Positions 1-64,000 of a stretch of DNA of 64,000 nt are shown piece after piece. The translations under genes were made by a program, and so were the position numbers. The notes beneath the pieces were generated by a model. It was not told where the DNA came from and did not search any database. It worked only from the letters and a program-made list of their open reading frames with translations. Positions within the stretch are counted from its first letter, which is position 1; the number at the start of each line of letters is the position of its first letter. The DNA comes from Bacillota bacterium (GTDB lineage Bacteria > Bacillota > Clostridia > Christensenellales > SZUA-584), in the NCBI GenBank assembly GCA_023391105.1, contig JAEWBO010000023.1:19640-83639 (forward strand), in the 5' to 3' direction.

Positions 1-31
1 GCCGTACATCTTAGCCGGTTATCTGATATCA

Positions 32-265
32 GTGAATATTGTGGGCTTTATCGTCTGCGCGGCAGACAAGCGCGCAGCCATCAAGCACCGGAGCCGTGTC
101 AGTGAGCGCACGCTGTTTGCGCTCGCGCTGCTCGGCGGGGCGCTGGGCGTATGGCTCGCTATGCTGATTTTTCATCATAAAACGAGAAAGCTGCGCTTCA
201 TGCTTTTCATGCCGCTTGTCGCGCTGGCATACGCGATACTGGTAATCATTTTGCTGGGCCAATAG
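32..265 (+). CDS. DUF1294-like small membrane protein
   Basis: 77-aa ORF. It has the basic segment DKRAAIKHRSRVSE followed by two hydrophobic helices, a layout I associate with DUF1294. Confidence 0.55.
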   Translation: MNIVGFIVCAADKRAAIKHRSRVSERTLFALALLGGALGVWLAMLIFHHKTRKLRFMLFMPLVALAYAILVIILLGQ

Positions 266-356
266 GCGCGTAAGGCAGTATATTTGCCTTGTTTTGCGCC
301 CATTTTATTGCTATAATGTATAATCGTCAAAAAGCGTTTAAAAGGAGTAACCGAAA

Positions 357-2150
357 TTGAAACAGCTGACCAGTAAAGAGCTTCGACAGATGTATCTGGA
401 TTTTTTTGCGTCGAAGGGCCACAAGATCATCCCTTCCGCGTCTCTCATACCCGAAAACGACCCCACCGTGCTGTTCACCACGGCCGGCATGCACCCGCTG
501 GTGCCATACTTGCTGGGCGCAAGGCATCCCGAGGGCACGCGTTTAACGGATGTGCAAAAATGCGTGCGCACGGGCGATATCGACGCCGTTGGCGATGCGT
601 CACACTGCACATTCTTCGAAATGCTGGGCAACTGGTCGCTTGGGGACTATTTCAAAAAAGAAGCGATTGAATACAGCTTTGAGTTTTTAACATCTGAAGA
701 ATGGCTTGGCCTTGATAAGGACAAGCTGTACTTCACATGCTTCGCGGGCGACGAGGACGCGCCCAAGGACACCGAATCTGCCCAAATATGGATGAGCCTT
801 GGCGTGGAGGAAAGCCACATCTTTTTCCTCGATAAGAAGCACAACTGGTGGGGTCCCGCTGGGCAGACAGGCCCCTGCGGCCCGGACACCGAAATGTTCA
901 TCGACACCGGTATTCCTGCTTGCTCAAAGGATTGCAGCCCGGCCTGCTCCTGCGGCAAATACCTTGAAATCTGGAATGACGTATTCATGCAATACAACAA
1001 AACGGCTGACGGCAATTTTGAGCCGCTTGCTCAGAAAAACGTGGACACCGGCATGGGGCTGGATCGCACCATTGCCACTTTGCAGGGCAAAAAGTCCGTT
1101 TATGACACCGACGCGTTCAGCGGCATACTCGCCAAAATCGCGGAACTTTCGGGCAAGGGGTACGAGGACGATCCCGATACGACGCGCGCTTTTCGTATCA
1201 TCGCAGATCATATGCGCTGCGCCACGTTTATACTGGGCGATGAAAAGGGTGTCACCCCCTCCAATGTGGATCAAGGCTATGTGCTGCGCCGCCTTATTCG
1301 CCGCGCTGTGCGTTATGCACTGCGGCTGGGCATCGAGCGCGTGTCGCTGCAATATGTCGCGCAGGCCGTGATCGACCAGTATAAGGACGCTTATCCCGAA
1401 CTGGCGCGCCACGCAGACCGCATCATCACCGAGATCAATCTCGAGGAGGAGCGTTTCTCGCGCACCATCACGCAGGGTCTCAAAGAGTTTGAAAAGCTCG
1501 AAGCGCGCCTTGACGGCAAGATTATCGCAGGGACAGACGCGTTCCGTTTATACGATACGTTCGGCTTCCCGCTTGAGTTCACGCTGGAGCTTGCGCATGA
1601 GCACGGGCTTGAGGTGGATGAAAAGGGCTTTGAGGAAGCGTTCCGCAAGCATCAGGAGGTATCCGGCGCGGGCGCGGAGCAACGCTTCAAGGGCGGCCTT
1701 GCCGACACGGGCGAAGCCACCGCACGGCTGCACACCGCCACGCATCTCATGCATGCGGCACTGCGTCAGGTGCTGGGCACGGAAGTCGAGCAGCGCGGCA
1801 GCAACATCACCGCAGACCGTCTTCGTTTCGACTTCGCATTCTCGCGCAAGGTGGAAAAGCCGGAGCTTGATGAGGTGGAGCGGCTCGTCAACGAAGCCAT
1901 CGATAAGAATATGCCTGTGATCTGCGAGGAAATGGGCGTTGAAGAAGCCAAAGGGCAAGGCGCCATCGGTATATTCGATTCCAAATATGACAGCATCGTC
2001 AAGGTATATTCCGCTGGCGATTTCTCCAAGGAAATCTGCGGCGGGCCGCATGCGGGCAACACGGGCGAGCTTGGTCGTTTCAAGATTCAAAAGGAGCAGT
2101 CCAGCTCGGCGGGTGTGCGCCGTATCAAGGCTGTGCTGATTAGCGAATAA
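357..2150 (+). CDS. alaS: alanine--tRNA ligase, short form lacking the C-terminal C-Ala/DHHA1 region
   Basis: TTG start 9 nt after the AAAGGAG RBS (341-347). The N-terminus LRQMYLDFFASKGHKIIPSASLIP..DPTVLFTTAGM is the class II AlaRS signature. Editing-domain motifs HTATHLMHAAL and CGGPH are present. Length is 597 aa against ~870 aa for canonical bacterial AlaRS. Confidence 0.9.
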   Translation: MKQLTSKELRQMYLDFFASKGHKIIPSASLIPENDPTVLFTTAGMHPLVPYLLGARHPEGTRLTDVQKCVRTGDIDAVGDASHCTFFEMLGNWSLGDYFKKEAIEYSFEFLTSEEWLGLDKDKLYFTCFAGDEDAPKDTESAQIWMSLGVEESHIFFLDKKHNWWGPAGQTGPCGPDTEMFIDTGIPACSKDCSPACSCGKYLEIWNDVFMQYNKTADGNFEPLAQKNVDTGMGLDRTIATLQGKKSVYDTDAFSGILAKIAELSGKGYEDDPDTTRAFRIIADHMRCATFILGDEKGVTPSNVDQGYVLRRLIRRAVRYALRLGIERVSLQYVAQAVIDQYKDAYPELARHADRIITEINLEEERFSRTITQGLKEFEKLEARLDGKIIAGTDAFRLYDTFGFPLEFTLELAHEHGLEVDEKGFEEAFRKHQEVSGAGAEQRFKGGLADTGEATARLHTATHLMHAALRQVLGTEVEQRGSNITADRLRFDFAFSRKVEKPELDEVERLVNEAIDKNMPVICEEMGVEEAKGQGAIGIFDSKYDSIVKVYSAGDFSKEICGGPHAGNTGELGRFKIQKEQSSSAGVRRIKAVLISE

Positions 2151-2165
2151 CAACAAGCTTTCTAA

Positions 2166-2188
2166 GCGGGCAATCAGCCCGCTTTTTT
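2166..2188 (+). terminator. rho-independent terminator of alaS
   Basis: Hairpin GCGGGC-aatca-GCCCGC followed by TTTTTT, 16 nt after the alaS stop. Confidence 0.8.
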
Positions 2189-2412
2189 ATTTGAACATTG
2201 ACCAATCCTTAAGTCAGCTAATGCTGCCACCTCCTTTAAAAAAGGAGGTGGCACGCGCTGGAGGATTGCACACGGTTTTTTTTACAATTCTGTGACCAGA
2301 TGTGACGCATTCTTTGTTTTCCTTTACATTTATTCGAATCATATCCCACTAACGGAACTTCCTCCTATTGTGCGCCGTCTGTAAGGCATAAACCAAACAG
2401 GAGGCATATTCC

Positions 2413-4074
2413 ATGAAAAGAGTGACACATATAAGTGCATTATTGCTGGCATTGATAATGGTGGCGGGGCTCATTTCCGGCTGCGGTGCAGCGCCTTTGA
2501 AAACAGACACTTCCGCGGTATACCCCGCAGAAGAACCCGGAGCGGCTTATTCGAAGGAAACCGCCGCGGGCTATCCTTCGGAGGAAGCCGAAGCTGACGG
2601 CTGGAACGGCGGATATTATGAAACTCCTTATGAGCCTGCCCCGAATGATGACTTTGGAGCCGAGGAGTACGGCAGCTTTGAGGAAAACAAATACTTCTCC
2701 CCTCTCGATCAGCCCTTAAGCACATTCTCGATCGACGTGGATACCGCGTCTTACAGCCAGATCCGCCGCTATTTGAACGAAGGCTCACTGCCTCCCACAG
2801 ACGCGGTGCGCATCGAAGAATGCATCAACTACTTTTCGTATAACTATGTGGCGCCCAGCGGCCCCGAGCCTGTGAACGTCGGCGTCACCATCAGCGACTG
2901 TCCGTGGAATGACGGGCGCTATCTGGCTCGCATCACGCTCAAAGCCGCCGAGCTGAATTTAAGCGAAGCGCCCAGCACCAATCTTGTGTTTTTGCTGGAT
3001 GTCTCCGGCTCGATGGATGACCCCGACAAGCTGCCGCTTGTGAAATCCGCCATGAGCATGCTTGCCGGAAATCTGAGCGACAAAGACCGTGTGTCCATCG
3101 TCGTTTATGCGGGTGCATCAGGCGTCGTGCTGGACGGCTGCTCCGGTTCAGATAATGCCGTTATCGACGCTGCGCTGGAGCGGCTTTCCGCCGGCGGCTC
3201 CACGGCTGGTGGAGAGGGCATTGCGCTTGCGTATGCCATAGCCGAAAAGAACTTCATTCAGGGCGGCAACAACCGTGTGATACTCTGTACCGACGGCGAT
3301 TTCAATGTCGGTCCCTCGTCCACCAATGAGCTTGAGTCTCTCATCGAAAACAAGCGTTCAAGCGGCATCTATCTGAGCGTGCTGGGCTTCGGCACAGGCA
3401 ACACCAAGGATAACAAGATGGAAACGCTCGCCGATAAGGGAAATGGCAGCTACGCCTATATCGATTCGCTGATGGAAGCCAAGAAGGTGCTGGTTAATGA
3501 GATCAGTTCCACATTGTTCACTGTGGCCAAGGATGTCAAGGTGCAGGTAGAGTTCAATCCCGATGCGATAAAAGAGTACCGCTTGATCGGCTATGACAAC
3601 CGCGTGATGGCGGCAGAGGACTTCAACAACGACAAAAAGGACGCGGGCGAAATGGGTGCGGGGCACTGTGTGACAGCGTTCTATGAGCTGATACCCGTGA
3701 ATTCTAACGATTCCGGGCAAAGCGTTGACGCGCTCGTGTTTCAGGACAATTCAGAGCCCTTACAAACGGCCTCAGCAAAGGCTGGCGATTGGCTGTACGT
3801 AAAGTTCCGCTACAAGCAGCCGGACAGCGACAAGAGTCAGCTGATGACCACAATGGCGGGAATTAAGAATTATACGGCAAAGCCCGATAATGACTTCGTT
3901 TTCGCCTCAGCTGTGGCGGAGTTCGCTCTGGCGCTTAAGAATTCGGATTATCAAGGCAGCGCCAACCTGCGGGATGTGATCGAGCGCGCCCAGGCCTCGC
4001 GCGGCACAGATGAGGACGGTTACCGCGCGCAGTTCATCCAGATGGCCGAGCTTGCCTATACGTTCTTTCGCTAA
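2413..4074 (+). CDS. vWA-domain lipoprotein (YfbK-like, vWA plus C-terminal DUF3520-type region)
   Basis: Lipobox LISGCG. The MIDAS motif is LVFLLDVSGSMDD. The N-terminal FSIDVDTASYSQIRRYL block is typical of the YfbK family. Confidence 0.8.
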   Translation: MKRVTHISALLLALIMVAGLISGCGAAPLKTDTSAVYPAEEPGAAYSKETAAGYPSEEAEADGWNGGYYETPYEPAPNDDFGAEEYGSFEENKYFSPLDQPLSTFSIDVDTASYSQIRRYLNEGSLPPTDAVRIEECINYFSYNYVAPSGPEPVNVGVTISDCPWNDGRYLARITLKAAELNLSEAPSTNLVFLLDVSGSMDDPDKLPLVKSAMSMLAGNLSDKDRVSIVVYAGASGVVLDGCSGSDNAVIDAALERLSAGGSTAGGEGIALAYAIAEKNFIQGGNNRVILCTDGDFNVGPSSTNELESLIENKRSSGIYLSVLGFGTGNTKDNKMETLADKGNGSYAYIDSLMEAKKVLVNEISSTLFTVAKDVKVQVEFNPDAIKEYRLIGYDNRVMAAEDFNNDKKDAGEMGAGHCVTAFYELIPVNSNDSGQSVDALVFQDNSEPLQTASAKAGDWLYVKFRYKQPDSDKSQLMTTMAGIKNYTAKPDNDFVFASAVAEFALALKNSDYQGSANLRDVIERAQASRGTDEDGYRAQFIQMAELAYTFFR

Positions 4075-4095
4075 ACATCGACCACTATACCAAAG

Positions 4096-4127
4096 GAACC
4101 CCGCTGCGATTTATCGCAACGGGGTTC
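4096..4127. terminator. bidirectional hairpin between the convergent vWA gene and bioB
   Basis: Stem of about 14 bp, GAACCCCG-c-TGCGAT tt ATCGCA-a-CGGGGTTC. The U-tracts are weak on both strands. Confidence 0.55.
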
Positions 4128-4162
4128 TTGACTTCATCAGCCGTTAAGGTATTCGAATACAG

Positions 4163-5134
4163 TCATTCGTCTTTTAACATCACCTTATATCCAAGCTCTT
4201 GCAGCATTTGCATATCGTCTTCCAGCGAAATCCCTGCCGTTGTGAGCATATCGCCGGAGATAGCGGCGTTTGCACCGGAAAGAAAGCAGGAGCGGCCCTT
4301 ATCTGGTAACAGTCCCCGACCGCCCGCAAGGCGAATCGCCGCAGCGGGCAGTAAGAACCGAAATACAGCCACAATACGCCGCATTTCACGGCAGGATAAA
4401 TGAGGCTCATTTTCTAACGATGTACCCGGGATGGGATTTAACATGTTTACAGGCACGCTTTTGATGCCTAGTGAACGAAGCGAAAGCCCCAGCTCCACTC
4501 TGTCCTCCGGTGTTTCTCCCAATCCCATAAGGCCTCCACTGCAAACTGTCAGACCTGTGCGTTGCGCGGCCTGCAGCACAGCGATTTTATCTTCAAAGCT
4601 GTGTGTGGAGCAGATAACAGGGAAATAGCGGCGAGAGGTTTCCAGATTGTTGTGAATCCGGGTTACTCCTGCTTCGTATAGTCTGCGAAGCTGTTCTTCT
4701 TTGAGCAGCCCGAGCGACACACATACGGATATACCGGCTTGTTCTTTGATAGCCCGAACACTTTTACAAATCTGGTCGATTTCACTGTCAGTTGATGCCT
4801 TTCCGGAGGTGACAATTGAGCAGCGCAAAATACCACGTTTGTCGTTGTGGTTTACCTGTGTCAGAATTTCTTCCGTGCTCAACAAAGGGAAGGATTGAAT
4901 ATTCGTCTGATAGGATACAGACTGCGCACAGTATACGCAATTTTCGGAGCAACGCCCGCTTTTACCGTTAATAACAGCGCAGATGTCAAAAGCGACCCCG
5001 CAAAAGTGCTCCCGAATATCATTTGCAGCATGGCACAGCTCATTGAGCGGCGCATCATATAACCACAGCGCTTCCTCTTTCGTGATATTTTCTCCTGACA
5101 TTACAGCGTTCTTCAATGCGTTTAAAGTGTACAT
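4163..5134 (-). CDS. bioB: biotin synthase (radical SAM)
   Basis: NGKSGRCSENCVYCAQS carries the CxxxCxxC motif in BioB context. GGLMGLGET follows later. Length is 323 aa. Confidence 0.8.
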   Translation of the reverse strand: MYTLNALKNAVMSGENITKEEALWLYDAPLNELCHAANDIREHFCGVAFDICAVINGKSGRCSENCVYCAQSVSYQTNIQSFPLLSTEEILTQVNHNDKRGILRCSIVTSGKASTDSEIDQICKSVRAIKEQAGISVCVSLGLLKEEQLRRLYEAGVTRIHNNLETSRRYFPVICSTHSFEDKIAVLQAAQRTGLTVCSGGLMGLGETPEDRVELGLSLRSLGIKSVPVNMLNPIPGTSLENEPHLSCREMRRIVAVFRFLLPAAAIRLAGGRGLLPDKGRSCFLSGANAAISGDMLTTAGISLEDDMQMLQELGYKVMLKDE

Positions 5135-5370
5135 GAATTCTACCTATGCTTTCTAGGGAATAGGACGTGACGATACCACGAGCTTCATCATTTATACCAA
5201 GTTCTCCGGCGGTTGTCTACTTATTTTGATGTTTTAGTTTACATATTGAAAAGGAGAAGCCCGTTTCCTTCAGTCTAATGACAAACGCCCCGCTTCACCA
5301 AAAAACAGGGCGTTTTCAAATAAAAGACCGTGGTCATTCATGTCGTGTTCATCTGCACTTTTGTTTATTC

Positions 5371-6144
5371 TCAGTATGGATTCATGAACATCTGTGTCCA
5401 ATAAAGCGTGCCGCTTGCTGTTTTGGCGACGCCGATGCCGATCTGTGTGTATGCTTGCGAAAGAATATTGGCCCTGTGCCCAGACGAATTCATCCATGAG
5501 TTCATGACCTCAGAAGCCGTCTTCTGCCCGTAAGCGATATTCTCTCCCCCTGCGCTGAACTTGAGGCCAAAGCTTTGCATCATATCAAACGGCGAGCCGT
5601 ATGTGGGCGACGTGTGCGAGAAGTATTTCTTATCGATCATGTCCTGACTCTTAAAGCGTGCCACACGGCTGAGCTCCGTGTTGAGCTTGAGCAAAGGCAG
5701 TCCCCTGTTTGAGCGTTCCTTGTTCACCAGCGCAAATACCTGCTGCTCGTGGGCGGCGAGCGACTGCGTGTCGGGTATTGTGATCTTCTGTCCCACATAG
5801 ATCATGCCAATGTTTGTAATATTGGTATTGGCTTTTTTAAGCTCATCGACGCTGATCTCAAACTTCTTCGCAATCCCCCAGAACGTATCACCTCGTTGTA
5901 CCGTGTAGCTCACAGACTTTGTGGTCGGGATGGTGAGCTTCTGACCCACGTAAATGAGCGATGCGTTTTTGACAGACGGATTCGCCGCGAGCAGATCGCT
6001 CAATGTCACGTTATTGGCATTGGCGATCTTTGTGAGCGTATCGCCGGATTTGACAGTGTATGTGCTCGCCGCGAGCGTCAGCGTGGCCGTCAGTATACAT
6101 AGCGCCAGTGTGAGAATCACAATTTTTTTTAGCAGTTTTTTCAT
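5371..6144 (-). CDS. secreted protein with two LysM domains and a CAP/SCP (YkwD-like) domain
   Basis: Signal peptide present. The LysM repeats are YTVKSGDTLTKIA and YTVQRGDTFWGIA. The C-terminal GENIAYG...SSGHRANIL is a CAP-domain signature. Confidence 0.8.
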   Translation of the reverse strand: MKKLLKKIVILTLALCILTATLTLAASTYTVKSGDTLTKIANANNVTLSDLLAANPSVKNASLIYVGQKLTIPTTKSVSYTVQRGDTFWGIAKKFEISVDELKKANTNITNIGMIYVGQKITIPDTQSLAAHEQQVFALVNKERSNRGLPLLKLNTELSRVARFKSQDMIDKKYFSHTSPTYGSPFDMMQSFGLKFSAGGENIAYGQKTASEVMNSWMNSSGHRANILSQAYTQIGIGVAKTASGTLYWTQMFMNPY

Positions 6145-6259
6145 TTATAGCTCCTTTCATCGATTAACCGCTGCTTTTACGCCTATTTTGCGCCTAAATG
6201 CGCGCAAATATTTACAGACCTGCTGACTCGTGCTAAGCTTTGGATAAATGGAGACAAAA

Positions 6260-6967
6260 ATGCAAACGCCGGTATATGTAACATTCAAAGAGAATATACG
6301 AAAAAGAATTGAAAGCGGTGAGCTTGCGCCGGGCGACAAGCTGCCCTCAGAGCGCGATCTCGCTCTTGCCCATGGGCTTTCAAGAATGACAGTACGTCAG
6401 GCGCTGACCGAGCTGGTCACAGCGGGCGTGCTTTATCGCGAGCAAGGCCGCGGAACGTTCGTGTCCGCACACAAGATGCAGCAGCGCAACATCTCGAGTT
6501 TTACTGAGACGGTGCGTCAAAGAGGGCTTAAGCCCGAAACAAAGGTGGTCTCATTCAGTGTTTGTGAACCGCCTGCGGATGTGGCTGATATGCTAAGCAT
6601 CAAAGGCGAGGTTTACCGCGCGGTGCGCATCCGTTTAGCCGATAATACGCCTGTCGCGGTCGAGGAGATTTTTATTCCCATGCATATATGCCCGGGGCTG
6701 CTCAAGAGCGATTTGCTCGGCTCGCTTTACAGCTTGATCACGGATACCTATGGACATAAGATCAGCAGCGCGGACAGCTCCATGTCAGCTCAGCTGCCTG
6801 GCCTTAAGATTCAGAATGACCTTAACATCACACGACAAACACCCGTGCTAAAGGTAAACAGCCTTTATTTCGCAGTCAGCGGTATCACGCTGTATTACGA
6901 GCGCGCGGCATACCGAACGGATATGTATGAGTACAACATCCGTATTTCCAAACAAAGCGGTGTATAG
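6260..6967 (+). CDS. GntR/HutC-family transcriptional regulator
   Basis: LPSERDLALAHGLSRMTVRQAL..GVLYREQGRGTFV winged HTH, followed by a UTRA-like C-terminus. I prefer the ATG at 6260 (TGGAGA RBS) over the ORF-track start at 6248. Confidence 0.8.
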   Translation: MQTPVYVTFKENIRKRIESGELAPGDKLPSERDLALAHGLSRMTVRQALTELVTAGVLYREQGRGTFVSAHKMQQRNISSFTETVRQRGLKPETKVVSFSVCEPPADVADMLSIKGEVYRAVRIRLADNTPVAVEEIFIPMHICPGLLKSDLLGSLYSLITDTYGHKISSADSSMSAQLPGLKIQNDLNITRQTPVLKVNSLYFAVSGITLYYERAAYRTDMYEYNIRISKQSGV

Positions 6968-6969
6968 GA

Positions 6970-7947
6970 TTATATCGCTTGAAGAAGCAGCATATAGCCG
7001 GGAATGGTGATGAGTGAAAACAGCGTTGTATAAAAAACGCTCTTTGTCGCGTATATTGTATCCGCGCCGTATAGCTCGGAAAGGATGGCTGTCTGCATAA
7101 TCGCAGGGAGGCTTATCTGCATGACGAACACATTTCGCATCAATGTTAAATCCCCTGCGGCCTGTGGCGCAAGCAGCGAAATACCGAGCATGCTGACGCC
7201 AAAGCATAAAACGGGGATGATCACAAACCGCCCAATCAGCACCCAGGCCATTCCCTTTTCCCATTTCATGCCTGATAAGCCCATGCTGTGTATCATGCAG
7301 CCGATAAAAATGAGTGACAAGGGCGTTGTGAGGTTGCCGATGTAGTTGGCGGTCGTCAGCACAAAATCCGGCAGCTTGATTCCCGCAAATATCACCACGA
7401 ACATAGTGACAATCGTCAATATGGGCGGTTGAACCAGTTTTTTAAGTGCATCGCCCCTGCCAAACTGCTGACTGCGTCCGTTGATCACATCTGCATCACG
7501 CTTGATGGCAAAGCTCCCAAGCAGCCAGAACGTCACGCTTCCGGCGAGGTAGTAAAATATGGCGTACGGCATGCCCGGGTCGCCGAAAAGTGCCTGTGCC
7601 ACGGGAAAGCCGATGAAGCTCGAATTGGAAAACGCAAAAGCCACAACGAAAACACCCCGTCTGTGTACGGGGATTTTTAACAGTCGCGCGAACAGCCGCG
7701 CTGCATAGTATGAGGATATCACGGCAAAAAAGATAATTAAAAGCGGCAGCCATGCGTCAATGAGCTGCTGCCGCGTGAAGTTGTGATAAAGGCTGTAAAC
7801 AATTGTTCCCGGAACCGCCAGATTGATGACGATTTTGGGAAACGCTTTGGCGGTTTCCCTTGAAACCCATTTGCGCCAGGATACAAATATACCCGCTCCC
7901 ACCAGAGCAAAAATAATGAAAACGGCCTCAAGGGAATCTAGTAGCAT
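6970..7947 (-). CDS. AEC (auxin efflux carrier) family permease
   Basis: 325 aa with about 10 predicted TM helices. The N-terminal FIIFALVGAGIF..AKAFPKIVINLAVPG pattern resembles AEC/membrane transport proteins. Confidence 0.65.
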   Translation of the reverse strand: MLLDSLEAVFIIFALVGAGIFVSWRKWVSRETAKAFPKIVINLAVPGTIVYSLYHNFTRQQLIDAWLPLLIIFFAVISSYYAARLFARLLKIPVHRRGVFVVAFAFSNSSFIGFPVAQALFGDPGMPYAIFYYLAGSVTFWLLGSFAIKRDADVINGRSQQFGRGDALKKLVQPPILTIVTMFVVIFAGIKLPDFVLTTANYIGNLTTPLSLIFIGCMIHSMGLSGMKWEKGMAWVLIGRFVIIPVLCFGVSMLGISLLAPQAAGDLTLMRNVFVMQISLPAIMQTAILSELYGADTIYATKSVFYTTLFSLITIPGYMLLLQAI

Positions 7948-7956
7948 GACAAATCC

Positions 7957-9264
7957 TTAGCTGCAAAAAGCGTTGTAAATGGCACGAATCGCTTTTTCAA
8001 AATCCTTTTCATCCACACCCACAATGATGTTGATTTCGCTCGAGCCCTGATCGATCATGCGGATGTTCACTTCGTTCTCGGCCAATGCACTAAACAACCG
8101 ACCTGCGACACCCACCGTACTGATCATGCCGCGGCCCACCGTCGCGATGAGCGCAAGGCCTTTGAATACCTCCAGTGAATCGGGCTGACAGAGATTATAA
8201 ACATCGTCCAGCAGCTGAGGCTGCTTGCCCTCTATTTCGCTGTTAGCCAGCACAATACCCAACGTATCGATGCCTGAAGGCATATGCTCAAAAGATATAT
8301 TGTTCTTTTCCAGCGCCCATAGCATGCGGCGGCCAAAACCCAGCTCCGCGTTCATGTTGGCCTTTTCAACAGCGATAACCGAAAAGCCCTTTTTGCCCGC
8401 AATACCCGTGATGATATCCGTATCACCATCGTTCACATTGGGAACGATCATTGTACCCGGATCATCCGGAGCGTTCGTATTTTTAATGTTTATCGGGATA
8501 TTCGCCTTAAACACGGGGAATATCGCGTCTTCATGCAGCACTGTGGCTCCCATATAGGAAAGCTCTCTTAGCTCCCGATATGTGATCTTCTTGATCACCT
8601 TGGGTTTTTCGACAATGCGTGGGTCCGCCATGAGCACACCCGATACATCCGTCCAGTTCTCATACACATCGGCCCGTGCCGATCTTGCCACGATCGCGCC
8701 CGTTATGTCTGAGCCGCCGCGCGAAAACGTCTTGATTGTACCGTCCGGCATGCTTCCATAAAAGCCGGGAATCACGGCATTCTTCGAATGGCGAAGCCGC
8801 CCGCGCATCACCGTGCGCGTCTTTTCCGATTCGTAAACGCCGTCCATGTTAAAGAATATGGTTTCGGCCGGATCGATAAAATCGAACTCTAAATAATCGG
8901 CCATCAATATGCCGTTCAGATACTCGCCGCGGCTTACCGTATAATCCACACCCGCGCCGTTTTTTACATCACAAAATATCGTATCAAGATGCGACTCTAT
9001 ATCCGTGCTGAGCCCAAGCTCATCCCGAAGCGTCACAAACCGCAGCCTGATCTCATCGAACAGGGCGGCACCGTCATCTCCGCAGCTCATAGCCGCATGA
9101 TACGCATACAAAAGGTCTGTCACCTTCGTATCGTCGCAAGAACGCTTGCCGGGCGCCGAAGGCACGATATAAACGCGCTGGGCATCCGCCTTTATGATCT
9201 GTTTAACTTTTTTAAACTGGGCAGCGTCCGCAAGCGAACTGCCGCCAAACTTACATACCTTCAT
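7957..9264 (-). CDS. aspartate kinase
   Basis: MKVCKFGGSSLADA kinase N-terminus, with two ACT-like C-terminal segments. The start is trimmed to the ATG at 9264. The ORF-track Arg-rich extension overlaps the upstream gene out of frame. Confidence 0.85.
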   Translation of the reverse strand: MKVCKFGGSSLADAAQFKKVKQIIKADAQRVYIVPSAPGKRSCDDTKVTDLLYAYHAAMSCGDDGAALFDEIRLRFVTLRDELGLSTDIESHLDTIFCDVKNGAGVDYTVSRGEYLNGILMADYLEFDFIDPAETIFFNMDGVYESEKTRTVMRGRLRHSKNAVIPGFYGSMPDGTIKTFSRGGSDITGAIVARSARADVYENWTDVSGVLMADPRIVEKPKVIKKITYRELRELSYMGATVLHEDAIFPVFKANIPINIKNTNAPDDPGTMIVPNVNDGDTDIITGIAGKKGFSVIAVEKANMNAELGFGRRMLWALEKNNISFEHMPSGIDTLGIVLANSEIEGKQPQLLDDVYNLCQPDSLEVFKGLALIATVGRGMISTVGVAGRLFSALAENEVNIRMIDQGSSEINIIVGVDEKDFEKAIRAIYNAFCS

Positions 9265-9268
9265 AGAA

Positions 9269-10873
9269 TCAGTCCCGCTTTCGTCCGAAAAATCCACGTC
9301 TTGGCTTGCGCGACACACGCGTCTCTTCTTCCATGTCCTCCGGTGCTTCCTCGTATAATTCCGACAGCGCTTCCTCGTCCGGTTCCGACGGCATTTCCTC
9401 GTCTTGCTCCACCAGCGCCTCATCCGGTTCCGACGGCACTTCCTCGTCTTGCTCAACCGGTATTTCGATGGTCTCCTGAGGTTCTTGAGTCTCTGTATAC
9501 TCAGGCTCTAATTCCTCTAGTTCTAATTCCTCTAGTTCTAATTCCTCTGGTTCTTCTTCCTCAGGCGCCTCATCCTCAGCTTCGACAATCAGACGGCATT
9601 CGAAATAATAGCGTTTCTCCTCGGCCATGCCCAGTGAAAACGACTTTTTGGGCAGCACACCGTACTCAATGACGTTATCAAAGATATCGTTTTTCTGCAT
9701 AGGCTCCATAATAAAGCCAAGGCTCGCATGGCTGCGCGCCAGTGCATGAAACTCATCGTCACCGTGAATATAGTCGATACTTGCCTTGGGCAGCTCTTCT
9801 GCCAGCATATCCAGCGCCTCTGTCAGCGTTTGGCTCGCTAGCGGATGATTGGGTTTTGTCACCTCAATATGCCCTTTGGACATCTTGGATTCAAACAGTA
9901 TGGTATGCACACCCTCTTTTTTCTGGGCGCGCGTTCCTCGCGTATACATCATATGGGCTTCCTGACCCGTGCGGTTGAATATCGACACCAGTGTGCGCAG
10001 TGCACTGGATACGTCCTGCACGTTAAACATGACGCGATGAATCGGATGAACCGTGATACCCGGGTCATAGAGATTAACCACCTCACAGAGCGCATAGCGA
10101 AGCGGGCTCTGCGCGCGTTCCTCCGGCGTCATCAGCCCCTTGCGCCTATCCCAAACCGCCTTGGCTGCAGCCAGCGAATGATTACCGTCGCCCACCGCGA
10201 ACAGCATATTGTCTCTGCTTTGCGCTTTGAGCCGCGAAAGCGCGTCCTTAACGCCACTCAGCACCGCCGGATCGTCGATAAACCAGCCCTGAACATGGCC
10301 TCCGTTTTGCATCAACGGCGTGCTGTATATCTTCGAGAACTTTTCTCTGACCTGATAAACAGGCGCAATCACGGTATCCTTGATATCGTTGATCAGCAGC
10401 ATGACATGGGGACATTCCAGCACTGCATCCTCACGCAGGCTAATACGAACGGGCAGTCTCTCGGTCACCGTTCTTTCCGTGGCGCGAATCAGAGGCTTTT
10501 TGGAGGCATCGATGTCGTACTGCTCAAGATCGACTGCGAGCACCACACCAACGCGTGTGCCATGCGGCGTTTCACGCTCCACCATGACGATGCCCTCAGG
10601 CAAGCTCACGAGCACGCCATCCTCAATGTAATCGCGCATTGTCTGTTTGGCATGTGCGATTCTCTCACCGGCATCACCGCTTTTTAGGAAAAGCTCCGGA
10701 ACGATGATATGATATGAAGAGGGTGACCCGCCAACCGTTCTCGCTGTCTTTATCCAATAATCCTCATTTGAGGTGAATTGATCGCAAGCTATGACCGACC
10801 ATTTTTGCTTATTCACTTTTTTATCCGGAATAAGTATCTGAGGGAATATAATCCCCAATTGATCTGTGTCCAT
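9269..10873 (-). CDS. DUF1015-family protein with an acidic repeat tail
   Basis: The N-terminal ~420 aa (ILIPDKK...WSVIACDQFTS...GDGNHSLAAAK) fits DUF1015. The last ~110 aa are E/P/L-rich tandem repeats. Confidence 0.7.
   Translation of the reverse strand: MDTDQLGIIFPQILIPDKKVNKQKWSVIACDQFTSNEDYWIKTARTVGGSPSSYHIIVPELFLKSGDAGERIAHAKQTMRDYIEDGVLVSLPEGIVMVERETPHGTRVGVVLAVDLEQYDIDASKKPLIRATERTVTERLPVRISLREDAVLECPHVMLLINDIKDTVIAPVYQVREKFSKIYSTPLMQNGGHVQGWFIDDPAVLSGVKDALSRLKAQSRDNMLFAVGDGNHSLAAAKAVWDRRKGLMTPEERAQSPLRYALCEVVNLYDPGITVHPIHRVMFNVQDVSSALRTLVSIFNRTGQEAHMMYTRGTRAQKKEGVHTILFESKMSKGHIEVTKPNHPLASQTLTEALDMLAEELPKASIDYIHGDDEFHALARSHASLGFIMEPMQKNDIFDNVIEYGVLPKKSFSLGMAEEKRYYFECRLIVEAEDEAPEEEEPEELELEELELEELEPEYTETQEPQETIEIPVEQDEEVPSEPDEALVEQDEEMPSEPDEEALSELYEEAPEDMEEETRVSRKPRRGFFGRKRD
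9378..9552. repeat. coding tandem repeats (45 nt x2 at 9378-9467; 15 nt x3 at 9508-9552)
   Basis: The unit TCCGGTTCCGACGGCA(T/C)TTCCTCGTCTTGCTC recurs with a 45-nt period. CTAATTCCTCTAGTT occurs three times. Both encode the acidic tail of the DUF1015 protein. Confidence 0.85.
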
Positions 10874-11093
10874 CCGATCCTCCCTGTTACTTACAAAATA
10901 GCATATAGGTCAATATAACACACTTGGATGCTGTATTCAAGATTATTGGCTGTGAAAACATCGGCCCGCAACCCAAGGATCCACGGGATCTGCGCCTTGG
11001 TTGCATCACTTGACATTGAATTCCTGCATGAGCATGTGTATACTAAATTTAGTTTGAAAACAGGGGGGCAGTCATATAACAACGAATCAAAGA

Positions 11094-11513
11094 GTGGCCA
11101 AAGCAAGAGAGTTGTTCCTGAGAGGCTATAACTGCGCGCAAGCCGTTGCGGCCGCTTTTGGCGACCTGACCCAATTGGATGAAAACACAGTGCTTAAGAT
11201 GGCTTCATCGTTCGGCGGCGGCCTGGGACATATGAAAGAGGTCTGCGGTGCGGTCTCGGGCATGGCGCTCATTGCAGGGCTGCTTTACGGCGATATAGAC
11301 CCTGCCGATAAAGCGACAAAGGACGCCCATTATCAACGCGTTCAGGCGTTTGCGCTTAAGTTCAAAGACGAGTTTGGTTCGCTGATCTGCCGTGATCTGC
11401 TCGACCGTGCCGACAAGAACCCAAACAAGGAAGAGCCATACGCGTCGCGCCCGTGCCTTGTGTATGTGGAAAGCGCAACGGAAATACTCGACAGCTGGAT
11501 TAAGCAGCAATAA
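11094..11513 (+). CDS. C_GCAxxG_C_C family protein
   Basis: GTG start. The family-defining Cys pattern is visible in GYNCAQAV, CGAVSG and the later LICRDLL. Confidence 0.75.
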   Translation: MAKARELFLRGYNCAQAVAAAFGDLTQLDENTVLKMASSFGGGLGHMKEVCGAVSGMALIAGLLYGDIDPADKATKDAHYQRVQAFALKFKDEFGSLICRDLLDRADKNPNKEEPYASRPCLVYVESATEILDSWIKQQ

Positions 11514-11526
11514 TCTTATACTTTTT

Positions 11527-12306
11527 TTATACCCTTCGGAAAATATCAGCGGCTTCTATCTGCGGGTGATGATATCTTTTTCTGTTGGCCGTCACGTTGC
11601 CGTATTCGATCGCTTTTGCAGGACACCACTGGATGCACGCCACGCACTGCTCACACGCGTTGCCCCATGCAGGCTTTTTATCCTCCTGAGATATTTTGAT
11701 ATTCTCAGCAGGGCAGACCTTTTCGCAAACCCCGCAGCCCGTGCACGTGTTTGTTGCGACAAAATTAGCGCCCATGCTGCCAAAGCGAGCCAAGCAATCT
11801 AGATTCGTCTTCTCCAGACGCGAAGACATCCGGCTGCCTTGCGGAATGCTTGCCAGCCTGCGCGCTTTCACGTCTGCCGAGATGCGCACAACTTTTTTAT
11901 GTGCACGTTTCATTAATAACTTTTGTATCGCCTGCGGAAATGCTCCATATTTGACGATGTAGTTGCCCGGCATTAGCACGCCATAGGCGGCGCTCAAATG
12001 CCCTTCGCTTTCCTCCACAAGCCTCTCAAGCTGCGCAAACGACGTGCCTGAAGACGACGCATATGTCGCAACGCCATAGATGTATCGCGAGCCAAGCGAA
12101 AGCGATTGAACAAAACGCTTCACTGCAAGGGGCAGGCACCAATAGTATACCGGAAAGACAAATCCGATGCTCTCGCAGTCAGCGTCCGCCGCCGCCGCAA
12201 CGTCACCTATCGCTTCAATTCTTGCATCACCCAGCTCTTTTGCCAGTTCCCTGGCCACGGTCAGGCTGTTTCCCGTTCCAGTGAAATAGAAAATGATGTT
12301 CTTCAT
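11527..12306 (-). CDS. flavodoxin-like plus 2x[4Fe-4S] ferredoxin (EFR1-type)
   Basis: MKNIIFYFTGTGNS flavodoxin N-terminus, then CTGCGVCEKVCP and CEQCVACIQWCP clusters. The start is trimmed to the ATG at 12306, preceded by an AAGGAG RBS. Confidence 0.75.
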   Translation of the reverse strand: MKNIIFYFTGTGNSLTVARELAKELGDARIEAIGDVAAAADADCESIGFVFPVYYWCLPLAVKRFVQSLSLGSRYIYGVATYASSSGTSFAQLERLVEESEGHLSAAYGVLMPGNYIVKYGAFPQAIQKLLMKRAHKKVVRISADVKARRLASIPQGSRMSSRLEKTNLDCLARFGSMGANFVATNTCTGCGVCEKVCPAENIKISQEDKKPAWGNACEQCVACIQWCPAKAIEYGNVTANRKRYHHPQIEAADIFRRV

Positions 12307-12320
12307 ACGAAACTCCTTTA

Positions 12321-12911
12321 TTAACCCTGCTTGGCAAGGCCGTCTAAAATCAATGACACCGTGAATCTCACTTCCTCGAACACCGCTGAGAAAGCTTCGT
12401 CCGTTGAGAGCTGGCAATCCACCTTTGCTCTTATCGCATCGTCAACCATCAGCATACTTTGTGCCACCTTGCGGCTCTCGCAGCTTCTTATTTCACCCTT
12501 TTCGATACAACATTCGAGAATACCTGACAGATGGGTCACCTCAATCTCGAAAATCTTGCCGTACATGTTGCGAAACAAAGGCGCGATCTTCTGGACGCTG
12601 TCTTGACTCAGCTGGCTCAAATTCAAGGAGTACCTGATAAAAGTCAAACGTTCTTCAAAATAGGCCAGTATTTTATCTTTGCAGCTTTTGGCTTGGCCGA
12701 CGCGCTCTATAATGCCGCTGATAAACGCCTTGGCTTCTGCGTAAATCACTTCGGTATAAATGCTTTCTTTGTTTTTAAAGTAATAATAGAGAGAGGCTTT
12801 GTTGAGCCCGACCTGCCTGCCAATATCATCAAGAGTCGTTTTCTCGTAGCCGTATCGGGAAAAGCATTCAGCCGCCGCTTGCAATATTTCTGTTTTCTTA
12901 TCTATAGTCAT
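12321..12911 (-). CDS. TetR/AcrR-family transcriptional regulator
   Basis: N-terminal HTH TLDDIGRQVGLNKASLYYYFKNKESIY. Confidence 0.85.
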   Translation of the reverse strand: MTIDKKTEILQAAAECFSRYGYEKTTLDDIGRQVGLNKASLYYYFKNKESIYTEVIYAEAKAFISGIIERVGQAKSCKDKILAYFEERLTFIRYSLNLSQLSQDSVQKIAPLFRNMYGKIFEIEVTHLSGILECCIEKGEIRSCESRKVAQSMLMVDDAIRAKVDCQLSTDEAFSAVFEEVRFTVSLILDGLAKQG

Positions 12912-12931
12912 ACGATCACCTCAAATATTCT

Positions 12932-12966
12932 AACTATCAAACATTTTATATTATTGTTTGATAGTT
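12932..12966. promoter_or_regulatory. probable TetR operator (12-bp inverted repeat)
   Basis: AACTATCAAACA-11 nt-TGTTTGATAGTT lies 21-55 nt upstream of the tetR start. Confidence 0.6.
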
Positions 12967-12973
12967 TGTCAAA

Positions 12974-13172
12974 TAAAATAGCCGCGTATACGCGGCTATC
13001 AGGCTGCCAATAAACCCTGTTTTGTCATTCCGAGCTTGTCGACTACGGTAGTGGACTGGAATCCCATGAAAAGCGCCTTGTAGAAGGAGATTCCTCAATC
13101 GCTGATGCTCAATCGGAATGACGTAAGTGACTTTTTTGACACTCCCATAGCCGCGTATACGCGGCTATTTTA
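12974..13172. repeat. MITE/REP-like structured element with 26-bp perfect terminal inverted repeats
   Basis: TAAAATAGCCGCGTATACGCGGCTAT occurs at 12974-12999 and as its reverse complement at 13147-13172. An inner inverted repeat GTCATTCCGA/TCGGAATGAC is also present. A 38-nt internal segment recurs at 46757-46794. Confidence 0.7.
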
Positions 13173-13195
13173 CATAAACCAAATGAAGTAAGTGA

Positions 13196-15190
13196 TTATT
13201 CCGCTCTCCCGCCTAAGTTTTCAGCCAAAAACTCCTCCATCGTGGAATAGAACTTCGTCATATCCTCTTTTGAGTTAAAGCCGTGACCGCTATCGGGGAA
13301 TAGCAGATACGTGACCGGTACGCCCGCTTTTTCCAGCGCATCCACCATCTGATCCGATTCCTGCTGAGGCACGCGCACGTCGTTGCCGCCCTGCGCGATG
13401 AGCATGGGAATCTCCACCTGATCCGCGAAATACAACGGCGAGCGCGATTTCATGAGTTCCTGTTCCGTATCCGGGTCTCCCACGGCACGGATAAGATCCT
13501 GATACTCGATGGACCACTTGGCAGGTATCGATTTGACAAAGGTGAGCAGACTTGACGGTCCGAAGGCATCCACCGCGCATTTAAACACATCGGACGAAAA
13601 CGCGGCGCTGATGAGCGCCTCATATCCGCCGTAAGACGCGCCGTAAATACCCACGCGTTCCTTATCCGTCCACCCTTGGTCTACTGCATAATTCACCGCG
13701 TCGAGTATATCCTGATGCATAAGTCCGCCCCACTGCTTGTCTCCCGCATTCATAAGATCCTTGCCGTAACCGGTGGAACCGCGGAAGTTCACCTGCAAAA
13801 CGGCATAACCGCGGTTGGCGAGCAGCTGCACCTCGTTGCTGTAGCCCCAGCTATCCCGCGCCCATGGACCGCCGTGTACGAGCACCACTGTGGGCAGATT
13901 CTTTTTGTCCGAATTCAGCGGGAACGTGACATACCCTTCTATTTTCAGGCCGTCGCTTGCGGTATAAGAGAACGGCTCCATGGTCGCAAATTCGTAATCC
14001 TGAAGCTCGGGCCGTGCGTTATAGAGCATCTTAATCTCTTTTGACGCCATATCGTACACATAATAATCCGTTTCCTTGGTATCCGACACATATGCCACAA
14101 TCCAGTATTCGTCGTTTTCGCTGGAGCCGATGATATCGAAAACGCCGTTGTCTACGGTTTTTAGCACATCGTAATCGTCCTGAAAGCTGTCATCCAGCAC
14201 ATGCCACTCAAGATATGCCCCTTCGGTGGACACGGCTGTCACCCGATCAAGCTCAAGGTCCGTCCACGAGCCGTAAATATCGTAATCAGGATCGTTGAAT
14301 ATGTCGGCTTTCTCCCCGGTATTGACGTCATAAGTGGCCAGCTTGGATGTGTTGCTGCCGGACGAATCGATATAGAGAATGCGAGTATCATCCTGCATGA
14401 ATCCGACCACACCGCTCGTATCCGCATCCTCATAGTCCCACTGAAAAATCTGCTGCCATTCACTCTCAATAAACTGCGTATTCGTATTGGTTGGGTCTTT
14501 TTGAAGCCACACATGATCACCTGCGTTGTCATCGGTACGTGCGACGATGCGCAGCTTGCCCTGATGATCGAACAGATAACCCGTAATATCTCCGGGGTTC
14601 TGCATCACCAGGTTTTTTTCGCCTGTCTCATAATTGAGAAGATGCAGATCGAAAAGCGATGTGTCGATATTGAATATGCTAAGATAGATCTCCTTGTCGT
14701 TCTCGGGATTATCCGCCACATAATAGCAGTTGCTATCGCCGCCGGGCAATACCGTAGAGGTCTTGCCCGTATACACATTGGAGGTATAAAGGCCATAGTT
14801 CTCATCCCCCATATTGTCCACAAACAGCAGCACCGTTTCGCCATCGGGTGCCCAAGAGGCATATGGCACGCCGTACACTTCGTCCGGCCATTTGACCGCG
14901 GACTGCTCCCCCGACTTCCAGTTCAGCACCATATAGCTGTCCTCATAGTCGGTCATATGCCGGTAGAGAATCAGACCGCCGTCCGACGATATCTGCGGCG
15001 CGGAATATTCAGCATAACCCATGAGCACATCAAGCGGAATCAAATCACTTACATTGTTGTTGTTGGGCAGCGTGGGCAGCTCCCTGCTTTCGCTTTTCGG
15101 CCAATCAAAATTCCAGCTGAACTGACAGCCCGTCAGCAAAGCGACTGCTAATAATATAGTAATAAAGATGGTCCATTTCTTTTTGGCCAT
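13196..15190 (-). CDS. S9-family serine peptidase lipoprotein (prolyl oligopeptidase/dipeptidyl peptidase type)
   Basis: Lipobox LLTGCQ. The region IYGASYGGY (GxSxGG nucleophile elbow) and a C-terminal FPDSGHGF His motif are present. The start is trimmed to 15190 with a GGAGGC RBS. Confidence 0.85.
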   Translation of the reverse strand: MAKKKWTIFITILLAVALLTGCQFSWNFDWPKSESRELPTLPNNNNVSDLIPLDVLMGYAEYSAPQISSDGGLILYRHMTDYEDSYMVLNWKSGEQSAVKWPDEVYGVPYASWAPDGETVLLFVDNMGDENYGLYTSNVYTGKTSTVLPGGDSNCYYVADNPENDKEIYLSIFNIDTSLFDLHLLNYETGEKNLVMQNPGDITGYLFDHQGKLRIVARTDDNAGDHVWLQKDPTNTNTQFIESEWQQIFQWDYEDADTSGVVGFMQDDTRILYIDSSGSNTSKLATYDVNTGEKADIFNDPDYDIYGSWTDLELDRVTAVSTEGAYLEWHVLDDSFQDDYDVLKTVDNGVFDIIGSSENDEYWIVAYVSDTKETDYYVYDMASKEIKMLYNARPELQDYEFATMEPFSYTASDGLKIEGYVTFPLNSDKKNLPTVVLVHGGPWARDSWGYSNEVQLLANRGYAVLQVNFRGSTGYGKDLMNAGDKQWGGLMHQDILDAVNYAVDQGWTDKERVGIYGASYGGYEALISAAFSSDVFKCAVDAFGPSSLLTFVKSIPAKWSIEYQDLIRAVGDPDTEQELMKSRSPLYFADQVEIPMLIAQGGNDVRVPQQESDQMVDALEKAGVPVTYLLFPDSGHGFNSKEDMTKFYSTMEEFLAENLGGRAE

Positions 15191-15403
15191 AAAAGCCTCC
15201 TCGTATCGAGACATGATAGTTATTATAACAAACATTATGCGTATCTAAAAAGAAAAATATGTGAATAAAGCGTAATTGAATTCCAACGCTTCCCATGGTA
15301 TCATGTTCCTGTTATTACTCCCATGCTCAAATATACCAAGATTCGAGCAATATACTCCGACCGGACAAGCCGTCTCCATAATATTATATAAGGAGCAGCA
15401 GAT

Positions 15404-16714
15404 ATGAAACGGTTATTATTGGTGGTATTGTGTGCTTTTTTGTTTTTAGGGGTTGGATGCCAAAGCCATAGCGAACCGATTATCGTGCTTATCACACCCA
15501 AACCGTCTCCCTCTCCCACACCCGTCAAAACAGCATCGCCCGAGACAACGCCCACGCCCACGCCCACGCCTGTGCCTCAGCCTGTACAGGCTTCAATTGT
15601 CGTCGCGGGAGACCTGCTCTGTTTAAGCGCACAGCTCTCCGCGGCACGAAGCGGCGGTGAATACAATTTCGATGAATGCTTCGCTTTGATCAAGGACAAG
15701 ATTTCCGCCGCCGATCTTGCCATCGGCAATCTGGAAACACTTGTGGCAGAGGATTACCCTTTCACACAGCCCAATGCGGATAGCGATGACGCGGCTGACA
15801 CCGCTGATTCGGAAGCAGCTGACAATACCGCTCCCCCGGCCGACACCACGTCTGCAGCTGACTCTCCTGCAGGTACGGATCCCGCTGCCGCACCGTCGCC
15901 CACCAAACGGCCCAATCCGCGCATCAACGCGCCTGAATCATTCCTTTCTGCGCTGACGGGCTGCGGCTTCGACGTGCTCACCACAGCTAACAATCATGTG
16001 TACGACTATAAAGCGGATGGCCTCAGAAAAACACTGCAGAAGCTCGACGAACACGGCTTTGCCCACACGGGCGCTTACGCCAAGGAAGCAGACAGAGTAC
16101 CGCTCGTCATGGACGCAGGCGGTATCAATGTCGCAATTTGTGCGTATACGGACGTCCTCAACAACCGCCTAGGCAGCGACGCATTCATGGTTGACCGCTA
16201 CGACAAGGATCTTGTGGCGGCGGATATCGCCGCAGCGCGTAAAGCCGGAGCCGACTATGTGATCGTCTGTATTCACTGGGGCGTTGAGCATACGCATACC
16301 CCCACAAGGGCACAGCATAAAATGGCGGCGTACATCGCGGAAGCCGGCGCCAACATCATACTCGGTTCCCACCCGCACTGCACGCAGCCCTTCGAAGCAA
16401 TAGAAACGAATCACGGCAGTGTGCCTGTTCTTTATTCCTTGGGGAACTTTATATCGAGTATGTCAAAGACAATGCATAAGGACGGCGTGCTTGTCAATAT
16501 CTCGCTCGAAAAAGACGTTGTCAGCGGAGAAACCACGCTCACCTCGCTCACATATACGCCCACCTTCTGCGCCTCGTCATCCGACGCAGGCAGATACGTC
16601 ATCTATCCCGCCGACTCAGCATCCATCCTGCAAAGCGATATGGCGCCCACATTGAGCGGCTCGCGCGAGCGCACCATCGGGGTGCTCACCGAAAACGCCG
16701 CCACAGCGGAGTAA
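15404..16714 (+). CDS. CapA-family (PGA_cap metallophosphatase-like) lipoprotein
   Basis: Lipobox LGVGCQ and a Pro/Thr-rich linker. The motifs VVAGDLL, TANNHVYDY, IHWGVEH and LGSHPH are present. Confidence 0.8.
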   Translation: MKRLLLVVLCAFLFLGVGCQSHSEPIIVLITPKPSPSPTPVKTASPETTPTPTPTPVPQPVQASIVVAGDLLCLSAQLSAARSGGEYNFDECFALIKDKISAADLAIGNLETLVAEDYPFTQPNADSDDAADTADSEAADNTAPPADTTSAADSPAGTDPAAAPSPTKRPNPRINAPESFLSALTGCGFDVLTTANNHVYDYKADGLRKTLQKLDEHGFAHTGAYAKEADRVPLVMDAGGINVAICAYTDVLNNRLGSDAFMVDRYDKDLVAADIAAARKAGADYVIVCIHWGVEHTHTPTRAQHKMAAYIAEAGANIILGSHPHCTQPFEAIETNHGSVPVLYSLGNFISSMSKTMHKDGVLVNISLEKDVVSGETTLTSLTYTPTFCASSSDAGRYVIYPADSASILQSDMAPTLSGSRERTIGVLTENAATAE

Positions 16715-16773
16715 AGCATTGACAGACGGCGTCATTGCGGGTATGCTTGAAGTCGATTTTATTTAAGGAAAGA

Positions 16774-17421
16774 ATGATGAGCCAGAAAAAACAGTTTGAA
16801 TGTCCCGAGTGCCAGACATCCGGGCAGCATACGATGGAGAAGCGCGTTTGCGTTTCAAAGACACCGCAGCTTAAAGAAGACATATTGAGCGGCGCGTATT
16901 TTGAATGGATCTGCCCCGGATGCGACAAGCATTTCTTTGTGGACGATGTCTTTTTGTACAACGACGATGAAAAAAAGTTCATGGTTTATCTGGTGCCGGG
17001 CTACGACGAGCAAACGCTGCCTGTACCCACGCTGCTCAAAACAGACAGCGGTTACGACACAGCGTCCAGCACGCTTCGCGTAACGGCAAGCTTCATCGAC
17101 TTTACCGAAAAGATCAAAATACTTGAAGCGGATCTTAACGACCGTATCATTGAAGCCATAAAGGCGCTGTATGCGTCGGTGCACAGCGACACGTGGTGCG
17201 AAACTGTGTACAACATCCTATTTGAAGGCGTCGGTGAAAACGGTGAGCTAAATTTCGATGTGTTCTTAGAGAAGGACGATTTTTCGTTCGGCGTTCCGCG
17301 CGACGTTTATGACAAAACGCTCAGCGATTTTTCGTTCCTTTGTGACCAAAAAGAAGGCGAAGCTTTCCTGCTGATCGATCAGAACTGGCTCAACAGCAAG
17401 CTTGGCAGTGCAAGCACTTAA
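16774..17421 (+). CDS. CpXC-domain protein
   Basis: The motifs FECPECQ and WICPGCDKHF are paired CxxC motifs at the spacing expected for CpXC proteins. Confidence 0.6.
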   Translation: MMSQKKQFECPECQTSGQHTMEKRVCVSKTPQLKEDILSGAYFEWICPGCDKHFFVDDVFLYNDDEKKFMVYLVPGYDEQTLPVPTLLKTDSGYDTASSTLRVTASFIDFTEKIKILEADLNDRIIEAIKALYASVHSDTWCETVYNILFEGVGENGELNFDVFLEKDDFSFGVPRDVYDKTLSDFSFLCDQKEGEAFLLIDQNWLNSKLGSAST

Positions 17422-17447
17422 ATAACGTACCATCCCGTATATTTAGA

Positions 17448-17476
17448 TTGACAGCGTGCACATTCGTTGTTAGAAT
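17448..17476 (+). promoter_or_regulatory. sigma-70-type promoter of tRNA-Pro
   Basis: TTGACA-17 nt-TAGAAT, with the -10 element ending 18 nt before the tRNA 5' end. Confidence 0.7.
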
Positions 17477-17494
17477 AATATTCGCACGATTTAT

Positions 17495-17571
17495 CTGGGT
17501 GTGGCGCAGCTTGGTAGCGCGCTTGAATGGGGTTCAAGAGGCCGGAAGTTCGAATCTTCTCACCCAGACCA
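17495..17571 (+). tRNA. tRNA-Pro (anticodon GGG), CCA encoded
   Basis: Hand-folded cloverleaf. The acceptor is CTGGGTG/CACCCAG with C1-G72 and A73. The D stem is GCGC/GCGC and the anticodon stem is CTTGA/TCAAG. The anticodon loop is AUGGGGU, the T arm is GGAAG-TTCGAAT-CTTCT, and a 3' CCA is encoded. Confidence 0.9.
17526..17571 (+). repeat. attL (3' part of the intact tRNA-Pro)
   Basis: AATGGGGTTCAAGAGGCCGGAAGTTCGAATCTTCTCACCCAGACCA matches 29325-29370 at 44 of 46 positions. Confidence 0.85.
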
Positions 17572-17639
17572 AGTAAAGTCCCATAATCAAAGGGTTGTGG
17601 GGCTTTTTCTTTATTGCCCCAAGCGTTCACAAAGCTTTT

Positions 17640-17670
17640 TTCTAACACCTTTTCTAACAGGGTTCTATCT
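17640..17670 (+). repeat. TTCTAACA iterons (candidate integrase arm-type sites, left arm)
   Basis: TTCTAACAccttTTCTAACAgggTTCTAtCt with 11-12-nt periodicity. A near-identical 19-nt string occurs at 29157-29174. Confidence 0.5.
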
Positions 17671-17674
17671 CTTC

Positions 17675-18817
17675 TCAGAGACTCGAGGCGAGCTTATCAG
17701 CCATACTTTGCTTTCGAGTCACGTCCAAGTGTGAATAGATGTTTGCGGTAATTGTTATATCCGAGTGTCCAAGCCACTCCTGAACATCTTTCAGAGTGAA
17801 GCCCATATTAATCAAGATGCTAGCACAGCTATGGCGTAATTCATGAAAACGAATTTTTGGAAGTTTGTTTGCCTTGAGAAGCTTTTGAAACTTCTTGGTC
17901 ACAAAATCCGGAGAAAATGGATGGCCATCATCCCACTTGAGAATATAATCGTTCTTGGTATATTCTTTTCCGAATTCTTCTCTATTTTTCGCTTCATTCT
18001 TCTGTAGTTCAAGCAATAAAGACTGAATATCAGGCACAAGTGGAAAACTACGATAACTTGTTGCGTTTTTCGTTTTGTCCTTTTCTACTGCCTTTGTTAC
18101 TTTTGACACAGTATGCTTAATTGTGAGTGTCTTGGCAGAGAAATCAACACTATCCCATTTCAAACCAAGGGTTTCACTACGACGCAATCCGTAAACTACA
18201 GTCAACTTTATCAGTGGATACAGAGCATCATCTTTCACCGCTTCAAGTAATGCGTTAACTTGTTCAACACTGTAAAAGCTGGATTCGAAGCGGATCATTT
18301 GCGGCAACACGACCTGTTCACACGGATTGTTCGGAATCAGCCCATCCCGAACTGCATCTTTCAATGCTTGAAAAAGGATATTTTTATGCAATCGCAAGCT
18401 TCTCGGAGATAACCCCCCTTTGCCGTCTTTGCGGCCGTTGAGATGTTTTTCATCGATATAAGCCTGTAAAACCTTTCGGTTAATATCACTCAGCTTTATC
18501 CTCTTTGCATCAAAATACGGGAGTATGTGCGTATCCGCCAGACATTGATAACCTTGCATCGTTACAGCATCAACACGAACACTTGATGTTCTCAACCACT
18601 GCCTTACAATATCGCTAAAGATAGCATGGTTATCGGTATACCCTTCGAGTGATTCGTATTCTCTCAGCTTTTCACGCAACACCAGCTCTGCACGCTTTTT
18701 ATTGCCTTTTACAGCAAAGCCTGTCGATATCCATTTTAGCTTCCGCTTCCCTTCGTTGTTGTAAGTATTGATTACTACAAAGTACTTACCGTTTTTAATT
18801 TGTAGGCTGCCTGTCAT
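17675..18817 (-). CDS. int: tyrosine-type site-specific integrase
   Basis: The C-terminus HELRHSCASILI..LKDVQEWLGHSDITITANIYSH carries the R..HxxR..Y catalytic pattern. The start is trimmed to the ATG at 18817 behind an AAAGGAG RBS. Confidence 0.9.
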   Translation of the reverse strand: MTGSLQIKNGKYFVVINTYNNEGKRKLKWISTGFAVKGNKKRAELVLREKLREYESLEGYTDNHAIFSDIVRQWLRTSSVRVDAVTMQGYQCLADTHILPYFDAKRIKLSDINRKVLQAYIDEKHLNGRKDGKGGLSPRSLRLHKNILFQALKDAVRDGLIPNNPCEQVVLPQMIRFESSFYSVEQVNALLEAVKDDALYPLIKLTVVYGLRRSETLGLKWDSVDFSAKTLTIKHTVSKVTKAVEKDKTKNATSYRSFPLVPDIQSLLLELQKNEAKNREEFGKEYTKNDYILKWDDGHPFSPDFVTKKFQKLLKANKLPKIRFHELRHSCASILINMGFTLKDVQEWLGHSDITITANIYSHLDVTRKQSMADKLASSL

Positions 18818-18854
18818 ATCTTCTCCTTTCATCCGACAGTTAGATTGCCTACCA

Positions 18855-19046
18855 TTACACACTTTCAGTATAACGAATAGACTCTATAAAATCAATCAAA
18901 CAGACCTTTGGAATAAGTATCCTTCGGCCTATACGTCTGCTGCTGATAACCTTATTATTGATGAGTTCATAGGCTTTGTTCTTCCCGATTCCAAGGGCTT
19001 CAGCAACTTGATTTACTGTTAATACATCTGGGTATGCGGTAAACAC
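18855..19046 (-). CDS. xis: excisionase-family HTH DNA-binding protein
   Basis: 63 aa. LTVNQVAEALGIGKNKAYELINNKVISSRRIGRRILIPK is the MerR-like Xis HTH pattern. It lies immediately upstream of int. Confidence 0.8.
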   Translation of the reverse strand: MFTAYPDVLTVNQVAEALGIGKNKAYELINNKVISSRRIGRRILIPKVCLIDFIESIRYTESV

Positions 19047-19106
19047 GGCTCCACTCCTTCCGACCAGTATATACCATATCCTCGGAGTTAATATTTCTGC
19101 CCTTTT

Positions 19107-20066
19107 TCATAGCATTTTTATTCCGTTTATATATTCTTTTATCGTGTATTCGAGGCGTGTCCCGTCAGACATAAAGTGCATAACCTTATGTATTCGCCGA
19201 ATGAACGCTGCCCAAACGGCAGGTTGATTGATTTGCTCCCAAACATATTGCTCTAATAAATCCAGATTACTTACAATGTATACCATTTCATAGCACGCCT
19301 GTTTATTTTGATAGCGAGCAGGTAATGCCAAAGGATAGCCATCGAGGTAATTGTTCAGGTCTTGAATACGAAAGTTATTTGCATACTCATCAAGCAGTAA
19401 AACGCTCTCTCCCATATAACCATCAAAGGGGTGCTTATAATTATTTACAGCATAAACGTTTGAATATCCATAACCGTCCATCACAAAACGTGTTTTTCCC
19501 GTCTGCGTAGCTCCGAAAATATAAGTTACGTCCAAATTACGCCATTTGTCGCGGTTTTCCTCTGCTTTTAATGTCTGCCGAACATATTCAATATCACGCA
19601 AACCGCGTAAATAATGTGGAAAGTCAAGCAGTATTTCAGCATTGGTCGCACCGTCTTGGATGCGCTCAATTATAGCTGCTTCAATACTTCTAGAGCCTTG
19701 ACGTTCAACAGGCATTTGTCCCCATTCTTCAAAACTGCCCTCGATCGTGGTTTCTGCCTTGTCTGTGTCTTTCCACTTCCCGCTTTTATTAATATAATTT
19801 TGGTTAGCCTGTGATGTTCCGTTCGCACGTTCAAAATGTGCAGATTCAAAGAGATTTTTCAATGTGCTGAACCTAACAGGAGATAAGCAAACAAGGTATA
19901 TGTGTGTATGCGGCGTTTCTTCCTCACCGATTTCGTCAGCCATGCACCAATAAATTATTGAGTTTAATTTATTTAGTTCCTCTTTTATACGCTCATGGTT
20001 AAAACCTTTATCATCAGGATTGTTTATAGTTATTTGCCATTTCCTGCTTTGTGGGTTCTGTGCCAA
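19107..20066 (-). CDS. rep: HUH-endonuclease Rep with a C-terminal P-loop (SF3-like) NTPase, CRESS/pCRESS-like
   Basis: Motif I is KWQITINNP, motif II is PHTHIYLV and motif III is NYINKSGK (YxxK). Walker A is GATQTGKT, Walker B is VLLLDEY, and IVSN is a motif-C-like element. Confidence 0.8.
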   Translation of the reverse strand: MAQNPQSRKWQITINNPDDKGFNHERIKEELNKLNSIIYWCMADEIGEEETPHTHIYLVCLSPVRFSTLKNLFESAHFERANGTSQANQNYINKSGKWKDTDKAETTIEGSFEEWGQMPVERQGSRSIEAAIIERIQDGATNAEILLDFPHYLRGLRDIEYVRQTLKAEENRDKWRNLDVTYIFGATQTGKTRFVMDGYGYSNVYAVNNYKHPFDGYMGESVLLLDEYANNFRIQDLNNYLDGYPLALPARYQNKQACYEMVYIVSNLDLLEQYVWEQINQPAVWAAFIRRIHKVMHFMSDGTRLEYTIKEYINGIKML

Positions 20067-20167
20067 CGGGTATCACCTCGGTTCAACTGAATTTTGCGAC
20101 GGCGACAAAAGCGACAATGCCATGTAGCAGCCTAAATGCTTGATAAATGCTTGATTTTTGACGTATT

Positions 20168-20204
20168 GCGACAGATTGCGGTAATACTTGACGCAATCTG
20201 TCGC
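20168..20204 (-). promoter_or_regulatory. candidate origin (nick site) stem-loop for Rep
   Basis: Perfect 13-bp stem GCGACAGATTGCG/CGCAATCTGTCGC with an 11-nt loop. On the rep-coding strand the loop reads TCAAGTATTAC and so contains NAGTATTAC. An ATTGCG direct repeat lies within the stem arm. Confidence 0.65.
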
Positions 20205-20267
20205 CGCAAGCGGCGCACGGCAGGGGTGGCGGCTCTTGCCTTCGGCATCGCCTCCGCCCCTGCCGCG

Positions 20268-21563
20268 TTACTCCGCTTTTTGAGGCAGATAGTACGCCTG
20301 TACTTCATCGTCGCCGACCACAAATCTGCCTTTCATATTGGGTGGCAATCTTGTTGCTTTATCGTTTCCCAAAACAAGCTGACTTGCCGCCTCGTCCGCA
20401 AAGTACGCACACGCCCTCCATAAAAGGTTGTTTTTAACTTGGCCGTCCAGAATATCTGTTGAAGGGCGAATTATACCCATAAGGATATGTACCCCCGCAG
20501 CTCTTGAAAGGCGGGCTAATGTCCTCAAACTTTGGTCTATGCTTTCATATGCCTCCTTTTCTTCTTTGGTTTTAGGCTTCACATTTAATACCTCCGCCGC
20601 CTCGTCTATGACCAGCAGCCACGGGATAAATCGCAGCTTCCCTAATGTGTTGAATTCTTCAATATTGCTGACGCCCTCTTTTTTAAAGTGATCTAAGCGA
20701 TTACGTACCTCAATGAGTAAGCTTGTCAGAAACTTTTCAGCTTCCTTTGGCTCTGAAATGATATACGTACCAGACCCATCTTCGAGGTCTATATATTTTT
20801 GGCGCTCACGGTCTATTGCTGCGAAGTCTCCGCCTCCTTTGAAATCCAGTATTTGAACATTAAACCTTTTCTTTATCGCTTGGTATATTATGACGCGTAG
20901 TATGGCTGTCTTGCCTCCTCCTGTCGCTCCTGCCACTATGCCATGTGCAAGCGAGGCGGCGTCCCAAACGCATTTTCCTTGGTACCCCTGACCAATGACG
21001 AATTTTCTCCCGTCCATAATGAAGCTATCGTCCCACTCGATATAATTTGGCAAGTTTTCATCGATCACCAGAATATCTACTTTAGTGATGCTCTCCGGCA
21101 GGTTTATAATTTTAAGAATTCGTTTTTCGAAAAACACTTCCAAATCGGATACAATACGTTCCCATCTGTCATAAGGAATCTGGGACTTAAACCTTATTTT
21201 TTTAAGATAGCGATTAAGTATAGAAGTGTTTAAGTATTTTGGTATTTTCCCGTTATATGCCTTAAATTCTTTTCGCTCAAAAAACTTTTTAAGCTTGTGT
21301 CTTCTAATAACCTCTCCATGTCTTATAATGAGGAACAGCAACGACAACGGAATCCAAAGCCAGCCAAATAGCCACACCAAAACAGGTTCATAAGCCATAT
21401 ACGAAGACGCTATATGCGTCCCTATCCATAACACGCCGCTGCACGAAAGAAATATACCGACATTTTTCAAGGTGCTTGGTCTGCGGAACATTCCCTTGAT
21501 TGAAAAGCACAATGTTTTTACGATATAGATTACAGCAGAAAGAAGTTTCAGTAGAATAAACAT
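20268..21563 (-). CDS. FtsK/SpoIIIE-family DNA translocase (conjugative coupling/TcpA-like)
   Basis: N-terminal TM helices are followed by Walker A GATGGGKT and Walker B LLVIDEAAE. I prefer the ATG at 21563 (GAGGAAG RBS) to the GTG at 21578. Confidence 0.8.
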   Translation of the reverse strand: MFILLKLLSAVIYIVKTLCFSIKGMFRRPSTLKNVGIFLSCSGVLWIGTHIASSYMAYEPVLVWLFGWLWIPLSLLFLIIRHGEVIRRHKLKKFFERKEFKAYNGKIPKYLNTSILNRYLKKIRFKSQIPYDRWERIVSDLEVFFEKRILKIINLPESITKVDILVIDENLPNYIEWDDSFIMDGRKFVIGQGYQGKCVWDAASLAHGIVAGATGGGKTAILRVIIYQAIKKRFNVQILDFKGGGDFAAIDRERQKYIDLEDGSGTYIISEPKEAEKFLTSLLIEVRNRLDHFKKEGVSNIEEFNTLGKLRFIPWLLVIDEAAEVLNVKPKTKEEKEAYESIDQSLRTLARLSRAAGVHILMGIIRPSTDILDGQVKNNLLWRACAYFADEAASQLVLGNDKATRLPPNMKGRFVVGDDEVQAYYLPQKAE

Positions 21564-21639
21564 TTTAATCTTCCTCACTTGTTATATTTCTCGCGGCCTC
21601 CGCTCTGTTTAAGAGCGGAGGATAAGCGAGAAAGAGTTG

Positions 21640-21924
21640 TTACTTCGCTGCTTCTCTCTGAACAAACTGAACCAGATTAACATGATTGAATTTGTCGTAG
21701 AAGAAATTGGCTTCTTGCCCAACAAACGCAGCGAGCTCTTTTAAAGTCAATGGCTTTCCGAACATTTCCGCAATTATCGAGTATTTGATCTTAAAGCTTT
21801 CCGTTCTCAGCCCTGTAGATTTGTCGTTATTGAAGGGCTCGGTGCAATGCAAGACTATATTGTGATAATCGTTTCCTTGATAATTGCCTGACGAATCCGT
21901 GACTCCGATGATTTTCATTGACAT
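21640..21924 (-). CDS. hypothetical 94-aa protein heading the transfer module
   Basis: Strong AAAGGAGAGG RBS. Its position ahead of the FtsK-like gene mirrors the small DUF961-type genes of Tn916-like elements. That comparison is positional only, with no motif match. Confidence 0.4.
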   Translation of the reverse strand: MSMKIIGVTDSSGNYQGNDYHNIVLHCTEPFNNDKSTGLRTESFKIKYSIIAEMFGKPLTLKELAAFVGQEANFFYDKFNHVNLVQFVQREAAK

Positions 21925-22116
21925 AGAATCCTCTCCTTTCTATTTCGTTAGCGGTTCATGACGCCGCTTATTTGCGAATTCGCTGTGAACATAGTATAAA
22001 CGGAGCTTTTCTAACTGTGAACGTTTAGCAATTTCGACGGTGTACGATTCTTGTACACTATTTACGCTTGTTACAAATTATAAATTGTGGTTAAATAGGA
22101 AATGAGGTGAAAAAGT

Positions 22117-22881
22117 ATGACAATAAGCGAGAAAAACAAAGCTGATATGAATCGCCTTAAATCAATAATTAAAGAATTAGGTCAAACACAGATTGAATTT
22201 GCAGAGAACATAGGACGTGACGAGAAATACATCAGTAAAATTATTTCTGGTAAAAGGCCTATGACACAGGGCGTCGCCGAACAAATAAAGAAGAAATATG
22301 GTTATGAAATTGACTATATATTTGGTAAAACCGAAATTAGTAAGGACGCAGCAACGACCATTCTCGAAGATTTTCAAGGCATTTTTTCCGAGATCAGCGT
22401 GACTACACAAGGTTATATGAACGATAAGCGGGAAGAAGTCGAAAATAAATTTTTGACGTTATCAATGGATGAGTATCTATATCAATTCTTAATGGATTTT
22501 GACCACATTGAATTTCGCAAAGAAAACCATGATATAGACAATAAAGCATACGATACTGAACTTGAACTTGCCAAAAAGGACTATCTAAATAGAAAAGGTA
22601 CAGGTGAAGTGCGGCAATACATTTTAATCCCAACCATAGAAATGCCATATATTGTGGCAACAGATAGACAGCATAAAAAAGCATGGGGCGAGGTCCAAAA
22701 AGTTTTGGATTGGGATTATCAAGTCAATTCGTCACCTGTTAATATGTTTAAATTAGCGAGGTCGCTTGATGAGCAGCCCACAGCTACACGATCAAGAGAA
22801 GAAATCGAAGAAAATCAATCACACATAAACAAAAATCAAAAGCCGCCTATTTCTTCACAAGGAGAACAACCCAATGAATAG
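22117..22881 (+). CDS. XRE-family HTH protein with an uncharacterised ~180-aa C-terminal region
   Basis: N-terminal LKSIIKELGQTQIEFAENIGRDEKYISKIISGKRPMT is an HTH_3 pattern. Its stop overlaps the next gene start by 8 nt. Confidence 0.75.
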   Translation: MTISEKNKADMNRLKSIIKELGQTQIEFAENIGRDEKYISKIISGKRPMTQGVAEQIKKKYGYEIDYIFGKTEISKDAATTILEDFQGIFSEISVTTQGYMNDKREEVENKFLTLSMDEYLYQFLMDFDHIEFRKENHDIDNKAYDTELELAKKDYLNRKGTGEVRQYILIPTIEMPYIVATDRQHKKAWGEVQKVLDWDYQVNSSPVNMFKLARSLDEQPTATRSREEIEENQSHINKNQKPPISSQGEQPNE

Positions 22882-25270
22882 AGAGTTAGTTCAAACCTAT
22901 ATCAATTCACAGCCGATAAAAGCAGTAGTTGAATTTGATATTGTAAAGGAAAAGGTTAAATACGCAGATCAAATTAAACAGCACCGTATTATAAATAAGC
23001 TAAACGGTGATGAGGAATGTGTACGTGCATACATACTTACAAAGCTTGCGAATGAATACGGATATGACTTATCACGCATAGAAATTGAAAGAGAATATAC
23101 AGCAGGTCGCCCGCACACTCAAACGAGCCGAATTGATGTTTTAGTGAGAGATAAAACTGGTAATGCCTTTTTATTTATTGAACTTAAATCCCCTGATGAT
23201 TACGCCAAAGAAGATAAAGATAAATTAATTGAAGAACAGCTTTTCAAAGTCGCGGGTAATGAAGAAAAAGAGGGCGGCAAAGTTAAGTATTTGGTTCTAT
23301 ATACGGCAAACGAACAGGGCGACACCCTAACCGATGAATGTATTGTTGTTGATAACGAAAAACACAAAAATTTTAATACTTGGGTTGAAAATGACCGTGA
23401 AAGCGTTAACACAATCCCCGCACGTTATGGCAAAGCTCAACGCACTCCGTATATTAAGGCTTCACAAAAGGATTTAAAAAAGAATTTTACTCATGATACA
23501 TTAGATCGCTTGCGTATTGATTTACATAATGTCCTTTGGGGTGGCGGCGGGACTGATGACAACGAGGTTTTTTCTTCTTTAACAAATTTAATACTTTCAA
23601 AGATTCAAGATGAAAGCGAAAAGCAAGATGGAGAAAAATACGATTTTCAATCCTTTGCGTTTGAAAAGGACGGCGATGAACAGTTTGAAACAAATGAACA
23701 GCTATTCGACAGAATAAATGCGCTTTATCGCCGTGCCTTAAAACAAAAGTTAAATATTATTGATGATAACGAACTAAAGAAATCCTATGTAATCGACACT
23801 AAAAAATTCTCGCTTGCAAAATTAAAATATACCGTCCAAAGTTTAGAGAGCATTTCATTTGTTGATGGTAAAAATAGTTTTAGCGGTAAAGATATTTTGG
23901 GCGATTTCTTCGAAGGGATTATTAGGGGCGGATTCAAACAGAGCAAAGGGCAATTTTTTACGCATATAAACATTGTCCGCTTTATGTTGTGGGCAATACA
24001 AGCCGACAAATTAGCAATAGACAGGATTAACAAAGATGTCGTTATCCCTTATATGATAGACCCCTCGACAGGAAGCGGAACATTTTTAATCGAGTATATG
24101 AAATTCATAACAAAAAATATCAAGTATCGTTTTAGGGATAAGCTCAACACTTCAAGAGATGTTGAGGACAAAATGTCTGAATGGTTTATGCCCGACCACC
24201 GTGAGAATCGTTGGGCGGGGAAATATATTTACGGCTCTGAAATCAACTTCAATTTAGGCACTGCAACAAAAGTAAATATGATTTTGCACGGCGACGGTTC
24301 AACAAATATTTTTGTTAAGGACGGCTTGTTACCTTTTAGCCATTATGTGAAAGCTGCTGAACCTAATGCGTTAAAGGCTTTTGAAAAGGACAGCCTTTAT
24401 CTAGATAAGAATGTAAATGGAGCTTTTGACTTAATACTAACCAATCCGCCATTCAGTGTAGAACTTGATAATGATACCAAAAAAAGCGTAACAAAAGATT
24501 TTATGTTCGGTGATAAAAAGAATTCTGAAAATCTATTTATTGAGCGTTGGTATCAACTTTTACGTGAAAATGGGCGGTTAGCTGCTGTCTTACCCGAAAG
24601 TGTTTTTGACACAACCGAAAACAAATATATTCGCCTTTTCTTATACAAGTATTTTAAAATCAAAGCGGTTGTATCTCTGCCACAGATTGCTTTTCAACCT
24701 TTCACGCCTACAAAGACGAGCATATTATTTGCCCAAAAGAAGACAAAAACTGAAATTGATAAATGGAATAAAGCGTGGGCGGAAGCAAGCAATGAATATT
24801 CAAAGCTGAAAACGCGAATTGAAAATTTAATTGCTGTATATGCAGAAAATAAGACCAGAAATAAATATCCCTCTATCAAGGACCTGAGTGAAACCGCAGA
24901 ATTAGAGTTGTTACATAAAATACTGAAAAATCATATTACAGAGCAAGATAACGCCTTAACTCCTGCACAGATTATTGAAAAGTATTTTGATGAACTACAA
25001 TATTTATGTAAACTCGATAAAGATACAAAAGATATTTTTGGGTTCGTGAATATTTGGTGGGTTTTTGGCGAGGTTGCAAAAACGCTTAATTATGATGTGT
25101 TTATGGCCGAAGCAGATAATATAGGCTATAAACGCACAACTCGCGGTGAACGACCAATGCCCAATGATTTATTTAGAACGATACAAGGCGAAATAGCCGT
25201 TGATGACGGTATTAAAGAAACTGTTTTAGATTATATGCGTGAAATTTCGTGGGATAAGGAGGAAATGTAG
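22874..25270 (+). CDS. fused PD-(D/E)xK (HsdR_N-type) nuclease-like domain plus gamma-class N6-adenine DNA methyltransferase
   Basis: The N-terminal ECVRAYILTKL..RIDVLVRDKTGNAFLFIELK gives D88/E103/K105. The SAM motif is DPSTGSGTFL and the catalytic motif is LTNPPFSV. Length is 798 aa. Confidence 0.75.
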   Translation: MNRELVQTYINSQPIKAVVEFDIVKEKVKYADQIKQHRIINKLNGDEECVRAYILTKLANEYGYDLSRIEIEREYTAGRPHTQTSRIDVLVRDKTGNAFLFIELKSPDDYAKEDKDKLIEEQLFKVAGNEEKEGGKVKYLVLYTANEQGDTLTDECIVVDNEKHKNFNTWVENDRESVNTIPARYGKAQRTPYIKASQKDLKKNFTHDTLDRLRIDLHNVLWGGGGTDDNEVFSSLTNLILSKIQDESEKQDGEKYDFQSFAFEKDGDEQFETNEQLFDRINALYRRALKQKLNIIDDNELKKSYVIDTKKFSLAKLKYTVQSLESISFVDGKNSFSGKDILGDFFEGIIRGGFKQSKGQFFTHINIVRFMLWAIQADKLAIDRINKDVVIPYMIDPSTGSGTFLIEYMKFITKNIKYRFRDKLNTSRDVEDKMSEWFMPDHRENRWAGKYIYGSEINFNLGTATKVNMILHGDGSTNIFVKDGLLPFSHYVKAAEPNALKAFEKDSLYLDKNVNGAFDLILTNPPFSVELDNDTKKSVTKDFMFGDKKNSENLFIERWYQLLRENGRLAAVLPESVFDTTENKYIRLFLYKYFKIKAVVSLPQIAFQPFTPTKTSILFAQKKTKTEIDKWNKAWAEASNEYSKLKTRIENLIAVYAENKTRNKYPSIKDLSETAELELLHKILKNHITEQDNALTPAQIIEKYFDELQYLCKLDKDTKDIFGFVNIWWVFGEVAKTLNYDVFMAEADNIGYKRTTRGERPMPNDLFRTIQGEIAVDDGIKETVLDYMREISWDKEEM

Positions 25271-26679
25271 TGCCTCTTAAAGCTTTCAATTCAAACATAA
25301 TTTATTTCTCTAAAGAAAGATTGCTTAGATGTAATTACAAAACTCTCTCTTTATCCAAAGAATTAGAGACTATAATCAACCACAAATCGAAACACGAAAG
25401 AATAAAAGACTACTTTGATATTTTAAGCGGATTTGCATTTAAAAGCGAGGATTATGTCTTAGAGGGGGTATCCTTAGTCAGAATTGGAGATTTAAATGAA
25501 GAATTTAATATAGAGGATATGGCTAAATTGCCCGAAGAATTCTTAGATCAATATTCCCAGTATGTGTTAGAACAAGACGATATTTTAGTTTCCTTAACAG
25601 GTGATGGCGTCATAAAAACAGCTTTGGTGAATCAAAACGGATTGTTGCTAAATCAACGTGTTGGAGCATTGAGAGCTAAAAGAGAAGTAAATATTAGATT
25701 TATTCACTATCTGTTGTCAACTTCAATAGTAAAAAAGCAGTTTTTATGGTTATCAAATGGGAAAGCCCAATTAAATATCAGCCCGTTAGACTTTCTAAGT
25801 ATAAAAATACCAATTATTGACGTAAATAAACAGGAAAGAGCTCTTATTGAAACCAGTCCTATCGAACAAAAAATCAAAAGCTTAAAATCTAAGATTTTAC
25901 CTTCTCAAAAGGTTATTGATGAAGTATTCGCACGTGAATTTGGATTTGATTATGCCGAATTTGAACGGCTACACGGAATAAAATCATATATGATCGGCAT
26001 TGATTCTTTTTCAAACAACCCCGATTTACGGTTTAGTGCTAAATTTCACCGTGAAGCAGGGGAATATGTAATGCATGAATTATGCTGTATAACTAATAAG
26101 AAAATCAAGAATTATTTAGTCGAGCCAATATGTCTGGGTGCAAGCATATCACCAAAGGATTATGATGATAACGGCGAATATTATTATTTGTCAATGGCAA
26201 CGATTAAGAATTGGGGATTTGATAAAGAAAATGCAACCCTAACATCAAATGAATATTCTAACGAGAAAACTAATAAATACGTTAAGAACGGTGATATAAT
26301 ACTTGCTCGTTCAGGTGAGGGAACCATTGGGAAAGTCGCTTTGATTCAAGATGAGGACATTAAAGCCATTTTTGCGGACTTTACAATGCGAATACGCCTA
26401 AATAATTACAACCATAGATTTGCTTATTACTATATGAGGACTACGTATTTTCAATATCTTGTTGAAATTTTCAAAAAGGGGTTAGGAAATAACACAAATA
26501 TATTTCCGATAGTAATTCAAGAGTTTCCTATCCCCGATATATCATCCAAAGAACAGGATCGCATTGTGAAAGAAATTCAAGAAGAAATCAATAAGCAGAA
26601 CGCTATAAAATCAGAAATTTCTTCGTTGCGGGAACAAATTAACGAGATAATCGAAAGCGTATTAATGTCAAAAAAATAG
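25270..26679 (+). CDS. hsdS: restriction-modification specificity subunit (HsdS-like, two TRDs)
   Basis: GTG start overlapping the upstream stop (taGTG), behind an AAGGAGG RBS. The protein shows a duplicated architecture, with conserved helical spacers (IKSLKSKILPSQKVIDEVFAREFG and the C-terminal EEINKQNAIKSEISSLREQINEII). Confidence 0.8.
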   Translation: MPLKAFNSNIIYFSKERLLRCNYKTLSLSKELETIINHKSKHERIKDYFDILSGFAFKSEDYVLEGVSLVRIGDLNEEFNIEDMAKLPEEFLDQYSQYVLEQDDILVSLTGDGVIKTALVNQNGLLLNQRVGALRAKREVNIRFIHYLLSTSIVKKQFLWLSNGKAQLNISPLDFLSIKIPIIDVNKQERALIETSPIEQKIKSLKSKILPSQKVIDEVFAREFGFDYAEFERLHGIKSYMIGIDSFSNNPDLRFSAKFHREAGEYVMHELCCITNKKIKNYLVEPICLGASISPKDYDDNGEYYYLSMATIKNWGFDKENATLTSNEYSNEKTNKYVKNGDIILARSGEGTIGKVALIQDEDIKAIFADFTMRIRLNNYNHRFAYYYMRTTYFQYLVEIFKKGLGNNTNIFPIVIQEFPIPDISSKEQDRIVKEIQEEINKQNAIKSEISSLREQINEIIESVLMSKK

Positions 26680-26910
26680 GCATTAAAATGTATTTTCTTA
26701 TCGGTATACAACAACGGCGAGTTATTTCTATCCGACTTTTACTTATGATTGGTAATGCTATAATGCCGACTACTATACTGGGCGAATTACACCACCATTA
26801 ACTATCTAACAGGGAAAGAACGATAGTGTTCACACACGCATTCAATTACGCCGTAACGTAATCTTATGTATGCTCGAACATGCAAATATGAACAATGAAC
26901 TAATTTAAAG

Positions 26911-26948
26911 AATAATAGGGAGAACATATAATTGATCTCCCTATTATT
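26911..26948. terminator. hairpin terminator downstream of the 217-aa gene
   Basis: AATAATAGGGAGA-12 nt-TCTCCCTATTATT, flanked by A/T runs, 9 nt past the minus-strand stop at 26957. Confidence 0.7.
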
Positions 26949-26956
26949 TAGTATAA

Positions 26957-27610
26957 TCAATATGTGTATCTTACATTGAATAATGGATCGTTTTGATATC
27001 TGAAATACACTATTCTTCTATTAAGGTTCGTCAACTCAACAATTTGCTCTTCAATCTTTGACCCGTCCGGTTGAAGTCCAGAAGTCAACTCTGCATTTAA
27101 TTGTGATCCGATTGGCATAATTACTGACAATTGAACTGCGCCTCCAGCTTGCACTTCTAGACCATCAAACGGTAAAACCACTTTGAATTCAAAATCGTTT
27201 GATGCTGGGATAGGGAATATCTTGTAATCATACGACAATCTAAATAGGTTATTCGTACCTGTTATAGGTTCTAAACTTTGCTTTTTCATCATTGAAAGCA
27301 TTAGAAACTTTGATGCATCTTCTAAAGTACCGTCAAAGTTTCCTGATAACGCTTGTTCTTTGATATCTTCTGTGCCTTCCAACAATTTTGTTTCTGACAT
27401 AGGGTACATTAGAAAGTTTGTTGCTTTAAATATGATCTCCGCTGCTGGGTTAGGTGTAACACCAGCAGGAACATACCAATACATTTCTTGTGGTATTGCT
27501 TCGCTGGTTTGTAGTAGTGTTTCTACATGAACTACATCGAATTGTCCTCCGTTGAATCTTGAAGTGTTATGAATTACAGCAGTTAAATCTTGCAAAACAA
27601 TATTTGGCAT
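26957..27610 (-). CDS. hypothetical soluble 217-aa protein (third gene of the TIR cluster)
   Basis: ATG at 27610 with a GAAGGT RBS. There is no TM segment or signal peptide. The sequence looks beta-rich, and I recognise no motif. Confidence 0.6.
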   Translation of the reverse strand: MPNIVLQDLTAVIHNTSRFNGGQFDVVHVETLLQTSEAIPQEMYWYVPAGVTPNPAAEIIFKATNFLMYPMSETKLLEGTEDIKEQALSGNFDGTLEDASKFLMLSMMKKQSLEPITGTNNLFRLSYDYKIFPIPASNDFEFKVVLPFDGLEVQAGGAVQLSVIMPIGSQLNAELTSGLQPDGSKIEEQIVELTNLNRRIVYFRYQNDPLFNVRYTY

Positions 27611-27718
27611 ATAATTACCTTCTTTTTTTAATATCATTATATATCTTACCTTACACCGAGTACCAAAAAGTGGACATTAACAGCGTTATATGTAAGAGTA
27701 TATAATTTTGATATAGTA

Positions 27719-28399
27719 TTAAACTTCTTTCATTATTTCATAATTATCAATACTATCCTGACGTTCATATGCTTTATCAATATAATAGTTAATATTGATA
27801 ATAAAGTTGTCCCATCTAACAGCTTTGATGTAACTGGGTTCTCCAGTCCAGATAGTATCATTATTAATACAGGTTCTTTTACTGCCATCTTTCTCATTGA
27901 ATTTATTCTTCTTAATAATAGTAAAAAGTTTGTTGGTGTAATGCATGGTGCAAGGATTAGAACAACAACTTTTACTTTCTAGATAATATGAGTAGGAATT
28001 ATTACTATCGGGTAACACAACGGCTATCATAGCATTAGTTTTACTTGTAATTGGATTTCCATTTTTATCTTTGCGGCTAGTTGCTTTAACTGAATATGAG
28101 ACTTCCCAAGGTATCCATTGATTTCTTTCTGTTTTATTTGTTTCTTTCATATTGGGCGAAATAAAGACTATTGTTAAGGTACTGTCATAGATTCTATCCC
28201 TAAGTTTTTGCCAGATTGTTTCGTCACTTAATTTGGATAAATCTTCGCCATCAGATTCTCCCTTGAAAATATGATTTGTTGAATCAAGTTTTGATTCAAA
28301 TTCATCAACATAATCGCGGACAGTACAATTTTTCCAATAGTGAATATTGTATACATTATCGTCAGCATACTTATAAGACGTAAATATTTTATGCCCCAT
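27719..28399 (-). CDS. TIR-like (DUF1863/ThsB-type) protein
   Basis: KIFTSYKYADD at the N-terminus, STLTIVFISPN, then WIPWEVSYS with Glu99 at the position of the TIR catalytic Glu. The size and layout resemble Thoeris ThsB proteins. An AGGAGG RBS lies inside the upstream gene. Confidence 0.7.
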   Translation of the reverse strand: MGHKIFTSYKYADDNVYNIHYWKNCTVRDYVDEFESKLDSTNHIFKGESDGEDLSKLSDETIWQKLRDRIYDSTLTIVFISPNMKETNKTERNQWIPWEVSYSVKATSRKDKNGNPITSKTNAMIAVVLPDSNNSYSYYLESKSCCSNPCTMHYTNKLFTIIKKNKFNEKDGSKRTCINNDTIWTGEPSYIKAVRWDNFIININYYIDKAYERQDSIDNYEIMKEV

Positions 28400-28400
28400 T

Positions 28401-28832
28401 TTATTTACCTCCTATTAAAATTGAAAGGATAATAACAATTACTATTAATAATGCAGTCGGAAAGTAAAACCAGAGTTCAGTTGGAGAAAAGAGACTTTGT
28501 AAATAACAGGTTTTTTGTGAATAATTTGATTCAGGTTTTGTAAGATCAAAATTAATGTCTTTTACATTTTCTAACGCACTTCTTTTATATAGTATCCGGT
28601 ATTTTCTTTCAATTTGAAGATAATAAGAATCTAAGCCCCAAAACATAATAGTTGGTATATAAGCAAGAAGGAAGAAAAGCAGATTAGAATTTTTTTCTGA
28701 TAAAATAAGAATTCCAGATATTAAAGTTATTGTCCAACCTTTTAGGGCAAACGAATTATGTGTCATACGATTAATAATATTTTGAATCATTTCTAGATGT
28801 CTTATTTTAGGTTCTAAATTTTCGGAATCCAT
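28401..28832 (-). CDS. small membrane protein (3 predicted TM helices), first gene of the TIR cluster
   Basis: ATG at 28832 behind a GGAGGAA RBS. The hydrophobic helices are TITLISGILIL, LLFFLLAYIPTIMFWGL and LWFYFPTALLIVIVIILSILIGG. The stop lies 1 nt from the TIR gene ATG. Confidence 0.7.
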   Translation of the reverse strand: MDSENLEPKIRHLEMIQNIINRMTHNSFALKGWTITLISGILILSEKNSNLLFFLLAYIPTIMFWGLDSYYLQIERKYRILYKRSALENVKDINFDLTKPESNYSQKTCYLQSLFSPTELWFYFPTALLIVIVIILSILIGGK

Positions 28833-28877
28833 GTTTCCTCCTTGAAGAAGTTTGAATGAAAGTAATATGTTTAGTTT

Positions 28878-28907
28878 ATTATACCACATACTTCCTAAAC
28901 TTTTCAA
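28878..28907 (-). promoter_or_regulatory. promoter of the TM-TIR operon
   Basis: On the minus strand, TTGAAA-18 nt-TATAAT with an extended TGg element, about 45 nt upstream of the ATG. Confidence 0.55.
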
Positions 28908-28972
28908 CATATTCTAACACCATATCCATTATTATGATATAATGTGAGCGATATTTTGTTGGAGGATAGAAA

Positions 28973-29038
28973 ATGGCGTGCCACGTTTTAAGCGTTGCCC
29001 AAAACGATTCAAAATGTTGTTCGTGTGAGTGCCGTTAA
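28973..29038 (+). CDS. candidate 21-aa Cys-rich small ORF (MACHVLSVAQNDSKCCSCECR)
   Basis: A GGAGG RBS sits 7 nt before the ATG. An extended -10 TGaTATAAT lies at 28935-28943. The ORF is divergent from the TM-TIR operon and below the ORF-track size cut-off. Confidence 0.35.
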   Translation: MACHVLSVAQNDSKCCSCECR

Positions 29039-29156
29039 TCCATAATATATCATATATTGCCTCCATATTTAAGAAAGGCAACATATGCCAATAAATTTCT
29101 ATTGTTAAAAAACCAGCGTTCCATAATGTTTTATTTGATGTGTAATAGTAGGCTCA

Positions 29157-29174
29157 TCTAACACTTTTCTAACA
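29157..29174 (+). repeat. TCTAACAC-TTTTCTAACA (candidate arm-type sites, right arm)
   Basis: Near-identical to 17641-17659 in the same orientation, about 150 nt inside attR. Confidence 0.5.
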
Positions 29175-29324
29175 TTTTCTCGTTTTCCGTCCAAAATTGA
29201 AACTTCTGCTCTATAGGCTTTCTTTAATTAATTTCTCTTTATACCCCGATTTTACTTGTGCATTCAAGGCTTTTTCCACTAATAGATAAAAGCCTTTGGA
29301 TACTATTAAAAGATAGCCCCCGTC

Positions 29325-29370
29325 AATGGGGTTCAAGAGGCCGGAGGTTCGAATCCTCTCACCCAGACCA
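29325..29370 (+). repeat. attR (displaced 3' tRNA-Pro fragment)
   Basis: AATGGGGTTCAAGAGGCCGGAGGTTCGAATCCTCTCACCCAGACCA. The two differences from attL are a compensatory pair in the T stem. Confidence 0.85.
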
Positions 29371-29810
29371 CGTCGAAATGGACTACGCTTCGTTCGCTTT
29401 TCGGACGAAGCGTTTCTCTTTATCCGTCCGAAAAGCTCACACGCTCCGTCATTGCTCCTTTTCCACAAAAAGCCGCGTTCGCATCGGCTAAGCGCTTGCA
29501 AGCGCGCGCTTTGACGCCGATTTGCTCACTACCACCTTTTTTGCGGTTGCCGCCTTCGGCGGCGATTGAACCCAAATGTGGGATCCGTTTTCATCTCAGT
29601 CTTTTTCTTTTTCTCATGCAACCCCAAATTTGGCCACCTCTAATTAAACTACTAATGGATTTATACAACTTCTTATTTGCTTAGTATGAGAGCAGGAGAT
29701 AACATATATATCTCGAATATGTTATACTAAATCACAATAAAAAAATGGATATAACACTTGCGGTGTTTCTCCGCACATTCTAACTTCAATATAAAAGGAG
29801 ATAAATTTAT

Positions 29811-31295
29811 ATGATCAATATCCCTGAAGTCAAAATGGGCATTGTGGCCGTCAGCCGTGACTGCTTCCCGATTGATCTGTCCATCGAGAGACGCAAAGCT
29901 GTCATTGAGGCCTGCCAGAGAAAGAACATTTCAATTATCGAAATTGAAACGACGATTGAAAATGAGCATGATACGATGCGTGCGCTTGAAGAGCTGAAGG
30001 AAAAGGGTGTCAACGCGCTTGTTGTGTTTCTTGGTAACTTCGGCCCAGAAGGCCCCGAAACTATGCTGGCGCAGGAGTTTAATGGGCCGTCGATGTTTTG
30101 TGCGGCTGCCGAAGAAAATATCGAGGTGCTCTCGAGCCGCCGCGGAGACGCATACTGCGGCATGCTTAATGCCAGCTATAATTTGAAATTACGCAAGGTC
30201 AACGCATACATACCCGAAAAACCAGTCGGGACGGCTGAGCAAATCGCAGACTTGATTCAAGAGTTCCTGCCGATCTCACGCGCCATTATTGGCGTCAAGG
30301 GTCTCAAAATCATAACATTCGGTCCGCGCCCGTTTGATTTTCTCGCATGCAACGCGCCGATTGCGCCGCTGTTCAAAATCGGTGTCAATGTGCAGGAAAA
30401 TTCCGAGCTTGATCTGTTTGCGGCCTTTAACAAGCTCAAGGATGATCCGCGTATTCCCGCTGTCGTTGCGGATATGGAAAAGGAGCTCAAAGAGGGCAAC
30501 TGCATGCCTGGCATACTGCCCAAACTGGCACAGTTTGAGATCACGCTTCTTGACTGGATAGCCGAAAACAGGGGCGCAGCCAAATATGTCGCGCTGGCCA
30601 ATAAGTGCTGGCCCGCTTTCCAAACGCAGTTCGGGTTCGTGCCGTGCTATGTAAATTCACGCCTGACAGCCAGAGGCATTCCTGTCGCTTGCGAAGTGGA
30701 TATCTACGGCGCACTCAGCGAGTATATCGGCACATGCGTCACAGGTGCACCTGTGACCCTGCTTGATATCAACAACACGGTGCCTGCCGATATGTATGAA
30801 CAGTCAATTAAAGGCAAGCTTGGCTATGGCGACAATGAGGTGTTCATGGGTTTCCATTGTGGTAACACCCCAATCTGCCGCTTGAAGAAAGGTACAATGA
30901 AATATCAGTTGATTATGCACAGAGGACTTGAGCCGGACAAAGAGCCCGATATCACGCGCGGCACGCTCGAAGGCGATATCGCCCCCGATAAGATCACGTT
31001 TTTCCGTCTGCAGGGCAACATCGAATCGCAACTTCAAAGCTATATTGCGGACGGCGAAGTCCTTCCTGTGGACACGCAGTCGTTTGGTGGCATCGGTGTG
31101 TTCGGCATTCCCGAAATGGAACGCTTTTATCGCCACGTATTGATTGAGGACGGCTATCCGCATCACGGTGCTGTGGCATTCGGCAACGTGGGACGACAAA
31201 TATTTGAAGTGATGAAGTCACTCGGCGTTGGGAAGATATCGTTCAACAGACCCAAGGGAAATGACTATCCCACAGAGAATCCATTTATGAAGTAA
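29811..31295 (+). CDS. L-fucose/L-arabinose isomerase-family protein
   Basis: 494 aa with an AAAGGAG RBS. The N-terminal MGIVAVSRDCFP...LVVFLGNFGPE and overall length fit the COG2407-type sugar isomerases. Confidence 0.6.
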   Translation: MINIPEVKMGIVAVSRDCFPIDLSIERRKAVIEACQRKNISIIEIETTIENEHDTMRALEELKEKGVNALVVFLGNFGPEGPETMLAQEFNGPSMFCAAAEENIEVLSSRRGDAYCGMLNASYNLKLRKVNAYIPEKPVGTAEQIADLIQEFLPISRAIIGVKGLKIITFGPRPFDFLACNAPIAPLFKIGVNVQENSELDLFAAFNKLKDDPRIPAVVADMEKELKEGNCMPGILPKLAQFEITLLDWIAENRGAAKYVALANKCWPAFQTQFGFVPCYVNSRLTARGIPVACEVDIYGALSEYIGTCVTGAPVTLLDINNTVPADMYEQSIKGKLGYGDNEVFMGFHCGNTPICRLKKGTMKYQLIMHRGLEPDKEPDITRGTLEGDIAPDKITFFRLQGNIESQLQSYIADGEVLPVDTQSFGGIGVFGIPEMERFYRHVLIEDGYPHHGAVAFGNVGRQIFEVMKSLGVGKISFNRPKGNDYPTENPFMK

Positions 31296-31479
31296 AGCAG
31301 AAACAAAAAGCGCTAAATGGGAGAATCCTGTATGCGGGTGTAAAAGCCGCCGCATGACGACATTCTTGCTGACATTCTCCTTGTGTATTGCATACTTTAC
31401 TGGGTGGGATGTGAAGGGCGAGTTCATCTTGACCCTTGACATCCCATTCAATCATTTCTATGTTTGCTGCCTTCGGCGG

Positions 31480-31581
31480 CGCATTCATCCTCATATCAAT
31501 ATCATCATGGGCATATCTCATTGTGGATTTAATATCTCCGTGTCTGAGCCATGACTGAATCTGCAGCCTGCTAAGATGTGT
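31480..31581 (-). pseudogene. relic of a tyrosine recombinase C-terminus
   Basis: Translates to THLSRLQIQSWLRHGDIKSTMRYAHDDIDMRMNA, which fits the LLGH..I.TT..YAH end of integrases. No upstream catalytic domain remains. Confidence 0.5.
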
Positions 31582-31655
31582 TTGTATTTCATATTGATTT
31601 TGTATGAATATGTTGCTAACATGAGGATGAATCAACATCGAAAGGCTTAAACGAT

Positions 31656-32669
31656 ATGAATCATGAGATATACAAGAGTATACTAAGCTCTTTATATAGC
31701 CATATTGGTATTATTCTTCAGACCCAGATTCAGGATAACGAAGGAGAAAGTACGGCTATCCGTAAACGGCTGTTGGATGCGAATGATCCGCAAGCTGTCA
31801 CCGCATATCAAAACGGTTGTCCGGCTATGGTACGATCAGACAACATATCGACAGTATGGGAGCCGTACTTTCCTGAAGAACGGCTGATTGTGCTGGGAGG
31901 CGGTCATATTGCACTGCCGTTGGTCGATTTCGCATCGAAGACAGGGTTTTCTGTTGTCATCGCCGATGACCGCCCGAGCTTTGCCAACACGCTCCGTTTC
32001 CCCTCTGCGCAATCTGTGCTTTGTGAGAGCTTTGAAAAGGTGTTTGAAAGCCTTCAGGTGACAGCGAGCGACTATGTGGTCATCATCACGCGTGGCCATC
32101 GTTATGATATGCTTTGTATGGAAAAGCTGCTGCAAGGAACCGAGCCGCACTATACGGGCATGATCGGCTCACGCAGGCGCGTGAATGCGTTAAAGGACGC
32201 GATGATTGAACAAGGACATGACAAATATCGTATTAACCGGGTGCATACACCCATTGGTCTGCCTATCGGCGCTGTCACACCGGCGGAAATCGCTGTATCG
32301 ATATTATCAGAGCTTATTGCATGCAAACGTCTCGGTTCCAAGGGTCATGGCCGCCGCGGCGATATTGATATGCAGGTGCTGCGCACATTGGCTGAGGAAA
32401 AGGATGTTCCCAAAGCTGTCGTGACGGTTATCGCTGCGAAGGGCTCGGTACCGCGTGGCCCGGGCGCAAAAATGCTGGTGTATGCCGATCGGCGTATCGT
32501 CGGCAGTGTTGGCGGCGGCTGCAGCGAATCCGAGGTGATTCGCCTCGCACAGCAGCTCATCGGCACAGGCAGATATCTGCTGCACACCGTTGATTTAACT
32601 GCAGAGATTGCGGAAGAGGAAGGCATGGTTTGTGGCGGCGTCATGCAGGTTCTAATCGAAGATTACTAA
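31656..32669 (+). CDS. XdhC-family accessory protein (apparently permuted domain order)
   Basis: The Rossmann part LIVLGGGHIALPLVDFASKTGFSVVIADDRP...ITRGHRYD comes first. The XdhC_CoxI-type motif AAKGSVPRGPGAKMLV...GSVGGGCSESEV follows at the C-terminus. Confidence 0.65.
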   Translation: MNHEIYKSILSSLYSHIGIILQTQIQDNEGESTAIRKRLLDANDPQAVTAYQNGCPAMVRSDNISTVWEPYFPEERLIVLGGGHIALPLVDFASKTGFSVVIADDRPSFANTLRFPSAQSVLCESFEKVFESLQVTASDYVVIITRGHRYDMLCMEKLLQGTEPHYTGMIGSRRRVNALKDAMIEQGHDKYRINRVHTPIGLPIGAVTPAEIAVSILSELIACKRLGSKGHGRRGDIDMQVLRTLAEEKDVPKAVVTVIAAKGSVPRGPGAKMLVYADRRIVGSVGGGCSESEVIRLAQQLIGTGRYLLHTVDLTAEIAEEEGMVCGGVMQVLIEDY

Positions 32670-32694
32670 TCCTGATATTTTTATGTATTTGAAA

Positions 32695-32726
32695 ACAGGC
32701 AGCCGGTGTAGAGAATAACTGCCTGT
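32695..32726. terminator. hairpin terminator closing the long minus-strand operon (also downstream of xdhC)
   Basis: ACAGGCAG-16 nt-CTGCCTGT. On the minus strand it is followed by TTTTC. Confidence 0.55.
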
Positions 32727-32793
32727 CATTTAATCAGAATACCTAAATATGAGTGCCTTTATGTGTTGCCTCTAAGATCGTCCTCAAAGCTTG

Positions 32794-33414
32794 TTAAATA
32801 AAATATTCAATCGTACGTCCTGGCGTCTGCCTCGTATTCTCGTTAAACAGCAGCACCGCTTCGCGAATATCAATTGGCCCAAGTGTATAGGCACCCTTTT
32901 CTTCTTTGTTGAGTATATCGAAAGACACTTTACGGTTCATCTTAGCGGGGGCATCTAAAACCATTTCAATGCCCGGAATTTTAAAAGCCTTTTTTCGAAA
33001 GTACGGGTCAAACATACAGATAGAATTTTGGCTCACACCTGTAAACAGCACATAATGCCAGCAGCCATAGTTGAGCCGTACCACCGCAACCCCTCCCTGC
33101 TGCAGCCCAGCCACAAGCCTGCTGTTTTGGCTCACAAAAACATCAGATCCCGTAAGGAACTCACCGCGTATCGGAAAGTGTTTTACCTTTCCAAACTGAT
33201 TGAGCCAGTTACAAAGAAACATCATGGCCATGCCTGATGTACCGCTTTTGCCAAACTCACCCTTCTCGTTGTAGGCGTCTAGGCTGAAAAGGACAATATG
33301 CTTAATCACATCTGGCGGTATCTCTTCGCGATTGAAAAGATAGCTGATTGCATTTGTTAAAGTGGTGGGACCGCAATCGAACTCGGACGCCTGATAGCTC
33401 AATGGAATTTTCAT
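32794..33414 (-). CDS. papain-fold (C39-like) cysteine peptidase domain protein
   Basis: The motifs Q..EFDCGPTTL (nucleophile Cys), CWHYVLFTG (His) and MFDPY (Asp) appear in the order expected for C39-like peptidases. Confidence 0.5.
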   Translation of the reverse strand: MKIPLSYQASEFDCGPTTLTNAISYLFNREEIPPDVIKHIVLFSLDAYNEKGEFGKSGTSGMAMMFLCNWLNQFGKVKHFPIRGEFLTGSDVFVSQNSRLVAGLQQGGVAVVRLNYGCWHYVLFTGVSQNSICMFDPYFRKKAFKIPGIEMVLDAPAKMNRKVSFDILNKEEKGAYTLGPIDIREAVLLFNENTRQTPGRTIEYFI

Positions 33415-34544
33415 TCTATCTCCTCGTCTTCAGCAATCATCAGTGAAGCAGCCAGTCTTGCACTTTGAATCAGTTCACCCATCGTCGTGTACTCCTCGCA
33501 TGTGTGGCACCCATGCATGCCCGACGCTATAACCAGACCGCTGATTCCGTTTTCTGCGAGATAATTGTTGTCGCTGCCGCCCATGGTTTTTACCATATTT
33601 GTTTGAAGTCCCATCACCTTGCATACGGTTACAAATCGCTTTGCCACCGGAAAATCCAACGATGTTTCATAGGCTTTGCAGCCTGTCGTGGCGTCGAATA
33701 ATAACGACGCGCCAAACGCATCCGCACTCACTGAAAACTGCTGTTTGATCGCTTCCACAAGATCAAGAGCTTTTTGATGAGATAAACTGCGCACCTCTCC
33801 GCGCACGGTGCATTGATCCGGCACAATGTTCGTTGCGCGGCCCCCGTTTATGATGCCGATATTCAACGTTGTGTTGTCATCAACATGCCCCAGCTTCATT
33901 TTGCTGACAGCTTCGGCTGCCGCTGCAATAGCATGAACACCATTCTCGGGCTCAAAGCCCGCATGAGCGGCTTTTCCCGTTATCGCAGCTGTAAAAAGCA
34001 CAATACTGGGAGCGCTGTATGCGGCTGAGCCGATGTCCCCTGACAAGTCAAGAACATATGCCTGCCTCGATTTTATTTGAGTAAAATCAAATTGAGCAGC
34101 ACCTCCGCAATATACTTCTTCTGCAATAGTGAACAATACCTCGATGGGCCGATGGCGAATTCCGTTCTTTGTAACAACGCGCAAAGCTTCCAATATCGCT
34201 GTGATACCCGATATATCATCTGCGCCGAGCACGGTATCTCCCCCGCTAGTGATGCGGCCGCTATCTGAAATTATCGCGCGTTTCCCCGCCGACGGCTCGA
34301 CGGTGTCCATATGGGCACAAAACAGCAGCGGTTCACCAAGCGTTTCTTCTCCCTTGAGATAGCCATAAAGGTTGCCGCATCCGTTTTCATGACCAGCTCC
34401 CGCCCTATCTTCCGAAATAATAAAGCCCATCTCAATAAGCTGATATTTAATGTATTCGCAAATCTTCTTTTCGCCATAAGATGGGCTGCCTATAGTCACC
34501 AGTGCGCAGAACTCATTTTTTAGCCGATCGACGTTGATATCCAT
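33411..34544 (-). CDS. M20-family metallopeptidase (peptidase T-like)
   Basis: The motifs LLFCAHMDTV, GADDISGITAILEAL and FTIAEEV are present. Length is 377 aa. Confidence 0.8.
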   Translation of the reverse strand: MDINVDRLKNEFCALVTIGSPSYGEKKICEYIKYQLIEMGFIISEDRAGAGHENGCGNLYGYLKGEETLGEPLLFCAHMDTVEPSAGKRAIISDSGRITSGGDTVLGADDISGITAILEALRVVTKNGIRHRPIEVLFTIAEEVYCGGAAQFDFTQIKSRQAYVLDLSGDIGSAAYSAPSIVLFTAAITGKAAHAGFEPENGVHAIAAAAEAVSKMKLGHVDDNTTLNIGIINGGRATNIVPDQCTVRGEVRSLSHQKALDLVEAIKQQFSVSADAFGASLLFDATTGCKAYETSLDFPVAKRFVTVCKVMGLQTNMVKTMGGSDNNYLAENGISGLVIASGMHGCHTCEEYTTMGELIQSARLAASLMIAEDEEIE

Positions 34545-34564
34545 ACCGTCTCCAATGTCATTAT

Positions 34565-35257
34565 TTATTTCATATATTTTACCTTACTTCCCAGCCAGAT
34601 GTATAGCTTTCTCTGTTCAGGCAGCATGTCATTTTGATTGTCATGGAAAGTTTGATAAAGCAGGTTAAGATCGTCAAAATGGTCAACGTCGATTTCTTCC
34701 GAAATCATGGAAATGGTATGCCCCGAGTTTTCAAGCTGAGTAAACAGCTGTTTTAACGTACTCTCACAGCTATATTCCACACGGCTCCATATGGTTCTTT
34801 GAATTCGAATATTGGAGCCAAACAGGTAAAACCCACCGTCCGCGCTTGGCCCAATCACGCAGTTGTCAGGCTTAGAAGATAGCTTGTCAACGGTCTCCAG
34901 AATCACTGAAGGCTTGAGCTGCGGGCTGTCTGTCCCAATGAGTATCACTTGCCTATATCGGCTGAACAGCTCTTCAGATATATTGGCGAGGCTTTCCCCC
35001 AGCCCATTTTCTCCGGTCCATAACACCGGAAACAATTTTGTGTTTTTCTGTTCGACAGCTTGCTTTTCAGGCATCGCCCAAAATAGATCAATGGTGCTCC
35101 CAGAAAGCTCTTTGGCTGTCAGCGCGATTTCTTCGACTGCATCAACACTCATACGATAGAACGTCTGCGCGTTTGTCTGCCCAAAATCCACTGCCAGCCT
35201 TGTTTTGACCGGAGATAGCCCCGGAATCTTGGCAAAAATGGCCAATGCTGTTTTCAT
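34565..35257 (-). CDS. DUF2064/TIGR04282-type transferase (rSAM/selenodomain-associated, arsenosugar-type)
   Basis: MKTALAIFAKIPGLSPVKTRLA at the N-terminus and the later ILIGTDSPQL. It is adjacent to the partner genes of that cluster type. Confidence 0.7.
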   Translation of the reverse strand: MKTALAIFAKIPGLSPVKTRLAVDFGQTNAQTFYRMSVDAVEEIALTAKELSGSTIDLFWAMPEKQAVEQKNTKLFPVLWTGENGLGESLANISEELFSRYRQVILIGTDSPQLKPSVILETVDKLSSKPDNCVIGPSADGGFYLFGSNIRIQRTIWSRVEYSCESTLKQLFTQLENSGHTISMISEEIDVDHFDDLNLLYQTFHDNQNDMLPEQRKLYIWLGSKVKYMK

Positions 35258-36045
35258 GATTCGAACCGATAGACGACACCGTTATCAAAAGCAACCGGCT
35301 TGGCATTTTGAATAAACTTAATAATCGCTTTACTAAATACAAGCTTGCTTTGCTTCAGATTCGCATTGAGCTCTTCCAAGGATGTCGGAACCGCAGCTAC
35401 CCCATTCGCATAATCGCTGCCAAAACCAATCAGTTGGTATGGAATTTCAAGTTCACCCGATAATACGATCTCAGGCCCGGCCGTCTGGCTGACTGCGGAT
35501 ACGCCATATTGCGCGAGCGCCGCTATCTCCGCTCTGGAATTAAAACGCGGACCGTTCACATGGCCGTATACTGCCCGATTATAGTATTCAAGGCCAAGGC
35601 TTTGAATACTGTCGATGACAAGTTCACGTAAACTGCCCGAAAAAGGCTGGTTAAAAATCAGATGTCCTCTGTCCTTCTCGCCGATACGATGAAATATTGT
35701 GCACAGTTCACCGTTTGGCAGCCTGTTCTCAGGAAAAAACAAATCGTCGAATACAAAAAGCTTCGCCAGTGAAAACTCAGGCTGTACCACTCCGGCCACA
35801 GTCGTGGCGAGTATCGCAGAAACCCCAAGGCGGCTCAAGGCGGCAATGTTGGCCCGATGATTGATCTGATGCGGGAGTATTTGGTGCCCTTTCCCATGAC
35901 GGTTAACAAAGTACACCTCAGCTGCCTCGATATGACCCGCTAAAACAGATACTTCGCCAAAGTCAGTTGCGACGATGATCTCATGCTGATCTTCAAGCTC
36001 TTGAAAATCATAAAAGAAAGAGCCGCTAATAATCCCGAATTTCAT
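35254..36045 (-). CDS. MTAP-family purine nucleoside phosphorylase-like protein
   Basis: FVNRHGKGHQILPHQINHRANIAAL and the length of 263 aa fit this family. The gene overlaps both neighbours. Confidence 0.7.
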   Translation of the reverse strand: MKFGIISGSFFYDFQELEDQHEIIVATDFGEVSVLAGHIEAAEVYFVNRHGKGHQILPHQINHRANIAALSRLGVSAILATTVAGVVQPEFSLAKLFVFDDLFFPENRLPNGELCTIFHRIGEKDRGHLIFNQPFSGSLRELVIDSIQSLGLEYYNRAVYGHVNGPRFNSRAEIAALAQYGVSAVSQTAGPEIVLSGELEIPYQLIGFGSDYANGVAAVPTSLEELNANLKQSKLVFSKAIIKFIQNAKPVAFDNGVVYRFES

Positions 36046-36715
36046 GCATATTCCTCCGATTATTCTTTTTATCCTGCTTTGCCTGCTTGCGCCAAAGAGT
36101 CAGATGTTTCACCGTTGTTCTGAGCCACCCATTCTCCTCGTATTTTCTGGCACTCGTCAGAATCTTCATCCCAATTGGCTTTATGCGTACACGATGCCTT
36201 CTGTAGTCTCTGATAAGCAGGTGATCCTCGCCGTATTCCGCTTCTTCTGAAAAGCCAGACAGCTTTTTGAAAAGCTCCTCTTTAATAAGAAAAGCCTGAT
36301 CTCCAAACGGCGTTTTTAAAAATCGGCAGCGAAACCACACACCGATTTCATTAAGCCGCATCAAACGGCAACCCTGTGAAAAAAACTTTAAATCAAAATA
36401 ATACAACGCCGCTTTATCTTGTTTCATCGTTCGCTGCAGTGTATCTGCCGTCATATCGAGCAGTATGGAATCAGCGTGTAAAAACCACAGGTACTCACCA
36501 TCCACGTGCTGTGCACCAGTATTGAGGCAGCGTGCCCTTCCTGTTTGCGATTGTATCCATTGCGCTCTGCTTTCAAGCGCCGCGCTAATGAATGTCCTAT
36601 TAGGCGAACACAAAAGTATCTCCCACTCAGCCGGAAAGTCCGTCAGCTGCTTTTCCAACAACTCATTGAATCGTTCTCCTGGTGCCAAGGGGATGATTAC
36701 GCTCAGCTTTTTCAT
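36026..36715 (-). CDS. GT2-like glycosyltransferase (TIGR04283-type, rSAM/selenodomain-associated)
   Basis: [14 protein letters not shown] and LWFLHADS follow the GT-A DxD-like pattern, in the matching cluster context. Confidence 0.65.
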
Positions 36716-38190
36716 TGCTTCACAATGCGCCGGAATAAAGCCAGCGGGTTCTTCTTCTGCGGAAGAGCTTTGCCGCCGCCTTGCGGCAAAAACTCATAGA
36801 GATTGCTGTTTATAATCTCGTCGGTTATACGCGCCGCTTCTATCACATAGTTCTCGCACGTGATTTTATGCTCCGCCGAATTCCATTTCACGTTTTTGGT
36901 CAGCACACGGCAGCATATCGCCTTCGTTTTTTCCTTAAACCGCTTATGCAGCTCGTTAACCGCCAAATACACCATTCTCTCAGACTCGTAGGTTTTGTTT
37001 CGTCCCGCAATCAAACCAAGCGCCATCACAGCGCCTGTCACAGCACCGCAGGCACAGCCGGATTCCCCCAAACCCGAACCAAATCCCGTCGCGATTTTGT
37101 AGTTGCTTTCCTCCAGACCCAATCGATACACCTCGTTAAAAGCGCGAAGAACAGCCTCGCTGCAATACAAGCCATTACGAAAATACCTTAAGGACAGGGC
37201 CACAGCAGGCGAGAATTCTGAATTATCGTCCTCTTGCACAGTGCGTTTTATGTTATCCTTTTCGGAGTCAAAATCATCAAACAGCCACGTGCTTAAATAC
37301 CGTTCTCCCGAATCAGGAAACACCGTCAATATCCGTTTGCCTTCGTATTCTGGCCTCTTGGCGACCTGAAGTGCCGCCCACATCGCCGCAGCCGATGAGA
37401 TACCGACGAGCAGCCCTTCCTTTTTGGAGAGCTCTCTTGCGATCTCTCCGGCATCTTCGTCTTTTACCGTGATGATTTCGTCGATTATGCTCTGATCAAG
37501 CACCGATGGAATAAACCCGGCACCGATGCCCTGCAGTTTGTGAGGTGCCGCAATGCCGCCGGATAATACCGCAGACTTAAAAGGCTCCACCGCAATGACT
37601 TTTATATTCGGATTATGTTTTTTGAGCACCTGCCCGACCCCGGTCAGCGTACCGCCTGTGCCGACCCCTGCCACAAAAACATCAATGCTGCCGTCGGTAT
37701 CTCTTAAAATCTCCTGAGCAGTCGTTTGTCTGTGCATCTCGGGATTGCTCAAATTGGCGAACTGCTGCAGAATATATGCGTTTGGTATTGTCTGCGCAAG
37801 TTCATTTGCTTTTTCCACAGCGCCATCCATGCCGTCGTACGCTTCCGTCAGAACAACTTCCGCACCCAGCACATGGAGTATCTTTCTTCTTTCAATGCTC
37901 ATGGTCTCAGGCATTGTGAGTATCAGCTTATAACCTTTTATGGCGCTAACGAAGGCAAGGCCGATGCCGGTGTTGCCGCTTGTGGGTTCAAGCAGCACAT
38001 CACCGGGCTTTATAATACCTTCCCTTTCCGCGCTTTCGATCATTGAGAACCCAATTCGGTCTTTCACGCTGGAAAGCGGATTGAACATTTCAAGCTTGGC
38101 AATGATCTCGGCTTGCGTCGGGTTTATTTTCGTAATTCTGACCAGAGGGGTATTCCCAATCAGTTGTGTCAAATCTTCCGCTATTTTCAT
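36712..38190 (-). CDS. cysK: cysteine synthase (CysK-like PLP enzyme) fused to a C_GCAxxG_C_C domain
   Basis: The N-terminal ~300 aa carry GNTPLV...[10 protein letters not shown]...[10 protein letters not shown] and [10 protein letters not shown]. The C-terminal ~150 aa carry [11 protein letters not shown]...[16 protein letters not shown]...CCRVL. Confidence 0.75.
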
Positions 38191-38219
38191 AATAGGTCTC
38201 CCGCTATTGATTCTTAAAG

Positions 38220-39203
38220 TTATACCAAGGTGCCTTTACAAGAGCTTCCGCTGCCTGCCACACACGCAAAGCAATGCTGACCAAAGGCAATCCGGTCGGT
38301 AATCTCGGCAAAATCGTTGATTTTCCAGACCGAATTTTCATTTGAGCATATCGGCTTATTGAGAGCAATATTAAAATCACAATCAAATAATCGTCCGTCG
38401 TAATCAACAGATATCTGACTCTTACACATCACCTTATCAGCCGCCTCGTGATTAAAGGCGGCGCAAAGAAGACTGTTGTAACGGCTGAGCTTTTTGTCGT
38501 GCGTGAGCATATGCTCATATCTGCCTATAGGCATGTTTGAAATTGTGTAAAGATTATTAAAAACAATGCCATATCGGTCTTCCAGCGCTTCTTTGTAATC
38601 CGCTTGCAGCTTCGTCTGGTCTCCCGGCAAATAATCATCAAGAGGATTGTAAACTAAATGCAGCTTAAGACCACTGCCCTCTTTGCCATACCCTAATGCG
38701 TTCAGTTTTACCAGGGCTTCAATGCTTTTTGTATAGACATCGGTTCCTCTTTGCAGGTCGACATTATCTTGTGTATAACAGGGAAGCGATGCACATACCG
38801 TGACGCCGTTCTCAGCCAAAATATTTGCCGTGTCTTCTTGGCCCGCTTCGAGCAGTATCGTTAAATTACAGCGGTCAACGATTTCGAGTTCCAGTTCTTT
38901 AAGACGCCTGACCAAATACTTAAAATTCGGGTTCAGCTCCGGGGCACCGCCGGTTAAGTCCACCGTCTTTATATTCTGATTGTTTGCAAGCAAATCAATA
39001 ATGCGGTTGATAATCAACGCCGGCATTTCTTCTTTTATGTCCGGCCCGGCATTCACGTGGCAATGTCGGCATCTTTGATTACACTTTTTTGTGATATTAA
39101 GCTGCAATGTGTCTATCGATTTACGGGTTTGGCTCACCTCATGCTTCGCCAGTGTATCTTCAAAGCTGCATGTTTGCAGCAGTAGCTCTCCCAATTCAAT
39201 CAC
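38220..39203 (-). CDS. arsS: radical SAM/Cys-rich protein of the ArsS type (TIGR04167-like), Cys form
   Basis: [16 protein letters not shown] carries the CxxxCxxC motif. The C-terminal Cys-rich tail is [15 protein letters not shown]. There is no in-frame TGA. Confidence 0.7.
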
Positions 39204-39958
39204 CCCTGTTTCGTCGTCCCTGTATTGTCTAAAGCGGGCGCTGCGCTGTCCAAAATCTCTGCGCTTTGAGCGCTTTCTGCTTTGGCTTTGCGTTGTTTAT
39301 ATATTGAGCGCAAGATGGATGTCAGACCGAACAGAGCAAACACGATGAGCAGACCGTATACAAAAGTTTTTGCTCCTCCGCCCAGCATTTTTCCCGCATA
39401 AGAATAGACGATTGTAGCAGGCAGCTGGCCTATACCGGTCGCGATAAAAAACGGCCAGAATTTGATAGACGTGAGCCCTGCCGCATAGCTCACAATATCA
39501 AAAGGCATAAATGGCAGCAGCCTTGCAATCACGATGGATTTAGAACCGTACTTTTCGAAAAAGCCGTCTACTGAAGCCAGTGCACTTTTTCCTGTCAGCT
39601 TTGTGACCGCTCTTCTTCCGTAAAGCTTCGCAATGCCAAAGCACGCGGCTGCACCGACCATTGAACTCGTCCATGAGAGCACGGCCCCGCCAACCCATCC
39701 GAATATGGCTGCATTCGCAAAGGTGATGAGAAAAGCGGGCAATGGCGCGGCCAGTGATTGAAAAACCATTAAGGCAAACGATATAACAATGGCCAGCACG
39801 CCAAAAGAACGTATATATTCTTTGACCGGCTCAGGATCGGCAGACGACAGCACTTTGGCAAACTCAATAATGGCAGATCTGCTATCCGGGACTAAAAAAA
39901 CCGCCAGCAAAACGGCAGGGATTGCAATCATGATACCGATTTTTAATTTTCTATTCAT
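39200..39958 (-). CDS. TVP38/TMEM64 (DedA-related) membrane protein
   Basis: The family core is FQSLAAPLPAFLITFANAAIFGWVGGAVLSW. There are about 5 TM helices. Confidence 0.7.
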   Translation of the reverse strand: MNRKLKIGIMIAIPAVLLAVFLVPDSRSAIIEFAKVLSSADPEPVKEYIRSFGVLAIVISFALMVFQSLAAPLPAFLITFANAAIFGWVGGAVLSWTSSMVGAAACFGIAKLYGRRAVTKLTGKSALASVDGFFEKYGSKSIVIARLLPFMPFDIVSYAAGLTSIKFWPFFIATGIGQLPATIVYSYAGKMLGGGAKTFVYGLLIVFALFGLTSILRSIYKQRKAKAESAQSAEILDSAAPALDNTGTTKQG

Positions 39959-40011
39959 CTTCTATATCTCCATTCAATGTACCGATTAAGGTATAATTGA
40001 TATATTTCAAG

Positions 40012-40977
40012 CTAACTCAGCAAGGTTTCACTCTCCGCGATTTTTACGCTCTTTTTACCCTTGTTAATAAACAGCCACTGAATACCCCCCACCAGACTGT
40101 ATGCGGATACAGCTATCGCAAACAGCACAGAAACGGTCAATGCAGCTGATGCTGTGAACCCATATGGCTGAAGCAGGAATATATAGGCGCCTTCTCTCAT
40201 GCCGTATCCGTTTACGCCAACCGGCACCATCGCAAGTACAGAAGACGCGCATGTGATTAAAAACAGATCCGGCAAAGGCGGCAGCGGTTGGTTTAGGCCC
40301 GCGATCACAGCCCCCACAACAAAGGCGACAACCGTTTGAAACAACACAGATTCAATCAGGCATATCCCAAGGGCCTTCTTTTTGCTTCTCAGTTCTTTTG
40401 CCGATCCGGCAAACCGGGCCCAGCCGCGGCTGAATTTTCCGTCTCTCTTTCTCAGCTGTTTCGGCACCCAGCCCGACATTAAAACGGCTGCGAGCAGCAG
40501 CCCCGCCAGCAGCAGCCCGGCGAGCAATACCACTGCGATTCTCGAAGGGCTTTTAGAAAAAGCCGAACTAACCAGCCCGAGCAATGCAAGGGTAATGGTG
40601 GCGATCACTCTTTCCATCACCACCGAGGAAGCCGCCGCCGAGGTGTTCTCAGCTTCTTTACCCGCAAGGTATATACGGATGCCGTCTCCGCCGATGCTGG
40701 ATGGCAAAAAGTTGTTAAAGAAAAGGCCGCAGTTGTAATAAGCTATCAGCCTGCCAAAGCTGATGCTGATTCCCTGTGCTTTGATTAAGGCCCCCCATTT
40801 AAGGGCACTGATCAGCACAGAAAGCAGTATCAACATAAAAACCGGGAGCAGCCATACAAGATTGAAATGGGTCAGCGACTTTGCCACCTGATCAATATCC
40901 GCGAGCGTAACAGCCAACGCCAACAGCCCCAGGGAAATGACGATCCGCAATACCGTCCAAACTTTCTTCTTGCTCAT
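40012..40977 (-). CDS. LPG-synthase-TM / UPF0104 flippase-like membrane protein
   Basis: The motif FFNNFLPSSIGGDGIR is present, with about 8 TM helices. The start is trimmed to the ATG at 40977 behind a GGGAG RBS. Confidence 0.7.
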   Translation of the reverse strand: MSKKKVWTVLRIVISLGLLALAVTLADIDQVAKSLTHFNLVWLLPVFMLILLSVLISALKWGALIKAQGISISFGRLIAYYNCGLFFNNFLPSSIGGDGIRIYLAGKEAENTSAAASSVVMERVIATITLALLGLVSSAFSKSPSRIAVVLLAGLLLAGLLLAAVLMSGWVPKQLRKRDGKFSRGWARFAGSAKELRSKKKALGICLIESVLFQTVVAFVVGAVIAGLNQPLPPLPDLFLITCASSVLAMVPVGVNGYGMREGAYIFLLQPYGFTASAALTVSVLFAIAVSAYSLVGGIQWLFINKGKKSVKIAESETLLS

Positions 40978-41005
40978 TTTGACTGCTCCCAATTTAAAGT
41001 TAATG

Positions 41006-42115
41006 TTAGTACACTATCAATTCATCAAGAATTGTGCTGTCGATTTCCTGACCGGTTCCGACCCAGCCGCTGAAGCTCACGTTATAATTGCGCACCTTTG
41101 TAAACCCGGCGGCTTGCAGTATGATAGCAGCGAAACCAGAACGTATACCGCCCGTGCAATAAGTAATGATTTCATCATCAGCTGTGTAGCCTAGCGCTTC
41201 CACTCTCGCTCTGATCTGAGCAGGTGTCAGCAGCGTTCCATCAGCATTATAAAAATCTTTAAACCAGATGTGTTTGGAACTCGGAATGCGGCCATTTGTC
41301 TTCTCACCATAATTCTTAAGGCCTGCATATTCCGCATCTTCTCTCGTATCCAGCAGCTTCAAGGTGTCCAGATTCGCTGCAAGATAATCCGTTTCGGCAA
41401 TGAGATTCTCATTGGGACTGGCTTTGGGCCCTGTGACCGTTGTGATTTTTGTGGCTTCCGTGGAAACTTCACCACCGGCATCCTGCCACGCTTTGATGCC
41501 GCCATTGAGAATAAACGTGTTTGTCAAACCAAAAACACGGAAGGTCCAAAGCTGACGGCCTTCTTCGCCTCGGCCCGCCTGTGTATCGGTGTAAATCACG
41601 ACCGGCTTTGTACCGTCGATTCCCAAATCACCGAATATCTTGGAAAGCTCATCATACGATTTGATATGCGCCCAATCGCCGCTCGCCTGATCGACGCTCA
41701 CGTTAGACCATTCCTGCCATGTGGCACGAACCGCATTCGGTAAGTGGCCCTTATCGTAAGCTTCCTGTGCGCGGGCATCCAGCACGATCACATTGTCGTA
41801 TTCTTTCTGAAGCTTTTCCACCGAGTATACATAAGAATCAAAGAGTTCCTGATCGCTGTCTTTTTCTGTGACATCAGTCGGGGCAGGAAGAACCTCGGAA
41901 TTGTTGTCTCCCGTTCTGATGGTTCTTGTTGTTTCGGCAGGCGATGCCGATTCGGTCTCAGTTGCTGTTTCGCTGGCCGAAGCCGATTCCGTTACAGCTG
42001 CCGTTTCAGTGGCTGATTCCGTGATTTGCGACGCAACAGGCGCTGCGCACGCTGCAAAAGTGGAAGCCACAAGCACAAATACCAATAACAAAGCGACTAT
42101 TTTTAAATTTTTCAT
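41006..42115 (-). CDS. tandem-rhodanese sulfurtransferase lipoprotein
   Basis: Lipobox TFAAC and an acidic Thr/Glu/Ala/Ser low-complexity linker. The active-site loop is YCTGGIRSG in the second rhodanese domain. Confidence 0.8.
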   Translation of the reverse strand: MKNLKIVALLLVFVLVASTFAACAAPVASQITESATETAAVTESASASETATETESASPAETTRTIRTGDNNSEVLPAPTDVTEKDSDQELFDSYVYSVEKLQKEYDNVIVLDARAQEAYDKGHLPNAVRATWQEWSNVSVDQASGDWAHIKSYDELSKIFGDLGIDGTKPVVIYTDTQAGRGEEGRQLWTFRVFGLTNTFILNGGIKAWQDAGGEVSTEATKITTVTGPKASPNENLIAETDYLAANLDTLKLLDTREDAEYAGLKNYGEKTNGRIPSSKHIWFKDFYNADGTLLTPAQIRARVEALGYTADDEIITYCTGGIRSGFAAIILQAAGFTKVRNYNVSFSGWVGTGQEIDSTILDELIVY

Positions 42116-42159
42116 TTTGAATTCTCCTTTTAATTTTCTTTGTTTGCTTTATTAATTTT

Positions 42160-42237
42160 TCAGGTATTTATGCTTCGACATCGACACGTCAAAATGGCTG
42201 CACTTGCAGAGAATGAGGTGTCTAGAATGTGTCTCAT
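42160..42237 (-). CDS. candidate 25-aa leader ORF (MRHILDTSFSASAAILTCRCRSINT)
   Basis: A GAAAGGAGA RBS sits 7 nt before the ATG. The ORF lies in the 5' region of the rhodanese-arsS operon. Confidence 0.3.
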   Translation of the reverse strand: MRHILDTSFSASAAILTCRCRSINT

Positions 42238-42402
42238 ATGAAAATCTCCTTTCGCTTCCGACTGAAAACCTTATTCATATATGTTTTGTATGAAATAGAT
42301 GGTAACACATACCCTTTCTTACGTCAATCATTATTTTATATCTTTCCTATATTTTTTATATGTATTAGAGTCTGCAATGATGATTCTTTTCAGATTAGAA
42401 TT

Positions 42403-42433
42403 AAAAAAGGACTGCTCTTTTTTTGAACAGCCC
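42403..42433 (-). terminator. rho-independent terminator after hgcB
   Basis: The minus-strand RNA reads GGGCUGUUC-AAAAAAA-GAGCAGUCC (9 bp including two G-U pairs) followed by UUUUUU. Confidence 0.7.
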
Positions 42434-42517
42434 AAAGTCATATCACTTGGAAGTAAAAAATATTATTCCTTAACACTCTTTTTCGTTTTTGCTTATACAA
42501 TACTGCCGTTGATAATT

Positions 42518-42811
42518 TCAGCTGCAGCAGGATTGCCCATCTCCGCCGCACGTTGGTTCTCTACCTGTAAAAAAGCTTCTGAGAATGGCTGCTGCACAGC
42601 CGACTCCGGCATGAACCTCCACAGCTGCAAATGAGCAGTTCTGCATACACGCCCCGCACTCCATGCACCTGTCTTTATAAGCAATCCGGGCTTTGCCTTT
42701 CTCCATTTCAAATACCCCATGCGGGCACACATCTGTACACATCCCGCATCCCGTGCATTTGTTTTCATCGAGCGTCAGTGTTGTCACGTTTTTTAAATAA
42801 TGGTGTCTCAT
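42518..42811 (-). CDS. hgcB: mercury-methylation ferredoxin HgcB
   Basis: 97 aa with two CxxCxxCxxxC clusters (CTGCGMCTDVCP and CMECGACMQNC). The conserved GVGCAA segment and a C-terminal vicinal CC are present. It lies directly downstream of hgcA. Confidence 0.85.
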   Translation of the reverse strand: MRHHYLKNVTTLTLDENKCTGCGMCTDVCPHGVFEMEKGKARIAYKDRCMECGACMQNCSFAAVEVHAGVGCAAAILRSFFTGREPTCGGDGQSCCS

Positions 42812-42825
42812 TGTTTTCCCTCCCG

Positions 42826-44037
42826 TCAGGCTGCCAGCGTTAAAATATCGTTGGCGATTAATGCGAGTATCCCCAGCCCGCCTGCAATGACCATAGCGGG
42901 TAAACCTGCTCTCATTTCCTTATTAACGCCGGACGGGCTTGTGTATGTGCTGCTGCCCGTAAAATTCATGGCGATGAAGGCCGAAATAGATGGCACGATC
43001 AACACATACGCCGCCGCCTTGAGCCAGCCGTAACTGGGCATTCCCGGCAGACCGTTCAGGAAACCCACACCGATTGCCCACAGCAGGCCGAGCAGGAACC
43101 CTTTGAACGCAAAGGCCCTTCCCGGTATCCACGGCAACAGCAAAGGCACAATAACACAGGCGATCAATATCGCACCCAGGTACGTATATAGGTCAATAAG
43201 ATTGAAGTGCCCGAAGCCAATGACATTAAGTATAAAGAACACACCAAATACGATGATCGTGGGTTTGACAGCCGCCACCAGTTCAATGGGGGCCAGCACC
43301 AGCCTGTCTTTTGCAGTGAAGTTGACCTGTCTCATCTTTTCCGTCGCCTGCATTCCGTTCGCAAGAAACGCCTTAATGTCCTGCGCGCGCACAGGCCCGT
43401 AGATGACTCTGAAGCCCGATCCTTTTTTCACGATATGCGCACTCACTCCCGTGGCGCCAAGCTGCGGCACGATGAGCGTGCGATGTGTGACGATGCTGTT
43501 AAGCTTTGTTTCGGCAATCCTATGGATCAGCTCTTGCGTTCCGAAAGTCCCTTTACCCGCTGCGCACCAAACATTGACGCCTTTGGTATCGAGTACAAGC
43601 ACCCAAGCGTTCAGACCGTCCAGCTGCTCACGCTCGCGGTCAAACGTGATCTTTTTGTTGGCTGTGACGAGTACCGGGGAATCCGCATTCGGTGTGCCCA
43701 CGCAATACAGCCTGGGAGCAACTGTGTAGTCCATGCGCGATGACGACCATCGAGCCTTCCAAGAGCCCAGCTTGTCTGCCCATTCCAGCTTTGTGGATAC
43801 CTGTGGAATCTTTCCCGCCGGTGTGTTGACATAGCCGCTTATCCAATGCTCAGCATGGCAGCCGCAGGAAGACGTTTCCCCGCCGCAGTTGCATTCGGAT
43901 TTCTCGGCAGCGGCCTCTGAGCCGCATGTACAAGGCCGCGCTTCCTGACATTTCGGTTCTAAATCTATCTTAATGCTATCTTGCATGTCATTTGTGTTTT
44001 CCGTCTTTCCTGCGCAGCTTTCTTCTTGATTTGCCAT
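42826..44037 (-). CDS. hgcA: mercury-methylation corrinoid protein HgcA
   Basis: The diagnostic cap-helix motif GVNVWCAAGKGTFGT is present (Cys158, codon 43564-43566). A C-terminal domain of about 5 TM helices follows. Confidence 0.9.
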   Translation of the reverse strand: MANQEESCAGKTENTNDMQDSIKIDLEPKCQEARPCTCGSEAAAEKSECNCGGETSSCGCHAEHWISGYVNTPAGKIPQVSTKLEWADKLGSWKARWSSSRMDYTVAPRLYCVGTPNADSPVLVTANKKITFDREREQLDGLNAWVLVLDTKGVNVWCAAGKGTFGTQELIHRIAETKLNSIVTHRTLIVPQLGATGVSAHIVKKGSGFRVIYGPVRAQDIKAFLANGMQATEKMRQVNFTAKDRLVLAPIELVAAVKPTIIVFGVFFILNVIGFGHFNLIDLYTYLGAILIACVIVPLLLPWIPGRAFAFKGFLLGLLWAIGVGFLNGLPGMPSYGWLKAAAYVLIVPSISAFIAMNFTGSSTYTSPSGVNKEMRAGLPAMVIAGGLGILALIANDILTLAA

Positions 44038-44060
44038 TTAAGATTCCTCCGATCATAGCA

Positions 44061-44531
44061 TCACTGACACTTATTGCTCGCAGCGCCGTTGCAGCTGCCT
44101 TCGATGTCGATAGCGCCGCATAACAGCTCGAGACTTTCAACCACCATCTCACGTTTTTCCGGAGGTATATCTGACAGGATTTTTTCGAAGTACACCGCCA
44201 TTTCTTCTTCGACTACCGCGTAAAGCTTTTTCCCCTCGCTGGTGAGGCAAATTCGTATGTATCTGCGGTCGTTCTCATCTGCTTCCCGCCGCGCCAGCTT
44301 TCCCTTCACCAGCTTATCAACTGTACGGCTCATTGTGCTCGTATCCAAATCGAGCATTGCCGCCAGTTCTATAAGCGAAAGGCTTTCCGCCCGGCCGATT
44401 TCCACCAGTGCGTGGCACTGGGCTAAGCTCGCCAATCCACAGCAGGAAAAGCGGTTCTGATCCAATATGCCTAATTTTCTTTCCAGATGCCGTATGGACT
44501 CTTGCAGTCTGGCTGAATTACTTGTATTCAT
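44061..44531 (-). CDS. MarR-family regulator with extra Cys motifs, first gene of the hgcAB operon
   Basis: The winged HTH is LIELAAMLDLDTSTMSRTVDKLVKGKLARREADENDRRY. Cys motifs are SCCGLASLAQCH and the C-terminal C..C...C. The start is trimmed to 44531 behind a GGAGGAG RBS, 23 nt upstream of hgcA. Confidence 0.8.
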   Translation of the reverse strand: MNTSNSARLQESIRHLERKLGILDQNRFSCCGLASLAQCHALVEIGRAESLSLIELAAMLDLDTSTMSRTVDKLVKGKLARREADENDRRYIRICLTSEGKKLYAVVEEEMAVYFEKILSDIPPEKREMVVESLELLCGAIDIEGSCNGAASNKCQ

Positions 44532-44548
44532 TCGTATACTCCTCCAGC

Positions 44549-53927: not shown

Positions 53928-55396
53928 CTTCCATACTTTTTATTTAGACACAGTATCTCGTCTTTAAGCACTTCTGTCAACTGCTCCGGCAGCATGCGCC
54001 ATTTCCAGTTCAGCCCCACCGTGCCCGGTGTATTCATCCTCGCATCGCTGCCCAGTCTTAAAAAATCCTGCATCGGGACGATGGCGGTATCCGCAACGCT
54101 GCCAAAAGACGCTTCAATCAGCGCACCGCAAATATCCTGGCCATCGCCGATTTTAAGATAGTCAACTGCGAGCCGCCGCCGGGCTTCAGTGGCCTTGCTC
54201 CACCAACCCATGGCAGTATCGTTATCGTGCGTGCCCGTATACAGTACGGTGTTATGTGTGAGATTATGCGGCAGATGCATGTTTTTCATGTCTGAATCAA
54301 ACGCGAAGAGCAGCACCTTCATGCCGGGATAGCCGCAGGCTCTTAGCAGCCGTTTCACCTTGGGGGTGACCACCCCTAAATCCTCCGCCACGATTGACAT
54401 GGACGGAATCTCGCGGCAAAGGACTTCGAAGAACCCCCGTCCGGGGCCGTTTCGCCATTTGCCGTATCTCGCGGTCGGCGCGTCCGCCGGAATCGTATAG
54501 TAGTTGGCGAAACCAATAAAATGATCGATACGCATGATATCGTAGTAATCAAACATCGCGCGCATGCGGCGTATCCACCATTCATACCCTGTTTTTTTGT
54601 GCATCTGCCAGTCATAGATCGGGTTGCCCCAAAGCTGGCCGTCTTGCGTAAAGTAATCCGGCGGCACACCGGCCACGCACATAGGCCGCCTTTGCTCGTT
54701 GAGCACAAACAAGTGCGGCTCGGCCCAGGTGTCTGCCGAATCCATCGCCACATATATTGGCATGTCGCCGAAAATCTCAATACCGTTTTTATTTGCGTAT
54801 TCCTTAAGCGCATACCATTGCTTAAAAAAGAGATATTGCACAAACGAATGAAACGCGATCTCCTCGCTGAGCTCGGCGGCATACCTGCCCATCGCGTCAG
54901 GCTGACGAAAACGAATCGCGTCATCGGGCCATTCGCTCCAGGCCTTGCCGCCAAACTTGTCTTTGAGTGCAGAGAAAAACGCATAATCAAATAGCCACGG
55001 CGTTTTGTTTACAAAGTCGTCCACGTTGTTTTTTAAACCGGCATACGAGCGTTTAAAAGCGGCTCGCAGTACCGCATGGCGCGTATAATAAAGATACTCG
55101 TAATCGATATACTGTCTGTCTTTGTCAGGATCGAGATGACCGTAGTCGGCTTGACTCAATATACCGTCATTTTTGAGCATATCAAGGTCGATAAAATACG
55201 GATTGCCCGCAAATGTAGAAAAGCTCTGATAGGGAGAATCTCCATAGCTCGTCGGCCCAATGGGCAGCACCTGCCATATCTTTGTGCCGGTTGCTGCCAT
55301 GAAATCGACGAATTTATATGCTTCCTGCCCTAATGTGCCAATGCCGTAAGGAGAGGGCAGAGAAGAAATGTGCATCAATATGCCGCTGCGCTGCAT
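53924..55396 (-). CDS. malQ: 4-alpha-glucanotransferase (amylomaltase)
   Basis: The motifs GILMHISSLPSPYGIG, SPYQSFSTFAGNPYFID, RIDHFIGF and the IVAEDLG region are present. Confidence 0.9.
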   Translation of the reverse strand: MQRSGILMHISSLPSPYGIGTLGQEAYKFVDFMAATGTKIWQVLPIGPTSYGDSPYQSFSTFAGNPYFIDLDMLKNDGILSQADYGHLDPDKDRQYIDYEYLYYTRHAVLRAAFKRSYAGLKNNVDDFVNKTPWLFDYAFFSALKDKFGGKAWSEWPDDAIRFRQPDAMGRYAAELSEEIAFHSFVQYLFFKQWYALKEYANKNGIEIFGDMPIYVAMDSADTWAEPHLFVLNEQRRPMCVAGVPPDYFTQDGQLWGNPIYDWQMHKKTGYEWWIRRMRAMFDYYDIMRIDHFIGFANYYTIPADAPTARYGKWRNGPGRGFFEVLCREIPSMSIVAEDLGVVTPKVKRLLRACGYPGMKVLLFAFDSDMKNMHLPHNLTHNTVLYTGTHDNDTAMGWWSKATEARRRLAVDYLKIGDGQDICGALIEASFGSVADTAIVPMQDFLRLGSDARMNTPGTVGLNWKWRMLPEQLTEVLKDEILCLNKKYGR

Positions 55397-55417
55397 ACCA
55401 AACCTCCTGCTGCTGTA

Positions 55418-56266
55418 CTAGCCTTTTACCGCGCCAGCGACAACACCTTTTATAATATACTTCTGACAAGAAAGGTAAAAAACGATAATCGGGATGATTG
55501 CGAGGGTCAGCATCGCCATCATTGCGCCCATATCGATAGACCCATATCCACCCTTTAGGTATTGAATCACGATCGGAATGGTTCTGTGGTCACTGTCGAG
55601 CAGCAAGTACGGAAGAAGATAATCGTTCCATATCCACATTGTGTTCAAAATAGCGACCGTGACCGCTGTGGGACGCAATATTGGGAAAACCACCTTAAAG
55701 AATGTGCGGATCGGGCCGCAGCCGTCAATCAGAGCCGCTTCCTCTATATCAACAGGTATCGACTTGACAAATCCACTGAACATAAACGTGGACAGTCCCG
55801 CGCCAAAACCCAGATAAATTACGATTATACCGAAAGGGTTATCGAGATGCAGCATGTTTGCAAACTTGGACATAGTAAACATGACCATCTGAAACGGGAC
55901 GATCATGGAAAACACCAGCACATAGTAAATCACTTTCGTGTAAGTCTTCTTGACTCTCGTGATGTACCAGCCGGTCATGGAAGTAAACAGCACAATCGCG
56001 ATTACGGAGAATACCGTGATGAACAGCGACCATCCAAACGCGTTGAAAAAGCCTGTTTTTTCAATGCCGCTTATATAGTTATCAAAACCAACCAACGTGC
56101 CTTCGGCAGACGAGGGTAATGAAAACGGTTCGGAGCTGATAAACAGCTTGCCTTTAAACGAGTTCATCACCACAAAGCCGATCGGCAGCAAGAATACGAC
56201 GGCAATCACGCCGATGAGTAAAGACGCTATCGAACGATTGAAATCCTTTTTTCTTATATGATTCAT
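55418..56266 (-). CDS. carbohydrate ABC transporter permease (MalG-like)
   Basis: Six TM helices. The EAA loop is EEAALIDGCGPIRTFFKVVFP. Confidence 0.8.
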   Translation of the reverse strand: MNHIRKKDFNRSIASLLIGVIAVVFLLPIGFVVMNSFKGKLFISSEPFSLPSSAEGTLVGFDNYISGIEKTGFFNAFGWSLFITVFSVIAIVLFTSMTGWYITRVKKTYTKVIYYVLVFSMIVPFQMVMFTMSKFANMLHLDNPFGIIVIYLGFGAGLSTFMFSGFVKSIPVDIEEAALIDGCGPIRTFFKVVFPILRPTAVTVAILNTMWIWNDYLLPYLLLDSDHRTIPIVIQYLKGGYGSIDMGAMMAMLTLAIIPIIVFYLSCQKYIIKGVVAGAVKG

Positions 56267-57108
56267 TGCTCAACCTCCTTGCGTCTCGTGATCAGCAGCT
56301 GTATGAGCGACAGCGCGCCAACCACAATGAAGAACACAACTGCCTTGGCCTGGCCGACGCCTTCCCAGCCGTTGCGTGTATAGAATGTATTGAAGATATC
56401 CAGCGCCACCATCGCCGTTTGTTTGGACGGGGCTCCTGCCGTGAGCGCAAGGTTTTGGTCAAACAGTTTGAATGAATTGGTGAGCGTCAAAAATGTGCAG
56501 ATCGTGACAGCGGGCATCACCATGGGTATCGTGACATTTCTTAATACTCCCCACTTTCCCGCCCCGTCAACTCTTGCGGCGTCGATCAGATCGCCGGGGA
56601 TATTCTGTATACCTGCCACGTAAATGATCATCATATAGCCGATGAGCTGCCAGTTCATGAGTATCACGAGGCCCCAAAACCCATACTCAGGGCTATATGT
56701 CAGCGTCACACCGAAAAGGGCGAGTATGCCGTTCAATATTACTTGCCAGATGTATCCGAGCACGATACCGCCGATCAGATTGGGCGTAAAAAAAGCGGTC
56801 CGAAAAGCGTTGGTTCCCTTAAGGCCGCGCGTCAGCAATAAAGCAAGACCAAACCCCAAGACGTTAATAGTAATGATGGATACAATCGTAAATTTTGTCG
56901 TAAACCAAAGGGCGTTCAAAAACTCATCGTTGGCAGTGAACGCTTTAACGTAGTTTGCAACGCCGACCCACTGAACGCTTGTGACCGTTGTGAATTTTGT
57001 AAATGACAGGTACACACCCATAATAAACGGGATAACAAACGCGATCACAAAGGCAATGAGGGTTGGCAATGCAAAGACAGCGAAGTATTTCGAGAGCGTT
57101 TTTTGCAT
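56263..57108 (-). CDS. carbohydrate ABC transporter permease (MalF-like)
   Basis: The EAA loop is IDAARVDGAGKWGVLRNVTIP. The gene overlaps its downstream partner by 4 nt. Confidence 0.8.
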   Translation of the reverse strand: MQKTLSKYFAVFALPTLIAFVIAFVIPFIMGVYLSFTKFTTVTSVQWVGVANYVKAFTANDEFLNALWFTTKFTIVSIITINVLGFGLALLLTRGLKGTNAFRTAFFTPNLIGGIVLGYIWQVILNGILALFGVTLTYSPEYGFWGLVILMNWQLIGYMMIIYVAGIQNIPGDLIDAARVDGAGKWGVLRNVTIPMVMPAVTICTFLTLTNSFKLFDQNLALTAGAPSKQTAMVALDIFNTFYTRNGWEGVGQAKAVVFFIVVGALSLIQLLITRRKEVEQ

Positions 57109-57218
57109 ATCGTAATCCCTTCTTTACCACCCCAAAAAGCTAAGCCTTCCAGGGACCCCAAGTATACATGCTGCCCCGCCGTCACAGCGGAGCAGCACAT
57201 CATTTCTTAATCGTTAAA

Positions 57219-58634
57219 TCAGCCGTTCACATTGGCCCATTCAGCGGCCCATGTATCCTTCACAAGCTGTGTCACTTCGTCCCAGGTCTTTGTGCCATTT
57301 GCGTACTCAAGCAGAGCAGCACCGAAGGTGTTCTTGAACTCCTGCGACGGGAACGCTGCGAACGTCCACGGTACCGTCTTTACGCCGTCTTTTGACATCC
57401 AGGCGAGCACTTCTTTGGCAAGCGGATCAGATGGCTTTTCATCATCACTGAACGTATTGAAGGGCGCAATGAATCCGAGCTTATCTTTCACAAATCCTTT
57501 GCCTGTGTCGCTGGAGAACAGCCATACGAGGAAGTCGAGAGACGCCTGCTGTTTCTCAGCTGAAGCCTGGCTATTGATGCAGAAAAAGTTTTCTGTACCG
57601 ATGCAAAGGCCCTGGTTTTCTTCACCCGCCATGCTCGTGTAAATCGGCAGGAACTTGATATCTTCGTCGGCCACGGTGTTGCCTTCGACGCCGAGTATCT
57701 GCGAAGCACCCCAGTTGCCGTTCTGAACCATCGCGCATTTGCCGAGCGCAAATTCCGCCATGGAGTCGTTCACGGAGATGTTGCCGACCATCGCTTTTTC
57801 CGAAACGGAATCGTTCAGGTACAAATCAAATATATTTTTGAAGTTGTCACTGTATTTAAATTCGATGGTATCTGCAGCAAGTCCTGCCAGAATCGTGCTG
57901 TCGTACTCGGTATTTTCCACGAATTCATAGTACATCGGCACATTGGCAAGGTGTGTCTGCCAGCGCCAGTCTTCACCAGTCAGCAATGATGTCGATGCAA
58001 AAACGCCTTCAATACCAAGGTCGTCCTTTTTGGCCTGCATATCTTCCACCACAGCCTTGAGGGTCGCATAATTGTTGATTTCGTCCATCGACTTAGCCAC
58101 AGCGCCGTCCAGCGCGAAGTATTTGTTCATAATGGCATTGTTGTAGATAATGCCATAGCCTTCAACCGCATAAGGAATGCCAAACACGCCGTCTCCGCTG
58201 GTCACCGCGAGGCTTTGGTCGGACAGCATATTATAAAGCTCAGAGCCGGAAAGATCCATGCAGTAGTCCTTCCATGTCTGATAGCCGACAGGCCCGTTAA
58301 TCTGGAAGATTGTCGGGGCATCCGTTTTTGCGATTTCACTCTTCAAAGTGGCTTCATACGTACCGGCCGCAGCGGTTTCTACCTTGACTTTCACACCGGT
58401 TTCTTCTTCATAAGCCGCAGCAATCTCAGTATACACATCTGCGATTTCCGGTTTGAAGTTTAAGAAATAGATTTCAGTGCCAGCCGCCGGAGCGGGATCA
58501 CTTTCAATTGTTTGCGCGGATTCCGTTAGTGCAGGCTCGGAACTTTGAGCATCATCAGCAGTAGGTGAAGAGCATGCTGCAAAAGCTGCCACACACATGA
58601 GAATGACAAGAAGGAGCGATAGGGTTTTCTTCAT
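57219..58634 (-). CDS. sugar ABC transporter substrate-binding lipoprotein
   Basis: Lipobox AFAACSS. The size and composition fit family-1 SBPs. The start is trimmed to 58634 behind a GAGGTGG RBS. Confidence 0.8.
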   Translation of the reverse strand: MKKTLSLLLVILMCVAAFAACSSPTADDAQSSEPALTESAQTIESDPAPAAGTEIYFLNFKPEIADVYTEIAAAYEEETGVKVKVETAAAGTYEATLKSEIAKTDAPTIFQINGPVGYQTWKDYCMDLSGSELYNMLSDQSLAVTSGDGVFGIPYAVEGYGIIYNNAIMNKYFALDGAVAKSMDEINNYATLKAVVEDMQAKKDDLGIEGVFASTSLLTGEDWRWQTHLANVPMYYEFVENTEYDSTILAGLAADTIEFKYSDNFKNIFDLYLNDSVSEKAMVGNISVNDSMAEFALGKCAMVQNGNWGASQILGVEGNTVADEDIKFLPIYTSMAGEENQGLCIGTENFFCINSQASAEKQQASLDFLVWLFSSDTGKGFVKDKLGFIAPFNTFSDDEKPSDPLAKEVLAWMSKDGVKTVPWTFAAFPSQEFKNTFGAALLEYANGTKTWDEVTQLVKDTWAAEWANVNG

Positions 58635-58688
58635 TAATTCCACCTCTTTCAAATTATTGTTTTCATTGTACGGGAAAGGCCGTACAAA

Positions 58689-59735
58689 CTAATAATCAAG
58701 TCTACGCAGAGAGTTTCCCCGCCGCAGTGTGGTGCCGAGCACAATGTGACGGCTGTCTGCGCTGCCCTCAATGAGGTCAATGAGCAGACCAGCGCTCTCT
58801 TTGGCGATCTCATCGGCTGGCTGTTCAAGAGTGGTGAGTGTGGGTGTGGTGTAATTGGATATTTCAAGACCGTCAATAGAAATGAGTGAGCAGTCGTCAG
58901 GTACGTTTCGACCATGATCAGCCAGCGCTTTGATGGCGGCAATCGCCATGGCATCAGCGATGGCAAACACAGCTGTAAATTCTTTGCCGCTTTGTATCAG
59001 ACGCTCCATGCCCTCATACGCATCCGGCATGTTGAAGCTGTTTGTGCATACCACGAGTGACATATCCAGCGGCAGACCGCACTCTTCAAGCGCCTGCATA
59101 TATCCCGAAAAGCGCAGCTCACTAATAGACTTATCGTCTGTTCGCGCCACCAGCGTCGCAATACGCCTGTGTCCGTTTTCGTATAGCCGTTTAACCGCCC
59201 CATATGCTTCTTCCTTATCATTAATAGCCACAGACGAGTAAGACATCGGATCAAGGCTGCCAAAGGTATTGGTGTAGGTGCAGCATACAAATGGAATGCT
59301 CAAAAGCTCAGTCTCTTCGGGGGAATAATTAAACCGTCCCCCGAGAAGCAGAACACCGCGTAGGCGTTTTTCCTTCGCGATCATTGCCGCTGTTTTGATT
59401 TCATCGTCATCGCTGCCGATCTGATGCAGTATCATCGAATAACCGCGTTGATAGATTTCCTGTTCAACACCTTTGATGATACGCGTAAAAAACGGGTTGG
59501 ATATGCCGCGAATAACAAGCGCAATGGAGTCGGAGCTTGTACGTACAAGATTCCTGGCACTGTTGTTGGGAATGTATCCATTCTTCCGAATAACCTCCAT
59601 CACACGTTTGCGCATATCATCGCTGACGTCCTGATGGTCGTTAAGCACACGCGACACGGTACTGACGCTGACATTGCACAATCTTGCAATGTCCTTAATT
59701 GTTTGCTCTTTCAACTCAGTTTCCCTTTCAGACAT
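58689..59735 (-). CDS. LacI-family transcriptional regulator
   Basis: The HTH is TIKDIARLCNVSVSTVSRVLN, followed by a periplasmic-binding-fold core. I prefer the ATG at 59735. The ORF-track extension to 59807 translates the operator palindrome. Confidence 0.8.
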   Translation of the reverse strand: MSERETELKEQTIKDIARLCNVSVSTVSRVLNDHQDVSDDMRKRVMEVIRKNGYIPNNSARNLVRTSSDSIALVIRGISNPFFTRIIKGVEQEIYQRGYSMILHQIGSDDDEIKTAAMIAKEKRLRGVLLLGGRFNYSPEETELLSIPFVCCTYTNTFGSLDPMSYSSVAINDKEEAYGAVKRLYENGHRRIATLVARTDDKSISELRFSGYMQALEECGLPLDMSLVVCTNSFNMPDAYEGMERLIQSGKEFTAVFAIADAMAIAAIKALADHGRNVPDDCSLISIDGLEISNYTTPTLTTLEQPADEIAKESAGLLIDLIEGSADSRHIVLGTTLRRGNSLRRLDY

Positions 59736-59777
59736 ATTAACCGAGATCAAATCGGAAGCGTTTCCGATCACATTTCC

Positions 59778-59801
59778 GGAAACGTTACCGGTAACGTTTC
59801 C
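59778..59801. promoter_or_regulatory. perfect 24-bp palindrome, probable LacI-family operator
   Basis: GGAAACGTTACC|GGTAACGTTTCC contains two AACGTT cores. It lies just downstream of the predicted promoter. Confidence 0.6.
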
Positions 59802-59819
59802 AGCCATCCGTTGATTATG

Positions 59820-59848
59820 ATATTACTACCCCGCCGTCTTTAAGTCAA
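59820..59848 (-). promoter_or_regulatory. promoter of the lacI-maltodextrin operon
   Basis: On the minus strand, TTGACT-17 nt-TAATAT. Confidence 0.55.
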
Positions 59849-60076
59849 TAAAATTATTTCACAGCCATTATACGTGCTACGCTTTATTGTCGATTCCAAA
59901 TTTTTAAGAATATTAATAAAATCCAAAATAACGGGCAATGTTTGCATGGATTTGCTTGACGTTTCCTTGATATAATGGTATTTATTAAGCTATATAGTTT
60001 CAATATAATCAATATAAATATCATTTGCCATCTAGCTTAACCAATATATATGAGTTATTACGGGGAGATGTTCTGC

Positions 60077-60985
60077 ATGCGTATCTTAATCGCCGATGAC
60101 AGCCTGACGTGCCGTCTTATTCTATCTGCCGCGCTCAAAGATAACAGCTATGATGTGCTGGAAACAGCCGATGGTCTCGATGCTTGGATGGAGCTTAGCA
60201 AGCCCGACGCGCCTCAGATCGCTATTCTCGACTGGATAATGCCGAAGCTAGACGGGCTTGAGCTTATTCAAAAGATACGCGCCAGCCGAACCGACCGTCC
60301 GCCATATATCATCATGCTTACCGGCAAGAGTGAAAAGAAGGACATTATCGTAGGTCTTAATGCCGGCGCAAACGATTATCTTATTAAGCCCTTTGACACC
60401 AGCGAACTGCATGCCAGGGTAGAGGTTGGCCGCCGTATGATCGAGCTGCAGGATGCGCTGATAAAGAGCAAGGAAAAACTGGCCTATCAGGCCACCCACG
60501 ATCCCCTTACAGGTCTGCTCAATCGTCGCGCGATTCTTGACCGGCTTGGCGATGAATTTTCGATTGCGAGTCGCAGAAACCACATGCTCTGCGTGGGTAT
60601 TTGTGATATCGACCATTTTAAGCACATTAATGATACATTCGGCCATCAAACCGGTGATGATATTCTTTGCAAGCTATCAAAAATTTTGGAACAGGTGACC
60701 GGCGATTGTGATCACATTGGACGCATCGGCGGAGAAGAGTTCCTGATCATTTCATCTACAGATTCGGAAAGCGATCTTTGTTCACGGTTTGAAAGATACA
60801 GACGGCAGATTGCCGACGCCGGTCTTATGACACGCGCTGGCGCATTATCTGTATCGGTCAGCATCGGTGTGGCGAGCTGCTCAGGAAAGAATACCGTTGA
60901 TGAACTGCTTGCCGCAGCCGATGCCGCGCTTTACGACGCAAAAAAACAAGGCAGAAATTGTGTTCAGTATACACGGCTCAGTTAA
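60077..60985 (+). CDS. response-regulator receiver plus GGDEF diguanylate cyclase
   Basis: The REC domain shows MRILIADDS...LDWIMPKLDG...KP. The GGDEF domain shows RIGGEEFLII. The start is trimmed to 60077 behind a GGGGAG RBS. Confidence 0.85.
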   Translation: MRILIADDSLTCRLILSAALKDNSYDVLETADGLDAWMELSKPDAPQIAILDWIMPKLDGLELIQKIRASRTDRPPYIIMLTGKSEKKDIIVGLNAGANDYLIKPFDTSELHARVEVGRRMIELQDALIKSKEKLAYQATHDPLTGLLNRRAILDRLGDEFSIASRRNHMLCVGICDIDHFKHINDTFGHQTGDDILCKLSKILEQVTGDCDHIGRIGGEEFLIISSTDSESDLCSRFERYRRQIADAGLMTRAGALSVSVSIGVASCSGKNTVDELLAAADAALYDAKKQGRNCVQYTRLS

Positions 60986-60988
60986 GCC

Positions 60989-61357
60989 TCATGCTTTAAC
61001 AAATGACTTGCCCAGCCATACCGCGAGAACACACAGCACCACACTGAGCACGATATAGATGAGACCAAGGGCTGTTTTCCCTCCGCTGAACAGCTGTGAT
61101 GTTTCCAAAGCAAAAGTTGAAAATGTGGTAAATCCGCCGCAGACCCCAACCTTTAAGAATAATAAGACATGGGGATTAAGACCGCTGTGCTTTTCTGTTA
61201 GCCCCACGATAATGCCTATTGCCAAAGCACCCGCGATATTGATCAACATTGTCATAAGCGGAAAGCTTGCCTTATCCGACAGATGGATAAGCCCCAGAAG
61301 ATAACGTAAGACCGAACCTACAAATCCACCAAGACCTATCCATAAACAGTTGATCAT
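60989..61357 (-). CDS. crcB: fluoride channel CrcB/FluC
   Basis: 122 aa with 4 TM helices. The motifs GGFVGSVLRY and GGFTTFSTF are present. Confidence 0.85.
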   Translation of the reverse strand: MINCLWIGLGGFVGSVLRYLLGLIHLSDKASFPLMTMLINIAGALAIGIIVGLTEKHSGLNPHVLLFLKVGVCGGFTTFSTFALETSQLFSGGKTALGLIYIVLSVVLCVLAVWLGKSFVKA

Positions 61358-61463
61358 GTATGCTCATCCCTTCACAATCAGAAATCAGAAAAAGCTTATA
61401 CAATCTGATGGATAATGTCAATATCAGCACCATATTGCCGTCTTATCTGATAGAAATGACAGG

Positions 61464-63746
61464 TTAATGTCTCTTTCTCACTCTCACAATCCAAATAGAC
61501 ACACCTGACATTAGCGCCGTCAAAAGCCCCAACACGATAATGAGGGTCTCTGAGTGATCATCCAGCAAAAATGAACGGTTGGCAAGGCTGATGGGTTCGC
61601 CGTATATGGTTTGAGCATTCATGCTATCGGTTGCAGCAGGCACCGCCTTGCTTTCCATCGTCACCATTTCGCCAGCTTCAAACCCAAGCTCTGTTTCACG
61701 TTCATTGGGATCATCGCTGTTATCCGTTGACATGCTATCTATCTCTTGTGTACCGGCGTTTTTATCCAAGGCTGCTACAGGACGATACTGTGCTCTTACT
61801 GTCAGATCTGAAGTAACCTTATCAAATGATGCATCCCAACCGGTGAACGCATATCCTTCACGATTCGGATGTGCCGGTGCAATCGCGGAAGCGTTCCAGT
61901 TCACATTCTGGACGCTTAGCTCGCCGCCGTCTTCGTCTACAAATCTGACGGTATAGCTGTTGATTTCATACCGTGCAGTGACTGTGATGTTATCCGATAT
62001 ACTGTCCAGCGATGCATCCCAGCCGATAAATGTATATCCTTCTTTATCGGGCGCATTCGGCGGCGTGGCACTGCCGCCTGCGCATACCCCGTCTGTATCG
62101 ATTACCCGCCCCATATCGTCAACGAACGTCACCGTAAAGCCGTCCTTTATATAGCTCGCCGCAGCATTGATATTCTCCCTTACATTTATAAGGCTGTCGG
62201 CCTCGCTGGTATCGCTGCCCGAGAGCACCCACCCATCAAACGCATAGCCCATCACAACCGGCGCTGCTTCCAGCACAGCCGCACTGCCCCAATTCACCGT
62301 CTGCGGCAGACCGATCGGCGTGATGCCGTCCTGTTCATAGAACGCCACGGTATACTGACGGATATCCCAATTTGCATACAACGTGATATCTTTTGCAGGC
62401 ATGGTGTCCGTCTCAAAGCGCCACCGACTCCCCTCACCGATAAACCAGCCTGCAAAATCATGGCCGTCACGCGTTGGCTTATCGGGTTCCAAGACGGGAT
62501 GCCCAAACTCAACAGATTTATTTTCAGCGACACCGTTGGCTTGAAATGACACCACATAGCTGTTTGTTTCAAATACCGCCGTATAATCAGTCGCTTCGGC
62601 AATCTGCTTTTCGTCAATCTGCGTCTTGCTCAATGTCTGTGTTCCGTCGGTCCATCCCGCAAACGTATACCCCTCTTTTATCGGATCGTCCGGCGCTGTT
62701 GCATACTTGCCATGCTCCACCTGCTGTGCCTCGCCGATTCGGTTGCCCTCATCATCAAGGAAACATACGTCATATTCTTTGGCATCAAACACCGCTGTGT
62801 ATTCAACAGGGTTTGTCACTTCCAAGCTCCCGATCTGCGCGCCGCTCAGCGGTATGCCCGTTCCGTTGCTCCATCCTGCAAACGTATGCCCCTCTTTTGT
62901 CGGATCATCCGGCGCGGTTGCATGATTGCCATGCTCTACTATTTGCGTATCGCCGACCTGTATGCCATTGACATCAAAGAAACATACGTCATATTCTTTG
63001 GCATCAAACACGGCTGTATATTCAACAGGGTTTGTCACTTCCAAGCTCTCGATCTGCGCGCCGCTCAGCAGTGTACCCTCTCCGTTACTCCATCCCGCAA
63101 ACGTATGCCCCTCTTTTGTCGGATCATCCGGCGCGGTTGCATAATTGCCATGCTCTACTATTTGCGTATCGCCGACCTGTATGCCATTGACATCAAAGAA
63201 ACGTACATCATACGTGCTTGTCCATTTCGCGTAGAAGGTGACGTTACCTTTAACAGTGTATGGGAAGACCACTTTTTCACTCGTGCATAAAGCATCCGTA
63301 TACCAGCCGCCGAACTCGTAAAAATCCTGCGTAGGAGTTGGCATGGATATAGAATCGCCAAAGCTTTTCATCTCAGTAAGCGCAGATGTGCCGTCTTGAA
63401 GATCAAAGGTAATCACATAACCAAAGGAGGCATACTTAGGGGTGAAATATCTGTTACTCGAAACAATAACAACTGAATTATCCATCAGCTGGTTCGTCTC
63501 GTTGTCTATCCAACCTACAAAATACCAGCCAGATATATTCGCCTGGGGTTTAGTATCCATTAAATCAATAGATTCATTACCGCCCACTACGAAGCTTCTT
63601 CCGGTCACTTCAGTAATATTTTCAAGGGTACCAAAGTTGTTATTAGAAATGTAAACCTTGCAATATCGTATAATTGCTGCATTTGACGTTATCGGTGTCA
63701 TAATAAATGTAAGCAAAACCAACAGGAGCATAACGATCTTTTTCAT
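61464..63746 (-). CDS. large surface protein built from Listeria-Bacteroides (InlB B-repeat/Flg_new) repeats with a C-terminal TM anchor
   Basis: Signal peptide MKKIVMLLLVLL. There are at least 9 repeats carrying the (Y/H)(T/A/D)F.GW signature (YFVGW, YEFGGW, HTFAGW x2, YTFAGW, HDFAGW, YAFDGW, YTFIGW, YAFTGW). The C-terminus is LIIVLGLLTALMSGVSIWIVRVRKRH. Confidence 0.8.
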   Translation of the reverse strand: MKKIVMLLLVLLTFIMTPITSNAAIIRYCKVYISNNNFGTLENITEVTGRSFVVGGNESIDLMDTKPQANISGWYFVGWIDNETNQLMDNSVVIVSSNRYFTPKYASFGYVITFDLQDGTSALTEMKSFGDSISMPTPTQDFYEFGGWYTDALCTSEKVVFPYTVKGNVTFYAKWTSTYDVRFFDVNGIQVGDTQIVEHGNYATAPDDPTKEGHTFAGWSNGEGTLLSGAQIESLEVTNPVEYTAVFDAKEYDVCFFDVNGIQVGDTQIVEHGNHATAPDDPTKEGHTFAGWSNGTGIPLSGAQIGSLEVTNPVEYTAVFDAKEYDVCFLDDEGNRIGEAQQVEHGKYATAPDDPIKEGYTFAGWTDGTQTLSKTQIDEKQIAEATDYTAVFETNSYVVSFQANGVAENKSVEFGHPVLEPDKPTRDGHDFAGWFIGEGSRWRFETDTMPAKDITLYANWDIRQYTVAFYEQDGITPIGLPQTVNWGSAAVLEAAPVVMGYAFDGWVLSGSDTSEADSLINVRENINAAASYIKDGFTVTFVDDMGRVIDTDGVCAGGSATPPNAPDKEGYTFIGWDASLDSISDNITVTARYEINSYTVRFVDEDGGELSVQNVNWNASAIAPAHPNREGYAFTGWDASFDKVTSDLTVRAQYRPVAALDKNAGTQEIDSMSTDNSDDPNERETELGFEAGEMVTMESKAVPAATDSMNAQTIYGEPISLANRSFLLDDHSETLIIVLGLLTALMSGVSIWIVRVRKRH
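62775..63212. repeat. two near-identical 219-nt tandem coding repeats
   Basis: The 73-aa units YDV(R/C)FFDVNGIQVGDTQIVEHGN(Y/H)ATAPDDPTKEGHTFAGWSNG...EYTAVFDAKE differ at only a few positions. More diverged copies flank them. Confidence 0.85.
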
Positions 63747-64000
63747 CTTCTTCCCCTTCGTCTTCAAAGATTCATCACAAAATGCCCCTAAAAAATAAAA
63801 AACAGCCAAAGACAAAGGTCTTGCAGCCGAACGATCATATTCTTGCCGAACTTAGATTTCGAGCTTTGCGTCCCCGTTTTTCATACGGGTTTGCCAACTT
63901 GGCCGACAATCAAAATATCTCGTAATAAAAGGCTTATCCCTCATGAGACAGCCCGTGTTACCTTTGTTGTCATACTCATCCGTCTATAAACATTTGGCCG

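Follow-up and report, generated by a model that had tools for sequence, protein, structure and literature searches.

The 64-kb stretch of DNA analyzed here (the window) carries an 11.8-kb element integrated in a tRNA-Pro gene, and upstream of the rep gene of this element lies a stem-loop with a circovirus-type nonanucleotide in its loop. We conclude that this hairpin is very likely a functional origin that is nicked by the Rep protein of the element (a probability of about 0.8) because, among related loci, the stems covary, the loop octamer is invariant and the iterons co-vary. More specifically, the hairpin would be the plus-strand (double-strand) rolling-circle origin of the 11.8-kb element. 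Judging from the sequences compared, this bacterial origin is conserved and of the CRESS/circovirus type. The system itself is not of a new kind; such elements have already been described and are common in gut Clostridia.

The proposal that bacterial plasmids are the source of the replication module of CRESS-DNA viruses rests on the phylogeny of the Rep protein. For hundreds of Bacillota elements, as sampled in sets of 31 and 80 loci, the cis-acting half of the module now appears to be conserved too, i.e., the nonanucleotide, its position in a hairpin loop, the repeats 3' of the hairpin and a rep gene immediately downstream. This origin architecture is an addition to the published account of pCRESS2 plasmids (PMC6668415), and a literature search, which covered papers outside subscription, retrieved no description of an origin of this kind in a bacterial element. 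The hairpin also offers a defined and genetically tractable bacterial site for the study of Rep nicking, of iteron specificity and of the idea that such a Rep works as a relaxase with TcpA, and a rep gene together with a hairpin containing AGTATTAC makes a simple signature with which to annotate such elements and their origins.

The probable origin hairpin and its flanking repeats

A preliminary description of this DNA had proposed a perfect 13-bp stem with an 11-nt loop upstream of rep, located between an ftsK gene and a gene for a circovirus-like Rep, and both the structure and its place in the gene map hold. The stem-loop spans positions 20168 to 20204 and is described in the sense of the minus strand, on which rep is encoded. 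On the plus strand, it consists of a 5' arm (GCGACAGATTGCG; 20168-20180), the loop (GTAATACTTGA; 20181-20191) and a 3' arm (CGCAATCTGTCGC; 20192-20204). Read in the rep sense, the loop is TCAAGTATTAC and contains the nonanucleotide AAGTATTAC (20189 to 20181), which is, as had been claimed, of the circovirus type and is identical to the cognate site of PCV2. The hairpin accordingly has the layout by which a CRESS origin is recognized, a stem-loop whose loop carries the nonanucleotide NANTATTAC in the sense of rep. Because the PCV2 nonamer is cut as AAGTATT/AC (PMC7826260), we predict that the nick is made in the minus strand between T20183 and A20182.

The octamer AGTATTAC is present in a single copy on the two strands of the 64-kb window (0.98 copies expected), and this copy is the one in the hairpin loop. 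A search of the window for perfect hairpins (stem of 13 bp or more, loop of 3 to 15 nt) found only three, among them the origin hairpin; 30 composition-preserving shuffles of the window gave none. Consistently, the 201-nt intergenic stretch between tcpA and rep has a folding z score of −4.5 compared with shuffles. The exact 37-nt hairpin sequence had no match among species-representative genomes, and an Rfam search of positions 19900 to 20400 returned noise only.

Four copies of TGTCGC(A) accompany the hairpin, and we consider these to be iterons, i.e., putative Rep-binding repeats. The proximal copy (TGTCGCA; 20167-20173, minus strand) overlaps the rep-strand 3' arm at its outer end, at an offset of 7, while the three distal copies (20111-20116, 20102-20107 and 20095-20100) form the cluster TGTCGC ttt TGTCGC c GTCGCA (20095-20116, minus strand) directly upstream of the ribosome-binding site of rep. 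TGTCGC is enriched within the 114-nt interval (p 0.003). The offsets of the distal copies from the 3' arm (64, 73 and 80) are the same in 10 other loci with different iteron words; in these 11 loci, the iteron positions relative to the 3' arm are about +10, +68, +77 and +85, and an inverted copy at about +55 is frequent. The word itself varies by locus (TGTCGC, TGTAAC, TGTCGA or GTCGAT), and in the other loci the proximal position is filled by the locus-specific word. The preliminary description had instead seen an iteron-like arrangement in ATTGCG. Two copies of this hexamer are indeed present (20165-20170 and 20175-20180); however, we reject it as the iteron because TGTCGC(A), unlike ATTGCG, recurs at fixed offsets in other loci. 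The ATTGCG repeat is absent from other loci and kept only partly in close relatives, and its repetition here is, as the comparison with relatives shows, largely a by-product of the TGTCGC(A) iteron that overlaps the stem.

Within the 57 nt that separate the proximal iteron from the distal ones lies a tandemly repeated 11-mer (ATCAAGCATTT twice; 20134-20155, minus strand) that is kept in the related loci L028, L030 and L031 and is a candidate for the rep promoter or for a host-factor site. A promoter scan of positions 19900 to 20500 detected no sigma-70 consensus for rep between the iterons. On the other side of the origin, the GC-rich, partly palindromic patch mentioned in the preliminary description turned out to be a 50-nt imperfect hairpin (20217-20266, strand unassigned) that directly adjoins the stop codon of tcpA, the FtsK-like gene, and separates this gene from the origin hairpin; the upstream 90 nt have a GC content of 67% compared with 47% for the window. 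It shows compensatory changes in close relatives, a hairpin occupies the equivalent position in plasmid p4M and in the majority of loci, and a single-strand origin and a transcript-end structure are the candidates for its role. A terminator scan of positions 19900 to 20500 gave no hit at the origin hairpin or at the GC-rich hairpin, and neither has the GC-rich stem followed by a T-run of an intrinsic terminator.

Rep and the integrated element

Rep (319 aa; 19107-20066, minus strand) has the domains of a circovirus-type HUH endonuclease and SF3 helicase and falls in the pCRESS2 group. It matches the Pfam families Viral_Rep (PF02407; 29.4 bits, cut-off 26) and RNA_helicase (PF00910; 22.9 bits, cut-off 21.5), and its best relative of solved structure is PCV2 Rep (7lar; E 2.8e-13), with which it aligns over residues 5 to 296. 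All the motifs claimed for it beforehand are present, i.e., KWQITINNP (residues 9-17), HTHIY (53-57), YINK (91-94) and GATQTGKT (185-192). WQITINNP, HTHIY and YINK align with motifs I, II (HUH) and III (YxxK) of PCV2 Rep; the Walker A (GATQTGKT), Walker B (LLLDE) and motif C (VSN) of the SF3 helicase align as well, as does the ssDNA-bridging stretch. In 20 relatives, H53, Y91, K94, K191, E227 and N267 are invariant, and the aligned motifs are invariant or nearly so. Based on BLASTP against sequences copied from the alignment of PMC6668415, Rep is closest to the pCRESS2 reference sequences (36-39% identity, E 1e-57 to 2e-66), followed by those of pCRESS3 (31-34%) and pCRESS1 (26%). Searches against NCBIfam and PHROGs assigned no family, and Pfam gave no match to the Rep_trans domain (PF02486), which sets the protein apart from MobT/Rep_trans modules. 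Altogether, profiles and motifs support that Rep is of the CRESS type, and we predict that it cleaves the nonanucleotide.

The element extends from 17526 to 29370 and is integrated in tRNA-Pro (GGG; 17495-17571, plus strand), as detected by ARAGORN. Based on a repeat search and alignment, a 46-nt repeat that forms the 3' part of this gene represents attL (17526-17571, plus strand), and a displaced 3' part of tRNA-Pro, identical at 44 of 46 bases, represents attR (29325-29370, plus strand). Next to attL lie genes for a tyrosine integrase (17675-18862, minus strand; Pfam Phage_integrase, 1.9e-27, plus SAM-like N-terminal domains) and for a small HTH_17 protein (18855-19046, minus strand; Pfam HTH_17, 5.9e-14), an excisionase-type recombination directionality factor (Xis), homologues of which are encoded between rep and int in loci L010 and L012. 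Integration of the element is supported by these repeats, the integrase and Xis.

Upstream of rep, the gene previously labeled ftsK (20268-21578, minus strand) encodes an ATPase that does belong to the FtsK/SpoIIIE family (Pfam FtsK_SpoIIIE, 1.7e-13); it is, however, more exactly of the TcpA type, with N-terminal membrane segments and with tcpA of the Clostridium perfringens pCW3 family as its best plasmid matches (34% identity, E 2e-38). We regard it as a putative coupling protein. The next gene (21640-21924, minus strand) encodes a 94-aa protein of an unnamed family of about 192 clusters and is kept upstream of tcpA in loci L030 and L031. The protein had no sequence match in Pfam, NCBIfam or the PDB, and Pfam and PDB searches were blank across 70 members of the family, too. 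Its AlphaFold model (pLDDT 91) predicts an OB-like fold, and Foldseek gave weak matches (E at least 0.01), mostly to the OB folds of SSB, PriB and Stn1. Based on this model, the protein possibly binds ssDNA; the resemblance to a HelP/DUF961-like role is suggestive only.

Divergently from these transfer and replication genes is encoded an HTH_3 (Xre-type) regulator (22117-22881, plus strand; Pfam HTH_3, 8.7e-06), which also matches transcriptional regulator and repressor families of PHROGs. It is followed by a cargo region (22874-28910, strand unassigned) for five proteins of defense-type content, comprising an N6-adenine methyltransferase (798 aa) and a type I-like specificity subunit (469 aa) for restriction-modification, a 226-aa protein without an assigned function, a ThsB-like TIR protein and a PDC-M50A protein. 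Genes for virions or for a secretion system were not found within 17526 to 29370.

Conservation of the probable origin and relation to known elements

We identified 445 related loci among species-representative genomes. In relatives in which Rep is 31 to 87% identical, the octamer AGTATTAC lies in a perfect hairpin with a locus-specific stem. Among 22 genome loci (Rep 39-66% identical), 19 have the octamer on the rep strand 50 to 280 nt upstream of rep, every time within a perfect stem of 7 to 13 bp and every time with a different stem sequence. The first 31 loci, in which these genome loci were combined with phage, IMG/VR, plasmid and close-relative loci, provided 27 distinct hairpins, and all four Watson-Crick pair types were seen at stem positions 2 to 7; the chance of a stem of at least 7 bp around a random site is 0.008. 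In a second sample, 67 of 80 loci have the hairpin, and several of the remaining loci have variants (AGTGTTAC, a longer loop or an inverted site). As a point against the origin reading, a recognizable hairpin is missing within the sequence examined in about 9 to 16% of related loci. Three loci have the nonanucleotide and rep on opposite strands, so that its orientation relative to rep is not obligatory. Most relatives carry TAGTATTAC, the nanovirus form, whereas the window has AAGTATTAC. A further 27 loci with the origin encode TcpA upstream of it and of rep.

Judging from its genes, the element is an integrated plasmid of the pCRESS2 type and, equally, an integrative mobilizable element (IME) that encodes a "relaxase" of the Viral_Rep type together with a TcpA-type ATPase. 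Since it matches both published pCRESS2 plasmids and elements with Rel_PF02407 and TcpA, it is not rare. The suggestion that it is unusual therefore has to be withdrawn: the combination of Rep, FtsK/TcpA and an integrase in a tRNA gene has been published (PMC6668415, PMC5357655), and the related loci number in the hundreds. The pCRESS1-3 plasmids are integrated in tRNA genes and encode a Viral_Rep-type Rep, FtsK/TcpA and an integrase (PMC6668415). The Rep of the window is closest to those of the pCRESS2 plasmids (p4M-like cluster; Kazlauskas et al. 2019, PMC6668415), and like these plasmids, the element has tRNA integration, direct repeats, a tyrosine recombinase and an FtsK-like ATPase and lacks virion genes. 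The small SSB-like protein that accompanies pCRESS2 plasmids may have its counterpart in the 94-aa protein, whose matches to SSB and PriB are weak. Unlike in the element described here, neither a nonanucleotide nor a stem-loop origin is mentioned in PMC6668415 and its supplement. Compared with the pCRESS2 plasmids of that study, the cargo of the window element is distinguished by the restriction-modification and Thoeris-like TIR genes.

The study of Streptococcus IMEs by Coluzzi et al. (2017, PMC5357655) describes a class 7 with a Rel_PF02407 "relaxase" and TcpA. As in this class, the element combines a tyrosine integrase, a Viral_Rep-domain protein and a TcpA-type ATPase encoded upstream of Rep, and has no secretion system of its own; a dual role in transfer and maintenance is proposed there, too. 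The hosts of class 7 IMEs are Streptococcus, one class 7 protein (WP_003102166.1, S. iniae) belongs by accession to pCRESS1, and no oriT is described in the passages of PMC5357655 consulted. Such Reps have been proposed as relaxases that work with TcpA (PMC5357655 and PMC5704250). The order of an FtsK-like coupling protein, a nick site and a rolling-circle-type initiator is also that of Tn916, ICEBs1 and ICESt3 (MobT/Rep_trans), in which, according to PMC5357655 and PMC5704250, a single protein is thought to act in both transfer and replication. In contrast, the initiators of these three elements are of the Rep_trans family (PF02486) while that of the window has Viral_Rep and SF3 helicase domains and therefore carries its own helicase, and the nick-site sequences differ.

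The porcine circovirus origin has a loop with AxTAxTAC, hexamers 3' of the stem and rep downstream (PMC2690592). The window resembles CRESS viruses in the short direct repeats immediately 3' of the stem, in having rep downstream on the nicked strand and, in the case of porcine circovirus, in the domains and motifs of Rep. By comparison, the stem is slightly longer (13 bp versus 9 to 11 bp in viruses), the 11-nt loop lies within the viral range of 10 to 13 nt, and the iterons, in place of four adjacent hexamers, are split into a proximal copy and, at a distance of 57 nt, three distal ones. Also unlike in circoviruses, the origin is directly preceded on its 5' side by a GC-rich hairpin, the replicon is an integrated bacterial element of 11.8 kb without a capsid gene, and one Rep product is expected, with no splicing.

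Proposed function and alternatives

We suggest that the integrase and Xis would excise the element as a circle, and that Rep would bind the TGTCGC(A) iterons, both the copy that adjoins the stem and the three before rep, at a distance of 57 nt from it. Upon extrusion of the stem-loop, Tyr91 of Rep would cut AAGTATT/AC on the rep-sense strand between 20183 and 20182, and Rep would remain joined to the 5' end. The SF3 helicase domain of Rep together with a host polymerase would then support rolling-circle synthesis, and cutting and rejoining at the regenerated hairpin would release a single-stranded circle. Rep of porcine circovirus represses its own promoter via the hexamers (PMC2690592). Because the iterons bracket the space in which the rep promoter must lie, Rep of the element probably represses its own gene in the same way; given that no sigma-70 consensus lies between the iterons, this autoregulation is proposed by analogy only.

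The Rep-bound strand would probably be handed to the adjacent TcpA-like ATPase and then exported via a type IV secretion system that a conjugative element in the same cell would supply, in which case the same site would also be an oriT. Based on the gene neighborhood and published proposals, we give this additional role an even chance. A broader reading, for which we put the odds slightly lower, holds that the circovirus-type Rep is a conjugative relaxase with a dual dso/oriT, delivered by TcpA from the AAGTATTAC hairpin to a Gram-positive secretion system, and that one module serves three lifestyles, with the hairpin, 3' iterons and rep common to free plasmids, integrated mobilizable elements and filamentous phages of Bacillota. 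This module would have reached eukaryotic CRESS-DNA viruses essentially unchanged and been inherited by them. If so, bacterial and circovirus Reps would cleave each other's loops, with specificity set by the iterons.

It is also conceivable, if rather unlikely in our view, that the hairpin is a replication origin only, that Rep and the hairpin maintain the excised circle by rolling-circle replication and that the ATPase has no coupling role and acts in segregation or dsDNA translocation, as does TraB of actinomycetes. In actinomycete integrative elements, Rep replicates the element and an FtsK-like protein moves dsDNA, and the int-xis-rep-ftsK content of the window element resembles theirs. 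Moreover, the free plasmid p4M, which contains only ftsK, rep and three small genes, has the module in the order ftsK, GC hairpin, hairpin with the loop caTAGTGTTAC and repA and is typed as non-mobilizable by MOB-suite, which may fail to recognize this type of Rep; inovirus-like circles use the rep-ori module purely for replication; and no conjugative element able to act as a helper, and no helper secretion system, is visible in the 64-kb window. The ATPase, however, is nearest to TcpA of pCW3, and TcpA is a coupling protein of conjugation. The order tcpA, origin and initiator also mirrors that of Tn916/ICEBs1-type elements, in which the initiator is relaxase and replication initiator in one (PMC5357655 and PMC5704250), and Rep-dependent mobilization of rolling-circle plasmids through ICEBs1 is cited in PMC5357655.

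These inovirus-like circles raise the further idea that the element belongs with the filamentous phages, as a satellite or a remnant, and that a helper inovirus, in place of conjugation, packages and exports its ssDNA circles. The circles (5.7-6.8 kb; "bajarodino virus" records; ctbe30 and ctbc27, Tisza et al. 2020, PMC7000223) encode Reps that are 44 to 50% identical to that of the window and share its origin hairpin and TGTCGCA/TGTAACA iteron layout next to Zot, RstB-like and virion genes; such chimeras were reported earlier (PMC7000223), and Zot or RstB neighbors occur at 20 origin-bearing loci of the 80-locus sample. Yet the circles are without TcpA, integrase and cargo, while TcpA, integrase, Xis and defense cargo of the window element make up the pattern of an IME. 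The interval from 17.5 to 29.4 kb is free of homologues of Zot, coat proteins and RstB, the ORFs of the element matched neither Zot nor phage structural families in Pfam and PHROGs, and no packaging signal is identifiable in it, making the phage reading very improbable. Identity as an inovirus prophage, considered after matches in phage databases, was dropped as Zot, RstB and coat genes are absent; in a tblastn search that covered other loci, the bajarodino Zot and RstB proteins had matches at these. Least credible of all is that the hairpin, rather than being an origin, merely ends or controls transcription between tcpA and rep, as a terminator or an operator, or that it is a palindrome by chance, with a coincidental AGTATTAC. 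Its intergenic site between co-oriented genes and the one octamer per 64 kb, which equals the chance expectation, would agree with this; however, no T-run follows the hairpin, a stem of at least 7 bp is improbable around a random site (0.008), and the adjoining gene encodes the cognate type of Rep. The comparative data already contradict it, in that at least 27 distinct loci combine an invariant octamer with stems that are free to vary, the opposite of the pattern of a terminator.

The origin hairpin and its Rep

We consider it very likely (probability roughly 0.85) that the hairpin at 20168-20204 functions as a Rep-nicked replication origin. On the plus strand, it reads GCGACAGATTGCG gtaatacttga CGCAATCTGTCGC, in which 11 loop nucleotides separate the arms of a perfect 13-bp stem; the neighboring genes are coded on the minus strand, where the loop reads TCAAGTATTAC. 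The only copy of AGTATTAC in the 64 kb (0.98 expected) lies in this loop. The stem-loop noted in the preliminary description is confirmed. The window contains three hairpins with perfect stems of 13 bp or more and loops of 3-15 nt; 30 shuffles contained none. One of the other two (2225-2253; TGCCACCTCCTTT-aaa-AAAGGAGGTGGCA) pairs a Shine-Dalgarno-like sequence with its own complement, and the other (26911-26948) lies within the element, where the region of the specificity-subunit gene ends. Folded as ssDNA, the 201-nt intergenic region forms two strong hairpins (−46.6 kcal/mol, z = −4.5), i.e., the origin hairpin and an imperfect GC-rich hairpin at 20217-20266, which accounts for the GC-rich palindromic patch noted earlier.

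The Rep (19107-20066, minus strand) scores above the cut-offs of two Pfam profiles, Viral_Rep (29.4 bits; cut-off 26) and RNA_helicase (22.9 bits; cut-off 21.5). Among solved structures, it is most similar to the full-length porcine circovirus 2 (PCV2) Rep (7lar, E 2.8e-13, residues 5-296), with an alignment covering motif I (WQITINNP), the HUH motif (HTH), the YxxK motif (YINK), the ssDNA-bridging stretch, Walker A/B, and motif C; the previously claimed WQITINNP, HTH, YINK, and Walker A motifs all align. H53, Y91, K94, K191, E227, and N267 do not vary across 20 aligned relatives. The initial finding is real, and its essentials were correctly identified. Among published groups, the Rep is nearest to the pCRESS2 references.

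Conservation of the hairpin, iterons, and accessory hairpin

More than 3,300 Rep relatives were present in the protein collection at E ≤ 1e-5. We analyzed 22 loci from species-representative genomes of Clostridia, chiefly Lachnospiraceae and Oscillospiraceae, with Reps 39-66% identical. In 19 of the 22, the rep strand carries AGTATTAC at a distance of 50-280 nt upstream of rep, and in all 19 it belongs to a loop closed by a perfect 7-13-bp stem; the stem sequences are unrelated between loci. In two of the remaining three loci, the hairpin is at another position (1.2 kb upstream in one, just downstream of rep in the other), and the third is cut off by a contig end. Pooling these loci with phage-database, IMG/VR, plasmid, and close-relative loci gave 27 distinct hairpins, in which stem positions 2-7 include all four Watson-Crick pair types and AGTATTAC is preceded by T (20), A (6), or C (1). 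Under the same search, a random site had a probability of 0.008 of being enclosed by a stem of 7 bp or longer. In relatives with 84-87% identical Reps, the stem carries a compensatory double change (GCGACAG/CTGTCGC to GCTACAG/CTGTAGC). Of 80 loci sampled from 445 further ones, 67 carry exact hairpins, and these come from both gene contexts; among the rest, several show AGTGTTAC, a loop of greater length, or a site on the other strand. A loop that does not vary, on stems that covary freely, marks a nick-site hairpin and not a terminator. In three loci (L075, L076, and L087), the loop ∼120 nt upstream of rep reads GTAACACTAG or GTAATACTAG, placing the nonanucleotide ((C)TAGTGTTAC / TAGTATTAC) on the strand opposite rep and giving these relatives an inverted origin orientation.

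Counted on the rep strand from the 3' arm of the origin stem, iterons are found at offsets 7, 64, and 73 (TGTCGC; 20168-20173, 20111-20116, and 20102-20107) and 80 (GTCGCA; 20095-20100), an enrichment with p = 0.003 compared with shuffles. Repeats at near-identical offsets (∼10, 68, 77, and 85) are present in ten other loci, and an additional inverted copy near 55 is frequent. The iteron word varies by locus (TGTCGC, TGTAAC, TGTCGA, or GTCGAT), and the copy touching the stem carries that locus's own word in each case. Such constant geometry with a variable word is expected of Rep-binding sites that determine specificity. The iteron role previously suggested for ATTGCG did not hold up: ATTGCG is repeated in the window and not elsewhere, and its second copy is the tail of TGTCGCAAT. 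The spacer that separates the proximal from the distal iterons contains the 11-mer AAATGCTTGAT twice in exact tandem (plus strand, 20134-20155), a duplication largely conserved in close relatives.

The GC-rich hairpin at 20217-20266 starts right after the stop codon of the upstream gene, and the 90 nt upstream of the origin have 67% GC compared with 47% for the window and fold strongly (z = −4.3). Most loci and the Bifidobacterium plasmid p4M have a similar hairpin at the equivalent position. Because close relatives carry compensatory changes (GGCA/TGCC to GGAA/TTCC) and a matched CATAGGG/CCCTATG insertion, this hairpin is taken to be under selection as a structure. It lies directly 5' of the nick on the displaced strand; in rolling-circle plasmids and Ff phages, single-strand origins sit immediately 5' of the nick on this strand. 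A terminator scan detected no T-run after the hairpin. The hairpin may be a single-strand origin or, equally, a transcript-end or insulating structure. In three loci with inovirus context (L002, L011, and L013), accessory hairpins upstream of the origin have a common loop motif, CGCACT(C/T)T, on differing stems, and L013 has a second copy further downstream; these hairpins may be a separate conserved structured element, e.g., a packaging signal or minus-strand origin.

Related origins and proposed function

In porcine circovirus, Tyr96 cuts the loop AxTAxTAC between T and A, four Rep-binding hexamers lie 3' of the stem with rep downstream, and Rep represses its own promoter via the hexamers (PMC2690592). 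Viral origins have 9-11-bp stems and 10-13-nt loops; the cognate site of PCV2 is AAGTATT*AC and that of nanoviruses TAGTATT*AC (PMC7826260). The former is identical to the nonamer in the window, and the latter is the commonest form among relatives of the element. Judged by sequence, the bacterial site has all the features of a CRESS-type origin, and, by analogy, cleavage of the minus strand is predicted between T20183 and A20182.

The only plasmid match to the Rep was that of p4M (31% identical; pCRESS3 in the published scheme), which has an FtsK-like gene, a GC-rich hairpin, the hairpin GTGGGCGG-caTAGTGTTAC-CCGCCCAC, and repA, in that order. Six circular records of 5.7-10 kb that carry an inovirus annotation ("bajarodino virus") and two IMG/VR contigs encode Reps with 44-50% identity; four of these eight loci (two of each kind) have a matching hairpin and TGTCGCA or TGTAACA iterons, and the two bajarodino records examined have Zot and RstB-like genes. 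The occurrence of the rep-origin module in p4M and inovirus-like circles indicates that it supports autonomous rolling-circle replicons. Origin-bearing loci of the 80-locus sample include 20 with Zot or RstB neighbors and 27 with TcpA. The rep-origin-iteron module occurs in inovirus-like genomes and prophages with Zot and RstB-like genes (L023, L024, L026, L027, L002-L005, L007, and L011). One Zot-associated origin hairpin (L078, JAEZKE010000040.1) is on a contig assigned to the MAG of a Methanobacteriota archaeon, probably a binning error. Chimeras of CRESS-like Rep and inovirus genes were noted by Tisza et al. 2020 (PMC7000223).

Elements of this kind are already known and abundant. Kazlauskas et al. 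2019 defined nine groups of bacterial pCRESS Reps, most of them on tRNA-gene-integrated elements with tyrosine recombinases; groups 1-3, 5, and 8 have FtsK-like ATPases and SSB-like proteins in common (PMC6668415). Streptococcal IMEs with a Rel_PF02407 protein and TcpA were described by Coluzzi et al. 2017 (PMC5357655) and Guedon et al. 2017 (PMC5704250), who proposed that these Reps are relaxases and perhaps also replication initiators. Neither "nonanucleotide" nor "stem-loop" appears in the pCRESS paper, its supplement likewise lacks "nonanucleotide", and searches combining AGTATTAC with pCRESS or bacterial relaxase, with many subscription papers outside their reach, returned no description of the origin of such elements. 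Our analysis adds a comparative origin definition, comprising hairpin, nick motif, iteron geometry, and accessory hairpin, for this published but experimentally untouched class.

In the reading that the data support best, a Rep-nicked plus-strand origin would drive rolling-circle replication of the excised circle and Rep would recognize it via the iterons; Rep autoregulation is probable. Whether the hairpin additionally serves as oriT is evenly balanced. This role is suggested by the TcpA neighbor, with TcpA upstream of origin and rep also in the 27 TcpA loci, by a gene order in common with Tn916/ICEBs1-type elements, and by the published proposal for the class; however, the window has no helper element for mobilization, and p4M is typed as non-mobilizable.

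The integrated element and its cargo

The 46 nt at the 3' end of tRNA-Pro (17526-17571) recur at 29325-29370 (44 of 46 bases the same), and the two copies bound an 11.8-kb integrated element. It encodes a tyrosine integrase (17675-18862, minus strand), an HTH_17 excisionase-type protein (18855-19046, minus strand), and an Xre-type regulator; virion, Zot, and secretion-system genes are absent from it. The FtsK/SpoIIIE-family ATPase (20268-21578, minus strand) has N-terminal membrane segments, and its closest counterpart among 72,556 plasmids is tcpA of the pCW3 family of conjugative plasmids in Clostridium perfringens (34% identity over residues 125-431, E 2e-38). Upstream of tcpA, here and in related elements, is a gene for a 94-aa protein (21640-21924) of an unnamed family of ∼192 sequence clusters with no Pfam model. 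A confident structure prediction (pLDDT 91) shows the element order strand-strand-strand-helix-strand-strand, as in an OB fold, with SSB, PriB, and Stn1 as top, all weak, Foldseek matches; the model fits, but does not establish, the SSB-like partner reported for such elements.

The cargo (22874-28910) looks like a small defense island. It encodes a 798-aa N6-adenine methyltransferase (type I / IIG-like) and a 469-aa type I-like specificity subunit with no separate restriction subunit beside them, a ThsB-like TIR protein (PADLOC 6e-79) with no obvious ThsA, a PDC-M50A protein, and a 226-aa protein of unassigned family. The closest relatives (L028, L030, and L031; Rep 84-87% identical) keep the block of the 94-aa gene, tcpA, origin, and rep, and have a large serine recombinase in place of the tyrosine integrase and Xis, i.e., a module swap of the integration genes; their cargo also differs, with type III restriction-modification and an SMC-like ATPase.

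Follow-up and report, generated by a model that had tools for sequence, protein, structure and literature searches.

Genes 1 and 2, carried on the minus strand of a low-GC integrative island of 11.8 kb at a tRNA-Pro gene, very probably constitute a two-gene type V Thoeris system composed of a membrane effector (ThsF) and a TIR protein (ThsB), with gene 3 of the same island as a separate passenger; we place the probability of this reading at about 0.85. The assignment follows from two observations: the published survey labels as type V a TIR protein that shares 71% identity with gene 2, and members of the gene 1 family directly follow relatives of the two validated ThsBs of this type. The locus is another example of a known system and does not represent a new kind of system. 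Its features within the window, the whole stretch of 64,000 nucleotides analyzed, are as follows:

17495–17571: tRNA-Pro gene
17515–17574, plus strand: attL-like direct-repeat copy, corresponding to the 3′ part of tRNA-Pro (repeat search)
26911–26948, minus strand: 13-bp perfect hairpin, possible terminator (−18.6 kcal/mol, z −4.15)
26957–27610, minus strand: gene 3, cargo gene, 217 aa (open reading frame; no family match)
27719–28399, minus strand: gene 2, thsB, predicted TIR signal synthase, 226 aa (PADLOC ThsB1, Pfam ThsB_TIR)
28401–28832, minus strand: gene 1, thsF-like effector, 143 aa (PADLOC PDC-M50A and family profile)
28878–28907, minus strand: promoter-like site, TTGAAA-18-TATAAT with TG (11/12 consensus match, extended −10)
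29314–29373, plus strand: attR-like copy, a degenerate version of the 3′ end of tRNA-Pro (88% across 60 nt)

The island contains all three minus-strand genes and has a GC content of 0.30–0.37, compared with ~0.50 in its flanks. Its boundary at 29314–29373 lies just beyond gene 1 and coincides with the GC step, and the sequence of another locus (L121) departs from the window exactly at this repeat. The adjoining genes encode a methyltransferase/IIG-like protein and a specificity subunit. The 60-nt repeat, the GC step and these neighbors bear out an earlier note on this DNA, which had placed three co-directional minus-strand genes in a tRNA-Pro island beside restriction-modification genes; the three open reading frames were likewise confirmed at their coordinates. 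Read directly from the sequence, the TAA stop of gene 1 is separated by one base from the ATG of gene 2, whose AGGAGG lies within gene 1, and translation of gene 2 is coupled to that of gene 1. A 108-nt gap devoid of a consensus terminator separates gene 2 from gene 3. The signals proposed at the two ends of the trio held up in part. The site at 28878–28907, upstream of gene 1 and between its two candidate ATGs, is the best minus-strand promoter-like match in the region and does carry the extended −10 that had been ascribed to gene 1, but such sites are no more frequent here than in shuffled sequence (18 found, 15.2 expected), and it is to be read as a consensus match only. Similarly, a hairpin does begin 8 nt past the gene 3 stop, where a strong terminator had been described, but its U-tract is poor and the consensus terminator scan did not call it.

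As had been proposed, gene 2 encodes a TIR protein of the ThsB family that has the conserved catalytic glutamate (E99). It matches the PADLOC ThsB1 model PDLC00428 over its full length (6.3e-79) and Pfam ThsB_TIR with 31.1 bits (cut-off 21.2), and contains the motifs KIFTSYKYADD, STLTIVFISPN and WIPWEVSYS. Glu99 aligns with an invariant glutamate column common to ThsB of B. cereus MSX-D12 and a validated type V ThsB. Over 214 aa, gene 2 is 71% identical to TIR 2656684796, which Table S1 of the type V study (10.64898/2025.12.03.692087) lists as ‘DUF2270 - Type V’. It belongs to TIR cluster 2742576382, whereas the validated type V ThsBs fall in clusters 2734579397 and 2612357774; it is 34% identical to one of them and gives no meaningful alignment with the other. 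The sole tested member of cluster 2742576382, from a type IX operon of P. macerans, gave no defense (10.64898/2025.12.03.692087). Type I Thoeris likewise uses a ThsB-family TIR as sensor, and PADLOC places gene 2 in its ThsB1 models, but ThsA, the SIR2-SLOG effector of type I, was not found among the island genes scanned, and the effector predicted here acts on the membrane, not by NAD+ depletion. In agreement with the earlier note, profile scans of genes 1–3 and of those island genes annotated from Pfam or PADLOC found no SIR2 or SLOG protein, and Pfam showed no Macro domain in genes 1, 2 or 3.

For gene 1, the start was set at the ATG behind AGGAGG. An alternative open reading frame of 169 aa begins at 28910; the 143-aa form was chosen because relatives begin at this position and the promoter-like site lies between both ATGs. 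The AF2 model (pLDDT 88.8) comprises three long helices (residues 3–45, 58–87 and 117–141), supporting the three helices previously noted, although only two of the segments in the hydropathy scan are strongly hydrophobic (49–69 and 117–143) and the remaining one (~31–47) is moderate. A fold search of this model against the PDB returned nothing at E≤0.001. Neither Pfam nor NCBIfam was informative for gene 1, and in PHROGs both gene 1 and gene 2 match unnamed families. In PADLOC-DB v2, by contrast, gene 1 matches all four models of PDC-M50 component A, nearly over its full length (best 1.7e-44, residues 8–136). This match, together with the correspondence of the pair to type V Thoeris (10.64898/2025.12.03.692087), overturns the view of the genes as undescribed. 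PDC-M50 itself is a bioinformatic candidate only, for which our literature search found no paper; gene 2 is called ThsB1 by PADLOC and not as a PDC-M50 component, and neither gene 2 nor gene 3 matched the other PDC-M50 models at E≤1.

Type V Thoeris, ThsB plus ThsF, has been validated as a defense system in B. subtilis, where it works as two genes, and its effector ThsF has three membrane helices and is annotated as PF10028/DUF2270 (10.64898/2025.12.03.692087). The pair described here follows the same two-gene plan of a TIR and a small three-helix membrane effector, in a similar setting of defense or mobile islands; the effector precedes the TIR here, while in several relatives the TIR comes first. 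Gene 1 differs from the published annotation in remaining below the Pfam threshold for PF10028, with no match at E≤1. In an alignment of gene 1 with 26 relatives (A1, 27 members), residues R22, K31-G32-W33, F64, L67-D68, E75, R79 and Y123 are invariant, and 10 of the 27 members match PF10028 below threshold (best E 0.012, ~13 bits against a cut-off of 25), as does one of ten effectors located beside type V-like TIRs (E 0.068). The top 120 matches of a search with the A1 profile were unlabelled close relatives only, and no Pfam-labelled DUF2270 protein was reached. These scores point to a tie between the gene 1 family and PF10028 that is probably remote at the level of sequence profiles.

The gene 1 family is very large. 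Among species-representative genomes we found at least 576 of its loci; in 46 of the best 80 of these, a co-directional TIR gene recognized by a narrow ThsB profile lies within 150 nt, and at least five further loci of the 80 have Pfam TIR_2-type neighbors, some being flanked by TIR genes on both sides. Tightly coupled neighbors matched ThsB_TIR in 49 of 86 cases and TIR_2 in 36 of 86. The small three-helix membrane proteins of this family are thus nearly always encoded in close coupling with TIR genes, in more than one phylum, which supports the suggestion that gene 1 provides the membrane effector with which the TIR is partnered. One locus (L115) encodes a fusion of a ThsF-like module with a HIT hydrolase effector. 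Since the genomes of B. thuringiensis DAR 81934 and Bacillus sp. 1NLA3E lie outside the species-representative set, the validated ThsF proteins were compared through relatives of their ThsB partners. A gene-1-family protein was located near relatives of the DAR 81934 ThsB in 13 of 18 loci (E 1e-22 to 5e-56), mostly as the product of the gene immediately after the TIR. Relatives 71% identical to the 1NLA3E ThsB (L113, L114) have a 135-aa protein of the gene 1 family (E ~1e-50) encoded 2 nt downstream. Plasmid-borne relatives of the B. thuringiensis ThsB in Bacillus and Priestia are paired with SIR2 or Macro effectors, and these loci contain no ThsF-family open reading frame.

Such pairing also bears on the possibility that the TIR is itself an NAD+-depleting effector, as in CBASS or Pycsar, with gene 1 serving to anchor or regulate it at the membrane. 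NADase activity is common among bacterial TIRs, and signal synthesis cannot be told apart from bulk NAD+ hydrolysis by sequence alone. However, the TIR partners of the gene 1 family come from several unrelated subfamilies, and some family members have two of them, a pattern expected of one effector with exchangeable sensors. Moreover, added 3′cADPR is by itself toxic to cells carrying a validated type V system (10.64898/2025.12.03.692087), and the fusion at L115 joins the ThsF-like module to an effector enzyme; we consider an effector role of the TIR improbable. Slightly less probable still is that gene 1 is a SLATT-type pore former of a type VII Thoeris system signaling by canonical cADPR: it is a small multi-helix membrane protein beside a TIR, and type VII TIRs do have SLATT effectors as partners, but neither gene 1 nor its 26 relatives match the Pfam SLATT families at E≤1, the published table assigns its nearest TIR to type V and not to type VII, and the gene 1 family follows relatives of the validated type V ThsBs.

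The type V assignment suggests how the pair may act. [quoted passage not shown] ThsF would form an oligomeric ring with positively charged pockets between neighboring protomers at the cytoplasmic side of the membrane; the signal would bind in these pockets, and the invariant R22, K31, D68, E75 and R79 are predicted to flank the membrane helices on this side. Binding would disrupt the membrane, causing growth arrest or death before phage replication is completed. This logic, in which an ADPR-derived signal made by a TIR drives a membrane-disrupting effector, is shared with type II (transmembrane-Macro) and type VII (SLATT) Thoeris. Unlike those effectors, gene 1 has neither a Macro domain nor a SLATT match and is much smaller at 143 aa; any signal-binding site would have to be provided by the helical protomers themselves. 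The functional model of the earlier note, a TIR driving a membrane effector, was essentially right, while its SLATT-like label and the role it gave to gene 3 found no support.

That role, in a three-gene TIR system of a new kind, was of a sensor or accessory to the TIR and membrane-protein pair. The genes do all run in one direction, the 108-nt gap lacks a consensus terminator, and the trio is kept in six metagenomic contigs. Those contigs were rejected as independent support, their DNA being 99.9–100% identical and therefore the same island, to copies of which the trio is confined. Among the best 80 of the at least 576 gene-1-family loci, none has a relative of gene 3; conversely, none of 14 independent gene 3 loci, nor one phage and two plasmid records, has a TIR or ThsF nearby, and validated type V Thoeris functions with two genes. 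Synteny thus largely refutes the three-gene reading, which we regard as very unlikely, and gene 3 falls outside the Thoeris system: it is an independent, uncharacterized cargo gene of mobile elements.

Gene 3 has no match in Pfam, PADLOC, NCBIfam or PHROGs, and no named domain was found in its distant relatives. Its AF2 model shows a confident fold (pLDDT 89.3) but has no convincing match to a solved structure in the PDB; the similarities to OST1, M1 aminopeptidase N-terminal domains and mu-homology domains were dismissed as generic β-sandwich likeness (TM≤0.43, rmsd 8–10 Å), and two long repetitive sequence matches as low-complexity artefacts. The family is small: at 50% identity, a set of 1.84 billion proteins yields 66 representatives, as standalone proteins of ~217 aa. 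Its members occur in prophage accessory regions and defense islands, including phage CP51 and positions beside Kiwa, CBASS and CapH/CapP-like regulators. We tentatively raise the possibility that the family is an undescribed single-gene module of phage defense or counter-defense, its neighbors being Kiwa, CBASS, Thoeris and restriction-modification systems and about half of its independent loci being divergent from a CapH/CapP-like damage-responsive switch (XRE repressor plus ImmA/IrrE peptidase). Screens for defense genes could reasonably include gene 3 in its own right, not as a member of this operon.

Together, genes 1 and 2 provide a further naturally occurring case of type V Thoeris, from a TIR clade other than the validated ones. 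Most of the ThsF family escapes the present Pfam and NCBIfam profiles, so that ordinary annotation shows a lone ThsB without a partner. The locus could help to establish the signal used by this clade and how a membrane protein of 143 aa reads a nucleotide signal.

The three genes form a trio of co-directional minus-strand ORFs, exactly as the earlier note had described, and sit at the distal end of an 11.8-kb island of low GC content (0.30–0.37 vs ~0.50 in the flanks). The relevant features are:

28401–28832, minus strand: gene 1, 143 aa, starting at an ATG preceded by AGGAGG
27719–28399, minus strand: gene 2, 226 aa
26957–27610, minus strand: gene 3, 217 aa
28907–28878, minus strand: promoter-like site TTGAAA-18-TG-TATAAT, the best minus-strand match
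26911–26948: 13-bp perfect hairpin after gene 3 (-18.6 kcal/mol, z -4.15)
17495–17571: tRNA-Pro, one boundary of the island
29314–29373: degenerate 60-nt repeat of the tRNA-Pro 3' end (88%), the other boundary

A single base separates the TAA stop codon of gene 1 from the ATG of gene 2, whose AGGAGG is located within gene 1. An alternative ATG for gene 1 occurs at 28910; the shorter start is favored by the alignment of relatives and also by the promoter-like site, which lies downstream of that ATG and belongs to a class of sites no more frequent across the region than in shuffled sequence. The hairpin following gene 3 has a weak U-tract and was not called by a consensus terminator scan.

Judged from its sequence, gene 2 is a ThsB-type TIR: its match to Pfam ThsB_TIR exceeds the cut-off, PADLOC ThsB1 covers it over its full length (6e-79), and Glu99 falls on the invariant Glu column common to the canonical ThsB of B. 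cereus MSX-D12 and one validated type V ThsB. Gene 1 belongs to no family in Pfam or NCBIfam, and a fold search with its confident model, which predicts helices at residues 3–45, 58–87 and 117–141, retrieved no similar solved structure. It is matched at 1.7e-44 by PDC-M50A, component A of the bioinformatic candidate defence system PDC-M50 in PADLOC. Its unnamed family is very large, comprising at least 3,409 clusters at 90% identity and at least 576 loci among species-representative genomes of Bacillota, Bacteroidota, Pseudomonadota, Cyanobacteriota, candidate phyla and archaea, with R22, K31-G32-W33, F64, L67-D68, E75, R79 and Y123 invariant in the family alignment.

Thoeris type V was defined in December 2025 as the pair of ThsB and the effector ThsF, which has three membrane helices and carries the annotation DUF2270/PF10028, and its defence was validated in B. 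subtilis with the systems of B. thuringiensis DAR 81934 and Bacillus sp. 1NLA3E (Yirmiya et al, bioRxiv 10.64898/2025.12.03.692087). The TIR IMG 2656684796, labelled 'DUF2270 - Type V' in Table S1 of that preprint, shares 71% identity with gene 2 across 214 residues. Of 18 loci with relatives of the B. thuringiensis ThsB, 13 have a gene-1-family protein nearby (E 1e-22 to 5e-56), directly 3' of the TIR in most of them. Next to relatives of the Bacillus sp. 1NLA3E ThsB (71% identical), the following gene lies 2 nt further on and encodes a gene-1-family protein of 135 aa (E ~1e-50). The Table S1 label and the neighbors of both validated ThsBs' relatives therefore identify genes 1 and 2, at the level of sequence, as a type V Thoeris system. 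The earlier proposal of an undescribed system thus gives way to a described one, and its SLATT-based version was not borne out. Gene 1 itself gave no PF10028 match at E ≤ 1; only 10 of 27 relatives match this model, all sub-threshold (best E 0.012), and the putative link to this family, the one named in the preprint, would be remote. Among the systems tested in the preprint, the TIR cluster of gene 2 (2742576382) was not paired with ThsF (Yirmiya et al, 2025).

The pairing with TIR genes recurs across the family. Within the best 80 of the at least 576 loci, the gene-1-family member is almost always tightly coupled to a co-directional neighbor, and the coupled neighbors (n = 86) include 49 ThsB_TIR and 36 TIR_2 proteins. 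By a narrow ThsB profile, 46 of the 80 loci have a TIR in the same direction no more than 150 nt away, compared with 0 of 14 gene 3 loci, and TIR_2-type partners occur in at least five more of the 80. The partners differ in size and belong to several unrelated subfamilies, TIR-WD40 fusions among them, and in some loci a TIR lies on each side of the gene, an arrangement characteristic of Thoeris, with one effector and one or more exchangeable ThsB sensors. Many ThsF-family loci, L010, L019, L021 and L041 among them, show the order TIR (~163–195 aa), ThsF and a ~400-aa protein with a C-terminal TIR, placing a single effector between two different ThsB genes.

Two Bacteroidota loci (L002:5452–7602 and L003:1327–2586) couple the ThsF-family gene to a radical-SAM/class-V aminotransferase fusion, with no TIR within 3 kb; the fusion may be a chance neighbor or a non-TIR partner. 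In Citricoccus sp. (NZ_JBHTCV010000011.1, L115:1933–2829), a 298-aa protein adjoining TIR genes combines a HIT-hydrolase-like N-terminal part, with the histidine-triad motif HVHFH, and a C-terminal part matching the gene 1/ThsF profile (E 7e-22). HIT hydrolases are the type XI Thoeris effector class (Yirmiya et al, 2025), and different Thoeris types may share the ThsF-like module as a portable unit with a signal-sensing or membrane role.

Gene 3 is not part of the Thoeris system, and the three-gene operon envisaged earlier dissolves accordingly: its relatives were absent from all of the best 80 of the at least 576 ThsF-family loci, neither TIR nor ThsF occurred in 14 independent gene 3 loci, and every other occurrence of the trio was in a copy of this island (99.9–100% DNA identity). 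Gene 3 had no match in four profile libraries, and no named domain was found in its family, distant members included. The family is small, with 66 representatives in 1.84 billion proteins when clustered at 50% identity, and almost always standalone at 215–230 aa. The confident AF2 model (pLDDT 89.3, pTM 0.82) is a beta-sandwich with a helical insert, and has no meaningful match in the PDB (TM ≤ 0.43).

In a C. tyrobutyricum prophage, a relative of gene 3 has Kiwa (KwaA/KwaB) on one side and HicAB on the other, and in B. toyonensis one lies close to CBASS. The D. hafniense relative is transcribed divergently from a Peptidase_M78 gene, and those of several Bacillaceae likewise from the gene of a ~362-aa fused XRE-HTH/ImmA-like protein. 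The one viral relative is most likely gp48 of the temperate Clostridium phage vB_CpeS-CP51, where it adjoins integrase and invertase; by tblastn, all 217 residues align in one piece at 37% identity. This gene (phiCP51_0048, L117:1870–2538) is annotated as a 131-aa hypothetical protein, probably with its start too far downstream. PADLOC CapP and CapH models each matched 8 of 103 neighboring ORFs. These contexts and neighbors therefore make gene 3 plausible, through guilt by association, as an independent defence-island gene. Its relatives are often divergent from an XRE-HTH/ImmA-IrrE (Peptidase_M78) regulator, fused (~362 aa) or separate (loci L083–L090, L093 and L126/L127); these regulators match the CapH/CapP models, which suggests damage- or induction-responsive control of gene 3 in other genomes. 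In the window, gene 3 has no flanking regulator of this kind.

Further cargo of the island comprises genes for an integrase and an FtsK-like protein, as well as a methyltransferase/IIG-like gene accompanied by a specificity subunit. The R-M-like module (22117–26679, plus strand) comprises a 254-aa protein with a faint HTH_3 match, whose gene overlaps the next by 8 nt, a 798-aa protein with HSDR_N_2, N6_Mtase and Eco57I domains that scores similarly against methyltransferase models of type I, type II and type IIG, and a type I-like specificity subunit of 469 aa; a restriction subunit of its own was not seen in the module. The 798-aa and 469-aa proteins also match the MADS components mad2 and mad5. 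The 436-aa FtsK/SpoIIIE-like protein (20268–21578, minus strand), with partial PADLOC matches to SspH (3e-20) and mad8 (9e-12), could be an ATPase for DNA transfer of the island, and not a defence gene. Metagenomic contig L121 holds the same island, 99.93% identical as far as the attR-like repeat; its positions 1–4240, compared with the window from 29370 onward, are occupied by another element, which brings an integrase of its own (395 aa), an excisionase-like gene of the HTH_17 type and DprA; this suggests that islands accreted in tandem at the tRNA-Pro-derived site. About 2 kb past attR, the C-terminal signature of a tyrosine recombinase (...STMRYAHDD...) is present in a 117-aa ORF (31285–31638, minus strand), of which 82 nt align with the L121 integrase region at 94%; this ORF is probably what remains of an integrase, the trace of an earlier element.

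The earlier idea of a TIR signal driving a membrane effector agrees with published type V work. This locus provides a TIR with a catalytic Glu, a translationally coupled three-helix membrane partner and conserved pairing. By analogy with that work, infection would activate ThsB to produce a cyclic ADPR isomer from NAD+, the signal would bind to charged pockets at the protomer interfaces of a ring-shaped ThsF oligomer, and the membrane would then be breached, aborting the infection. The invariant R22, K31, D68, E75 and R79 adjoin the membrane helices on the expected cytoplasmic side, a placement that would suit a putative signal pocket. The signal of the B. thuringiensis DAR 81934 system is 3'cADPR, and adding 3'cADPR elicited no response from one of the validated type V systems (Yirmiya et al, 2025). 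The locus is a further example of Thoeris type V beside an unrelated orphan gene.

What the first reader, a model, noticed from the sequence alone, without database searches (positions are those of the whole stretch)
32794..42237. Ten-gene operon combining arsenosugar-type genes (ArsS, two transferases, MTAP-like) with sulfur-handling and lipid/membrane genes and no arsM
The genes are tightly packed or overlapping on the minus strand. In order they are: an extracytoplasmic tandem rhodanese, a UPF0104/LPG-synthase-TM protein, a TVP38/DedA-like protein and an ArsS-type radical SAM enzyme. Then follow CysK fused to a C_GCAxxG_C_C domain, a TIGR04283-type GT, an MTAP-like phosphorylase, a TIGR04282/DUF2064 transferase, an M20 peptidase and a C39-like peptidase. 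The ArsS, MTAP-like and two-transferase core is the set linked to 5'-deoxyadenosyl transfer onto dimethylarsenite and onward arsenosugar formation. Here, however, no As(III) methyltransferase is present. The partners are sulfur enzymes (rhodanese, cysteine synthase) and membrane proteins of the flippase or lipid type. This suggests the pathway may build a thio-, seleno- or arseno-ribosyl compound or lipid head group different from the cyanobacterial arsenosugar route. Its position immediately next to hgcAB makes a contiguous ~12-kb block devoted to carbon-metal(loid)/chalcogen chemistry.
Basis: partly seen in the sequence, partly recalled or inferred. Interest (0 to 1): 0.68.

Follow-up and report, generated by a model that had tools for sequence, protein, structure and literature searches.

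The report
ArsS ribosyl-transfer cassette with sulfur partners
An anaerobe's ten-gene operon joins the enzyme that starts arsenic-sugar synthesis to sugar-activating, lipid-flipping and sulfur-handling genes but has no arsenic methylase, which gives a testable route for the unknown later steps and may make something other than a classical arsenosugar.

Summary
Ten minus-strand genes (42115..32794) form one tight unit. It also has its own promoter-like site, a conserved 25-codon upstream ORF and a terminator hairpin. Nine of the ten annotations were reproduced directly. The tenth, a C39-like peptidase, holds at family level. No ArsM homologue lies in the 64-kb window.

Comparative data change the picture in three ways.
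1. The conserved unit is a 7.85-kb, eight-gene cassette (42440..34595). It is 87% identical in DNA in two relatives that have unrelated flanks and no hgcAB. The hgcAB adjacency is therefore lineage-specific, behind a terminator, and probably not functional.
2. Relatives replace the MTAP-like gene with a bona fide MtnK. This points to a 5-substituted ribose-1-phosphate intermediate.
3. Rhodanese, the MprF-type flippase-like protein, C_GCAxxG_C_C, VTT, GT and DUF2064 recur in many anaerobe loci. Their radical SAM partner is ArsS or another type, and their neighbours are cysteine/methionine and sulfur-transfer genes.

ArsM is adjacent to ArsS in 18 of 80 loci from other phyla, and to only two distant cassettes.

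Best model: ArsS, then phosphorolysis, nucleotide activation, glycosyl transfer to a lipid, flipping, and an outside sulfur relay. The substituent is probably an arsenical (about 0.45) or sulfur/selenium (about 0.3). I rate it a new variant of a known kind.

The parts
42409..42433 (-). Terminator-like hairpin (GGGCTGTTC-A7-GAGCAGTCC followed by T6). It lies downstream of hgcB and marks the upstream boundary of the conserved cassette.
   Evidence: Best-scoring terminator-like site in 32.4-44.8 kb. It is conserved in L003, where no hgcAB lies upstream. DNA homology to L003 starts at 42440.
42299..42327 (-). Sigma-70-type promoter-like site: TTGACG, 17-nt spacer, TG-extended TACCAT.
   Evidence: Found. 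Conserved with L003 (ATTGAC...TGTGTTACCAT).
42160..42237 (-). Conserved upstream small ORF, MRHILDTSFSASAAILTCRCRSINT, preceded by the RBS AAAGGAGA. It is either a Cys-containing leader peptide or a small protein and may be an eleventh gene.
   Evidence: Sequence read. Homologues: L003, L093 (..AAIFTCRCRSINA), L005/L094/L095 (..TLELEYSIRC) and L007/L091 (..TLELEYSIRCRR..). L005 and L007 differ partly at third-codon (synonymous) positions. The leader RNA is not unusually structured (z = -0.82) and matches no Rfam family.
41006..42115 (-). Extracytoplasmic lipoprotein with two rhodanese domains. Domain 1 is inactive (Asp in place of Cys). Domain 2 has the active-site loop CTGGIRS.
   Evidence: The lipobox TFAAC and the six-residue Cys loop are read from the sequence. 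That loop is the sulfurtransferase type, not the Cdc25/Acr2 CX5R type.
40012..40992 (-). Polytopic membrane protein with the MprF-type flippase-like domain (LPG_synthase_TM / TIGR00374). It has no synthase domain.
   Evidence: PF03706 153.7 bits; TIGR00374 68 bits (cutoff 43.2); bifunctional MprF model 32.8 against a 600 cutoff. Multiple hydrophobic segments.
39200..39958 (-). VTT/DedA-family membrane protein.
   Evidence: PF09335 90.5 bits. The UptA equivalog scores only 40.8 against 250. A VTT protein accompanies ArsS in 23 of 80 unrelated loci, in most of them fused or adjacent to a disulfide oxidoreductase.
38220..39203 (-). ArsS-family radical SAM enzyme: CNQRCRHC cluster motif, DUF3641 domain, C-terminal [13 protein letters not shown].
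   Evidence: TIGR04167 403.5 bits, cutoff 300. All family-invariant residues are kept. Q263 is the only non-conservative position specific to the rhodanese-linked group.
36712..38190 (-). O-acetylserine sulfhydrylase (CysK) fused to a C_GCAxxG_C_C four-cysteine domain.
   Evidence: TIGR01139 454 bits, cutoff 351; PF09719 104 bits. The PLP lysine (SVKDR) and the TSGNTG loop are intact. The C-terminal domain models as a confident all-alpha fold (pLDDT 93.8) with no PDB relative.
36026..36715 (-). GT2 / GT-A glycosyltransferase of the TIGR04283 type.
   Evidence: TIGR04283 166.9 bits against a 182 cutoff. A profile of 19 homologues hits only generic GT2 structures.
35254..36045 (-). MTAP-like nucleoside phosphorylase.
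   Evidence: PF01048 74 bits; TIGR01694 154.9 against 274.85. The closest solved structures are MTAPs (1v4n, 3e-33). Relatives carry MtnK instead.
34565..35257 (-). DUF2064 / TIGR04282 protein with a CofC/MobA-like nucleotidyltransferase fold.
   Evidence: PF09837 64.5 bits; TIGR04282 126.6 against 134; weak CofC match. PDB 3cgx, deposited as 'putative nucleotide-diphospho-sugar transferase', matches at 1.7e-8.
33411..34544 (-). M20 peptidase, PepT-like. It is appended to the eight-gene core and is not part of the conserved cassette.
   Evidence: TIGR01883 285.9 bits, cutoff 274. Absent in L003/L004 and reduced to a roughly 130-nt remnant in L093. Paired with the C39-like gene among Cys/Met genes in L007.
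32794..33414 (-). C39-like papain-fold cysteine peptidase (Q8, C14, H120, D136), appended to the core.
   Evidence: No Pfam hit for the window protein itself. 39/68 homologues hit Peptidase_C39_2, 23 hit DUF3335 and 18 hit Peptidase_C39. Invariant residues.
32694..32727 (-). Hairpin followed by UUUU, lying between the operon and the convergent XdhC-like gene. Likely the operon's terminator and possibly bidirectional.
   Evidence: Delta G -17.2 kcal/mol, z = -3.3; 2 of 200 shuffles fold as well. Sequence read.

Best explanation
The region is one transcription unit. Its conserved core is a mobile eight-gene cassette that builds and exports a 5-deoxy-5-X-ribosyl conjugate.

Proposed steps:
1. ArsS adds the 5'-deoxyadenosyl radical of SAM to a soft acceptor X, giving a 5'-deoxy-5'-X-adenosine. 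This is shown only for the Synechocystis enzyme with dimethylarsenite and is inferred here.
2. The MTAP-like enzyme removes adenine by phosphorolysis, giving 5-X-ribose-1-phosphate. Relatives use a nucleosidase plus MtnK instead. Inferred from this alternation.
3. DUF2064 converts the sugar phosphate into an NDP-sugar. Inferred from its fold.
4. The TIGR04283 GT2 transfers the 5-X-ribosyl group to an acceptor, most likely a membrane lipid of phosphatidylglycerol or polyprenyl-phosphate type. Inferred.
5. The MprF-type flippase-like protein and the VTT/DedA protein move the product to the outer leaflet. Inferred.
6. The lipoprotein rhodanese exchanges sulfane sulfur with the product outside the cell, while CysK::C_GCAxxG_C_C supplies or redox-handles the thiol inside. 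Inferred.

I take X to be most probably a trivalent (methyl)arsenical that is taken up or made by an unlinked ArsM. The product would then be a thiolated arsenosugar-lipid type compound. The identity of X is the weakest step. The M20 and C39-like peptidases are add-ons from the cysteine-scavenging neighbourhood. hgcAB is a neighbour, not a component.
For: Unit structure:
- Promoter-like site, RBS-led small ORF, ten genes with gaps of 53 nt or less, and a terminator hairpin.

Cassette conservation:
- Window 42440..34595 is 87% identical in DNA in L003, and 42384..34580 in L093, with unrelated flanks.
- The same gene order holds at 55-61% ArsS identity in L005, L007, L090, L091 and L094-L097.

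ArsS:
- 403.5 bits against a 300 cutoff; all invariant residues are kept.
- 48% identity to ArsM-linked ArsS, against 53% among the ArsM-linked ones themselves.
- Its chemistry is documented in PMC13598754 and by Xue et al., as cited in 10.1101/2022.09.23.509062.

Ribose-1-phosphate step:
- An MTAP-like gene in the window clade alternates with MtnK (TIGR01767, 314 bits, cutoff 275) in L005, L007, L009, L090, L091 and L097.

GT and DUF2064:
- The two are always paired and are fused in some loci (L015, L075).
- They co-occur with ArsS in 24-28 of 80 diverse loci.
- They occur with bona fide ArsM: L087 scores 549 on NF038099 (cutoff 400); see also L081 and L015.

Membrane and redox partners:
- VTT occurs in 23 of 80 loci, in most of them fused or adjacent to a disulfide oxidoreductase.
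- LPG_TM is fused to an HdrD-like Fer4/CCG domain in L102/L103.
- A sister variant carries a CDP-alcohol phosphatidyltransferase between VTT and CysK::CGC (L099/L100).

Precedent:
- M. tuberculosis makes a lipid-linked pentose donor from 5'-methylthioadenosine (PMC11127046).

Arsenic link of the rhodanese cassette:
- ArsM-family genes lie inside L128 (253 bits against 263) and beside L115.
- NCBIfam has models for two consecutively numbered Desulfovibrio genes: DVU_1555 (C_GCAxxG_C_C) and DVU_1556 (ArsM-like methyltransferase).
Against: - No ArsM, ArsR, Acr3/ArsB or ArsC lies in the 64-kb window.
- ArsM is absent from about 10 kb around 11 close cassette lineages, and no recurrent neighbour family there looks like an ars resistance gene.
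- Recurrent neighbours are sulfur enzymes instead: homocysteine synthase (8 loci), MetQ (5), SufS-type desulfurase (4), ThiF/TcdA-like (4) and CymR-like Rrf2 (3).
- The rhodanese active-site loop is the sulfurtransferase type, not the arsenate-reductase type.
- In distant cassettes ArsS is replaced by unrelated radical SAM enzymes, while the GT and DUF2064 score above their cutoffs (L118).
- The GT, DUF2064 and MTAP-like proteins of the window fall below their NCBIfam cutoffs.
- The acceptor of the GT cannot be read from its sequence.
Confidence: 0.42

Rival explanations
1. The pathway logic is the same, but X is sulfur or selenium rather than arsenic. ArsS, or the alternative radical SAM enzymes in sister cassettes, forms a C5'-S or C5'-Se bond. 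The sulfur would come from a persulfide or perselenide delivered by the rhodanese / C_GCAxxG_C_C / CysK relay. The product would be a thio- or seleno-ribosyl lipid head group, or an exported low-molecular-weight thiol, used for extracytoplasmic sulfur or redox chemistry.
For: - Every close cassette sits among cysteine/methionine and sulfur-transfer genes and has no ArsM.
- The rhodanese has a sulfurtransferase-type loop.
- CysK is catalytically intact and fused to a four-Cys domain.
- MtnK, a methylthioribose kinase scoring above its equivalog cutoff, is the alternative to the MTAP-like gene.
- Some sister cassettes use a BioB/PylB-like radical SAM in place of ArsS.
- Q263, next to invariant C260, is shared by both rhodanese-linked ArsS groups and is rare elsewhere.
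- The upstream small ORF ends in a conserved Cys motif.
Against: - ArsS is otherwise indistinguishable from ArsM-linked ArsS.
- No ArsS-family member is known to make C-S or C-Se bonds.
- ArsM-family genes occur in two sister cassettes.
- Arsenic biochemistry itself depends on thiols, so a sulfur context does not discriminate between the two readings.
Confidence: 0.3
2. The operon is a composite of two functionally separate sets that are merely co-regulated. One is a sulfur-assimilation or cysteine-scavenging set: rhodanese, CysK::C_GCAxxG_C_C, the M20 peptidase and the C39-like peptidase. The other is an ArsS / MTAP-like / DUF2064 / GT / membrane-protein set.
For: - A rhodanese plus CysK::CGC pair occurs alone in a Fusobacteria MAG (L174), and the fusion occurs in an unrelated context in L175.
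- More than 120 clusters carry the fusion.
- The M20 plus C39-like pair sits among Cys/Met genes 7 kb from the cassette in L007 and is missing in L003.
Against: - The two sets are interleaved (rhodanese, LPG_TM, VTT, ArsS, CysK::CGC, GT...) in the same order across 11 lineages, down to 55% ArsS identity.
- They move together as one 7.85-kb module.
- Distant cassettes keep the rhodanese and a stand-alone C_GCAxxG_C_C next to GT/DUF2064 even without CysK.
Confidence: 0.13
3. hgcAB and the operon work together. Either HgcAB, a corrinoid methyl donor, replaces ArsM in feeding methylated arsenic to ArsS, or the cassette handles mercury or methylmercury thiol chemistry.
For: - The two lie directly adjacent on the same strand.
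- The hgcA and ArsS clusters (90% identity or more) share contigs of the same lengths in many assemblies, so the adjacency is stable within this species-level group.
- A published link exists between hgcAB expression and arsenic in P. mercurii ND132 (10.1101/2022.10.17.512643).
Against: - A terminator-like hairpin and a separate promoter-like site lie between them.
- Relatives at 81-86% ArsS identity have the identical cassette boundary but no hgcAB.
- hgcA is found in none of about 170 other ArsS or cassette loci.
- hgcAB here has its own MarR-type regulator gene upstream.
Confidence: 0.05
4. The cassette is housekeeping salvage of the SAM by-products 5'-methylthioadenosine or 5'-deoxyadenosine and makes no special product.
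For: An MTAP-like enzyme or MtnK is present, and the neighbours include methionine and cysteine genes.
Against: - Known salvage routes do not need a nucleotidyltransferase, a glycosyltransferase, two membrane proteins, an exported rhodanese or an ArsS-type enzyme.
- No MtnA/B/C/D-type or DHAP-shunt genes were seen.
Confidence: 0.04

Closest known systems
Synechocystis sp. PCC 6803 ArsM-ArsS arsenosugar pathway (Xue et al. 2017/2019; ArsS adenosylates DMAs(III) to give 5'-deoxy-5'-dimethylarsinoyladenosine)
   Same: An ArsS orthologue scoring above the TIGR04167 cutoff. It has the radical SAM motif, the DUF3641 domain and all invariant cysteines.
   Different: - No arsM is co-transcribed or present within 64 kb.
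- The organism is an anaerobic Firmicute-like bacterium rather than a cyanobacterium.
- Seven further conserved partners (rhodanese, LPG_TM, VTT, CysK::CGC, GT, MTAP-like, DUF2064) are not part of the characterised pathway.
ArsS / TIGR04282 / TIGR04283 / VTT-disulfide-reductase (+/- ArsM, MTAP) neighbourhoods of Proteobacteria, Planctomycetota and others, which NCBI names 'arsenosugar biosynthesis'
   Same: ArsS, GT, DUF2064, a VTT membrane protein and an MTAP-type phosphorylase are clustered together.
   Different: - Those loci have ArsM in 18 of 80 cases, a pyridine-nucleotide disulfide oxidoreductase, and often PiT or a fatty-acid hydroxylase.
- They have no rhodanese, LPG_TM or CysK (0 of 80).
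- The window has the reverse pattern.
Methylthioxylose capping of lipoarabinomannan in Mycobacterium tuberculosis (Angala et al. 2017, as summarised in PMC11127046)
   Same: A 5'-substituted adenosine is turned into a lipid-linked 5-substituted pentose donor that is used outside the cytoplasmic membrane. This serves only as a working analogy for steps 2-5.
   Different: - No homology was tested.
- The mycobacterial route uses a decaprenyl-phosphate donor and a GT-C enzyme, and no GT-C gene was identified in the window's operon.
- The window also has an ArsS enzyme, a DUF2064 protein, a rhodanese and a CysK fusion.
MprF (lysyl-phosphatidylglycerol synthase/flippase) and DedA/UptA lipid or polyprenyl-phosphate translocators
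   Same: The window's proteins carry the Pfam domains LPG_synthase_TM and VTT.
   Different: - There is no aminoacyl-PG synthase domain (MprF model 32.8 against 600).
- The UptA equivalog is far below its cutoff (40.8 against 250).
- The substrates are unknown.

Membership tests
ArsS (TIGR04167, arsenosugar biosynthesis radical SAM (seleno)protein) | Score at or above the curated equivalog cutoff, over the full length of the model | tested here: met
   403.5 bits against a 300 cutoff; model positions 3-303 of 303.
ArsS (TIGR04167) | CX3CX2C radical SAM motif, plus the DUF3641 domain with conserved cysteines including the GxxC/U site | tested here: met
   CNQRCRHC motif; PF12345 163.5 bits; C260, C275, C311, C314 and C322 (GSSC) are invariant in the 12-sequence alignment. 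The Sec form of the family is GxxU (PMC13188914).
ArsS (TIGR04167) | Genetic coupling to arsM, as in the characterised Synechocystis arsM-arsS pair | tested here: not met
   No ArsM homologue in any window ORF, nor in about 10 kb around 11 close cassette lineages.
ArsS (TIGR04167) | Adenosylation of dimethylarsenite | not testable with these tools
   This needs an enzyme assay. Only sequence conservation relative to ArsM-linked ArsS could be shown.
NCBI 'arsenosugar biosynthesis' gene set (ArsM NF038099 + ArsS + TIGR04282 + TIGR04283) | TIGR04283 glycosyltransferase at or above its cutoff | tested here: not met
   166.9 bits against 182. The model's best and only NCBIfam hit, but below the cutoff.
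NCBI 'arsenosugar biosynthesis' gene set | TIGR04282 (DUF2064) transferase at or above its cutoff | tested here: not met
   126.6 bits against 134. Pfam DUF2064 is met (64.5 against 25.8).
NCBI 'arsenosugar biosynthesis' gene set | Arsenite methyltransferase in the locus | tested here: not met
   Absent from the window. Present in comparison loci L087, L081 and L015.
MTAP (TIGR01694, S-methyl-5'-thioadenosine phosphorylase) | Score at or above the equivalog cutoff | tested here: not met
   154.9 bits against 274.85. PNP_UDP_1 is met at 74.2 bits. The best PDB relatives are MTAPs.
MprF | Flippase TM domain together with a C-terminal aminoacyl-PG synthase domain | tested here: not met
   Only PF03706 / TIGR00374 is present. 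NF033480 scores 32.8 against 600.
DedA/UptA polyprenyl-phosphate transporters | VTT domain, plus a score at or above the equivalog cutoff | tested here: inconclusive
   The VTT domain is met (90.5 bits). The UptA models score 40.8 and 23.4 against 250 and 300.
Thiosulfate/3-mercaptopyruvate-type rhodanese sulfurtransferase | Tandem domains, with a catalytic Cys in a six-residue loop in the C-terminal domain | tested here: met
   Two PF00581 stretches. Domain 1 has Asp at the active-site position and domain 2 has CTGGIRS. All equivalog models score below their cutoffs.
Cysteine synthase A (TIGR01139) | Score at or above the cutoff, with the PLP lysine and substrate loop present | tested here: met
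   454.4 bits against 350.95. SVKDR and TSGNTG are present.
Peptidase C39-like (PF13529 / PF03412 / PF11814) | Match to a family model, and the catalytic Gln/Cys/His/Asp residues | tested here: inconclusive
   The window protein itself has no hit. 39, 18 and 23 of 68 homologues hit the three C39-type models. Q8 and H120 are invariant; C14 and D136 are in at least 90%. The single-sequence structure model is unusable (pLDDT 36).
HgcA/HgcB (neighbours, not part of the unit) | Cap-helix motif N(V/I)WCA(A/G)GK in HgcA; ferredoxin motifs plus a C-terminal Cys pair in HgcB | tested here: met
   NVWCAAGKG is present, with a CdhD-like domain followed by a hydrophobic C-terminal half (read from the sequence). 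HgcB has CTGCGMC and CMECGAC motifs and ends ..CCS. The NCBIfam HgcA model was not run.

The most novel reading that the evidence does not exclude
ArsS-family enzymes in this anaerobe cassette do not act on arsenic. Instead they start the synthesis of a sulfur- or selenium-bearing 5-deoxyribosyl lipid head group or exported thiol. That product would be assembled through 5-X-ribose-1-phosphate and an NDP-sugar, flipped by MprF-like and DedA-like proteins, and serviced by an exported rhodanese. This would be a new class of membrane thio- or seleno-glycolipid and a new reaction for the ArsS family.

A longer shot at about 0.05, which is also not excluded: HgcAB is the missing methyl donor for the arsenical substrate.
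Probability: 0.3. Interest if true: 0.82.

Novelty: new variant of a known kind. Interest (0 to 1): 0.6.

Why it matters
**Arsenosugar pathway.** The steps after ArsS in arsenosugar and arsenosugar-phospholipid biosynthesis have no assigned enzymes. The TIGR04282 and TIGR04283 names rest only on gene association. Three observations together give an explicit, assayable route:
- MTAP-like and MtnK genes alternate in the same position.
- The DUF2064 and GT genes always occur as a pair.
- Lipid-translocator-like proteins are always present.

The route is adenosine adduct, then ribose-1-phosphate, then NDP-sugar, then lipid, then outer leaflet.

**Annotation.** The 'arsenosugar' label may be too narrow for anaerobes. 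The same transferases occur with other radical SAM enzymes and with sulfur-trafficking genes, so automatic annotation could be hiding a different metalloid or chalcogen glycolipid chemistry.

**Experimental access.** One cassette-bearing organism, Gottschalkia acidurici 9a, has a complete genome, so experiments are within reach.

**hgcAB.** For mercury research the result is sobering. The hgcAB adjacency here is not conserved and should not be read as a functional link.

Tried and rejected
- **Riboswitch or T-box in the roughly 180-nt leader.** No Rfam family was found at gathering or E-value threshold (best E 0.48), and the fold is no more stable than shuffles (z = -0.82).
- **Specificity-determining residues in ArsS.** Among 98 sequences, only Q263 separates rhodanese-linked ArsS from the others in a non-conservative way. 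That is too little to call a change of substrate.
- **Solved structures.** There are none for ArsS or the GT at the sequence level. DUF2064 matches only the structural-genomics entry 3cgx.
- **GT acceptor.** A GT profile matched generic GT2 enzymes (DPMS, ArnC, GtrB-like, GpgS), so the acceptor cannot be read off.
- **C_GCAxxG_C_C fold.** The model is confident (pLDDT 93.8), but Foldseek against the PDB found nothing (best E 0.5, TM 0.33 or less). A sequence search was also empty.
- **Structure of the 206-aa protein.** The single-sequence model was unusable (pLDDT 36).
- **Rhodanese as an Acr2/Cdc25-type arsenate reductase.** Rejected because the loop is CX4R(S), not CX5R.
- **RiPP system (radical SAM, small peptide, peptidases).** Considered and set aside. 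ArsS has no SPASM or RiPP-recognition domain, and the peptidases are not part of the conserved core.
- **Organism name.** The closest named relatives are Clostridia MAGs (Mobilitalea, Clostridiaceae, Lachnospiraceae).
- **Literature.** Searches for DUF2064, DUF3641, TIGR04167/04282/04283, C_GCAxxG and the NCBI product names returned only lists and reviews. No study of this cassette was found.

Full report
**1. What is in the sequence**

Ten ORFs lie head to tail on the minus strand from 42115 to 32794. The spacings between successive genes are +13, +53, -4, +29, -4, -20, -4, +20 and -4 nt.

| Gene (minus strand) | Identity | Score against cutoff |
|---|---|---|
| 42115..41006 | tandem rhodanese | PF00581, two stretches |
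| 40992..40012 | LPG_synthase_TM, flippase-like | PF03706 153.7; TIGR00374 68 vs 43.2 |
| 39958..39200 | VTT/DedA | PF09335 90.5 |
| 39203..38220 | ArsS | TIGR04167 403.5 vs 300 |
| 38190..36712 | CysK fused to C_GCAxxG_C_C | TIGR01139 454 vs 351; PF09719 104 |
| 36715..36026 | TIGR04283-type GT2 | 166.9 vs 182 (below) |
| 36045..35254 | MTAP-like phosphorylase | TIGR01694 154.9 vs 274.85 (below); PNP_UDP_1 met |
| 35257..34565 | DUF2064/TIGR04282 | 126.6 vs 134 (below); PF09837 met |
| 34544..33411 | M20 PepT-like peptidase | TIGR01883 285.9 vs 274 |
| 33414..32794 | 206-aa protein | no direct family hit |

Further details on individual proteins:
- The rhodanese begins with a lipoprotein signal (…VASTFAAC) followed by a T/E/S-rich tether. 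Its first domain has Asp at the catalytic position. Its second domain has the loop CTGGIRS, which is the sulfurtransferase type rather than the CX5R loop of Cdc25/Acr2 arsenate reductases.
- CysK keeps its PLP lysine and substrate loop.
- For the 206-aa protein, an exhaustive search found 594 family representatives. Of 68 aligned members, 39 match Peptidase_C39_2, 23 match DUF3335 and 18 match Peptidase_C39. Q8 and H120 are invariant, and C14 and D136 are in at least 90% of sequences. 'C39-like' is therefore right at family level.

**2. Boundaries**

It opens a 25-codon ORF (MRHILDTSFSASAAILTCRCRSINT) behind a strong RBS, 44 nt before the rhodanese start.
- Related small ORFs ending in …CRCRSIN(T/A) or …LELEYSIRC(RR..) precede the rhodanese gene in seven other loci. 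Several of the differences between L005 and L007 are synonymous.
- The leader has no Rfam match and no unusual fold.
- Upstream lies a promoter-like site, TTGACG-17-TG-TACCAT (42327..42299).
- Further upstream is the best terminator-like hairpin of the region (42433..42409), which follows hgcB.
- Downstream of the last gene, a hairpin with a U-run (32727..32694; -17.2 kcal/mol; z = -3.3) separates the operon from a convergent XdhC-like gene.

**3. The neighbours**

- hgcA (44037..42826) has the NVWCAAGKG cap-helix motif and a Cys-rich N-terminus.
- hgcB (42811..42518) has ferredoxin motifs and ends in CCS.
- A MarR gene lies upstream of hgcA.
- No ArsM homologue and no other ars or sel gene was found anywhere in the 64 kb.

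**4. Close relatives**

ArsS belongs to a very large family, with more than 7989 clusters at E ≤ 1e-20.

- Contigs identical to the window show the same context.
- Relatives at 81% (L003/L004) and 86% (L093) ArsS identity carry the same eight genes from rhodanese to DUF2064.
- By blastn, window 42440..34595 is 87% identical in L003, and 42384..34580 in L093. This stretch includes the hairpin, promoter and leader. Both flanks are unrelated, and there is no hgcAB.
- L003 lacks both peptidase genes.
- L093 keeps the C39-like gene and a roughly 130-nt remnant of the M20 gene.
- Within the species-level group (90% identity or more), the hgcA and ArsS clusters share contigs of the same lengths.

The adjacency is therefore stable only in this lineage. 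The conserved unit is a 7.85-kb eight-gene cassette, to which the two peptidase genes have been appended here.

**5. More distant relatives**

- At 55-61% ArsS identity the order is kept: small ORF, rhodanese, LPG_TM, VTT, ArsS, CysK::CGC, GT, DUF2064. This holds in L005, L007, L090, L091 and L094-L097.
- The MTAP-like gene is missing in these loci. An APH-fold kinase lies beside the cassette instead.
- That kinase is S-methyl-5-thioribose kinase (TIGR01767, 314 bits against a 275 cutoff).
- Gottschalkia acidurici 9a has a looser version: two rhodaneses, two VTT proteins, a Fer4/CCG protein, an APH-fold kinase like the one identified as MtnK in L007, ArsS, GT and DUF2064.
- A phosphorylase and a nucleosidase-dependent kinase are two routes to the same kind of product. 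Their alternation is the best single clue that the pathway runs through a 5-substituted ribose-1-phosphate.

**6. The wider ArsS family**

In 80 loci from other phyla, partner genes occur at these frequencies:

| Partner near ArsS | Loci out of 80 |
|---|---|
| GT | 28 |
| DUF2064 | 24 |
| VTT protein, in most cases fused or adjacent to a pyridine-nucleotide disulfide oxidoreductase | 23 |
| ArsM-family methyltransferase (100 bits or more) | 18 |
| MTAP-like gene | 9 |
| Rhodanese, LPG_TM or CysK | 0 |

ArsM does co-occur with the transferases:
- L087 has the NCBI arsenosugar-type ArsM (548.9 bits against 400) next to ArsS, VTT::oxidoreductase, GT and DUF2064.
- L081 has TIGR04283 (259.8) and TIGR04282 (214.4) above their cutoffs, next to an ArsM-family gene.
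- L015 has ArsS, ArsM and a TIGR04282::TIGR04283 fusion.

The arsenic association of these transferases is therefore real outside the Clostridia, although it rests only on gene neighbourhood.

**7. The wider rhodanese cassette**

A metagenome scan with the LPG_TM protein found a second tier of loci at 34-38% identity.

- These loci again combine rhodanese, LPG_TM, a stand-alone C_GCAxxG_C_C protein, GT, DUF2064 and VTT.
- Their radical SAM partner varies:

| Radical SAM partner | Loci |
|---|---|
| ArsS | L111, L115, L121, L133, L136 |
| 335-342-aa BioB/PylB-like enzyme | L114, L116, L118, L127 |
| roughly 290-aa Rv1681-like enzyme | L107, L123, L124 |
| SPASM enzyme | L128 |

- In L118 the GT (238.6 bits) and DUF2064 (174 bits) are above their cutoffs although ArsS is absent.
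- A third variant (L099/L100) keeps rhodanese, LPG_TM, VTT and CysK::CGC. Between them it places a CDP-alcohol phosphatidyltransferase and an ABC transporter.
- In L102/L103 the LPG_TM protein is fused to an HdrD-like Fer4/CCG domain.
- Recurrent neighbours of cassette loci are homocysteine synthase (8 loci), MetQ (5), SufS-type desulfurase (4), ThiF/TcdA-like (4), CymR-like Rrf2 (3) and PdxS (3). No ars resistance family recurs.
- Two second-tier cassettes do have ArsM-family genes. One lies inside L128 (NF008823, 253 bits against 263). The other lies divergently beside L115.
- NCBIfam also has models for two consecutively numbered Desulfovibrio genes: DVU_1555 (C_GCAxxG_C_C) and DVU_1556 (an ArsM-like methyltransferase).
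- The CysK::CGC fusion is widespread, in more than 120 clusters. It also occurs with only a rhodanese (L174) or in other contexts (L175).

**8. Is this ArsS different?**

- Across 98 ArsS sequences, the rhodanese-linked ones keep every invariant residue.
- The only non-conservative position specific to this group is Q263, which is L, T or M elsewhere. It lies next to invariant C260.
- Identity to ArsM-linked ArsS is 48%, against 53% among the ArsM-linked sequences themselves.
- The sequence gives no sign of a changed reaction, but a single changed pocket residue cannot be excluded.

**9. Mechanism**

What is established from the literature:
- ArsS adenosylates DMAs(III) (PMC13598754).
- arsS is co-transcribed with arsM in Synechocystis (10.1101/2022.09.23.509062).

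Everything else is inferred from the gene content. I propose this sequence:
1. ArsS makes a 5'-deoxy-5'-X-adenosine.
2. The MTAP-like enzyme (MtnK in relatives) gives 5-X-ribose-1-phosphate.
3. DUF2064, which has a CofC/MobA-like fold (its only PDB relative, 3cgx, was deposited as a putative nucleotide-diphospho-sugar transferase), makes the NDP-sugar.
4. The GT2 transfers the sugar to an acceptor.
5. The two translocator-like membrane proteins move the product outward.
6. The exported rhodanese acts on it outside the cell.

Three things point to a lipid acceptor and thiol/disulfide chemistry at the membrane:
- an MprF-type domain is present, and MprF flips head-group-modified phosphatidylglycerol;
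- a sister variant carries a CDP-alcohol phosphatidyltransferase;
- disulfide-reductase modules are repeatedly fused to the membrane proteins.

Arsenosugar phospholipids are ribosides of the phosphatidylglycerol head group (my own knowledge). The methylthioxylose cap of mycobacterial LAM is made from methylthioadenosine through a lipid-linked donor (PMC11127046). Both give chemical precedent.

The identity of X is open. Family membership and the ArsM co-occurrences favour an arsenical. The sulfur context, the MtnK gene, the sulfurtransferase-type rhodanese and the interchangeable radical SAM partners favour sulfur or selenium. I put these at about 0.45 and 0.3.

**10. hgcAB**

A terminator, a separate promoter-like site, a cassette boundary conserved without hgcAB, and the absence of hgcA from about 170 other loci all argue that the adjacency is not functional. 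The published arsenic responsiveness of hgcAB in ND132 keeps a small residual probability alive.

**11. Novelty**

- The individual families are known and already named by NCBI.
- My searches of the held literature found no description of the rhodanese / flippase-like / CGC cassette, its MTAP/MtnK alternation or its variable radical SAM partner.
- I class it as a new variant of a known kind. It would be new in kind only if the product proves not to be an arsenical.

Noticed in passing
window 42160-42237 (-); L003, L093, L005, L007, L091, L094, L095 upstream of the rhodanese gene: A conserved 20-33-codon ORF with a strong RBS precedes the cassette. It ends in ..TCRCRSIN(T/A) or ..LELEYSIRC(RR..). 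Differences between L005 and L007 are partly synonymous. It could be a Cys-dependent leader peptide or a small Cys-bearing protein. None was found ahead of second-tier cassettes.
   Followed up: partly
L107, L114, L116, L118, L123, L124, L127, L128 (metagenome loci): Sister cassettes keep rhodanese, LPG_TM, C_GCAxxG_C_C, GT, DUF2064 and VTT. They replace ArsS with BioB/PylB-like, Rv1681-like or SPASM radical SAM enzymes. In L118, TIGR04283 and TIGR04282 score above their cutoffs with no ArsS present, which questions the blanket 'arsenosugar' product names.
   Followed up: partly
L099:2998-3603, L100:4005-4625; L102:3588-5696, L103:807-2915: Two further variants. In one, a CDP-alcohol phosphatidyltransferase and an ABC transporter lie between VTT and CysK::CGC. 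In the other, a 702-aa protein fuses an HdrD-like Fer4/CCG domain to the LPG_synthase_TM domain.
   Followed up: partly
window 36715-37203 (-), C-terminal domain of the CysK fusion: The C_GCAxxG_C_C domain gives a confident all-alpha model (pLDDT 93.8) with no structural relative in the PDB (best Foldseek E 0.5). NCBIfam has separate models for DVU_1555 (this domain) and DVU_1556 (an ArsM-like methyltransferase), which are consecutively numbered genes in Desulfovibrio.
   Followed up: partly
window 42518-44561 (-): MarR-type regulator gene, then hgcA, then hgcB. HgcA has a Cys-rich N-terminal extension (..CTCGSEAAAEKSECNCGGETSSCGCH..) and is not a selenoprotein here. The regulator is MarR-type rather than the ArsR-type described for P. 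mercurii ND132. A second MarR gene and an MFS transporter gene lie further upstream (44683-46647).
   Followed up: partly
window 17495-29600: A tRNA gene (17495-17568) is followed by a tyrosine integrase (17675-18862), a Rep-like protein, an FtsK/HerA-like ATPase, an N6-methylase/restriction fusion (22874-25270) and a TIR-like protein. The region has 33-43% GC against about 49% elsewhere. It looks like an integrated mobile element carrying defence genes.
   Followed up: no
window 63819-63905 (-): A c-di-GMP-I riboswitch (59.4 bits, gathering score 35) lies upstream of a 783-aa Listeria-Bacteroides-repeat surface protein (61464-63815). A GGDEF response regulator is nearby (60050-60985).
   Followed up: no
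window 29811-32669 (+): A stand-alone XdhC/CoxI-type maturation factor (31656-32669) and a fucose-isomerase-C-domain protein (29811-31295) converge on the operon. No molybdenum hydroxylase gene is visible nearby.
   Followed up: no
L013, L010, L063, L069, L070, L074, L078, L085, L087 (genome loci): In Proteobacteria the VTT/DedA domain next to ArsS is fused to a pyridine-nucleotide disulfide oxidoreductase with a GGDCLNTGCVPSK redox motif, giving a roughly 710-aa protein. A metallophosphoesterase-like protein, a fatty-acid hydroxylase and PiT also recur there.
   Followed up: partly
L174:8830-11488: A Fusobacteria MAG has only the rhodanese and CysK::C_GCAxxG_C_C pair. The fusion is 80% identical to the window's. 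This suggests the pair is a separable module that has been transferred horizontally.
   Followed up: no
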